Shown: piece after piece, positions 1 to 64,000 of the stretch
Layout: each line of letters begins with the position of its first letter
How positions within the stretch are numbered: position 1 is the stretch's first letter
DNA from: Hormiphora californensis
Taxonomy: Eukaryota > Animalia > Ctenophora
Assembly: GCA_020137815.1 (NCBI GenBank)
Contig: CM035357.1
Location: 3,410,001-3,474,000 of the forward strand
Reading direction: 5' to 3'
Length of the DNA stretch: 64,000 nt
Position numbers and translations under genes: made by a program
The notes under the pieces: generated by a model
Told to the model about the DNA's origin: nothing
Seen by the model: only the letters and a program-made list of their open reading frames with translations
The model's database searches: none

Positions 1-50
1 AGCCCTAACCCTAGCCCAACCCTAAACCCAACCATAACCCTAACCCTAAC
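1..50. repeat. Degenerate telomere-like (CCCTAA)n tract, truncated by the window edge
   Basis: Sequence agccctaaccctagcccaaccctaaacccaaccataaccctaaccctaac. It is short and degenerate, so it could be interstitial. Confidence 0.6.
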
Positions 51-387
51 GTCTCATGAGACATATGTCTCATGAGACATGTCTCATGATACACTCATGA
101 GCACATGTAGGTCAAAACGTCTCATGAGCGCTCATGAGACATTCAAACAGAGATGGGATGAGACATATGTCTCATGAGCGCTCATGAGCAAGGTCTCATG
201 AGCACTCATGAGCGCTCATGATACACTCATGACACACTCATGATACACTCATGAGCGCTCATGAGACGTTGAAACACCTAAAAACGTCTCATGAGCGCTC
301 ATGATACACTCATGATACACTCATGACACACTCATGATACACTCATGAGCGCTCATGAGAGGAACGGACAGGTTCTTCCGACTTACC
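51..387. repeat. Cluster of CTCATGAG-centred palindromic short repeats, possibly one arm of a foldback element
   Basis: More than 20 copies of ctcatga(g/t/c) in 10-14 bp units such as gtctcatgagac and ctcatgatacact. Confidence 0.7.
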
Positions 388-660
388 AAAAAGTTCAGTA
401 TTTACACAGAGTTTACACAGTCTTTACTCAGTCGTTACACCCAGAGCGGTGCGTGCTGCGCACAGTGGCTTTTTCCAAGAAATTAATGGATTGTGTGCTG
501 CACAATTGACAAAATTGAGCGCCACGGCGAAAAAAGTTTCCGAAAACGCTGAAAATCGAGTGCGAAAGACGCAGTCGTTACACCCAGAGCGGCGCGGGCG
601 CTCTGGGTGTAACGACTGAGTAAAGACTGTGTAAACTTTGTGTAAATACTGAACTTTTTT
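388..660. mobile_element. Inverted-repeat (MITE-like) element
   Basis: aaaaagttcagtatttacacagagtttacacagtctttactcagtcgttacacccagagcg (388-449) is mirrored by its reverse complement at ~599-660. Confidence 0.65.
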
Positions 661-972
661 AGGGATCCCTAAACTGGGGAATTTTTCGGATATTTTTTTT
701 TTGAAAATTTGAAATTTGAGTTTTTTGTCGCGAAAAGACCCAAAACTTTGACGCGCGCGGCGCGGCGGGTAATTGCGGGTAATACGATGCGTATTGGCGC
801 CATACGTCAAGTCGCAAATGTCGTCATAGCGATTACGTCATCGGGTGGGGCGATCGCTTCGAAACTTTGGGGCTGACAAAATGAAACGCATATGTGGTCG
901 TGTGCAAAAGGAATAAGCGATTTGAGAACCTTGAATTTTGTATGCGTACACCCTAATATACTGTAATTGAAG

Positions 973-3900
973 AGTCTAAACAACCCGAAATGACAATTTA
1001 AACATATTTTGACATATTTTGAGGCCCTGAGACCAGCGGGTGGCCAAATTTAATCAGGTTTCGGGTCGGCTGACGTAAAAACTCCGCGTTTTGGTCGAGG
1101 TAAAACCATAACCATAAACCATAACCATAGATATTTTTAGAGTGAAAGTTTTGAAGCCCCCTGAAGTAGTAGAGAGGTGTTCTATGGCTCGTTGGAAAGG
1201 TCTCGAGGTCCCGCGACGTATAGGGGGTGTGGCGATGGCCATACCCAAACCCATAAGGTGTAGGACGCGAAAAACAGTCAAAATAAGGGGTATACAGAAC
1301 TCGGCAATTAGAAGGAGTAGAAAGGTGTTCTAGGGTGCGTTCGAAAGATCTCGAGGTGCTGAAGTAATTGGAATGTAATTGGAAGTAATTACATGTAATT
1401 AAAATGTAATTACATGTAATTAAAGGGTAATTACATGTAATTAAAATGTCTAAATGACCCAGAATGATAATTTAAACATATTTTGACATATTTGGAGGCC
1501 CTGAAATCAGCGGGTGGCCAAATTTAATCCGGTTTCGGGTCGGCTGACGTAAAAACTCCGCGTTTTGGTCGATCAATAAACCATAAAACCATAAACCATA
1601 AAACCATAGATATTTTTAGAGTGAAAGTTTTGAAGCCCCCTGAAGTATTAGAGAGGTGTTCTATGGCTCGTTGGAAAGGTCTCGAGTTCCCGCGACGTAT
1701 AGGGGGTGTGGCGATGGCCATACCCAAACCTATAAGGGGTAGGACGCGAAAAACAGTCAAAATAAGGGGTATACAGAACTCGGCAATTAGAAGGAGTAGA
1801 AAGGTGTTCTAGGGTGCATTCGAAAGCTCTCGAGGTGCTGAAGTAATTGGAATGTAATTGGAAGTAATTACATGTAATTAAAATGTAATTACATGTAATT
1901 AAAGGGTAATTACATGTAATTAAAAGGTCTAAATGACCCCAAATGACAATTCAGACATATTTTGACATATTTTGAGGCCCTGAGACCAGCGGGTGGCCAA
2001 ATTTAATCCGGTTTCGGGTCGGCTGACGTAAAAACTCCGCGTTTTGGTCGAGGTAACCATAAACCATAACCATAAAACCATAGATATTTTTAGAGTGAAA
2101 GTTTTGAAGCCTCCTGAAGTAGTAGAGAGGTGTTCTATGGCTCGTTGGAAAGGTCTCGAGGTCCCGCGACGTATAGGGGGTGTGGCGATGGCCATACCCA
2201 AACCTATAAGGGGTAGGACGCGAAAAACAGTCAAAATAAGGGGTATACAGAACTCGGCAATTAGAAGGAGTAGAAAGGTGTTCTAGGGTGCGTTCGAAAG
2301 CTCTCGAGGTGCTGAAGTAATTGGAATGTAATTGGAAGTAATTACATGTAATTAAAGGGTAATTACATGTAATTATAGGGTAATTACATGTAATTAAAAG
2401 GTCTAAATGACTCCAAATGACAATTCAGACATATTTTGACGTATTTGGAGGCTCTGAGACCAGCGGGTGGCCAAATTTAATCAGGTTTCGGGTCGGCTGA
2501 CGTAAAAAACTCCGCGTTTTGGTCGAGGTAACCATAAACCATAAACCATAAACCATAGATATTTTTAGAGTGAAAGTTTTGAAGCCCCCTGAAGTAGTAG
2601 AGAGGTGTTCTATGGCTCGTTGGAAAGGTCTCGAGGTCCCGCGACGTATAGGGGTTGTGGCGATGGCCATACCCAAACCCATAAGGGGTAGGACGCGAAA
2701 AACAGTGAAAATAAGGGGTATACTGAACTCGGCAATTAGAAGGAGTAGAAAGGTGTTCTAGGGTGCGTTCGAAAGCTCTCGAGGGTACTGAAGTAATTGG
2801 AATGTAATTGGAAGTAATTACATGTACTTAAAATGTAATTACATGTAATTAAAGGGTAATTACATGTAATTGAAAGGTCTAAATGACCCAGAATGATAAT
2901 TTAAACATATTTTGACGTATTTGGAGCAATTGGAAGGAGTAGAAAGGTGTTCTAGGGTGCGTTCGAAAGCTCTCGAGGTGCTGAAGTAATTGGAATGTAA
3001 TTGGAAGTAATTACATGTAATTAAAGGGTAATTACATGTAATTAAAGGGTAATTACATGTAATTAAAAGGTCAGCATGATCCCAAATGATAATTTAAACA
3101 TATTTTGACGTATTTGGAGGCCCTGAGACCAGCGGGTGGCCAAATTTAATCCAGTTTCGGGTCGGCTGACGTAAAAACTCCGCGTTTTGGTCGAGTAAAC
3201 CATAAACCATAAACCATAGATATTTTTAGAGTGAAAGTTTTGAAGCCCCCTGAAGTAGTAGAGAGGTGTTCTATGGCTCGTTGGAAAGGTCTCGAGGTCC
3301 CGCGACGTATAGGGGGTGCGGCGATGGCCGTACCCAAACCCATAAGGGGTAGGACGCGAAAAACAGTCAAAATAAGGGGTATGCAGATCTCGGCAATTAG
3401 AAGGAGTAGAAAGGTGTTCTAGGTAGCGTTCGAAAGCTCTCGAGGTGCTGAAGTAATTGGAATGTAATTGGAAGTAATTACATGTAATTAAAATGTAATT
3501 ACATGTAATTAAAGGGCAATTACATGTAATCAAAAGGTCTAAATGACCCCAAATGACAATTTAAACATATTTTAACGTATTTGGAGGCCCTGAGACCAGC
3601 GGGTGACCAAATTTATTCCGGTTTCGGGTCGGCTGACGTAAAAACTCCGCGTTTTGGTCGAGTAACCATAAACCATAACCATAGATATTTTTAGAGTGAA
3701 AGTTTTGAAGCCCCCTGAAGTAGTAGAGAGGTGTTCTATGGCTCGTTGGGAAGGTCTCGAGGTCCCGCGACGTATAGGGGGTGTGGCGATGGCCATACCC
3801 AAACCTATAAGGGGTAGGACGCGAAAAACAATCAAAATAAGGGGTATACAGAACTCGGCAATTAGAAGGAGTAGAAAGGTGTTCTAGGGTGCGTTCGAAA

Positions 3901-6900
3901 GCTCTCGAGGTGCTGAAGTAATTGGAATGTAATTGGAAGTAATTACATGTAATTAAAATGTAATTACATGTAATTAAAGGGTAATTACATGTAATTAAAA
4001 GGTCTAAATGACCCCAAATGACAATTTAGACATATTTTGACATATTTGGAGGCCCTGAGACCAGCGGGTGGCCAAATTTAATCAGGTTTCGGGTCGGCTG
4101 ACGTAAATAAACCATAAACCATAAACCATAACCATAACCATAAAACCATAGATATTTTTAGAGTGAAAGTTTTGAAGCCCCCTGAAGTAGTAGAGAGGTG
4201 TTCTATGGCTCGTTGGAAAGGTCTCGAGGTCCCGCGACGTATAGGGGGTGTGGCGATGGCCATACCCAAACCTATAAGGGGTAGGACGCGAAAAACAGTC
4301 AAAATAAGGGGTATACAGAACTCGGCAATTGGAAGGAGTAGAAAGGTGTTCTAGGGTGCGTTCGAAAGCTCTCGAGGTGCTGAAGTAATTGGAATGTAAT
4401 TGGAAGTAATTACATGTAATTAAAATGTAATTACATGCAATTAAAGGGTAATTACATGTAATTAAAAGGTCTAAATGACCCCAAATGACAATTTAGACAT
4501 ATTTTGACATATTTGGAGGCTCTGAGACCAGCGAGTGGCCAAATTTAATCAGGTTTCGGGTCGGCTGACGTAAAAACTCCGCGTTTTGGTCGAGGTAACC
4601 ATAAAACCATAACCATAAACCATAGATATTTTTAGAGTGAAAGTTTTGAAGCCCCCTGAAGTAGTAGAGAGGTGTTCTATGGCTCGTTGGAAAGGTCTCG
4701 AGGTCCCGCGACGTATAGGGGGTGTGGCGATGACCATACCCAAACCCATAAGGGGTAGGACGCGAAAAACAGTCAAAATAAGGGGTATACAGAACTCGGC
4801 AATTAGAAGCAGTAGAAAGGTGTTCTAGGATGCGTTCGAAAGCTCTCGAGGTGCTGAAGTAATTGGAATGTAATTGGAAGTAATTACATGTAATTAAAAT
4901 GTAATTACATGTAATTAAAGGGTAATTACATGTAATTAAAAGGTCTAAATGACCCCAAATGAAAATTCAGACATATTTTGAAATATTTGGAGACCCTGAG
5001 ACCAGCGGATGGCCAAATTTAATCTGGTTTCGGGTCGGCTGACGTAAAAACTCCGCGTTTTGGTCGAGGTAAACCATAACCATAAAACCATAGATATTTT
5101 TAGAGTGAAAGTTTTGAAGCCCCCTGAAGTAGTAGAGAGGTGTTCTATGGCTCGTTGGAAAGGTCTCGAGGTCCCACGACGTATAGGGGGTGTGGCGATG
5201 GCCATACCCAAACCTATAAGGGGTAGGACGCGAAAAACAGTCAAAATAAGGGGTATGCTGAACTCGGCAATTAGAAGGAGTAGAAAGGTGTTCTAGGGTG
5301 CGTTCGAAAGCTCTCGAGGTGCTGAAGTAATTGGAATGTAATTGGAAGTAATTACATGTAATTAAAGGGTAATTACATGTAATTAAAGGGTAATTACATG
5401 TAATTAAAAGGTCTAAATGATCCCAAATGACAATTCAGACATATTTTGACATATTTGGAGGCCCTGAGACCAGCGGGTGGCCAAATTTAATCCGGTTTCG
5501 GGTCGGCTGACGTAAAAACTCCGCGTTTTGGTCGAGGTAAACCATAAACCATAACCATAGATATTTTTAGAGTGAAAGTTTTGAAGCCCCGCTGAAGTAG
5601 TAGAGAGGTGTTCTATGGCTCGTTGGAAAGGTCTCGAGGTCCCGCGACGTATAGGGGGTGTGGCGATGGCCATACCCAAACCTATAAGGGGTAGGACGCG
5701 AAAAACAGTCAAAATAAGGGGTATACAGAACTCGGCAATTAGAAGGAGTATAAAGGTGTTCTAGGGTGCGTTCGAAAGCTCTCGAGGTGCTGAAGTAATT
5801 GGAATGTAATTGGAAGTAATTACATGTAATTAAAATGTAATTACATGTAATTAAAGGGTAATTACATGTAATTAAAAGGTCTAAATGACCCCAAATGACA
5901 ATTTAAACATATTTTGACATATTTGGAGGCCCTGAGACCAGCGGATGGCAAAATTTAATCCGGTTTCGGGTCGGCTGACGTAAAAACTCCGCGTTTTGGT
6001 CGAGGTAAACCATAAAACCATAGATATTTTTAGAGTGAAAGTTTTGAAGCCCCCTGAAGTAGTAGAGAGGTGTTCTATGGCTCGTTGGAAAGGTCTCGAG
6101 GTCCCGCGACGTATAGGGGGTGTGGCGATGGCCATACCCAAACCTATAAGGGGTAGGACGCGAAAAACAGTCAAAATAAGGGGTATACAGAACTCGGCAA
6201 TTAGAAGGAGTAGAAAGGTGTTCTAGGGTGCGTTCGAAAGCTCTCGAGGTGCTGAAGTAATTGGAATGTAATTGGAAGTAATTACATGTAATTAAAATGT
6301 TATTACATGCAATTAAAGGGTAATTACATGTAATTATTAATTAATTAATTACTAATTAAAAGGTCTAAATGACCCCAAATGACAATTTAGACATATTTTG
6401 ACATATTTGGAGGCTCCGAGACCAGCGAGTGGCCAAATTTAATCAGGTTTCGGGTCGGCTGACGTAAAAACTCCGCGTTTTGGTAGAGGTAACCATAACC
6501 ATAAAACCATAAAACCATAGATATTTTTAGAGTGAAAGTTTTGAAGCCCCCTGAAGTAGTAGAGAGGTGTTCTATGGCTCGTTGGAAAGGTCTCAAGGTC
6601 CCGCGACGTATAGGGGGTGCGGCGATGGCCGTACCCAAACCCATAAGGGGTAGGACGCGAAAAACAGTCAAAATAAGGGGTATGCAGATCTCGGCAATTA
6701 GAAGGAGTAGAAAGATTTTCTAGGTAGCGTTCGAAAGCTCTCGAGGTACTGAAGTAATTGGAATGTAATTGGAAGTAATTACATGTAATTAAAATGTAAT
6801 TACATGTAATTAAAGGGTAATTACATGTAATTAAAAGGTCTAAATGACCCCAAATGACAATTTAGACATATTTTGACATTTTTGGAGGCCCTGAGACCAG

Positions 6901-8573
6901 CGGGTGGCCAAATTTAATCAGGTTTCGGGTCGGCTGACGTAAAAACTCCGCGTTTTGGTCGAGGTAACCGTAAAACCATAAACCATAAAACCATAGATAT
7001 TTTTAGAGTGAAAGTTTTGAAGCCCCCTGAAGTAGTAGAGAGGTGTTCTATGGCTCGTTGGAAAGGTCTCGAGGTCCCGCGACGTATAGGGGGTGTGGCG
7101 ATGGCCATACCCAAACCTATAAGGGGTAGGACGCGAAAAACAGTCAAAATAAGGGGTATACAGAACTCGGCAATTAGAAGGAGTAGAAAGGTGTTCTAGG
7201 GTGCGTTCGAAAGCTCTCGAGGTGCTGAAGTAATTGGAATGTAAAGTCGGATTTTTTGAAACTGTCACCCCCCTGGGTATTTTCAAATTTCGTAAATGAC
7301 CATAAATCCGGTTCCTGACGAGATAGAGACTTGAAATTTGGAGGTTACGAAGATCTTGCTAAGTTCTTCCGAACCTCCAAATTTCAAGTCTCTATCTCAT
7401 CAGGAACCGGAGATATGGCAAATTTTGTTATTTCAGGGGGGTGACAGTTTCAAAAAATCCGACTTTAATTGGAAGTAATTACATGTAATTAAAATGTAAT
7501 TACATGTAATTAAAGGGTAATTACATGTAATTAAAAGGTCTAAATGACCCCAAATGACAATTCAGACATATTTTGACATATTTGGAGGCCCTGAGACCAG
7601 CGGGTGGCAAAATTTAATCCGGTTTCGGGTCGGCTGACGTAAAAACTCCGCGTTTTGGTCGAGGTAACCATAAACCATAAACCATAGATATTTTTAGAGT
7701 GAAAGTTTTGAAGCCCCCTGAAGTAGTAGAGAGGTGTTCTATGGCTCGTTGGAAAGGTCTCGAGGTCCCGCGACGTATAGGGGGTGTGGCGATGGGTGTG
7801 CCCAAACCTATAAGGGGTAGGACGCGAAAAACAGTCAAAATAAGGGGTATGCTGAACTCGGCAATTAGAAGGAGTAGAAAGGTGTTCTAGGGTGCGTTCG
7901 AAAGCTCTCGAGGTGCTGAATTAATTGGAATGTAATTGGAAGTAATTACATGTAATTAAAATGTAATTACATGTAATTAAAGGGTAATTACATGTAATTA
8001 AAAGGTCTAAATGACCCCAAATGACAATTCCGACATATTTGGAGGCCCTGAGACCAGCAAGTGGCAAAATTTAATCAGGTTTCGGGTCGGCTGACGTAAA
8101 AACTCCGCGTTTTGGTCGAGATACCAGATAAAAAAAACCATAAAACCATAGATATTTTTAGAGTGAAAGTTTTGAAGCCCCCTGAAGTCGTAGAGAGGTT
8201 TTCTATGGCTCGTTGGAAAGGTCTAGAGGTCCCGCGACGTATAGGGGGTGCGGCGATGACCGTACCCAAACCCATAAGGGGTAGGACGCGAAAAACAGTC
8301 AAAATAAGGGGTATGCAGATCTCGGCAATTAGAAGGAGTAGAAAGGTGTTCTAGGTAGCGTTCGAAAGCTCTCGAGGTGCTGAAGTAATTGGAATGTAAT
8401 TGGAAGTAATTACATGTAATTAAAGGGTAATTACATGTAATTAAAAGGTCTGCATGATCCCAAATGATAATTTAAACATATTTTGACGTATTTGGAGGCC
8501 CTGAGACCAGCGGATGGCCAAATTTAATCCGGTTTCGGGTCGGCTGACGTAAAAACTTCGCGTTTTGGTCGAG
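973..8573. repeat. Tandem array of a ~470 bp unit (15 full units plus partial units)
   Basis: Units start aaccatagatatttttagagtg near 1123, 1603, 2078, 2552, 3213, 3678, 4146, 4620, 5087, 5554, 6017, 6514, 6991, 7681 and 8145 and end ttttggtcgag. Each carries internal AATTACATGTAATT palindromes and a variable (AACCATA)n linker. Confidence 0.95.
7244..7465. mobile_element. Tc1/mariner-type MITE inserted into one satellite unit
   Basis: TIR aagtcggattttttgaaactgtcacccccctg with a TA duplication. The empty site ggaatgTAattgg is present in the other units. Confidence 0.9.
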
Positions 8574-9260
8574 TTTACCAATCCCTGTAAATATTTTCCG
8601 GTTACTTACAAGCCGATTCTTGCGAAATGTTTGGGGTTCATTAATTTCCCAATATTCACGAGCTATTCATCTACTGAATCTCTGAAGACTAGTCAGCTAG
8701 CCTTCAGAGATAGTCGAATAATTATATTATGTCAAGATAAATACGAGGATGCACCAACAATTTTAATTCTAGCATAAACTCGCCATATATGACCAAAAAA
8801 TCAGAAAATAATCGGACGGTTTATCATTTATGTCACATCTGAGCGCGATTATTGTCTTGCACGCCGTTCATCCTCCCTTTAACCGTGACCTATCAAAGTA
8901 TAGGGCAGTACATCAGTCGTTTATAGCTTCTTACTTCAGAATAATATGCGAGGCAGCTGTACAGAATAGCAGTGGTATCGGGTGATTTTACATACAATAG
9001 TTACAGTGGCTATTATGTATAAACGACATTTACTTTGACACTCTGATAGGTCACGGTAAAGTGGGAGAAATGGATGATCAAAGGCGTGCAACTCGGGGTT
9101 GAACAAAACAAATACTCCATGTCACCATTAATAATATTAGTCCAGTTAATGACAATCATGAAATCAGCATAACACAACACATCAGAATCAATAATATCAA
9201 CATTATTGACACACTCAGGATCATTTGTAAAACAAAGATCTCCCGCCAGTTTAATGTTTG

Positions 9261-10810
9261 TTAAGTTATTGAATTCCTTCTCCGTAAAGTTTGCACATTT
9301 TCATTCGTAGTAATGATACCAAAATTAGTTTCTTGGATCTCGCCTCTGGTTGGCATCATAGCAATGCAACTGGAACATTTCATATGCATCTTAATACAAT
9401 TCGATGTGTTATCGGCAACTTTACATTCCTCCTCTTTCTTGTTCACGGGTACTCCATCACCGACAATGTTTTGCCGGTGACAATTATCTACACTTATAAT
9501 ATCATTTGCTGGTTCGGGTAAGACTGGTACACCATGAACCAATGCACAGATTGATGACCAAGAATTCATAGCAGCTGCCATTTTTTCCATGGCAGGTCTA
9601 AGCACATCAAACACTTTAGTTAGTATATCACTGTACAAAAGTGGGTTTAGTACAGAGTTAATTGGTAGGATGTTGAGGGAGAAGACCTGGTACCACGGTG
9701 ACATATCCACCACCTCGGCTGTATGGAGGGCACAACAAATCAAGAAGGGTAGCCAACAACATAAGTCCGTTACACACAACCAAGTAACTTTGCGACCAAG
9801 TTTATTATTGTTGCGCCGGTCTGCCCCAGGAACTGCCGCCTTAATCGACAAGACCACAATTAAGATATGGCACACTGCAACGGTCATAAAGCAGAGAAAG
9901 TGAAGGCTGATGTAGAACCAGACAAAGACAACCTGGGGATCATTGGGGAGGACAAAAAACTTAAACGTACAAACTGGATCGTTACCGTAGAATGACACCT
10001 TTTTACCTGAAACAGTCCCATAATCCGCGGAAAACATTTCCGCGACCATTCCTTGAATTGTATTCCAGGAAATGCCAGCCTTCCTTCGAGAACGTTCAGA
10101 GTACCTTACCCCGTAGTAGCCATAGACAATCTGCAAAAATCGTGCCTTGTCCACCGTACCAAGGAAAAGTGATATATTCTTAGGAAATACAAGTCCATTG
10201 ACAAACCAATCTTCCAAAGAATCTAGTAGAGGCACTAATGCAAATGCGAGAGCAATAAGCAAAATAAACGCTAGGCATAGAATAACTTTAAGCCGAAGCT
10301 CCTCCGAAACATCGCCAGACTGTCTGTAACGAAGAGCTCGTCTTGTTCCATAAAGCCGGTAAATGCTTATACCCGCCATGGCTAAGGAGGAAACTGTCGC
10401 TCCGACCGTGTTTAGTACACCTATGATTTTACAAGTTCTCCCACTAATCCATTCTAATTGCTTAACACAGAAATCAGTGCTTTTAAAGATATGCAGGGTT
10501 GTTAAGGTGAGGAGATAGCAGGGAGTTAAGAGATCTCCAAAGGAGATTGCAAGTACGAACACATGATTCACAAAGGCTCCACTTTTATCCGGAAGTTTCT
10601 GGATAAATGTTTTCACGAAGGCTGTTAATCTCAACGGCAAACACAGTTGGCGTAACTCAGAAAGGGGACAATTTCAGTGCTCTCCAATTGCGTCGCGGCG
10701 CGGGGGGGGGGTCACTCTCTCTCTCTCTCTCCCCCTTTTCGATGGTTTCTGAACACTCACAGACACTGTGTGGTGATCTCAAATTTCTCTCTCTCTCTCT
10801 CTCTCTCTCC

Positions 10811-10871
<61 letters not shown>

Positions 10872-10901
10872 TCAATCTTTCCCTAATTGTGAGGGATGAA
10901 G

Positions 10902-10957
<56 letters not shown>

Positions 10958-11548
10958 CATACATTACTGGGCTTCCTGATAGGGGCCCTCCGCCCTGATT
11001 AAAGTAATTTATTGTCACAAGCCGTGATATCCTTATTCCTTCAAGGAATATATAAAATGGGCCTGAAATATGCAAGGAATTTCCTTGCATATTTCAGGCC
11101 CATTTTATATATAATCAATAAACCCTGTTTATATGTAGCGGGTCGCCCGCTAGGGTGATTCGCTACATCATATACTGCCCGACCTGCGAAGTAGGGAGGG
11201 TGGTATATGGTATAAGACCCGACCAAAGGGAGGGGTTTGTACTTTCTATAAGCAAGGATTTATTGATTATAAGTTTAAGCGGAAAAAAAGCTTGCTTTTT
11301 ATTATAGCAGGCGGGGTTTGTCAGACAGATTTTCACCCGCTGGAGTGCCCTTAAAGAGTCGCACTGCACTGGTGCTATATTGTCGAAATACTAAAATTAA
11401 AAAAAGACACATTTACATACGGTACTTGAATATAAAAGCTTCTCAGCCATAAACCTGACTACTCGGCCACTTGCCGGGTGTCAGTTGATGATATTCCATG
11501 TACTTATATCTGATTTGAAATGGTTGCTCTCTCTCCGTCTGTCTCCCT

Positions 11549-11618
<70 letters not shown>

Positions 11619-14600
11619 ATCTCTCTCTATCTATCTATCTATCTATCTCTCTGATTGAGAGAGTGAGAGCGGGATTGAGAGAGGGAGATTATCTATGGTT
11701 TTGTATGTCTTTGGGGATGTTATACGCCCAAAGACATACACTAATGGGGACCCCTACCCGGAAGCCGGATAATATGGTCTCGGGTGTCCTAAACCTACAG
11801 TTTTTGGACACCGGAGACTTACTATCCGGCTTCCTGATTAAAGTGGTTTATTGTCCCAAGCCGTGAATTCGGCAAAACATTTCGTTGTTTCACGACATTA
11901 TTGTACACTGTGTGTTCCTTTGCTGGGGTGCTCCGTGCTTGAGTTTCCCCTCTCTCTATCTCTTACCGCGAACCGTAGAACAGAATGAGCTTGTACGAGT
12001 TATAGATCTCTACAGCTGGAGAGTGGAGACGTGACACACGTCGACATCTCTCTCTCTCTTCCTTTCCCTCTCTCTATCTCTCTCTCTGGACCCTGGACTA
12101 TCTCTCCGTCACTCTCTTACTCTTTCAACATTTTAGCGAAGTCTCCGCATCAGCAAAAGATTCCATCTGGTAGTTTGGATGCCAAAAACACACTTCCCGG
12201 GGTGCTAGAGCCCCGAAAACCCCAGGAATCTTGAATGAGGGTAGAGAATAGTCTAGGTATGTAGTTTCATGACATAATCTTGTCAGCTTTTTTCTGGGTG
12301 AAGCCCAACGCTTGTAAAGATACAAAATGATTAATGAACACCCTGTACATGTACATACATTAACATGCTACATATTATCAACAACAACTACATTGATGGG
12401 TGAGAAGCGTTAAGGGCCAAAACCAAAATCCCCTTAGATGTATGGAATTTTTTATTTCTCCATTTTTTTCGACAATAACACCAGTGCAGCAGTGCGATAA
12501 TATCGAAGAGCAGCCAGCAAGGACGCTGCTCAGTTTCAAAAAAATATCTCAATCTTCCTTTCTCTCTGATATGTGGTCCCAAGGGAATACTGATCCCCTC
12601 TAACAAGGTTTTACTAGTAAAAGTATGTCTCTCACTTTTCTCCCCTTTGAGAAAAGAGAGAGCGATACATTAGTTTAGTACTCCCTGACTTGACGTAGGG
12701 GGCGAAAAGGAGAGATCTGTACAGTGCTGAACTGATATTTATGGTAAAGTACGCCAACTGTGTTTGCCGTCTACTTTAGTCCTATAGAAATTCCAAGGAC
12801 CCCCATAATAGATGCGATCAAGATCGTAACATAACTTTTAACTACTGTCCTACTGCAGCTGTCATTGCATTCGTCTGAAAAGTCCTTGCAGTCAGCTTTT
12901 CCATCGCATTTCTGGCTCAGAGGTAAAAACGAGGAGTTATCAGCACACTGGAAATTGTTGGCACACCCAGCATCCTCATCAGACCTGTCCCCACAGTCAT
13001 CAACCAGGTCACACACCCTCTCAAATAGAATACACTTCCGGTTTTTACACACGAACACGTTGTTATGAAACGCAGTTTTTTGTCGGAAAACTGATGTCAC
13101 AACACTTAACTCCGTGTTAAGTGAGTAAACTGCAATTGGGAGATTGTGACAGGAATTATGTAGTACCGGTCTATTCAAAGGGCATGCAGCATTTATACAT
13201 AGTCCAGTACAGCTGTGAAGGACATACGCCTCACCATAGAGGTATCTACAATCTTGCTTCCGGTCCAATGTGACAAGGGCTGTTGTTAGGTTCTTACCGA
13301 AGAATTGGTGAAATGGGTAGTTGAATTTTCGGAGTGAACACTGCTCCTTCATATGAAGGAGCACCGAGGAAAGACCTTTGTTGCATACATTTCCAACCAG
13401 ATATTCATTTCCAAATAGTTGAGCGGACGAAGGTCGGGCTAGAGCTTTATTTACATTTACCCTTCTTCTCGCGCTCTGACAAACCCCCTCGTCGCACGTA
13501 TGGGCCGAAGAACATACGATGGAAGAGTCTAGGAATTCTGAATGGTTGCCATAGCACAAGAACACGTTAGAACACGGTGCCGTGTCCACCTTAATCCTCA
13601 GAGTGGTGCCATTGCCGCACTTTTCCCAATTATCTTTCTCGTCGATGCCACTTTCACAATCTAAAACTCCATCTTGGATCCAATCCACCGGAACTCGAGA
13701 CAATTTCCCAAACCGTCTCTGACAAGTGTGAGTGGTAACTTTACCAGATCCACACCATATTTGACCCTCATCCATGCCACCTGCACAATCCTCCGTACCA
13801 TCACAAAGCTTATGCTTATGAATAAAGCAATACCGACCAACCCTGACACACTTCAACTCGATCCCATCATCACACAACTGTGGAGATTTATTGCTATCAC
13901 AGATCACATAGATGGAAATTGTGCTGCGATAACCGTTCACCAGACAGCTACCTCCTATCTTGGCCGGATCTGTGCAGTTAGTTTGGTCCATTCCAGATTG
14001 TACGCAGTAGGTAGACCTTTGAGGACTGAAAATATTTTCATTTCGACCATTGAATGTTAAGAAACATCGTGAACCGTTATACAAGGCAAATCTGCTACTG
14101 ATATGGCCGATACCATAAGATAATGCGTCACAAAGAAGTGCATCCTGATCCCAAGGAGGGGCTGTTCCTTCTTTTGGCATTCCTTGGAACGGCATAAAGA
14201 CCAGATCGTTAGAAACAGTTCCGTAGACGATTCCCCCGCCGCAATCCCGCTCCTCGACACACGTCATTTTGGAGCTTTGTGTTTCGCCAATCCAGATATC
14301 GTCACATATCCCATCGCAAACACCTCCCAATTTCAATGTGACCTCGACAATACTACCATTTTGTAGAGTGATATGATAAAACATAGTTCCTCCAGTTTTA
14401 TCGCTACACGCCTGGACGTCTTTCTGGACAAAGTTATCTTCAAAATTGTCGAAACAGACAACTCCACAAACCGGTGGCTGATCAAACATTTCAAGGAGAC
14501 TATGGTCAAAGAATTTGCCCATATATAATTGTCCACATGCCTGATAGATAGCGTCATCATTTGGGCAGAGTACAGAATAATGAGTTGTGGATATACGTTT

Positions 14601-15349
14601 TATACCGTTGTAGACTCCCTGTTTTTTATAGGTCACATTGGCCCAGTGCGAAACGTTGTTCAAGGTGTTATCAATGTGAAATCCGGTCGAAAAAAGTGCT
14701 ATAATTTTTTTCTATGAGGGTGATATTTTTAGGGTGATATTTTCCAATGCGCCACTATCACTGAGAGTTGTATATCACTGAATCATAATACTGGTCGGTG
14801 TTAGCCCTTGAAAAATTTCGCAGCGCCGGCAAGGGCCCCCAGGAGTATCTTAAATGCACATATGCATTCCGTGCATTCCAGCAGTTTTAAAGACTATCCG
14901 AGCAAGAAAAACTACTTTTGACATTATATCTACTATCTAGGAGTACATATAATGGTCGGTGTTAGCACCTGAAAAAATTTAGCAGCGCTGGCAAGCGCCA
15001 CTAGCGTATAATGATGATGATGGGGGTGAAATAAGTCATAAATTTAAGCATAAAAGTGATATCAATTAGATTGATAAATTGGCCAACATTTCGCACCGGG
15101 CACATTGGGAGCGGTGACACATTGAAAAATACTTTCACGCATCGAGAAGTACCGCTCCGTATTACAGATGTGGGCTAGAAACCCGTAATCAATGGCGATA
15201 GGACAAAGCTTCCCGTCTTCATAAGTATCAGATTGCGAAGAATTTACTCCAGATGAGTCAGTCATGGGTCCACTGTTGTCTGGAAAAGGGTCGACTGTTG
15301 CAAGAAGCACATTCAGTGTAAAGAACATTTTCCAGGTTCCTGTAGACAT
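9261..15349 (-). CDS. LDLa-repeat-containing rhodopsin-class GPCR (GRL101-related, no LRRs seen); coding segments ~15349-15062, ~14700-12775 and 10629-9261
   Basis: The first segment has a signal-peptide-like start. The 630-aa ORF has LDLa motifs (CDGTEDCAGGMDE, CDLVDDCGDRSDE, CDGKADCKDFSDEC) and the start of TM1. The 459-aa ORF has TM2-7 with GDLL, CWLPF and NPLLY. The two large ORFs are in the same frame. The first junction is uncertain. Confidence 0.85.
10630..12774 (-). mobile_element. 2.1 kb TIR element interrupting GPCR TM1; candidate spliced introner-like insertion
   Basis: Perfect 21-bp TIR ACGGCAAACACAGTTGGCGTA at 10634-10654 and 12750-12770. Minus-strand GT at 12774 and AG at 10630 lie 4 nt outside the TIRs. 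The interior has CT/GA tracts, a hairpin (~11050-11110) and a MITE fragment (~12125-12345). Confidence 0.75.
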
Positions 15350-15822
15350 GTTGTTGATGTAAAATGTCACAGTAGTAATAACTGTAACAGTATCTGTTAT
15401 AGAACAAACATATTCTAAGGCTGGTCAAACTAGAGTTGAGAACAAATATTTGTAAATGGCACCAGGCACTACATTCTACAACGGCAAGTGGATTATTTGA
15501 AGAGAAAAAAGAAAAAACGGAGGTATTATTCTATCAAATAGGAGACGGAGGACCTCCCGGTGATAGTATAATTGCTTCAATTGAAACAATCCTCCGTTCC
15601 GAAGAAGTTCGCGTCAATGCACCAGATTATCATATGGAAATGAGCGACTGAACTGAGCGATTGAACACTACAGGAAGTCAATCATCTTTACCAGCTTTCT
15701 TCCAGCGGCGTTTAGAAAAAGTTGGTAACCCCGTGGAGCGGCAGCACGAACCAAATTTAGAGTACTTAACCATGTTAACATTGTCGTATACAATTCAGAG
15801 CATGTTTCTAGGAAGAGAATCG

Positions 15823-16233
15823 GGCAGGTGAGAAGAAGCTCGACCGGTTAAGGGACCCTTTTAGGGACCCTTTAAGGGACCCTTTTAGGGACCCTTTAAG
15901 GGACCCTTTAAGGGACCCTAGAAAGTTAAGGGACCCTTTAAGGGACCCTAGGAAGTTAAGGGACCCTTTAATGAGGTAGAACGAATCGTGAGCAGTACCG
16001 TGTATCGGTTCACATCTTTGTCTCTGTCTGTCTCTGTCGCTCCCTCTGTCTCTGTCCCCCCTCTGTCTCTGTCCCTGTCTATGTCTCTGCCTCTGTATCT
16101 CTCTCTCTCCCTATGTCTCTGCCTCTGTCGCTGTCATTGTCTCTGTCTCTGTATCTGTCTCTGGCTCTCCCTCTGTCTCTGTCTCTCTCAGCTATCTCCA
16201 TCCTAAAAAGACAGAGAAAGAGAGAGATAGAGA

Positions 16234-16279
<46 letters not shown>

Positions 16280-17322
16280 CAGTGACAGTGACAGTGACAG
16301 AGACAGATACAGAGACAGAGACAGAGACAAAGACAGCGACAGAGACAGAGGGAGAGAGATACAGAGACTGAGACAGAGGGAGAGACATAGGGAGGGACAG
16401 AGACAGACACAGAGGGGGAGACAGTGACAGAGGGAGAGACAGAGATGTGAACTGATACACGGTACTGCTCACTGCTCAGGGTGTGCTATTTTTCCCAACT
16501 CATAAATCAAATCCAATTTTCACAAAGTTTACCCCTAGAATGAGTTCCTACGATCATTCTAAAACATTTGGTAAAAAAATTTTAGTCCTACCCTGGCCCA
16601 ATTACGTGGGCCGATGTATGCCCATATATTTTAGTCAAAAATGAACATTTTTGGTCCAAAATGAACATTTTCAGGTCAAAAATGACCTTTGGCTAACTTT
16701 CATGATACACATCCATTCTGATCGGTATCAAACCGCTGAACACGACCCTGACCATAAAAAGTTGATATCAAGAACATGCCAAACACTGGTGTAAAACACA
16801 CATATTTTCCTTTTTTCGGTAAAAAAGTAAACTTTTTTAATCGCCTGGCCCACGTAATTGACATACACTATCCCAATTCCGTTTTCAGGATGTAGTAGAC
16901 AATTGTCCATAGTTTCATATCTACCCTTAACCTTTTGGCCAAGTCGACAAAATTTTCACTTAGCACACCCTACTGAGCACACTCACTGAGCAGTGCTCAG
17001 TGCTCACGATTCGGTGTACCTCATTAGCGACGGAACCTCTTACAATGTGTACTGATACAAGGGTACTGACCACGATTCGGTGTACCTCATTAGTAGCGGA
17101 ACCGCTTACAATGTGAACTGATACGACGGTACTGCTCACGATTCGTTCTACCTCATTAAAGGGTCCCTTAACTTCCTAGGGTCCCTTAAAGGGTCCCTTA
17201 ACTTTCTAGGGTCCCTTAAAGGGTCCCTTAACTTTCTAGGGTCCCTTAAAGGGTCCCTAAAAGGGTCCCTTAAAGGGTCCCTAAAAGGGTCCCTTAACCG
17301 GTCGGGCTTCTTCTCACCTGCC
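15823..17322. mobile_element. Foldback element with long TIRs and an 8-bp TSD (Merlin/Mutator-like)
   Basis: Ends GGCAGGTGAGAAGAAGC...GCTTCTTCTCACCTGCC. TSD GAGAATCG at 15815-15822 and 17323-17330. The arms contain tandem AGGGACCCTTTA repeats. Confidence 0.9.
16477..16972. mobile_element. Nested short TIR element (hAT-like termini)
   Basis: cagggtgtgcta ... tagcacacccta inside the foldback element. No clear TSD. Confidence 0.5.
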
Positions 17323-17689
17323 GAGAATCGTCCATTGAAAATGATAAAACTAGGTAGAAGTCTCTATCTCTTATAGATCCCGAAATATCGCGAAGCGAAG
17401 TTATTTCTGAAACGACCTAATATTTATACCGGAAGGTAACAGTATTAATTGATCCCGATATACCGGGCACCCCTTTACCGGGTAGAACCCTTTTCCCCGA
17501 GCATACCTGTGAATCAGGGTCCGGCTAAATTTCTTGTCGGAAAAACATTTCAAACCAAACTTATAATATGAATAATACGTTAAATATCTCGTTACGTCCA
17601 GCCCGGGGGCTTCCTCAACGTAGCCTCGACCACCTTAATAGAGAACACCCCAAGTGCCTGCGCCCGTCACTCTCAAATTAGAAAAATAA

Positions 17690-18088
17690 GTCAAAAAAAC
17701 TCTGGTAATAAATATAAATGGCAAACAAGAATAACTGCATTATGTTCCATAATGCTATATGTTTCCCCGCCAACCTTTTTTTCCATGACCATCTAATGTG
17801 AAGGCGCTACAGAGATTTCCGATGATTTATGAATCACTCAAACCGTATAGAACAAATCCTTGTGTTTTATTAGCACTAAATTACGTGCCACATTGCGCGG
17901 CTCACATTTCCTGAAAACGTGCCATTGAAGTATTTGATGAAGGAGCAACACCGTTGTCCCTCGCAACTGAGCGTGTTACAACCGGTTTTGTGACCGTGAC
18001 ACCTCACTAAGTATGTAAAATTGTCGAATTCTAAACCCCTATGCCTTTTTGCAAAAGGCATTTGGGTGAATGCCCAGGCGGGGAAAAA
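17690..18088 (-). mobile_element. Dispersed repeat, Helentron/HINE-like; same family as 41402-42030
   Basis: The reverse complement matches 41402 onward (ggcattcaccc..atgcc, aaaaaggcatag..ttagaattcga, ctccttcatcaaa, cattatg.a.acataatgca). Confidence 0.55.
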
Positions 18089-18089
18089 A

Positions 18090-18487
18090 TCATATTCGGG
18101 GCCTGGCAAGGCCCCCCGACCCGAATATAACCCAAACTCAACCCATCCCCCCTAAAACATCCCCCCCCTAAAACTAAAACAACGGGGCCGAGCCGACAGG
18201 CCCTTAATACCAGATGAAAAAAAACCATAAACCATTCGGGGCCTGGCAAGGCCCCCCCCCCCCCCCCCCCCGACCCGAATATAACCCAAACTCAACCCAT
18301 CCCCCCTAAAACATCCCCCCTAAAACTAAAACAACGGGGCCGAGCCGACAGGCCCTTAATACCAGATGAAAAAAAAAACATTAGGGGCCTGGCAAGGCCC
18401 CCCGACCCGAATATAACCCAAACTCAACCCATCCCCCTACAACAACGGGGCCGAGCCGACAGGCCCTTAATACCAGATGAAAAAAAA
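18090..18487. repeat. Three copies of a ~110-145 bp unit with a GGGGCCTGGCAAGGCCCC hairpin
   Basis: Repeats of ggggcctggcaaggcccc...gccgagccgacaggcccttaataccagatgaaaaaaaa. Confidence 0.85.
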
Positions 18488-18952
18488 AACCATAAAACCA
18501 TAAACCATAAAACCATAGATATTTTTAGAGTGAAAGTTTTGAAGCCCCCTGAAGTAGTAGAGAGGTGTTCTATGGCTCGTTGGAAAGGTCTCGAGGTCCC
18601 GCGACGTATAGGGGGTGTGGCGATGGCCATACCCAAACCTATAAGGGGTATAGGACGCGAAAAACAGTCAAAATAAGGGGTATAAAGAACTCGGCAATTA
18701 GAAGGAGTAGAAAGGTGTTCTAGGGTCCGTTCGAAAGCTCTCGAGGTCCTAAAGTAATTGGAATGTAATTGGAAGTAATTACATGTAATTAAAATGTAAT
18801 TACATGTAATTAAAGGGTAATTACATGTAATTAAAAGGTCTAAATGACCCCAAATGACAATTCAGACATATTTTGACATATTTGGAGGCCCTGAGACCAA
18901 ATTTAATCCGGTTTCGGGTCGGCTGACGTAAAAACTCCGCATTTTGGTCGAG
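18488..18952. repeat. Solo dispersed copy of the 470-bp satellite unit
   Basis: Near-identical to the array units, from aaccataaaaccatagatatt to ttttggtcgag. Confidence 0.95.
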
Positions 18953-19704
18953 ATAAATAACTAAATAAATAATCATTTTGACCCGTTTATCTCTCAGCAC
19001 GTGTTACTTAACCACCTGTACGCACTGACTCTACGAGAAGGAGTGATAGTACTTGGAGCAACGCATCGTTACAAACGGAAATACGTCACGACGATGCTTT
19101 ATAAACCAATCTCAAAGAATGAACAGTGAGAGAAAAAGAGAGGGATACAATTTTCTACTATAATAAACAGTGTCTAACCAGAGAGAGAGGTTTATGTTCA
19201 GGGCCAGAGGGGGTTTGTAAGGGTGTAAAACCACAGACAGCTCTCAAAAGGAAGTAAATACTTCACCAATTAGTCAGTAACTCTCTATCGACCCTCTATG
19301 CTGTACTGATTCGATTCACACGGTGTCTTTCTCGTGGTGTACAAATGCGAACTGCTTGGGGTTATTGTATATCGAATTGTGGGGGTTGGATTAAGGGATC
19401 TAGCTACTGCAGTGATATAGTGATAAAGATTAAAGCTGAGATATAATTGTAATTTTGTTAGAGAGGTGATAAGTTATAATTGTGTATCCGATGTAATGTT
19501 TCGCAGCGTTTATGTTTCTTTTAATAAACTCTTGCTAGTTTTTAATTGCCAGTATCAATTCAAAGTTTTTCCGATATAATTACAGTCGGACCCCAATTTA
19601 CCGGGATATTCGTGGGAAAGGGTACTGCCCGGTTAATCCGACTGTTTATTCATCTAAACTCACCCAGCATAATTCCTCTAAAATATGTTTCTGAAAGGTT
19701 GTTT

Positions 19705-22700
19705 ATGGCTAAGATAAGTGGACCTGTTTCACAATATGAGAGAGCACGGAGAGAGAAGATCAAAAGGAATAAAGCCATCGTAAGTGCTCAATGAATTTAC
19801 ACCCATTACCCTGGTTTACCAAACTGTGTCCTGGTATAGTCGGACCCCCATTTAACGGAACTCCAATTCATAGGGAGGGTAAACTTTCTCCCGAGCATCC
19901 CGGTACAAATTGGGGTCCGACTGTATCTCAAAATATATTTTACACACCTCCAAGCCTAGCAACTAGTTTTTACTCCCAATCTAATGTTTTATACCCAATA
20001 ATAATGTATTTCAGTTAGCAAGTGTCTTCCCAGACCTGGAATCAGCAAGAGCGAATGTGTGTCCATCTCTACCAATCGAACCTCCTCGCAAGAAGAAAAA
20101 GGCAAGGGTGAGTCTCGTAGACAGAACACGATTTTTTGTCTATCTGGCAGCGCCGTGCACCCGATCTGGGCGCTCTGTCCTCAGCTTGAGAATCTAGACG
20201 GGGGGGGGGGGGCAGATTATTCTAATTTCTTGTTCGACCAGCCTTCTCACTGTGTGCCACTTTTCAGAGTACGTTTGAAAGGAAGATGGTGAAAGAGACT
20301 CCGTACCAAGCCAAGGTGGTGAGAAGGAACCCCTCCCGACACGCTCGGAACACCATCGATCATGTTCCTGATGGTGAGTTAGTCTTGGTATCGAAGACAC
20401 CTCACACTCTGCACGCTGGCAAGGGGTAACCTCGTAACCAAGAGTTAGTCTACCCTATCTCTTATGCGTATGAGTATTGGCCTGGCCCTATTTGATTATC
20501 ATTTCGTTCAAATAAGGAAACAGCGGTCAGAGCATTGGCCTAATAGTGCTGCTTGCAGTCAAAATTTGGTTACGAAGTCACCCCTATTATTGCATATAGG
20601 GGTGACAATACCGCCTACCTAAAAATGACAATTTACGGGACCTTCTCATAAAAAGTTATCGAAAACTTGTCTAAAACCTATCTAAAACGTATGGTACTAG
20701 TTTGTATAGTAACCAGGACCTGAATTCTACAGAAAGTAACGACCGGTAGCGATTACACCACATGTTTAACAACAGAGGTGTGTCGCATAACTCCTTATAT
20801 GGGCATAAAATTCCAATCTTGTGGAATTTTTTCTGACTCGACTATAGCTTAGTTATCAATGAATCCACCTCTAATACCTTTGGAATGGCATTTTGCACAT
20901 TTCTGAAGGTTTTTGTAGCCAAATTCCAGCATCTTCATAGTTTTCCAAAAACAAAAAGAGTGTTAATGGCCAAAATTTCGAAAAATTCCGGTATGTAATG
21001 GTAGCTCAGACAATTTCCTCGGTATGTTCAAAAAATTAGAACTTTCTGTTTTGTAGTTTGGACACAGGAATTTTTTTCCCGCCGTACAAGCGATATTATT
21101 ACCCCTCCGTGAGCTAGCGCAGAGGGGGAATTTCATTACCAAAGTCAAAATACGGTAACGCAAAATACAGTAAGGAGACGCGCACGGTGCATAACGCGCA
21201 GCAAAAAGTTCATGTGTCAGCACGTACTAGCGCCCTGATTGGTCACGGTTGCGCGTCGTCTTACTGTATCTTCGTTTTCCATTACCGTTTTCCCACTACA
21301 AGCGACCGTGTTACAACTTTCTCTCTCTCTCCATCTTTCTTTGTTTATATCTTTCTCGGGCGTTATTTTATTGTTTGCATTAATTATAATTCACCCATGT
21401 GCTGAATAATGAATCCCCAATGATTGTATAGGTGTCGAGGTAGCACTACGGGAGAGTGGAGACCACGATGAGTTTTTTGAGACACCCATTTGTCTCTCAA
21501 CATCTACGGGCCGCTATCATGTAAGATTATATTATCATATCAGATCAGATAATCGTACAGTACCATAAATGTGAGATTGTATCCCCTCTTTTGGCTTGAA
21601 GACCCCTTACTCAACAACTTTTTGCTGGACGCACAATTTAGCGATTTGAATTTACAATTACCATGTAAATTTACAACTACTGTGTATTTTTTCAGAACAG
21701 ACCAGTGAGAGAGGTAGAAGTTGAATTCAAAACTGAGGAGGATCGAGAGAAGTGGAATGAGGATGTATCTAAACCAGCGGAGCATTTCACAGACAAAATC
21801 TATAGTGCTAATGTAGGTTTAATTCATTCCAAATACTATTGTTCCAATACTAATTCACTTTTATCAATCAGCCCATTAGTACATAATTGACACCCATTAA
21901 CCCTAATTGACACTAATTAACTCTTTACATAACCACACACAGGGTACGACATGTCACCAGTGCCGACAAAAGACACTGGACGGTAAAACCCGGTGTAAGA
22001 ATATCAACTGCCCGGGTCAGAGGGGGCAGTTTTGTAACGTTTGTCTGAAGAATAGATACGGAGAAAAGGTGCTGGATGCCCTACAGGATAAGGTATGTTA
22101 CATGTAGCGGGATGTTCCACAAACATACTGTTTATATCGCCCCATCTTTATCCCCATAGTTCTGTAACTCACTGCCCACCTGATCTGGTGCCGCCCGTCA
22201 ATGTTTACAACCTCCCCCGATCCCCGTCTGGCGTCTTGTCCAGTGTCCTCTCCTGTACCCCCCGGCCCCCCAACTTTTCCTATCCTGTAACCCCTCTCCC
22301 TCTACAGAGATGGCTGTGTCCACCATGTCGTGGTATTTGCAACTGCTCCGTCTGCAACTCCCGTCGAGGAAGACCCCCAACTGGTGTGCTTCTACCCATC
22401 GCAATGGAAAAGGGGTTTTCTTGTGTCAAGGATTATTTGGAAAGGTGAGATTCTGAAAAAGAATGTATGGGGGGGGCGTCACCTTTTTATTGCCCATAAT
22501 CCCAGCGAATTTTGGTTTTGCCCATATGGGCAAAATGGGCAAAAGTGGGCAAATTGAAATGTTCAGTGTTATATAATATGTCGTTTTTTCAAGTCTATAC
22601 CTTGATTTCATCTCTTAAAAACTCGGTCAGAATTAAAATGGTCTTAATTTGGTGTCTAATTAGAAGTCAAATTCTTTTTAGTGGTCAAATCCTAAATTTA

Positions 22701-23528
22701 GGATTTTTTAGGTTTTTTTGGCTTTAATGGGTTTTAGAAACATCCTAGAACAAAATAAATACAAGCATCTTCCTCAGCGCGAAATTCTGCTTCAATTATA
22801 GTGGCTATAAACCTATCTATGATGTAAGGTGCAGGAGTTATTTTTTGCCCATTTTTGCCCATTTTGCCCAAAGTCCCACGATTCCCCCCCCCCCCCCCCC
22901 CCCCCCCGATGTATGGGAAGTTTATTTGATGCAAATATCTGTAACATATAATATGTTGCTCAGAAGTGTTCATAGACTGTTCTGTTCAAGCCTTATCTCA
23001 ATTCTTTTTGTTGAGTTACTCAAAAAATTATTTGCAGTGTCGAACAGAAGAAAGGAAAGAAACGAAAGGCTGGAGGAGAACTTGTTGTTGAGTTTGATGA
23101 TGAGAACAAGGAAAATATCGATCCGAGGGAGCATGTAAAACAGGTACATATTTTATTCTCTGGATCAGCTGTGTAGGGCTGACGGCACCGTCCGTGGTGA
23201 TTGGTGGAGACATGTGAAGAGAGTGACCCCTGTGGTGTACTAACATGGTCCCGAGTTTTATCAGGCATAGACGACTCGAGATTTTACAAAGTTTATTCGT
23301 AAGATTAAGAAAATTGTGAATTTGTAATCGTTTTTATTGTATCGTCAGGGAAATTTAAACATTCCATCCTCTCAGGAACTACAGACTGAAGACATCAAAG
23401 TTGAACCAACGAGGGAAATAAAGGAGGAAATGTTAGAAGAGGACTGTTTCGAGAATATAGATCCTGAACTTATTGAACAAGCATTGATTGCAGTCAAACA
23501 GGAATTGAGTGAAAAGGGGATTGAGTGA
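19705..23528 (+). CDS. CDCA7: CDCA7-like zf-4CXXC_R1 zinc-finger protein, 9 coding exons
   Basis: GT-AG exons join in frame: [25 protein letters not shown] ... [50 protein letters not shown] / [16 protein letters not shown]...PTGVL...[10 protein letters not shown]. This matches the CDCA7 finger, including the CRQK, GQFC and NRYGE motifs. Confidence 0.9.
20543..21312. mobile_element. Insertion in intron 3 of CDCA7 copy 1, absent from the same intron of copy 2
   Basis: Copy 2 reads gagcattggccta-acaactttctctc with no insert. Its first ~540 bp recur at ~23571-24103. Confidence 0.7.
22472..22908. mobile_element. MULE-like MITE with a 9-bp TSD in a CDCA7 copy-1 intron
   Basis: G-run and C-run ends, inverted gggcaaaa/ttttgccc repeats, flanking atgtatggg at 22463-22471 and 22909-22917. 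Absent from copy 2. Confidence 0.7.
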
Positions 23529-24104
23529 AAACAATGATGATTGAATTGGACTCTATAGTTTTTAATTTTCTTGCTGCTTGCGTCAAAATTTGGTTACGAA
23601 GTCACCCCATTATTGCATATGGGGTGACAATACCCCACCTAAAAATACAATTTACGGGACCTTCTCATAAAAAGTTATCGAAAACTTGTCTAAAACCTAT
23701 CTAAAACGTATGGTACTATTTTGTATAGTAACCAGGACCTGAATTCTACAGAAAGTAACGACCGGTAGCGATACACCCACATGTTATAACACAGAGGTGT
23801 GTCGCATAACTCCTTATATGGGCATAAAATTCCAATCTTGTGGAATTTTTTCTGACTCGACTATAGCTTTTTATCAATGAATCCACCTCTAATACCTTTG
23901 GAATGGCATTTTGCACATTTTCTGAAGGTTTTTGTAGCCAAATTCCAGCATCTTCATAGTTTTCCAAAAACAAAAAGAGTGTTAATGGCCAAAATTTCGA
24001 AAAATTCCGGTATGTAATGGTAGCTCAGACAATTTCCTCGGTATTTCAAAAATTAGAACTTTCTGTTTTGTAGTTTGGACACAGGAATTTTTTTTTCCCG
24101 CCGG

Positions 24105-27100
24105 CCATCTCTACCACTCGAACCTCCTCGTAAGAAGAAAAAGGCAAGGGTGAGTCTCGTAGACAGAACACGATTTTTTGTCTATCTGGCAGCGCCGTGC
24201 ACCCGATCTGGGCGCTCTGTCCTCAACTTGAGAATCTAGACGGGGGGGGGGACAGATTATTGTATAATTCTTGTTCGACCAGCCTTCTCACTGTGTGCCA
24301 CTTTTCAGAGTACGTTTGAAAGGAAGATTGTGAAAGAGACCCCGTACCAAGCCAAGGTGGTGAGAAGGAACCCCTCCCGACACGCTCGGAACACCATCGA
24401 TCATGTACCCGATGGTGAGTGAGCCTACCATATCTCTTATTGGGCATATTAGTATTGGCCTGGCCCTATTTGATTATCATTTCGTTCGAATAAGGAAACA
24501 GCGGTCAGAGCATTGGCCTAACAACTTTCTCTCCCCATCTTTCTTTGTTTATATCTTTCTCGGGCGTTATTTTATTGTTTGAATTTATTATAATTCACCC
24601 ACGTGTGCTGAATAATGAACCCCCAATGATTGTATAGGTGTCGAGGTAGCGTTACGGGAGAGTGGAGACCACGATGAGTTTTTTGAGACCCCCATTTGTC
24701 TCTCAACATCTACGGGCCGCTATCATGTAAGATCATATCATAATATCAGATCAGATAATCGTACAGTACCGATGATTATGTGAGATTGTATCCCCTCTTT
24801 TTGCTTGAAGACCCCTTACTCAACAACTTTTTGCTGGACGCAAAATTTAGCGATTTGAATTTACAATTACCATGTAAATTTACAACTACTGTGTATTTTT
24901 TTCAGAACAGACCAGTGAGAGAGGTAGAAGTTGAATTCAAAACTGAGGAGGATCGAGAGAAGTGGAATGAAGATGTATCTAAACCAGCGGAGCATTTTAC
25001 AGACAAAATCTACAGTGCTAATGTAGGTTTAATTCATTCTAAATATTTTTGTTCCACTTTTATTAATTAGTAATACATAATTGACACCCATTAACCCCGC
25101 CTAATCGACACTAATTAACTCTTTACATTACCACACAGGGTACAACATGTCACCAGTGCCGACAAAAGACACTGGACGGTAAAACCCGGTGTAAGAACAT
25201 CAACTGCCCGGGACAGAGGGGGCAGTTTTGTAACGTTTGTCTGAAGAATAGATACGGAGAAAAGGTGCTGGATGCCCTACAGGATAAGGTATGTAGCGGG
25301 ATGTTCCACAAACATACTATTTATATCCACCCACAAACGACTTACGACATCTAATATCTCCCATAGTTCTGTAACTCACTACCCACCTGATCTAAGTGCA
25401 CTGTCGTTTGGAATCAAAACGGCCAGGCAAGAAAAATCCCCTTCACCCAACTTGTTCCCCACAACTTTTCCTACCCTGTAACCTCCTCTCCCTCCACAGA
25501 GATGGCTGTGTCCACCATGTCGGGGTATTTGCAACTGCTCCCTCTGTAACCCCTCTCCCTCTACAGAGATGGCTGTGTCCACCGTGTCGGGGTATTTGCA
25601 ACTGCTCCGTCTGTAACCCCTCTCCCTCTACAGAGATGGCTGTGTCCACCGTGTCGGGGTATTTGCAACTGCTCCGTCTGTAACCCCTCTCCCTCCACAG
25701 AGATGGCTGTGTCCACCGTGTCGGGGTATTTGCAACTGCTCCGTCTGTAACCCCTCTCCCTCTACAGAGATGGCTGTGTCCACCGTGTCGGGGTATTTGC
25801 AACTGCTCCGTCTGTAACCTCCTCTCCCTCCACAGAGATGGCTGTGTCCACCGTGTCGGGGTATTTGCAACTGCTCCGTCTGTAACCTCCTCTCTCCCTC
25901 TACAGAGATGGCTGTGTCCACCGTGTCGGGGTATTTGCAACTGCTCCGTCTGTAACCCCTCTCCCTCCACAGAGATGGCTGTGTCCACCGTGTCGGGGTA
26001 TTTGCAACTGCTCCGTCTGTAACCTCTCTCTCCCTCCACAGAGATGGCTGTGTCCACCGTGTCGGGGTATTTGCAACTGCTCCCTCTGTAACCCCTCTCC
26101 CTCTACAGAGATGGCTGTGTCCACCATGTCGGGGTATTTGCAACTGCTCCGTCTGTAACCCCTCTCCCTCCACAGAGATGGCTGTGTCCACCGTGTCGGG
26201 GTATTTGCAACTGCTCCGTCTGTAACCCCTCTCCCTCTACAGAGATGGCTGTGTCCACCATGTCGGGGTATTTGCAACTGCTCCGTCTGTAACCCCTCTC
26301 TCCCTCTACAGAGATGGCTGTGTCCGCCGTGTCGGGGTATTTGCAACTGCTCCGTCTGTAACCCCTCTCTCCCTCTACAGAGATGGCTGTGTCCGCCGTG
26401 TCGGGGTATTTGCAACTGCTCCGTCTGTAACCTCCTCTCTCCCTCTACAGAGATGGCTGTGTCCACCGTGTCGGGGTATTTGCAACTGCTCCGTCTGTAA
26501 CCCCTCTCTCCCTCTACAGAGATGGCTGTGTCCACCGTGTCGGGGTATTTGCAACTGCTCCGTCTGTAACCCCTCTCCCTCTAGAGAGATGGTTGTGTCC
26601 ACCGTGTCGGGGTATTTGCAACTGCTCCGTCTGCAACCCCTCTCCCTCTACAGAGATGGCTGTGTCCACCGTGTCGGGGTATTTGCAACTGCTCCGTCTG
26701 TAACCCCTCTCTCCCTCTACAGAGATGGCTGTGTCCGCCGTGTCGGGGTATTTGCAACTGCTCCGTCTGTAACCTCCTCTCTCCCTCTACAGAGATGGCT
26801 GTGTCCACCGTGTCGGGGTATTTGCAACTGCTCCGTCTGTAACCCCTCTCTCCCTCTACAGAGATGGCTGTGTCCACCGTGTCGGGGTATTTGCAACTGC
26901 TCCGTCTGTAACCCCTCTCCCTCTAGAGAGATGGTTGTGTCCACCGTGTCGGGGTATTTGCAACTGCTCCGTCTGTAACCCCTCTCCCTCTACAGAGATG
27001 GCTGTGTCCACCATGTCGGGGTATTTGCAACTGCTCCGTCTGTAACCCCTCTCCCTCTACAGAGATGGCTGTGTCCACCGTGTCGGGGTATTTGCAACTG

Positions 27101-28168
27101 CTCCGTCTGTAACCTCCTCTCTCCCTCCACAGAGATGGCTGTGTCCACCGTGTCGGGGTATTTGCAACTGCTCCGTCTGTAACCCCTCTCCCTCTACAGA
27201 GATGGCTGTGTCCACCGTGTCGGGGTATTTGCAACTGCTCCGTCTGTAACCTCTCTCCCTCCACAGAGATGGCTGTGTCCACCGTGTCGGGGTATTTGCA
27301 ACTGCTCCGTCTGTAACCCCTCTCCCTCTACAGAGATGGCTGTGTCCACCGTGTCGGGGTATTTGTAACTGCTCCGTCTGTAACCTCTCTCCCTCCACAG
27401 AGATGGCTGTGTCCACCGTGTCGGGGTATTTGCAACTGCTCCGTCTGTAACTCCCGCCGAGGAAGACCCCCAACTGGTGTGCTTCTACCCATCGCAATGG
27501 AAAAGGGGTTTTCTTGTGTCAAGGATTATTTGGAAAGGTGAGATTCTAAAAAAGGACGCGGGAAGTTTATTTGATGCAACATATATGTTGCTCAGAAGTG
27601 TTCATAGACTGTTCTGTTCAAGCCTTATCTCAATTCTTTTTGTTGAGTTACTCAAAAAATTATTTGCAGTGTCGAACAGAAGAAAGGAAAGAAACGAAGG
27701 GCTGGAGGAGAACTTGTTGTTGAATTTGATGATGAGAACAAAGAAAATATCGATCCGAGGGGAAATGTAAAACAGGTACATATTTTATTCTCTGGATCAG
27801 CTGTGTAGGGCTGACGGCACCGTCCGTGGTGGAGACAGTGTGAAGAGAGTGACCCCTGGCCCTGTGGTGAACTCACGTGGTCCCGAGTTTTATCACTATC
27901 AGGCATAGACGACTCGAGATTTTACAAAGTTTATTTGTAAGATTAAGAAAATTGTGAATTTGTAATCGTTTTTATTATATCGTGACCTGGAAATTTAAAC
28001 ATTCCATCCTCCCAGGAACTACAGACTGAGGGCATCAAAGTTGAACCACCGAGGGAGATAAAGGAGGAAATGTTAGAAGAGGACTGTTTCGAGAATATAG
28101 ATCCTGCACTAATTGAACAAGCATTGATTGCAGTCAAACAGGAATTGAGTGAAAAGGGAATTGAGTAA
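24105..28168 (+). pseudogene. CDCA7: Second, 5'-truncated CDCA7-like copy (tandem duplicate or uncollapsed haplotype)
   Basis: Starts in the middle of exon 2 (ccatctctaccactcgaacc). Exons 3-9 are nearly identical to copy 1, with TAA at 28166-28168. No exon 1 is present. Confidence 0.75.
25476..27451 (+). repeat. 29 copies of a 67-70 bp minisatellite made of a splice acceptor plus the first 51 nt of CDCA7 exon 7
   Basis: Unit ccctctccctctacag|AGATGGCTGTGTCCACCGTGTCGGGGTATTTGCAACTGCTCCGTCTGTAAC. Copy 1 has a single instance. Confidence 0.95.
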
Positions 28169-28223
28169 AAACAATGATGATTGAATTGGACTCTATAATT
28201 TTTAATTAATTTATTCTACCAGT

Positions 28224-28332
28224 CAGGAACCGACCGACACAAGTAAACAACCAATCAGAACTCGTTATTTAGGTCACGTGACTGGTTATCAGCCAATCAG
28301 GGACCAGTATTTCCTGATTCGGTCGGTTCCTG
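28224..28332. mobile_element. 109-bp hAT-like MITE
   Basis: TIR caggaaccgaccg/cggtcggttcctg with an 8-bp TSD ctaccagt on both sides. Confidence 0.9.
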
Positions 28333-28350
28333 CTACCAGTTATGCTCATA

Positions 28351-28743
28351 CAGTCGGACCCCGATTTACCGGGATCCTCGGGGGAAGCCATTTTGCCCGG
28401 TAAATCGGGGTGCCCGGCGAAGCCGGGTGGGTAATCAAAAAGCCCTTACTTGAGGCGCACCCAATGGGTGCGCTAGTTCTGTAAAATTTTGCAAAAAAAA
28501 GTTATGAAATTTTTCAAAGGTATACCAGCCACGTTCGAATCGTGTTTCGAATCGGGGCAACTTATCACGTGTCCTGCCGCTAATTAGACGGTTCGAAACG
28601 AACCGATACGTGATCCCCATTAGACCTAGCGAATTGCAAATGCAAGTTTACCAAGCGGCCAAACTTCGAAAATTTTCCAAAAAAAATCGGGGGAAAGAAA
28701 TCCTCCCGGTAAATCGGGGTTCCGGTAAATCGGGGTCCGACTG
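28351..28743. mobile_element. TA-flanked MITE (CAGTCGGACCCCGATTTACCGG family)
   Basis: TIRs with TA flanks. Relatives at 19583-19644, 19838-19923, ~33836-33918 and 35846-38440. Confidence 0.85.
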
Positions 28744-29032
28744 TACTATTATTATTTGCAGGTTCATTTTTACACTGGCAGCAGCATTTTTATCCATTTT
28801 TAACCTTTTGCATATCAATATATCATTATATTATTTCCTATTAAAGTTATTTTGTTACAACTTCATAGATCCGACTATTTTATTTGTTCCTGGAACGGGC
28901 ATTGGATTTGAGGTGGTCATTAAAAAGGATTACCATGACATGAGGGGTGACCCAAGAATCTCTGGAAAGATCTATTTATGTCCGTGGTGGTCCATTGTAT
29001 TGGTACCAATTATACCATTGCTACATTGGAGG

Positions 29033-30518
29033 GGCAATTTCGGATTAGCCGCAAACGTTGTCTGGACCTGTTTGGCGGCGGCGCCGTCAGACCAGATCAG
29101 AGCCAGATCGAGTCGACGCCGCCAGACAGGTCTGGACGGGCTTCAACGTTCAGACGCCGTCTGACCAATCTTGATCTTAAACGCGTTTTTCCCACAACCG
29201 AGACGGGATTGAACTTCAAGCCCGTCTCAAGTTCACTTCAAATTGAAGCTGACTTGAGACGAGCAACACTATACTGATACACGGTGTTCATTTTGGATCT
29301 TTACAAGCGTTGGGCTTCACCCAGAAGAAAGTTGACAAAATTAGCTTATGAAACTTCATACTTGGACTATTCTATACCCTCATTCAAGGTTCCTGGTGTT
29401 TTCGGAGCTCTAGCATCCCGGGAAGTGTGTTTTCGGTATCAAAACTACCAGAAGGAATTTTTTTGCTTGTGCTGAGACTTTGCTAAAATGTTTTTTGGGT
29501 ATTTTCTATCTCAAACTCAAAGTTTTATGATGATTTCATGTGTTTTTCGGTCTCAGAATTTCGAAAAAAGTGGCTGGAAAGACTCTAAAATGTCAATTTT
29601 TGAGCCATTTTAGAGTCTTTTCAGCCACTTTTTTCGAAATTCTGAGACCGAAAAACACATCCAATCATCATAAAACTTTGGGTTTGACATAGAAAATACC
29701 CAAAAAACATTTTAGCATAGTCTTAGCACCAGCAAAAATTCCTTCTGGTATGTAGTTTTGATGCCAAAAACACACTTCCTGGGGTGCTAGAGCTCCGAAA
29801 ACACCAGGAACCTTGAATGAGGGTATAGAATAGTCCAAGTATGAAGTTTCATAAGCTAAGTTAGCTGCTAACTTTGCCAACTTTTTTCTGGGTGAAGCCC
29901 AACGCGTTGCAACGCTTGTAAAGATCCAAAATGAACACCCTGTACAAGTGCAGGCGTGCGTTTATACGAGTTTTGACGAAATCGGACGGAACTTCTGAAA
30001 CCAAACACTGTTTGAAAGTGAAACACGTCTCAAGAATCAAAATGTGTCGCAAATTAGAATCTCCGTCTCAAAAACACACATTCAGGCGTTCTTGAGACGA
30101 AATTTCCAATTGGCGACACGTGTTCCGTCTGATTTCGTCCAGCTCAATGCTCATCAGTCTGATTTCGACTAACTACGTCTAAACCTTGGGCACGTCGCGC
30201 CCTCTTTTTTTCGCGAACCCCTCACACAGAGGCTTCGCAGCCAAGTCTAAACCGTAAAAAACGCACGTCTACTTGTAGCCCGTCTCAACCTGTCGTCCTG
30301 TCTGGCAGTGGCGCCGCCGACCCCATCTGAACGCACGACGAGTTGAGACATGTCTCAACTCGTCTTATTCAAGCCCGTCCTGTCTGGCGGCGCCAGACCA
30401 CAATTTGATTCTAAAATTTGAGCACGCGACAGTGTGCTCAGATGGGGTCGCGGCGCCAGACAGAGCCCGTCTTGGGGGAAACCGTCTAGACAATGTTTGC
30501 GGTTAATCCGAAATTGCC
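29033..30518. mobile_element. PIF/Harbinger-like non-autonomous element containing a nested MITE
   Basis: TIR ggcaatttcggatta(g/a)ccgcaaac(g/a)ttgtct(g/a)gac at both ends. Confidence 0.7.
29280..29942. mobile_element. Tc1/mariner-type palindromic MITE
   Basis: ta-cacggtgttcattttggatctttacaagcg ... cgcttgtaaagatccaaaatgaacaccctg-ta; almost entirely self-complementary. Confidence 0.85.
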
Positions 30519-30823
30519 TTATTTTTAACCGACCGGTAGGAAACTGAATAACAATTGGCTGAGATTTGTTAAAATCAATAAACGATTACACATTGTTTTT
30601 ACATATGGAGGATACGTAAAGTTAAAGATAAAATTTTCCAACTCAAAACGTAAACGGGAAGTGAAGTATTGATACCATGACCAAATAGCCACCAAAACTT
30701 TTGGCAAAAGGACTATTTTATTTTCTCCATAATATTTAACAACAAAATATAATAATAGTTTCATAAAAAATAAGAAAAAGAGTGTCATTTAAAGAGTTCG
30801 CAAACTCGAATTAAGTTAAGTGT

Positions 30824-60403
<29,580 letters not shown>

Positions 60404-60464
60404 ATCGCTGCAACCTAGAGTGAAATGATTTATGAAGGAGCAGTTGTTGCTATGTGTAACTAGG

Positions 60465-61213
60465 CACGGCGTGCCTGGTGAAATTTTAACACGACCTAGC
60501 ATGCGACGGGAAACCACCACTTGTACGTGAAAATAAGCAAGAAAAGTTGTCATTTTGACCGTTTTGCCTACTTAAATTTTCTACAAACCAACGATCTGTT
60601 ATTGGATTGGTATGAAATCTTGGATTTTAGTCGAAAATTGTCCCATAAACAACTTAAGCATGGTCCCGATTGACCATTTCAATCAGAAGTTTGTCGAAAA
60701 TTCCAAAATCCAAAAAACAAGAAAATCAAGTTACGGTTCTCCTAGTTGGCAGATTTCAACAATTTGCCCAAATCTAACCATAAATCGGATATACACGAAA
60801 ACTTGGTTCTTGGTAGAAAAATGACCATTTTAACGATTGGCACAAGTTTCAAATTCCTATCTCAACGTTTTCAATGGTTTAGGGGCCAAAAACCTCCAAA
60901 AAATGGTAAAAAATCAACTTTTGACCATTTTACAGTCATTTTAGAGATTCGACTTCAACGGCAATCGATTCTACGTGCAAAAATAGGTGGGGGTGACATA
61001 TTTCGTGTGCTAAGTCATTATGGATTTTTCGGGACCACGTTTAATATAGCCAATTTTGACCCAAATCAAATAAAAGTAAAAAAAAAGATTTTAGGGAATG
61101 GAATGTTTTTTCCCGCACCGTAGCGCCATTCTGTAGACCCTCAGCTACCACGTACAAGTGGTGGTTTCCCGTCGCATGCTAGGTCGTGTTAAAATTTCAC
61201 CAGGCACGCCGTG
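60465..61213. mobile_element. Chapaev-like (CMC) MITE with a 4-bp TSD
   Basis: ~65-bp TIR starting CACGGCGTGCCTGG, with TAGG duplicated at 60461-60464 and 61214-61217. Confidence 0.85.
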
Positions 61214-61354
61214 TAGGAGTGAGTTAGTAGGAGTGAGTTACTTAAATAATCAACCTGTATAGGATTCATGTTGATTATAGGATAAAGGGAAGCGGGGGCG
61301 ATGGGGATAAAGAGAAAGAGATCAAGAGAAAGATAGAGAGAAAGAAATAGAGAG

Positions 61355-61477
<123 letters not shown>

Positions 61478-61993
61478 CTTGAGGTAAAGCTTGGCTGCAG
61501 CTGTAGTGTCTACACTCATAACTCTTGCTTACATACCCTTTATCTTCTCTCAAATGTATACTTTCATATCAGGACTTCTGTTGTGTTTTCTGAGGGTTTG
61601 AAGCACGAGTGGATATTGTGTGAAGCAGTGTGAATTTGATCTATACAGGATTATTTTGGGACTTTCATCCATTTAAGTCAGTGATTGTCATCAGTTTTTT
61701 CCCCACATTATGTGAGCCGTTTTAATTCAGTTTTTCCAAGTTGGTCTTCTAAGAGAGTGTTTTTTTCTAACTTTGTATCCCGCTCTGATTGCCGTCAGTG
61801 GTAGTAGTTATATTTTGATCTACTGCCCCTGGACGGTATGGGCGGAATATAAGTACGTGTATTATTATTATTATTATTATTGTCTTTCGTCCTTTTTAGT
61901 CAGGGGTTTCAGCCGTTGAATTGGGCTGCTTTGTAGTATGTTACACCCCTATTATATATAATATGTAACAGGTTGTAACAGCAATATGTAACA

Positions 61994-63851
61994 ATGAAAC
62001 AGAAGTACCAGACCCTAGAGGAAAACACCCCAATTCTCCCTGGACCCGGGACATGCTCCCTGACCCCTGAAGCCATCAGGACCGCAGTGGCTGTCACCAT
62101 GGGAGGGTTCCTATTTGGTTATGATATTGGGGTAATGAGTGGAGCTCTGGTCAAGTTGTCTGAGGACACAGCCGGGGACTCAGCCTGGGGTCTAGATGAT
62201 AACCCTTTTAGGTAGGTAGCATGGGGTCTAGATGATAACCCTTTTAGGTAGATAGCATGGGGTCTAGATGATAACCCTTTTAGGTAGGTAGCATGTGGTC
62301 TAGATGATAACCCTTTTAGGTAGGTAGCATGGGGTCTAGATGATAACCCTTTTAGGTAGGTAGCATGGGGTCTAGATGATAACCCTTTTAGGTAGGTAGC
62401 ATGGGGTCTAGATGATAACCCTTTTAGGTAGGTAGCATGGGGTCTAGATGATAACCCTTTTAGGTAGCTGATGTAGTTGATTGTCTAAAACTAAACTAAT
62501 GTCTCCTTTTTATTACGGACTAGCGCACCCATTGGGTGCGCCTCAAGTAAGGGCTTTTTGATAACCCACCCGGCTTCGCCGGGTGGTTCTTTTCACCCCT
62601 TTCAACGTCAATAACACGGTTGCCATGGCAACTGAATTAGTAACTATGGGGACTGGCATGTTAAAAGTCATTCGAAAATATTAACCAACTTCCACTGGAA
62701 GTTCCAAAAGTGTGAATGACAGCTTTACAGCTTTGGGCACATAAAGTGTTTTATGAAGGAGCACTGTCGCGTAGAAACGCACTGAACGAACGGCCACTTC
62801 GACGACGTTCATCTCCAAATTCCATTGTTTTCCATACTCATTCGTCCGATTTACAGTCTCCTAACTAGCTATAAGTTGCAACTAACTACTAAGTTGCAAC
62901 TCGACATTTTCAGACAGGAAGTTGTAGTGTCTGCCACGATTATATTCGCTGCCATTGGATCCCTGCTCAGTGCACCGCTGAACAGGTCGTTAGGACGGAA
63001 ACCAGTCTTGTTGGGAGGGGCCCTGTTGTTTTCACTGTGCGGGGGTGTTATGGGTACCAGTTGGAACTGGTGGGTGCTAACATGCGGGAGAGCAATGGCA
63101 GGAATTGCAATAGGTCTCCTGTCGATGACAGCCCCACTTCTCATATCTGAACAGGTACTTAGTAACCATGGCAACCATACAGGTAACCATGGTAACACAC
63201 TTCTCATATCTGAAGACTGAACAGGTACTTAGTAACCATGGTATATCTGAACAGGTACTTTAGATTAGTGTAACCATGGTGGTAACCATGGTAACCATGG
63301 TAACCACTAACCATGGTAACATCTATATCTCCCTCCCACTTATAGATGGCTACAGAGTGGCGTGGTCCTGTCAACGTTGCAAATCAACTGATGATCACTG
63401 TAGGCATCCTGGTAGCTAGCATTGTAGCGGGAGGATTCTCTACAACTCCAGATGGGTAATATGTGCGATAAAGGAAAAAAGGCAAGGTCTACTCAGACCA
63501 AATATTTAGGAATGAAGTCTAAGTTCGAAAGTCTCGTCAAACGGATATAGATGTGTGTATCATACTGTTTCATATGGTAACCATGGTAACTCAGGTAACC
63601 ACAAGCCATGGTAACCATGGTAACCCAACTCTCTCTATTCCCTAGTTGGAGGTACATGTTGGGTTTATCTAGTGTCCCTGCTATTCTCATGGTGATGCTC
63701 GTGTGGTCCATCTCGGAGAGTGTTAGGTGGCTGGCACACAGTGGCAAACTGGGGGAGGCCAAGGCAGTGCTTCGGAAACTCAGGGATGACGATGTGGAGC
63801 TGGAGTGGGAGATGATCTTGGATGATATTGGGAACTGTAGTCAGGACGCAG
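61994..63851 (+). CDS. SLC2A13: MFS sugar porter, proton/myo-inositol cotransporter-like (5' part; gene continues past the window)
   Basis: Exons 61994-62211, ~62914-63154, ~63347-63455 and ~63646-63851 encode GGFLFGYDIGVMSGAL, QEVVVSATI, LGRKPVLL, GRAMAGIAIG, WRYMLGLSSVPA and ESVRWL. Confidence 0.85.
62186..62466 (+). repeat. Eight copies of a 36-bp exon-end/donor unit
   Basis: TGGGGTCTAGATGATAACCCTTTTAG|gtaggtagca repeated eight times. Confidence 0.95.
62519..62820 (-). mobile_element. Dispersed repeat fragment with a CCCGGCGAAGCCGGG hairpin (Helentron-like)
   Basis: Reverse complement of ~37870-38166; the same hairpin occurs at ~28413. Confidence 0.65.
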
Positions 63852-64000
63852 GTTCGTGATATTGGGAACTGTAGTCAGGACGCAGGTTCGTGATATTGGG
63901 AACTGTAGTCAGGACGCAGGTTTGTGATATTGGGAACTGTAGTCAGGACGCAGGTTCGTGATATTGGAAACTGTAGTCAGGACGCAGGTTCGTGATATTG
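63824..64000 (+). repeat. At least five copies of a 34-bp exon-end/donor unit, running off the window
   Basis: GATATTGGGAACTGTAGTCAGGACGCAG|gttcgt repeated. Confidence 0.95.

Follow-up and report, generated by a model that had tools for sequence, protein, structure and literature searches.

A multi-copy inverted-repeat transposon inside an LDLa-repeat receptor gene of the ctenophore Hormiphora californensis: most likely a disrupted gene copy, improbably a new intron

Introduction

Introners are DNA elements with terminal inverted repeats (TIRs) and with duplicated target sites (TSDs), and the type found in Aureococcus carries both splice sites within itself and adds codons to its host gene (10.1101/2022.06.06.494994). 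They are validated by RNA together with repeated copies that coincide with introns (10.1101/2022.06.06.494994; PMC12130899). In the stretch of Hormiphora californensis DNA analysed here (64,000 nucleotides, hereafter the window, to which all positions refer), a G protein-coupled receptor (GPCR) gene is interrupted by a TIR element, element 1, whose ends hold a GT and an AG that could be spliced to join the coding sequence in frame. An earlier reading of the sequence alone had left two options, namely a new intron caught in a gene otherwise made of very large exons, or a gene-killing insertion. The question raised by this locus is which of the two better describes it.

The receptor gene and its two insertions

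The receptor is encoded on the minus strand in three pieces, of which the first begins with the ATG and has 83 codons (15101..15349), the second covers the ectodomain with its LDLa repeats and the start of the first transmembrane segment, TM1 (12777..14641), and the third holds the rest of the 7TM domain, the C-terminal tail and the stop (9261..10627). The open reading frame (ORF) upstream of element 1 (12771-14711) was recognized as LDLa (PF00057) and the one downstream (9261-10673) as rhodopsin-type 7tm_1 (PF00001), and the insertion point of element 1 lies within TM1. We take the receptor to be a GRL101-like LDLa-repeat rhodopsin-class GPCR. When both insertions were removed with one copy of each duplication, a single ORF of 3471 nt (1156 aa) was obtained, which is 70% identical to homologue P0001 over 1143 columns and aligns to it gap-free for 12 residues on each side of the two junctions, indicating that the coding sequence was intronless and has been struck twice. 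What had been seen as very large exons are thus pieces of one exon split by two insertions. Besides these, no stop or frameshift was found in the receptor frame, and additional decay of the kind that would mark a pseudogene is thus absent. The window also has one likely single-base error outside the insertions.

The closest homologues are 70-72% identical to the receptor; the named match is from Mnemiopsis leidyi, and the "sb" identifiers of the closest matches are presumably Pleurobrachia gene models. None of the 21 + 14 family members found was identical to the window protein. Homologues P0001, P0002, P0004, P0046 and P0047 have no extra residues at the site of element 1 (the junction reads LIGLTAFVKT in P0004 and P0046, for example), and the two extra residues that splicing would leave were seen at none of the readable homologue junctions, which is weak evidence, with 4 of 11 readable in the second set.

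Element 2 is a TIR element of 459 nt with a 17-bp TIR (15/17), located on the minus strand (14642..15100) in the same coding sequence, 1.9 kb upstream of element 1, and flanked by a perfect 8-bp duplication (upstream copy 15101..15108, second copy 14634-14641, minus strand). P0001 is continuous across this site. The element and its duplication add 467 nt, leading to a frameshift after 83 codons and a stop at 95 aa. A contig of run X4 (record 25) matches 14478-14641 with 0 differences up to the duplication's outer edge, beyond which lie 246 letters that are not shown; it is probably the empty site of element 2. The gap from 15100 to 14642 resembles an intron but is element 2, which the sequence-only reading had overlooked.

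Structure and ends of element 1

Element 1 is a non-autonomous, non-coding TIR DNA transposon of 2149 nt on the minus strand (10628..12776, the best ends, with a TA duplication). The perfect 21-bp TIRs described earlier were confirmed at 12750..12770 (left, minus strand) and 10634..10654 (right, plus strand), being 21/21 complementary and each set 6 nt in from the end of the element, and in the whole window just two sites carry this repeat with fewer than six mismatches. The terminal 6 nt are asymmetric, as the left end reads AAGTAG (12771..12776, minus strand) and includes the proposed donor GT at 12774-12773, and the right end reads TGAGAT on the gene strand (10628..10633, minus strand) and includes the proposed acceptor AG at 10631-10630; the two ends match at 2/6 terminal positions and at 21/21 from position 7 inward. 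The interior contains a nested piece (12127..12355) that is 79-88% like the arms of a palindromic element at about 29288-29952, a near-perfect palindrome of 65 nt (11048..11112), (GA)n/(TC)n tracts within 10712..11660 (10712-10735, 10783-10955 and 11540-11660), and a direct repeat of 34 nt (10994-11027 and 11833-11866). The palindromic element near 29.3-30.0 kb was observed in its own right, with one arm recurring inside element 1. No Pfam family was seen in the six internal frames scanned (the Pfam scan took in 102 of 287 filtered frames and a few added), no Rfam family was found in element 1, and the exact 21-mer repeat had 0 matches in metagenome contigs.

Three models of the ends all regenerate the empty site, the alternatives being 10628-12775 and 10629-12775. 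In the best of them, the TA duplication has its upstream copy at 12777..12778 and its downstream copy at 10626..10627 (both on the minus strand). In run X3 a contig of depth 742 (record 16) agrees with the right end starting at 10626 and has an unrelated, low-complexity flank whose last letter is C, the single flank of another locus that was readable, and an X4 contig (record 24, depth 1029) starts at 10626. Since it is at the TA that the sequence common to these multi-copy contigs begins, a TA duplication with ends at 10628/12776 is favoured. A further X3 contig of depth 2678 apparently matches out to 12779, as judged from 40 of 313 difference rows. From these sequences, TA appears to be the best of the three models, with a 3-bp NTA as the alternative. 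The letters flanking element 1 are as previously described, but their interpretation as a degenerate TTAA duplication, of the piggyBac/Kolobok kind, is less economical than TA, as the empty site reads CTAA, the other locus CTA, and the shared letters begin at TA.

Empty sites and copies in sequenced samples

Parts of 9300-14700 were present in 8 of the 10 sequencing runs listed, six of which represent organism A, a close match to the window, from three samples in two studies. The contig comparison over element 1 covered 10530-10711 and 12360-14700. Contigs of samples S1, S2 and S3 were observed to carry the uninterrupted site GGA CTA ACA (codons G-L-T), so that the empty site predicted from the sequence alone is indeed present in these samples as well as in the homologues. 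One contig each in runs X1, X3 and X4 departs from the window at 10627 and then equals the upstream exon over 27-30 letters (compared by eye), record 13 of X3 having 73 letters on the window with 0 differences and 72 letters beyond 10627, and the mirror-image departure at 12776 occurs in an X4 contig. The same exon is also covered by many contigs of paralogues, at 85-90%, which on the empty-site stretch differ at 8-14 positions per 60-95 letters; hence the identical empty contigs represent an allele or a very recent duplicate.

Element 1 itself is multi-copy, with contigs of depth 400-8000 over 12360-12775; among the positions listed, about 17 separate them from the copy in the window, and at 12448, 12469, 12483, 12526, 12573 and 12657 every contig placed there, in all three samples, departs from the window. 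The X3 depth over 10628-10662 is that of one contig from another locus. No contig across the filled junction was detected among the best 29 of 99 and the best 25 of 1723 pieces listed, and contigs cannot prove a filled allele absent. Run X7 (organism B, a small share) showed an empty site resembling that of a paralogue, together with contigs that resemble the element, and the RNA-labelled run X10 gave 1 record, at less than 90%, on 12360-14700, which is uninformative on expression or splicing. For Hormiphora, a high heterozygosity of indels has been reported (PMC8527503), which makes insertions that are present in some copies and absent from others unsurprising in this group of animals.

Reading frame and splice sites

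Removal of GT12774..AG10630 (2145 nt) keeps the frame, creates no stop and leaves 6 nt more than the empty site has, that is two codons made of 4 nt of element 1 and the TA duplication; the arithmetic of the earlier proposal is therefore correct. The GT and the AG both lie within element 1 and in register, each occupying the third and fourth positions from its own end. Because both dinucleotides belong to the element, stop-free in-frame removal would be obtained at 157 of the 185 TA sites of the coding sequence in this orientation, against 7/185 in the opposite one, where pairs within 30 nt offer a solution at 130/185. When terminal hexamers were drawn at random, such a pair appeared in one of the two orientations in 6.4% of 200,000 draws, and a geometry that about 6% of random ends provide is to be expected occasionally in a genome-wide scan.

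For comparison with splice sites that the host uses, 31 introns from two neighbouring genes of the window served as reference. For the 24 vinculin introns, all GT/GC-AG pairs were compared and the one with the best protein alignment was taken, with no other criterion (of 29 exon pairs, 24 cleared the filter, each with a margin of at least 11; the named vinculin matches are from Bolinopsis microptera and M. leidyi); the seven CDCA7-like introns were read by eye, the resulting frame being open. The acceptors comprised 24 CAG and 7 TAG, with neither AAG nor GAG among the 31. Every one of the 31 donors shows a G in position -1, in position +5 or in both. The donor of element 1, AAA|GTAGAC, has neither of them, and its acceptor, TGAG, carries at -3 a G, a base absent from the real acceptors there. 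With a weight matrix, donor and acceptor each fell below all 31 leave-one-out scores, and among all GT and AG of the window they reached the 55th and the 47th percentile, respectively. Splice sites of the kind used by the host were thus not found at the ends of element 1 with the weight matrix of 31 introns, a small model by which non-splicing is judged from site strength, and for this reason we do not file element 1 as an introner. GTAG-starting donors do occur elsewhere in the window, as had been pointed out, but the two of them, GTAGGT and GTAGGC, each have the +5 G and are in this respect unlike GTAGAC.

Other outcomes around the junctions were also considered. In yeast, a proximal GAG is skipped in favour of an adjacent UAG (PMC12707134). 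The next YAG in this gene is a CAG 8 nt past the GAG, which is weak and out of frame and leads to a stop after 14 codons, and unspliced read-through into element 1 meets a stop after 3 codons. At element 2, the GT-AG pairs within 70 nt number 36, of which 16 are in frame; none gives a near-exact excision, and the closest pairs remove 15-22 nt. Of the pairs tested there, the best-scoring one, 15096/14712, does not keep the frame, and the fair donor 15096 with the poor in-frame acceptor 14699 would add 23 codons.

Discussion

Our data make it highly probable that the insertion of elements 1 and 2 has turned one allele or copy into a null, within an expanded family of single-exon LDLa-GPCR genes; a twice-hit gene, empty sites and weak splice sites together render a dead allele or copy the most likely reading. 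The earlier view of a TIR DNA transposon inserted in GPCR coding sequence is supported, and of its two options the gene-killing insertion is the better, in view of the low splice scores and the element 2 frameshift, whereas a new intron caught in the act fares poorly, the donor and acceptor being weak and the frame already shifted upstream. As to the course of events, a multi-copy DNA transposon entered a TA in TM1 of a single-exon LDLa-GPCR and most likely inactivated that copy, and element 1 may have been mobilised in trans, by cut-and-paste, through a TA-duplicating transposase. The spliceosome would presumably make little use of the donor AA|GTAGAC and of the acceptor TGAG, in which case the product would end within element 2, at 95 aa, or else 3 codons into element 1. 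Such a broken copy is probably tolerated because the receptor family is large and redundant. On this reading, element 1 acts as a common TIR element does when it disrupts an exon.

It is improbable, in our estimation, that element 1 is a real introner whose asymmetric ends carry both splice sites and whose in-frame removal adds two codons, the copy perhaps being dead solely through element 2. This reading keeps its small chance because the GT and AG are encoded inside the ends of element 1, which also accounts for the strong dependence of in-frame removal on orientation noted above; codon-adding introners with both sites exist in Aureococcus (10.1101/2022.06.06.494994), and the adjoining vinculin gene has introns of 2129 nt and 4299 nt. 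However, both sites score under all 31 real ones, with a -3 base that no real acceptor has, the medians reported for the lengths of introner families are 30-654 nt (10.1101/2022.06.06.494994), about 6% of random ends show the same geometry, and the same gene carries an ordinary frame-shifting insertion in element 2. A coincidence of 1 in 16, at non-consensus sites and in a gene broken upstream, is weak support for an introner. The broader proposal, that a TA-targeting ctenophore family acts as an introner or is becoming one, and that it segregates here within a single-exon GPCR with a rare GAG acceptor, being the first in comb jellies, is just as improbable. Our literature search found no related report of introners in ctenophores. 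None of the ctenophore genus names looked for appears in the main text or the 14 supplementary files of PMC12130899, whose species list includes Nematostella and Strongylocentrotus but not Mnemiopsis, Hormiphora, Pleurobrachia or Bolinopsis, so ctenophores apparently lay outside that survey of 8,716 genomes, the largest one.

A shade less probable still is leaky or cryptic splicing through stronger sites in or near the elements, which would yield mostly aberrant mRNA with a trace in frame. Element 1 does contain donors (11966, 11822 and 12120) and acceptors (10883 and 11391) that score like real ones, as well as five AATAAA on the gene strand, and 3 of the 16 GT-AG pairs within 30 nt of its junctions are in frame. 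Against this, a full-length receptor would need two separate weak splices, the best tested pair of element 2 (15096/14712) is out of frame, and the outcome would be functionally near null. Very unlikely, and the least of all, is an assembly artefact in which repeats were mis-joined into the gene, since matched inverted repeats and clean duplications, from which the empty site is regenerated, are present at both inserts, a pattern that mis-assembly would not produce, even though no contig spans the filled junction among the best 29 of 99 pieces listed and one likely single-base error occurs elsewhere in the window.

If the disrupted copy is the right reading, as we consider most likely, we have here yet another allele or copy that a transposon has disrupted, in a receptor family that is expanded, and it matters little by itself. 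It does carry a caution, in that chance puts a frame-restoring GT..AG at the ends of a transposon in about 6% of cases, and such a pair needs comparison with real splice sites and with the rest of the gene. Were element 1 spliced after all, introners would extend to Ctenophora, and the locus would offer a presence/absence polymorphism for following the birth of an intron.

Comparison with known systems

The host gene resembles other ctenophore LDLa-repeat rhodopsin-class GPCRs in combining PF00057 with PF00001, and differs from them in that the window copy is split by two transposons. With reference to transposon superfamilies, the CTAA and TTAA placed symmetrically around element 1 recall piggyBac and Kolobok; piggyBac termini are CC..GG and those of Kolobok RR..YY, and both are absent from element 1. 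The IS630 target is CTAG, which would fit the C that precedes TA at two other loci. With IS630-Tc1-mariner elements, element 1 shares the TA duplication, which is also the target site duplication of mariner (PMC8969392), short inverted repeats and the lack of coding capacity, but its perfect repeat begins 6 nt inside the ends, which match at 2/6 positions, and neither a transposase, in the frames scanned, nor an autonomous partner was seen. Cryptons have no inverted repeats and carry short direct repeats at their termini (PMC3212892), so the perfect 21-bp inverted repeat speaks against that assignment; the literature search returned nothing relevant on Cryptons with subterminal repeats, and the anatomy does not fit a Helentron. 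An end type with six asymmetric nucleotides outside a perfect repeat and a TA duplication was matched to no superfamily here.

Compared with introners, element 1 is a repeated transposable element with inverted repeats, a duplication and an empty site, it lies in an exon where homologues have no intron, and a frame-restoring GT/AG is found at its ends. It is most like the Aureococcus type, being non-autonomous, of the TIR/TSD kind and exonic, with the two splice dinucleotides internal and a small codon gain, in frame, on removal. On the other hand, its splice sites are unlike the real ones of its own genome, it is known from one exonic copy without a family of intron-coincident copies, and at 2.1 kb with nested repeats it is larger than introner families, whose medians are 30-654 nt (10.1101/2022.06.06.494994).

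A second insertion and repeats around the GPCR gene

In addition to the 2149-nt TIR DNA transposon (element 1, 10628-12776), a second TIR element of 459 nt was observed in the same LDLa-GPCR coding sequence, which together with its 8-bp duplication spans 14634-15108. The termini of this shorter element read CCC..GGG, and its end was covered by high-depth contigs among those from sequenced DNA samples that matched the window. Immediately downstream of the GPCR, a tandem array of approximately 16 copies of 464-474-bp units occupies 954-8580, with 88-94% matches, and related sequence was found again near 18.4-18.9 kb. A palindromic element with arms of approximately 230-250 nt was also detected at 29263-29952, one arm of which is nested within element 1.

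Neighbouring genes

The CDCA7-like gene (19705-23420, plus strand; PF10497) was called with seven introns, the final acceptor being the least certain of these calls. A partial second copy of this gene, at approximately 24.1-27.8 kb, harbors a tandem array of 29 copies of a 67-bp unit (25476-27451), and each unit consists of the splice acceptor and first part of the CDCA7-like zinc-finger exon. An exon of a sugar-porter gene (PF00083) was identified on the plus strand at 62786-63220.

The vinculin-like gene (30827-59793, minus strand) contains at least 24 introns, and short exon starts occur repeatedly near 55.2-55.7 kb and 54.0 kb. A one-base frame change near 43091, within an exon, is most likely an assembly error. 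Inside the 4.3-kb intron at 47959-43661, two ORFs of 217 and 156 aa (43889-45580) were observed on the minus strand, the same as the surrounding gene, and neither matched a Pfam family. This pair is possibly a nested intronic gene; such genes are described as common in Hormiphora in a published account (PMC8527503).

Follow-up and report, generated by a model that had tools for sequence, protein, structure and literature searches.

Genes and boundary repeats in the window

The DNA analysed here is a stretch of 64,000 nucleotides from the ctenophore Hormiphora californensis, to which we refer as the window. It begins with telomere repeats (positions 3-50) and a 470-bp satellite. Four gene copies were modelled in it, namely two CDCA7-like genes arranged in tandem, a vinculin gene and the first exons of a sugar transporter, which together provide 105 exon-intron junctions (Table 1). 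A query with a vinculin exon returned two relatives, the named one of which is a protein of Mnemiopsis leidyi (74%). The alignment with Mnemiopsis vinculin runs exon for exon over all 35 exons and, together with the zf-4CXXC_R1 domain found for CDCA7-like (E 4e-16), confirms two of the gene names proposed in the initial annotation. The third name, SLC2A13, was correct as far as a sugar transporter is concerned; judged from the Sugar_tr match, the exact orthology is better put as SLC2A13-like. The vinculin model contains a single 1-nt frameshift near position 43092, which is a probable indel error of the assembly. The CDCA7-like paralogues differ by 24 synonymous and 8 non-synonymous codons over 301 codons, and the truncated copy, which carries the largest array of all, may not be expressed. 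A search of the window against Rfam returned nothing at gathering score.

The initial annotation had listed 15 repeats as tandem duplications of splice sites that pervade three unrelated genes. All 15 repeats are present, approximately at the coordinates listed, and 14 of them span a modelled junction. Together with copies of the vinculin exon 33 donor this gives 15 boundary repeats with a modelled junction. The word pervasive was nevertheless too strong, since only 15 of the 105 junctions bear copies. They are found at 11 of 68 junctions in vinculin, 3 of 7 in the transporter, 1 of 14 in the truncated and 0 of 16 in the complete CDCA7-like copy, a difference between genes (CDCA7 copies taken together, 1/30) that is not significant (P 0.06). 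Tandem, too, describes only part of the set: six repeats are head-to-tail arrays with units of 20-67 nt, while the other nine consist of spaced copies separated by unlike filler.

Table 1. Positions of the modelled genes and of the repeats described in the text.
Feature	Position	Strand	Details
CDCA7-like gene, complete	19705..23528	+	9 exons
CDCA7-like tandem paralogue, 5'-truncated	24105..28168	+	
CDCA7 acceptor array, head-to-tail	25476..27451	+	29 x 67 nt (23 intron + 44 exon bases)
Vinculin gene	30824..60414	-	35 modelled exons; 34 introns, all GT-AG
Vinculin exon 33 donor (31513), spaced copies	31449..31533	-	Absent from the initial annotation
34-nt repeat, vinculin	32348..32579 (initially 32345-32435)	-	2.9 x 34 nt, ends at AG
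Vinculin exon 30 acceptor (40828)	40820..41051	-	Four upstream copies
Vinculin exon 29 donor (41237)	41105..41305	-	68-nt exon-end copy 130 nt downstream (3 synonymous differences, 3 intron bases in common); two short copies
Vinculin exon 19 donor copy	50950..51032	-	32 exon + 6 intron bases; 2 synonymous differences
Vinculin exon 16 acceptor copy	53919..54065	-	110 nt upstream; 3 intron + 34 exon bases; 1 synonymous difference; intron flank unrelated
Vinculin exon 15 acceptor	54424..54588	-	Full decoy at -35; extra pyrimidine-tract copies
Vinculin exon 13 acceptor array	55088..55761	-	60/91/151-nt units; 7 decoys bearing exon sequence, one degenerate
Vinculin exon 11 acceptor x3	56295..56407	-	
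Vinculin exon 9 donor x3, spaced	56845..57024	-	
Vinculin exon 4 acceptor x2	59322..59383	-	3 intron + 16 exon bases
Vinculin exon 3 donor x2	59621..59668	-	14 exon + 5 intron bases
Sugar transporter (SLC2A13-like), first 4 exons	61994..64000	+	Sugar_tr, E 5e-15
Transporter donor array	62182..62467	+	8 x 36 nt (30 exon + 6 intron bases)
Transporter exon 2 donor, two spaced copies	63135..63260	+	
Transporter donor array	63823..64000	+	At least 5 x 34 nt (29 exon + 5 intron bases); passes the window end; donor predicted at 63852, as the next exon lies beyond the window

In the CDCA7 array the last acceptor (27401) is the one that keeps the reading frame. The complete paralogue has one acceptor only, at 22308, and thus represents the unduplicated state of the junction that is amplified in the neighbouring copy. 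The ends of the array unit correspond to a 7-nt near-match between intron and exon that is seen in this single-copy paralogue.

The one listed repeat that could not be confirmed as a vinculin acceptor is the 34-nt repeat at 32348. Its copies share just 0-1 base downstream of the AG, Mnemiopsis vinculin passes from exon 32 to exon 33 without an insert at this place, and the in-frame, stop-free donors behind the repeat are weak ones only. It is possibly a 135-nt optional exon with weak signals.

Excess of repeats at splice junctions

Local direct repeats were detected by a search that was blind to the annotation (offset 10-400, score of at least 15, low-complexity sequence removed), and the 28 events within the four gene spans were counted. 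As null model we used random placement on the collapsed sequence, from which wholly exonic placements were excluded. About a dozen unvalidated junctions of a nested gene on the plus strand were kept out of the null; no events lie on these. Within this single subtelomeric window, which was picked for the pattern, lies 25-64 kb from the telomere and allows no genome-wide inference, 15 of the 28 events spanned a junction compared to 2.8 expected, i.e. a 5.4-fold excess (P 3e-9).

The excess ranged from 3.5- to 7.4-fold across 16 combinations of eight settings and two choices of unit length. When only short introns and intron ends were considered, 15 of 17 events were located on junctions (3.6 expected), and between exons 1 and 18 of vinculin all seven were (1.1 expected). 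It held for each class of repeat, with 6 of 10 head-to-tail events (1.05 expected) and 9 of 18 spaced events (2.24 expected). To allow for the conservation of one of the copies, junction copies were given retention odds of 2, 3 and 4, for which P values of 8e-6, 4e-4 and 4e-3 were obtained. Within the window, the enrichment at junctions also survives the control for overall intronic repeat density that the initial annotation had asked for, and neither of the two findings it had named as refuting has occurred.

With an unchanged threshold, each run on block-shuffled sequence yielded 1-2 segments, such that 1-2 of the 28 events may be due to chance. A fixed 16-mer probe (up to 2 mismatches) detected only 10 of the 105 junctions because few intron bases are common to the spaced copies. 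Part of the junction excess may itself be a detection effect, as copies derived from an unrelated intron allele would be invisible to a repeat finder.

Variation between haplotypes

To compare the window with other haplotypes we used contigs from 4 of 17 public runs over two stretches; ten runs from marine or viral metagenomes with small shares (X7-X16) were left out. One run, X1, may be the source sample of the assembly. A contig of X1 with a length of 478 nt bridges both arrays of vinculin intron 29, and another of 370 nt bridges the exon 4 copy, both with 0 differences to the window. The copies at exons 3 and 4 are also found gap-free in a contig from another study (X5), and S2, a sample from another study, shares them. 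At the sites bridged, the arrays are hence present in short-read contigs.

Copy number varied among the X1 haplotypes and S2 at the acceptors of exons 13, 11 and 30 and at the donor of exon 29. For exon 30 three of the four upstream copies (148 nt) are missing from the second X1 haplotype and from S2; in X1 this haplotype is represented by another contig, equal in depth, that has the exon joined directly to the copy at -149. The arrangements at the exon 29 donor differ in other haplotypes. The exon 13 array is missing from S2, and the S2 contigs contain shorter forms of the exon 11 acceptor, interpreted as having two copies and a single copy. At the exon 15 acceptor the likeness between the S2 contigs and the window ends after 3 nt of intron. 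Since S2 may be a distinct population or a cryptic species, its intron divergence could overstate that between alleles. A metagenome scan for related vinculin loci provided 102 stretches with 0 confirmed, and a candidate locus from a second scan was rejected as bacterial.

Repeats of this kind had been proposed to contribute to intron gain and intron growth. Of these, growth is borne out by 4082 of 32633 intronic bases (12.5%) that lie inside boundary-repeat events. Gain is contradicted at the acceptors of exons 13, 11 and 30, where the haplotypes without the array retain a shorter intron at the same place; introns have thus grown there rather than been gained.

Sequence and strength of the decoy sites

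Of the copies, 64 retain the AG or GT and are termed decoys in the following. With a small matrix built from 45 introns of the window, 51 of the 64 scored better than the real site or no more than 1 bit away from it. For 63 of all 64, use of the decoy would shift the frame or lead to a stop, in agreement with the initial observation that the copy attached to the exon body is the one that keeps the frame.

Comparing the longest decoy of each of the 15 events with its exon, we found 13 synonymous and 2 non-synonymous differences. The ratio was 9:3 with the nearest decoy and 14:4 with the farthest; an initial count with partly hand-set lengths had given 14:3. Under a null of neutral decay in which the real exon may also drift silently and transitions are weighted by up to 4, the P values for the bias lay between 1.5e-4 and 0.035, based on 12-18 differences in all, three of which are at exon position +2 of phase-1 acceptors. 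Allelic SNPs are similar in this respect: those in exons that distinguish other haplotypes from the window were 26 synonymous to 1 non-synonymous (27 exonic differences among those listed). In 8 of the 15 events the unit or decoy has just 3-6 intron bases in common with the real junction, and the exon part of the copies is about 96% identical to the real exon. This combination is unlike the uniform decay of an old self-copy.

Other haplotypes depart from the window sequence 3, 4, 5, 6, 10, 11, 13, 14, 21 and 26 nt into introns, distances that were read by eye from the joints listed for the two stretches (15 of 44 for one of them). The letters beyond these joints are unrelated. In the array at exon 30, the copy at -149 is what the second X1 haplotype has as its exon-joined acceptor, and the nearer copies match the S2 acceptor. 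From its sequence the array looks like a mosaic of the acceptors of two haplotypes. An allele of a real exon with the exact silent variants of a decoy was not found among the listed differences (40 of 314, one stretch); the allele listed at exon 11 is not identical to the decoy.

Exchange between diverged alleles as a proposed origin of the repeats

The repeats are so-called mirages, copies of exon edges within existing introns that are real and in part polymorphic. As their origin we favour an exchange, by recombination or in the repair of breaks, between alleles that have diverged strongly and share little beyond the exon and the splice signals, a reading of the sequence to which we assign a probability of about one half. 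An exchange would start in the homology provided by the exon and would exhaust this homology at the intron edge. If a short match then allowed it to be resolved in the wrong register, the exon edge of one allele would be placed beside that of another. Once two copies are present, they could mispair with the exon of any homologue, such that an array would grow more easily than repeats deep in the intron. Selection would retain those arrangements whose exon-joined copy has intact signals, and the decoys would either go unused, as has been shown for the donors of human F7 and the mirages of amphioxus, or give rise to products that are degraded. The order of events could be either way: the copy may stem directly from the other allele, or a self-copy may form first and the real exon be exchanged between alleles afterwards.

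High heterozygosity and many intronic indels are described for Hormiphora in the accessible text of PMC8527503. Several points speak against allele exchange. The synonymous bias is based on few differences, and no real-exon allele with a decoy's silent variants was found among the listed differences. Slippage or sister exchange would explain the six head-to-tail arrays with their near-identical intron parts equally well, and for the CDCA7 unit a simple short match at the two ends is seen.

Ordinary local duplication by slippage, short-match end joining or templated insertion would need no preference for junctions. The pattern would then be the result of filtering by selection and by detectability, which lasts longer when one copy is conserved exon, and allele exchange would be secondary at most. 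In line with the prediction of a selective filter, no wholly exonic event was found at any setting. Moreover, 13 of the 28 events (35 of 51 at the loosest threshold) are located off the junctions, the CDCA7 unit is flanked by the 7-nt near-match, and the window is subtelomeric and was selected for the pattern. However, the excess persists with exonic placements out of the null and with retention odds of 2 to 4, and local duplication alone predicts neither differences that are nearly all synonymous nor a likeness that ends at the splice signal. We consider it a rather unlikely explanation.

The initial annotation had suggested DNA damage or repair coupled to splicing. In such a process, which may also be coupled to transcription, breaks or stalls would arise at sites of spliceosome engagement, and their repair would duplicate the local sequence. 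The junction enrichment is real, and several unit ends are found at donor positions +3 to +6 or near a motif that we take to be branch-point-like. It leaves the allele-like look of the decoys unexplained, however, and the boundaries in question are the same at which haplotype likeness ends and at which selection needs intact signals. In addition, the largest array resides in the 5'-truncated CDCA7-like copy and none in the complete paralogue. The idea thus gained no support; the synonymous bias of the decoys favours exchange between alleles instead, and we regard splicing-coupled damage as improbable.

We give even less credence to decoys that are functional alternative sites, serving regulatory unproductive splicing or micro-exons, although selection on them would also leave silent-only differences, their strength is mostly close to that of the real sites and their exon parts are well kept. 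With frame shifts or stops in 63 of 64 cases they are beyond the reach of selection at the protein level, and arrays are absent or altered in other haplotypes. Amphioxus mirages (PMC3087553, PMC3902484) and the pseudo-sites of human F7 (PMC1557585) are moreover reported as harmless to splicing in the accessible text of these papers. An assembly artefact in which two haplotypes were collapsed or concatenated at exon edges would likewise yield allele-like copies, and the window contains at least one probable indel error (43092) while the contig comparison leaves out the arrays at 25476, 62182 and 63823 and the sites 31513, 50950 and 63155, yet it is very improbable, being already refuted at all bridged sites by the X1 contigs without differences over the intron-29 arrays and the exon 4 copy and by the gap-free copies of exons 3 and 4 in X5.

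If exchange between alleles is the origin, population diversity itself would shape intron length and would ring exons with decoy splice sites, which here concerns the 12.5% of intronic bases given above. A more tentative extension, possible though in our view doubtful, is that exons of hyper-diverse genomes act as islands of homology, where an exchange that runs off an island copies the junction of one allele next to that of another. Mirages would then be a general, heterozygosity-driven class of mutations that grow and reshuffle introns from their ends, which would account for their occurrence in lancelets as well as in comb jellies. The silent-site signature offers a cheap genome-wide test of the allele-exchange origin in any species with phased assemblies.

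Comparison with known systems

Boundary repeats are an already known and named kind of sequence, and the Hormiphora cluster is a real and dense set of mirages in a new phylum. In amphioxus, mirages were described for Adh3, the globins BflGb6 and BflGb9, troponin C and PGBD5 (PMC3087553, PMC3902484). According to the accessible text of these papers they span either exon boundary, vary between haplotypes and leave splicing undisturbed, while somatic length instability is reported for the Adh3 mirage. Their origin was called unclear (PMC3087553). The Hormiphora repeats resemble them in being found at either boundary, in having units of tens of bases, in keeping the AG or GT intact in most copies, in a copy number that varies between haplotypes and in the highly heterozygous marine invertebrate host. 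The six head-to-tail arrays fall within the minisatellite-like range of mirage units (about 10-160 bp), and the nine spaced repeats are a looser form of the arrangement. Differences, as far as that text goes, are the other phylum, the 15 sites within 40 kb and the spaced copies with few shared intron bases in 9 of the 15 cases. What is new here is a measured junction excess and an allele-like signature that makes the origin testable, consisting of the silent-site bias and of a likeness that, as between haplotypes, often ends 3-6 bases into the intron.

A similar layout is known from intron 7 of human F7, where the first unit of a 37-bp minisatellite spans the donor and, of several identical donors, only the first is used (PMC1557585). 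The 36-nt and 34-nt donor arrays of the transporter correspond to it, with an exon-joined first copy and identical pseudo-sites behind it. In the part of that report available, F7 is a single locus with donors only, for which splicing was tested. The model of Rogers, as cited in PMC3087553 and PMC2812944, likewise starts from a duplicated sequence that contains splice signals. There, however, the duplicate makes a new intron, while in Hormiphora copies accumulate in introns that are found without them elsewhere. Human repeats at exon-intron boundaries were surveyed in PMC2812944. In the literature searched, which leaves most subscription papers and supplements outside, we found no report from a ctenophore, no genome-wide enrichment test and no allele-exchange origin for mirages.

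Boundary arrays are a trap for gene prediction as well as for assembly. They also lend themselves to natural experiments on how splice sites are chosen in an early-branching animal, with up to 28 equal acceptors in front of the real one. The strict exon definition suggested in the initial annotation would let such decoys be passed over. In the one RNA-like run (X17), spliced contigs connect exons 3-4, 14-15 and 15-16, with only one start per exon; they are 85-90% alike to the window and derive perhaps from a decoy-free lineage.

The CDCA7 duplicate and the vinculin reading frame

In the tandem duplicate of the CDCA7-like gene (24105-28168), exon 1 is missing and exon 2 is incomplete, but the frame nonetheless stays open. 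Its changes comprise 24 synonymous and 8 non-synonymous substitutions. An open frame with mostly synonymous changes would fit a segment that originates from a diverged allele.

The vinculin frame of 1378 codons is unbroken except in exon 25, where one extra base (43085-43100) disrupts it. This base is probably an assembly indel, while a vinculin null allele is a possible alternative.

Candidate exons and nested genes

A stretch in the vinculin tail is a candidate optional exon (see table). It has no counterpart in the Mnemiopsis vinculin protein and may resemble the metavinculin insert. Inclusion of an open stretch in intron 7 would likewise keep the frame.

The gene nested antisense in vinculin starts with an apparent signal peptide; a Pfam search with two of its exons gave no match, nor did an Rfam search with the repeat unit found in its intron. 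The intron-23 open frames, for which a Pfam search likewise returned no match, could represent an element or a nested gene in parallel orientation.

Additional features of the window, with strand where assigned
Feature	Position	Strand	Remark
Candidate optional exon, vinculin tail	32214-32348	-	135 nt, in-frame; weak splice signals
Open stretch, vinculin intron 7	57541-57600	-	~60 nt, AG...GT-bounded; by eye
Multi-exon antisense gene, vinculin intron 31	34543-39900	+	
Repeat unit, intron of nested antisense gene	36560-37900		~420 nt, three copies
Long open frames, vinculin intron 23	43892-44359, 44930-45580	-	host gene strand
Short repeats at intron 3' ends	42422-42486, 48056-48111, 58380-58416, 63182-63625		stop short of junction
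Intron-poor stretches (two)	about 9200-10640, 12800-15340	-	

Short repeats and the chromosome end

With regard to the short repeats at intron 3' ends, small duplications may generally cluster close to acceptors.

The regions 3-8580 and 9150-15340 hold telomere repeats, a subtelomeric satellite of 470 bp and the two intron-poor stretches. The intron-poor stretches look like receptor-type coding sequence.

Follow-up and report, generated by a model that had tools for sequence, protein, structure and literature searches.

The short copies of exon ends that lie in the introns of three Hormiphora californensis genes are probably untranslated snapshots of other alleles, which were made or shuffled by unequal exchange between homologues. 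They were found in a window (the whole analyzed stretch of DNA, 64,000 nucleotides in length) that contains two CDCA7-like genes, a vinculin-like gene, and a sugar transporter gene. Most differences between the copies and the working exons are silent, the reading frames of the copies are almost always closed, and their numbers vary between haplotypes. We infer exchange between homologues as the cause of this pattern, and likewise its direction.

Gene Models and Copy Search

The exon models (Table 1) were built from reading frame and splice signals. The window opens with telomere-like units (CCCTAA) and a satellite of 468-474 bp. The CDCA7-like genes, here called A and B, match the Pfam domain zf-4CXXC_R1 with an E value of 9e-17. 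The vinculin-like model shows weak Pfam Vinculin matches on five of the seven exons tried, and its spliced product is identical to the Bolinopsis vinculin-like protein P0001 in 1026 of 1453 residues and to a Mnemiopsis leidyi protein in 1018 of 1453; the closest named relatives of one of its exons are a vinculin-like protein of Bolinopsis microptera (82%) and a M. leidyi protein (79%). Four of its exon joins (exons 2/3, 3/4, 4/5, and 13/14) are confirmed by presumed RNA contigs of about 10% divergence, which represent a diverged relative or population and show the joins, not which copy is spliced. The vinculin model excludes a candidate exon at 57543-57602, which is absent from both relatives and shows repeat-level depth; the exon numbers used here (exons 10, 12, and 30) still count it. 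The exon at 42939-43157 carries a probable 1-base error in the window.

All 109 modelled junction sides were searched automatically for copies, two additions were made by eye (54467, and the pair 40861 and 41026), and the copy ends were curated by hand after the automatic search; the number of families is small. The tally comprises 66 copies in 16 families, distributed over the vinculin-like, CDCA7-like, and transporter genes. Each copy consists of 8-68 nt of one exon end together with one splice site, and the splice dinucleotide AG or GT is kept in 64 of them, the exceptions reading AT (31453) and TG (63217). In several copies, the intron sequence in common with the working junction amounts to no more than 3-6 letters, as would be expected with intron alleles that lie far apart. 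Head-to-tail arrays are present in CDCA7-like gene B (28 copies), at 55 kb in the vinculin-like gene (7), and twice in the transporter gene (7 and at least 4), and there is none in the seven one-copy families or among the spaced copies. Two further matches stand outside the tally, namely a weak 12-nt match at 41197 (one silent and one replacement difference) and a copy at 56346, which contains one inserted base, agrees with the 56384 copy in GGG and GAC, and is in frame with a stop in its fourth codon.

Table 1. Genes, working exons, and junction copies in the window.
Feature	Position	Strand	Remarks
CDCA7-like gene A	19705-23528	+	zf-4CXXC_R1, 9 exons, without array
Gene A exon	22308-22444	+	has CCA and TGC, two of the variants of the gene B array
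CDCA7-like gene B	24105-28168	+	model begins in mid exon 2; in tandem with A
Array in gene B	25476-27400	+	28 tandem copies (67-70 nt) of intron tail plus 51-nt head of exon 27401-27537
Working exon of gene B	27401-27537	+	last acceptor of the array; sole frame-keeping reading
Vinculin-like gene	30823-60403	-	36 coding exons
Two donor copies of exon 31514-31602	31453-31498	-	2 silent, 2 replacement differences
Five acceptor copies (8-9 exon nt) of exon 40738-40828	40853-41029	-	2 replacement differences; two copies in frame and open
68-nt copy of 3' end of exon 41238-41356, with donor	41105-41175	-	3 silent, 0 replacement differences
Working exon (exon 30)	41238-41356	-	contig ends suggest a polymorphism at 41249
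32-nt donor copy of exon 51001-51091	50950-50987	-	2 silent differences
10-nt acceptor copy of exon 53530-53627	53680-53691	-	identical
34-nt acceptor copy of exon 53840-53952	54029-54065	-	GGT>GGA; preceded by unrelated intron tail
Acceptor copy (9 exon nt) of exon 54265-54432	54459-54495	-	GGC>GGG
Array of 7 acceptor copies of exon 54971-55127	55128-55761	-	identical over 36 exon nt (over 25 in one shortened copy)
Two acceptor copies of exon 56141-56307 (exon 12)	56329-56405	-	GGC>GGG, CCG>CCC, GAT>GAC
Two donor copies of exon 57010-57116 (exon 10)	56845-56940	-	GAG>GGG
16-nt acceptor copy of exon 59240-59337	59365-59383	-	identical
14-nt donor copy of exon 59655-59793	59621-59639	-	identical
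Sugar transporter gene	from 61994	+	Sugar_tr, E 5e-15
7 donor copies (36 nt) of transporter exon 61994-62211	62212-62467	+	one TGG>TGT replacement
Three partial donor copies of transporter exon 62914-63154	63198-63260	+	identical
At least 4 donor copies (34 nt) of transporter exon 63646-63851	63852-64000	+	one GGG>GGA; continues past window end

Reading Frames of the Copies

Used as alternative acceptors or donors, 63 of the 66 copies would cause a frameshift or a stop, including all 28 units of the CDCA7-like array (each of which reads AG) and every copy with silent differences, and in these 63 cases the frames permit only the exon-adjacent splice site. The three open copies are the acceptor copies at 40861 (+33 nt) and 41026 (+198 nt), each with a replacement, and the copy at 63217, which lacks a GT. 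No repeats are present at the copy-bearing junctions in the protein of either relative (Bolinopsis, Mnemiopsis). The copies are most likely untranslated, and translation does not account for the silent bias; of the two alternatives of the earlier note, the one that they are sometimes translated is not supported. An occasional inclusion of copies, either by alternative splice sites or as mutually exclusive mini-exons, could be argued from the AG or GT kept by nearly all of them, from the two acceptor copies that are in frame and open, and from the use of pseudo-sites in some human genes, as described in the accessible part of PMC1557585; set against the closed frames, the replacements in the two open copies, and the unrepeated proteins of the relatives, it is very improbable.

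Silent and Replacement Differences

Five of the 16 families show no difference between copy and exon, while the other eleven hold 25 distinct differences, 18 of which are silent and 7 replacements; 18 of the 25 also lie at third codon positions. Expected shares were derived from the actual codons with transition weights of 1-4 and a fivefold CpG weight. A null in which only the dead copy mutates predicts a silent share of 0.23-0.30 (P 3e-7 to 1.4e-5 for the observed mix), and a null in which the working exon also drifts predicts 0.35-0.43 (P 2e-4 to 3.5e-3). These weighted nulls rule out CpG or transition bias as the sole cause; the CpG observed/expected ratio of the window is 0.74. The ratio of silent to replacement differences is 17:6 within the range treated by the earlier note, 13:6 without the CDCA7 array, and 14:7 without the four silent calls closest to breakpoints, with 0.026 as the weakest P of the trimmed tallies against the two-lineage null. 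Not counted were GAC/GAT at the end of the 56384 copy, which consists of intron-derived letters instead of a substitution, and GCC/GCA (62 kb array) and CTG/CTC (59380), both of which sit at breakpoints.

The predominance of silent differences had been proposed in the earlier note and holds for the tally of the window, and nearly all the examples given there were read again as described. This applies to the CDCA7 array at 25476-27451 (CCA/CCG, TGC/TGT, and CTG/TTG silent, GTC/CTC replacement), to 41108 versus 41238 (CCC>CCT, GAA>GAG, and GCT>GCG within 68 nt), to the copies at 50950 (CTC>CTT and CTT>CTC within 32 nt) and 54030 (GGT>GGA within 34 nt), and to the GAG>GGG replacement, which is present in both copies at 56845 and 56913. 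The TTA/TTG pair of the 55 kb array has to be discarded as a breakpoint, because the copy re-enters the intron tail there, whose own letters give the G. The tally adds seven silent differences (three in 56329-56405, one at 54467, one at 63987, and two at 31453/31482) as well as replacements at 31453, 31482, 40861/41026, 40890, and 62319. The expectation that dead copies mutate at all codon positions had to be extended, since it omitted the silent change of the working exon itself and polymorphism.

Averaged per copy, dS is 0.113 and dN 0.0095. By arithmetic, a two-lineage clock set by the dN of the copies would predict a dS of only about 0.02, so the remainder of the value of 0.11 must predate the death of the copy. 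The few-copy families contain 11 silent differences per 67 silent sites (0.165), corresponding to P 0.01 at an allelic diversity of 5% and P 0.20 at 10%, and the minority variants within the arrays comprise 6 silent and 2 replacement changes (P 0.003-0.01 against the dead-copy null). It is improbable that these are ordinary old duplicates, in which the copy decays at all positions and the exon drifts silently, with small counts and transition and CpG bias producing the rest. Such a view could draw on the fact that there are only 25 events, that the null already yields 35-43% silent changes, and that P is merely about 0.02-0.03 under the harshest trimming; it is opposed by the P values of the full tally with transition and CpG weighting, by a dS/dN of about 12 versus an expected value of about 2, and by presence/absence polymorphism of copies (see below), which argues against their being old and fixed.

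Other Haplotypes

Contigs of four out of seven listed runs were compared with the window over 55760-60420 and 40990-41430. Run X1 is from sample S1, possibly the window's own source, X5 and X6 are from sample S2, possibly a pool, in which more than two arrangements occur, and X7 is the fourth run. The statements below refer to 41 of the 218 rows of letter differences and 15 of the 20 joints in the first region, and to three rows in the second. Among the coding-exon SNP rows listed, 27 of 28 are silent, and 17 silent rows in X1 over 350-418 silent sites correspond to a silent diversity of at least 4-5%. The mix of differences in the copies (18:7) is less silent than that of the alleles (27:1 among the rows listed; Fisher P 0.02), and the dS between copy and exon (0.11-0.165) compares with a lower bound of 0.04-0.05 for allelic silent diversity.

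The number of copies varies by haplotype at two junctions. Exon 12 has no copy in one X6 contig (joint 56317>56390), one in X5 (56336>56395), and repeated copies in another X6 contig (56395>56357, a 38-letter step back). Copies of exon 10 are missing in X5 (56819>56993 and 56910>56993) and X6 (56819>56883), with one or both skipped. Contigs of X1 and X6 run through the 56926 copy, including its variant base, and continue with the exon from 57012, which results in a haplotype with the full 107-nt exon 10, a GGG end, and a GT donor; by arithmetic, a 328-letter record of X6 contains the whole exon with the donor and flank of the copy and without the working donor of the window. The 56926 copy is therefore the sole exon-10 donor in another haplotype, and the GAG/GGG replacement (Glu/Gly) represents a working allele, since exon 10 of X1 and X6 ends in GGG; both relatives have Ala at this site. 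Single-junction haplotypes thus occur for exon 10 either with the junction of the copy only (X1, X6) or without the copy (X5), and for exon 12 in the no-copy contig (X6). Note that the GGG haplotype may also have arisen from the duplicated one by subsequent contraction.

As to whether variants of the copies recur as alleles of the exons, this is the case for GGG at 57011 and for CCC at 56300 (CCG>CCC), which is found in the working exon 12 of X1 (34.5 of 59.7), X5, and X6. The other two variants of the exon-12 copies, GGG (56306) and GAC (56294), have no working-allele row among the 41 of 218 rows, so that one of the three silent exon-12 variants is seen as a working allele among the rows listed. 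None of the three variant sites of exon 41238-41356 is among the three rows listed for 40990-41430, because the contigs break at these sites; the X1 contig has the window letter at 41294, and the ends of X1 records (two ending at 41279, one starting at 41250) suggest that the GCT/GCG site, 41249, is polymorphic. The high depth of X5 and X6 contigs on the 41 kb copy was kept out of the evidence.

An X1 contig covering 40990-41279 shows 0 differences from the window and contains both the copy and the end of exon 30 with two variant pairs in cis, so the tandem arrangement is no assembly error there. Another X1 contig (56664-56895) holds the second exon-10 copy, and one X5 contig carries both the 59380 and the 59626 copies, which are common to both samples, as is part of the 41108 copy. 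It is hence hardly credible that the copies are an artefact of assembly or polishing, by which haplotypes were merged and alleles, put in tandem or polished with data of different individuals, came to look like copy and exon, even if the probable base error in exon 42939-43157, the departure of the sole X1 contig from the window at several sites, and the divergence of genes A and B at the level of alleles might be quoted in its favor.

The CDCA7-Like Array and Its Paralog

The silent variants of the array are CCG>CCA (4 units), CCA>CCG (3), CTG>TTG (2), TGC>TGT (1), and TGT>TGC (1), and the replacement variant GTC>CTC occurs in 2 units. Gene B differs from gene A by 25 silent and 8 replacement changes in 903 nt (dS 0.10-0.13, dN 0.012), values which match those obtained for copies and exons. 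Within the 51-nt exon head, three sites separate A from B. Two of them (CCA and TGC) are among the six variants of the array, while the third variant of A, a CGT six bases from CCA, is not found in the array units. CCG>CCA is a CpG transition. The match between array and paralog has a P of 0.004-0.017 against random changes and of 0.05-0.14 once restricted to silent changes, and fits, but does not prove, that the variants are common to both through old alleles or short exchanges.

The main rival reading, which grades into the preferred one, assumes long-lived copies on a single chromosome that are under indirect purifying selection by contraction or conversion into the working position, such that replacements are purged and silent changes accumulate in copy and exon. 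This would account for a dS above the measured allelic floor and for the silent excess among the minority variants of the arrays; moreover, a haplotype using the 56926 copy as donor does exist, and not every copy in the window is young, since those at 59380 and 59626 and part of that at 41108 are present in both samples. Nevertheless, this process needs exchange at a rate above 1/Ne, which would be expected to reduce silent divergence to roughly that between alleles, and 7 replacements persist. We regard it as rather unlikely, noting that it overlaps with the preferred reading and differs only in where the filtering occurs.

Placement of Duplications

Short local duplications in the gene spans touch a junction in 16 of 37 families (107 junctions), compared with 7.0 expected (P 4e-4) under random placement outside exon interiors, a null that ignores the junctions of the nested gene and differences in survival; shuffled sequence contains no such families. 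The junction bias and the scant shared intron letters are what slippage between alleles at exon edges would leave. As a tentative proposal, exons in a hyper-polymorphic genome with intron alleles too divergent to align may act as islands of homology, and recombination or repair may slip at the exon edge and duplicate the end of the other allele. It is equally tentative that such duplicates might be a standing by-product of meiosis that swaps with the working position, comes under indirect purifying selection without ever being translated, and provides a main route of intron growth.

Discussion

In the preferred reading of the copies as allelic snapshots, the series of events would start with a short duplication across a splice junction, of which the exon-adjacent copy works, while spare copies drop into the intron and are closed by stops or frameshifts, as seen in the window. 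Such a duplication would be tolerated because the exon-adjacent copy stays functional, as in the human F7 IVS7 repeat described in the accessible part of PMC1557585. The working alleles of the vinculin-like gene differ densely and, among the rows listed, almost only at silent sites, and at two junctions copy number varies by haplotype, with spare-copy sequence of the window serving as the working end elsewhere. On one chromosome, the copy and the working end may then often go back to two different alleles: the duplication may have united alleles out of register, or the working end may have been exchanged afterwards by crossing-over or contraction. Both lineages would have been purified by selection while they were exonic, and would differ like two alleles. 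The few replacements would represent amino acid polymorphisms, such as GAG/GGG, or decay after the death of the copy.

The silent differences of the few-copy families need an allelic diversity near 10%, which is above the measured floor of 4-5%. As stated in the available text of PMC8527503, a ctenophore genome has an overall heterozygosity of 3.2%, including 2% of single-nucleotide type, with higher values in exons and many non-coding indels, and by analogy with this ctenophore a silent diversity of 10% appears plausible here. The proposal of the earlier note that the copies are re-templated from functional alleles by unequal exchange or gene conversion is borne out in substance by the copy numbers of the haplotypes, the working donor, the CCC allele, and the two array variants that equal the exon of paralog A. 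Its wording that this happens "repeatedly" goes too far, since a single capture or a crossing-over after duplication suffices, and so does "storing allelic variants," which suggests a function that no evidence supports; the copies carry no implied function.

If the pattern proves to be genome-wide, non-coding copies with a dN/dS near 0.1 would require no translation, which cautions against accepting a low dN/dS as sufficient evidence for an alternative exon. Each copy would then document, in dated form, a second allele and an unequal exchange, and in a highly variable animal allelic diversity and sites of recombination slippage could be read from one haploid assembly. It is predicted that variants of the copies are working alleles and that exon-edge duplicates increase with heterozygosity, and phased marine-invertebrate genomes exist for a test.

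Unequal crossing-over between alleles creates tandem copies that begin with allelic, mostly silent coding divergence and may undergo later exchange. It usually affects whole genes or exons, unlike the exon ends of 10-70 nt observed here, one of which is not expressible. In chicken immunoglobulin pseudogenes and the cassettes of antigenic variation, silent neighbors pass variants into an expressed sequence by a programmed pathway. Those donors supply amino acid diversity, whereas the differences recorded here are mostly silent, concern housekeeping genes, and give no hint of a program. The copies are also unlike mutually exclusive exons, as none forms an entire exon in frame, flanked by its two splice sites.

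Intron gain by tandem genomic duplication, in which an exonic AGGT is duplicated and a new intron created (PMC3443670), resembles the present case, as far as the accessible text describes it, in that a short stretch at splice signals is duplicated in tandem without change to the coding sequence. It differs in that the copies described here lie inside introns and repeat an existing junction, so that an existing intron grows and no new one arises. The closest likeness is found in human minisatellites whose first unit spans an exon-intron boundary, namely the 37-bp VNTR of F7 IVS7, together with those of 6-16, CBS IVS13, lamin B2, and PDGF (PMC1557585). As in the F7 type, the unit consists of an exon end and a splice signal, is repeated into the intron, and varies in copy number, and according to the available text of that paper the authentic site is used and the pseudo-sites are mostly silent. 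In the window, unlike F7, donors as well as acceptors are involved at about 1/7 of the junction sides in three genes, many copies are single, and there is little intron homology; in addition, the F7 unit has four coding letters, compared with 9-68 here, where differences at the codon level become readable. Silent differences or an allelic origin are not treated in the accessible part of the F7 paper, and a literature search outside of which most subscription journals fell listed no paper that deals with silent differences of junction copies from their exons. Junction-spanning repeats are thus a known class, and the pattern is accounted for without new machinery; what the window adds is evidence from haplotypes for a common pool of alleles from which copies and working exon ends are both drawn.

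Differences close to the splice junctions

Working exons and their junction copies, which are intronic duplicates of exon ends including the splice junction, show 25 distinct differences, five of them no more than two bases away from the junction. At each of three phase-1 glycine acceptors the second exon base differs from the copy, and two donor copies are mismatched to the working exon at -1 or -2. Such differences would alter the strength of these splice sites.

Coordinates of the features discussed (window positions)
Feature	Position	Strand	Detail
Telomere-like units, then satellite	3-8580		CCCTAA; 468-474 bp
Two long open frames	9264-14711	-	470 and 646 codons
CDCA7-like A and B	19705-28168	+	tandem paralogs
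Donor copies	31482; 56926/56862	-	vinculin-like gene
Exon	32214-32348	-	vinculin-like gene
Intron-tail copies	32349-32445	-	three, 34 nt each
Nested gene	34544-39900	+	in vinculin intron 33357-39959
Repeats	36566-37887		three, ~430-450 bp
Conserved vinculin exon	42939-43157	-	frameshift of one base
Long open frames	43892-45580	-	217 and 156 codons
Phase-1 glycine acceptors	56307; 54432; 53952	-	vinculin-like gene

Genomic setting and neighboring genes

The window is probably subtelomeric, as indicated by the telomere-like units and the satellite at its start, and exchange rates in such regions may exceed the genome average. The two long open frames at 9264-14711 are accompanied by cysteine-rich repeats and a membrane-protein-like part, and the local repeat scan found no junction copies there.

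Within the vinculin-like gene, the conserved exon is frameshifted relative to the proteins of both Bolinopsis microptera and Mnemiopsis leidyi, which probably represents an assembly error. The intron-tail copies all end in AG, contain no exon letters and precede an exon that is largely missing in the relatives' proteins. The proline-/glutamate-rich, frameshift-interrupted open frames in another intron have no counterpart in the protein of either relative; candidate readings are a nested gene or a large alternative exon containing errors. The nested gene on the opposite strand encodes a signal peptide and carries the repeats in one of its introns; junction copies of at least 18 nt were not seen in it.

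In CDCA7-like B, exon 1 is missing along with half of exon 2, and the start of this gene is directly preceded by a mobile-element piece also present in the third intron of A. The two paralogs show allele-level divergence (dS 0.10-0.13, dN 0.012). Possible readings are that unequal exchange produced a large duplicate, that B is a gene borrowing the first exons of A, or that two haplotypes were assembled in tandem.

Follow-up and report, generated by a model that had tools for sequence, protein, structure and literature searches.

Tandem repeats lying across intron/exon boundaries were previously described in amphioxus, where these so-called mirages have units of 10–160 bp, occur on both sides, are unstable in length and were reported to leave splicing undisturbed (PMC3087553, PMC3902484). 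The hosts described for them are the globins BflGb6 and BflGb9, Adh3, troponin C and PGBD5 (PMC3087553, PMC3902484). The human CBS allele c.844_845ins68 duplicates 68 bp made up of the last part of an intron, its 3′ splice site and the first part of the following exon; splicing removes the additional upstream segment, and the allele is benign (PMC7490669). In addition, young human paralogs with variable internal tandem repeats differ between recent copies in the number of repeats at exon-intron boundaries (PMC2812944). In microhomology-mediated tandem duplication (MTD), short direct arms of 4–25 bp flank the unit and are associated with further copy-number expansion, and microhomology-seeded duplication followed by expansion is described as a general mechanism (PMC13167724).

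In this study, we report an acceptor-side repeat of this type in the ctenophore Hormiphora californensis. The window analyzed, a stretch of 64,000 nucleotides (positions 3,410,001 to 3,474,000 of contig CM035357.1, assembly GCA_020137815.1), contains two neighboring copies of the CDCA7 gene, in the second of which the intron-6/exon-7 acceptor is repeated 29 times. We read the repeat as a genuine and probably neutral mirage minisatellite, whose host copy is likely a young duplicate that lacks its 5′ end and lies next to an intact gene. As in amphioxus, the end of the intron and the start of the exon are repeated in tandem, the unit of 67–70 bp falls within the range of 10–160 bp, the splice signal is kept by most but not all units (the acceptor is CAG in 27 of the 29 and GAG in the other 2), and donor-side versions exist as well. 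Unlike the amphioxus mirages, the repeat has a ctenophore host, reaches 29 copies in comparison with 6 and 3 in BflGb6, and lies in a 5′-truncated duplicate beside an unexpanded copy. The CBS allele also repeats an intron end and exon start with the 3′ splice site, but it has two copies of 52 intron and 16 exon bases in a working gene (PMC7490669), whereas there are 29 copies here, of 23–26 plus 44 bases. The unit is flanked by short direct arms as in MTD, 7 bp long in this case; splice sites are not treated in the part of the MTD report consulted (PMC13167724), while the arm described here shares bases with both a branch-point-like motif and a Cys codon. The difference in repeat number between recent copies recalls the young human paralogs, for which there is transcript support, some of them with new introns (PMC2812944). 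The class is already known from the amphioxus mirages and the present example is probably the first noted in a ctenophore; no report of one was found in the literature searched, mainly open-access papers. Mirages would thereby extend to ctenophores. Moreover, the locus presents the boundary repeat with and without expansion side by side, which makes the idea that one base completes the microhomology testable.

The two gene copies, both on the forward strand, were annotated as follows.

19705..23528, forward strand: CDCA7 copy 1, nine exons, 341 aa, all introns GT-AG, class I zf-4CXXC_R1, without array
19705..19779, forward strand: copy 1, exon 1, which provides the start codon and an N-terminal segment conserved among homologs (alignment); missing from copy 2
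24105..28168, forward strand: CDCA7 copy 2, from the 3′ half of exon 2 to exon 9, frame and GT-AG sites intact
27401..27537, forward strand: complete exon 7 of copy 2, 137 nt, with the last acceptor; PF10497

Class I CDCA7 is defined by 11 cysteines and three ICF-type residues (PMC10538959), and its zf-4CXXC_R1/HMZF domain corresponds to PF10497 and to the structures PDB 8TLK, 8TLE, and 8YV8 (PMC10538959, PMC11343034). Exons 6 and 7, whose protein is identical in both copies, matched PF10497 above the cut-off. The 11 signature cysteines of copy 1 are found at residues 164–226, and the PDB chain and homolog alignments place R168, G188, and R198 at the ICF-associated human residues R274, G294, and R304, with the same spacing. 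Bolinopsis and Mnemiopsis gave the best full-length matches of copy 1 among 70 homologs (43% identity), and a tree of 16 named homologs grouped the gene with these two genera (support 96/96). A ctenophore-type acidic C-terminal tail follows the zf-4CXXC_R1 domain in the homolog alignment. Neither Mnemiopsis nor Ctenophora is mentioned in the main text of PMC10538959. Rfam gave no matches.

Exon 1 had no Pfam match but aligned with a conserved N-terminal segment of the homologs, which is likely the HELLS-binding helix. Deletion of this helix in Xenopus CDCA7e abolishes HELLS binding (PMC11343034). Copy 2 departs from class I CDCA7 in having no such segment. It starts at codon 42, without exon 1, the exon-2 acceptor or a start codon, and its first in-frame Met corresponds to residue 243, beyond all 11 cysteines. 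Neither an exon-1 match for copy 2 nor a third CDCA7 copy was found within the window. Stops, frameshifts and broken splice sites were all absent from copy 2.

The repeat and the positions relevant to its origin are the following.

25476..27451, forward strand: array of the intron-6/exon-7 acceptor, 29 head-to-tail units (mirage minisatellite), CDCA7 copy 2 (TRF, unit splitting)
25476..25482, forward strand: left (intronic) 7-nt arm
27445..27451, forward strand: right 7-nt arm, in the exon, comprising the Cys codon TGT and the Asn codon after it
26631..26637, forward strand: internal arm CTGCAAC, the C variant of copy 1
22285..22358, forward strand: single unexpanded unit of copy 1, arms imperfect (6 of 7)

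An earlier note on this DNA had claimed a 29-copy acceptor array, and the array proved to be real: TRF delimited it at 25476–27451 with a period of 67, 29.1 copies, 96% matches and a score of 3536, and splitting gave 29 units, of 67 bp (17 units), 69 bp (6), 70 bp (4), and 68 bp (2). Each unit consists of 23–26 nt of the end of intron 6, with the branch-point-like motif, the pyrimidine tract and the AG, followed by 44 nt of exon 7; the boundary inside the unit was placed by the gene model and the PF10497 match. The unit runs exactly between two occurrences of CTGTAAC, one in the intron and one in the copy-2 exon, as had also been claimed; these outer arms, at 25476 and 27445, match exactly over 7 nt and no more. 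The left-arm motif is the sole branch-point-like motif 10–45 nt 5′ of the copy-1 acceptor, with its A 17 nt from the exon, and may act as the branch point. The 17-residue peptide ascribed to every unit is encoded by 27 of the 29, the other two having V replaced by L, and it covers 5 of the 11 signature cysteines. The unit types H-E-I-J occur twice in this order, in units 14–17 and 19–22, forming a higher-order four-unit repeat. The exon part of the units differs on average by 1.8%.

An assembly artefact would be a trivial source of the array, but the units have diagnostic variants in common and share the duplicated four-unit block, which are not products of random consensus error, and comparable arrays are present at other splice sites of the window. 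This explanation is extremely improbable.

An origin of the array at the arms is well supported. With a random breakpoint, an arm of at least 7 nt is expected with a probability of 4.1 × 10−4. Copy 1, as the earlier note had it, carries the variant CTGCAAC and a single unit: its arms, CTGTAAC at 22285 and CTGCAAC at 22352, are 67 bp apart and differ by one mismatch, and the array is absent. From this contrast it had been proposed that one silent change, TGC to TGT, enabled slippage. The microhomology-seeded origin in this proposal holds (7-nt arms), while the precedence of TGC to TGT is not established, given that one internal arm has C and that many other arm pairs are unexpanded. Exact arm pairs of at least 7 nt at a spacing of 30–150 bp number 42 and 22 in the two copies besides that of the array, about 10 per kb, and the array pair alone has expanded. 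Silent differences between the copies number 23, and the TGC/TGT site is just one of them. The trigger is plausible, the sequence being compatible with either direction of change; as a claim on the origin alone, the chances that T was present first are about even.

The composition of the units bears on the same question. The end units do not have the acceptor half that is most frequent inside the array, the exon part of the last unit equals the consensus, acceptor halves identical to that of copy 1 are found in 9 of the 29 units, four units have the copy-1 base at another silent site, and copy-1-like and copy-2-like bases are mixed at several array sites. In view of the C-type internal arm and these copy-1-like acceptor halves and bases, turnover could have overwritten the last unit. 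The copy-1 base at the second silent site may also be due to recurrent mutation at a CpG. Among the 51 coding bases of the units, five of the six variable sites leave the amino acid unchanged when read in the zinc-finger frame (post hoc test taking transitions into account, P = 0.008), in comparison with two and none of the six in the other two frames; when the two variable sites bearing the copy-1 base were left out, three of four were silent (P = 0.068, also post hoc). This bias is not predicted by purely neutral internal mutation. It fits the import of variants from working alleles, which would favor an array already present in a functional allele.

The divergence between the two copies is also mostly silent. 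Of the codons that differ, 23 are synonymous and 8 are replacements (pS 0.115, pN/pS 0.10; P = 1 × 10−9), and exons 3–7 contain 16 synonymous changes and a single replacement, so that no more than about 1% of neutral drift can have followed any loss of function. Since most of the differences are silent, the break was probably a recent event. Three bases separate the copies in exon 6 and six in exon 8, and six introns are 1.5–7.1% different. Copy 2 lacks its own start codon and 5′ exon, as in a 5′-truncated duplicate pseudogene; given the absence of stops and frameshifts and the pN/pS of 0.10, it is at most a very young one. Only the segment 20063–23567 is doubled and the second copy begins within an exon: homology to copy 1 resumes at 24105, within exon 2, immediately 3′ of a repeated element.

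23572..24103, forward strand: 530-bp repeated element at the junction of copy 1 and copy 2, 96.5% identical to 20547–21084, with a terminal hairpin
20547..21084, forward strand: second occurrence of the element, within intron 3 of copy 1, with no insertion at the corresponding position in copy 2

The junction element has a hairpin and short inverted arms, and is likely mobile. It contained no ORF of 90 aa on the forward strand and one stop-to-stop frame of 92 aa on the reverse strand. The simplest reading of the junction is that two diverged working alleles were lately joined at a mobile element.

Much of this evidence also suits a different explanation, according to which the assembly has joined two haplotypes end to end. 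Copy 2 would then be the second allele of a single gene, and the array an intronic VNTR that is tolerated, with splicing at its last acceptor. The silent-biased divergence of the copies, the differences in the six introns, the silent bias of the unit variants and the position of the junction at a repeat are all in line with this explanation, as is the high heterozygosity of a ctenophore, given as 3.2% for H. californensis (PMC8527503). However, the window has no N gap, the junction repeat is a mere 530 bp, the doubling is limited to 20063–23567 with a second copy opening in mid-exon, and the pS of 0.115 is much higher than the SNP heterozygosity of 2% given for this species (PMC8527503). We consider a haplotype join unlikely.

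With respect to splicing, the full-length frame of copy 2 is obtained solely via the last acceptor. From each of the 28 upstream acceptors the reading frame runs into a stop within exon 7, 89–1923 nt 5′ of the exon 7/8 junction, so that, if used, they would cause the truncation that the earlier note predicted. That note had also distinguished 67-bp units, which shift the frame, from 69-bp units, which keep it; single 69-bp units are indeed in frame, but every upstream acceptor still reaches a stop, even the 10 whose net shift keeps them in the frame of the last exon. According to the frames, the products would keep the cysteines and lose the C-terminal helices. In human CDCA7 these helices are needed for binding to hemimethylated DNA, which the cysteine-rich segment alone does not detectably bind (PMC11343034).

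Two further possibilities were considered and set aside. Mini-exons in frame within the array could use a GT at exon position 43, giving a 42-nt phase-0 exon, but this donor is weak, with pairing at 5 of 11 donor-consensus positions versus 6.5–9 for eight real donors; two out-of-frame GTs in the array units scored 6.0 and 6.5. Rescue of copy 2 by trans-splicing was discarded because there is no in-frame Met 5′ of the domain and no spliced-leader motif was found within the window.

The earlier note had gone further and combined trigger and effect: a silent change from TGC to TGT would have set off an array that now lowers CDCA7 output by way of truncated or decay-targeted transcripts. The exact arms of copy 2, set against the 6-of-7 arms of copy 1 with no array, speak for this proposal, together with the stops behind all upstream acceptors, which would remove the helices that human CDCA7 needs for hemimethylated-DNA binding (PMC11343034). 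Against it are the internal C-type arm, a sequence compatible with either direction of change, the abundance of silent differences and of unexpanded exact arm pairs (about 10 per kb), and the fact that copy 2 cannot start its own protein while an intact copy adjoins it. An effect on CDCA7/HELLS function is thus weakened by a headless array copy, without exon 1 or start, beside an intact one, and by the normal splicing reported for known mirages, and we consider the whole proposal very unlikely. An effect on DNA-methylation maintenance is unlikely unless read-through transcribes copy 2.

Such read-through would make both copies a single unit, with the promoter and 5′ exons of copy 1 and the poly(A) site of copy 2, in which the array would be transcribed and the choice of acceptor would affect the product. 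Two candidate signals are relevant to it.

28840..28845, forward strand: first ATTAAA/AATAAA 3′ of the copy-1 stop, past copy 2; candidate poly(A) signal
24034..24056, forward strand: cryptic AG in the element, opening a stop-free phase-0 exon of 93 nt, the size of native exon 2; candidate

The 3′ flank of copy 1 is broken about 40 nt past its stop, with no canonical poly(A) hexamer (AATAAA or ATTAAA) from there to 28840, and read-through into copy 2 is possible for this reason. Copy-1 exon 8 could be joined to copy-2 exon 3, both of them in phase 0, in a stop-free frame of 576 codons; the cryptic AG in the element would restore an in-frame exon 2 of 93 nt; copy 2 is undecayed; and trans-splicing is common in a ctenophore (PMC8527503). 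The predicted product could be a decay-prone RNA, a chimeric mRNA of normal length, or a 576-aa protein with two zinc fingers. On the other hand, read-through of this kind requires splicing to bypass exon 9 of copy 1 together with its stop, and a recent break accounts equally well for the absence of decay. Moreover, AATAAA/ATTAAA occurs just about 0.9 times per kb in this region, so a hexamer-free gap of this size is not rare, and weaker variant hexamers are present in the element at 23644–23876. Overall, read-through is unlikely. In one version of it, copy 1 would contribute the promoter and the HELLS-binding end and copy 2 the poly(A) site, and the resulting 576-aa CDCA7 would carry two readers of hemimethyl-CpG, with the 29-acceptor array governing the frequency at which the second reader is complete; this version is highly improbable.

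Under the neutral mirage minisatellite that we favor, slippage between arms 67 bp apart would have given the first duplicate. Unequal exchange may then have expanded it, as the four-unit block present twice suggests, and probably brought in bases of other alleles. A recent rearrangement at the mobile element would have set two diverged alleles one behind the other, with loss of the 5′ end of the second. Growth of the array may have preceded this break, with splicing at the last acceptor making it tolerable as in lancelets, or followed it in the absence of selection; the sequence is compatible with both orders. The array is likely a neutral by-product of replication slippage, with the supply of CDCA7 left to the intact upstream copy. 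Against a neutral reading, copy 2 is not decayed in appearance, with no stops, frameshifts or broken splice sites.

Similar repeats at other splice boundaries of the window were also considered. Outside the subtelomeric satellite, three of the seven complex minisatellite loci lie on assignable splice boundaries, and these are the three with at least five copies. With the CDCA7 array excluded, the two arrays left belong to one gene, and the P-value for this boundary bias was between 0.01 and 0.14 according to how many boundaries were assumed; a bias of minisatellites to splice sites is therefore only suggestive. That gene, at 61994–64000, encodes a sugar transporter with PF00083 in all four of its exons, two of them above the cut-off. 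Three of its four donors are duplicated, with 8, 3, and at least 5 copies. An open frame of 258 codons runs through its first donors, and donors 2–8 of the first array lie behind a stop.

The gene for a sugar transporter (PF00083) carried donor-side repeats at three of its splice boundaries, and these are listed below together with the two copies of the repeated element associated with the CDCA7 pair and the receptor-like open frames.

62182-62467, plus strand: exon-1 donor array, sugar-transporter gene; 36-bp unit, about 8 copies
63137-63260, plus strand: exon-2 donor repeat, sugar-transporter gene; threefold, degenerate
63823-64000, plus strand: exon-4 donor array, sugar-transporter gene; 34-bp unit, at least 5 copies, a lower bound given that the window end at 64000 cuts the array
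20547-21084 and 23572-24103: unclassified 530-540-bp element, two copies in the window
9261-10673 and 12771-14711, minus strand: long open frames with matches to 7tm_1 (PF00001) and LDL-receptor class A (PF00057)

In the exon-1 array, only the first donor lies ahead of the in-frame stop, and the remaining donors lie behind it. The donors of the exon-2 repeat were located at 63154, 63224, and 63254.

The 530-540-bp element exhibited a 10-11-bp hairpin close to its left end and inverted arms of 14 nt. Within copy 1, the intact CDCA7 gene, it is followed by a 230-bp segment (21085-21314) with 18-nt terminal direct repeats. Short nested repeats were present at 28348-28740, 3' of copy 2 (the CDCA7 duplicate), with matches at 33838-33921, 35843-36434, 38102-38421, and 62519-62583; they are likely miniature transposons.

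The two minus-strand frames are possibly parts of a single receptor gene. The window opens with CCCTAA telomere-type repeats, followed by a 464-474-bp satellite (jointly 3-50 and 954-8580), and a related stretch reappears near 18100-18840. Additionally, a complex array with periods of 60, 91, 151, and 243 bp, not assigned to any gene, was found at 55088-55720, its minus strand containing donor-like and acceptor-like motifs.
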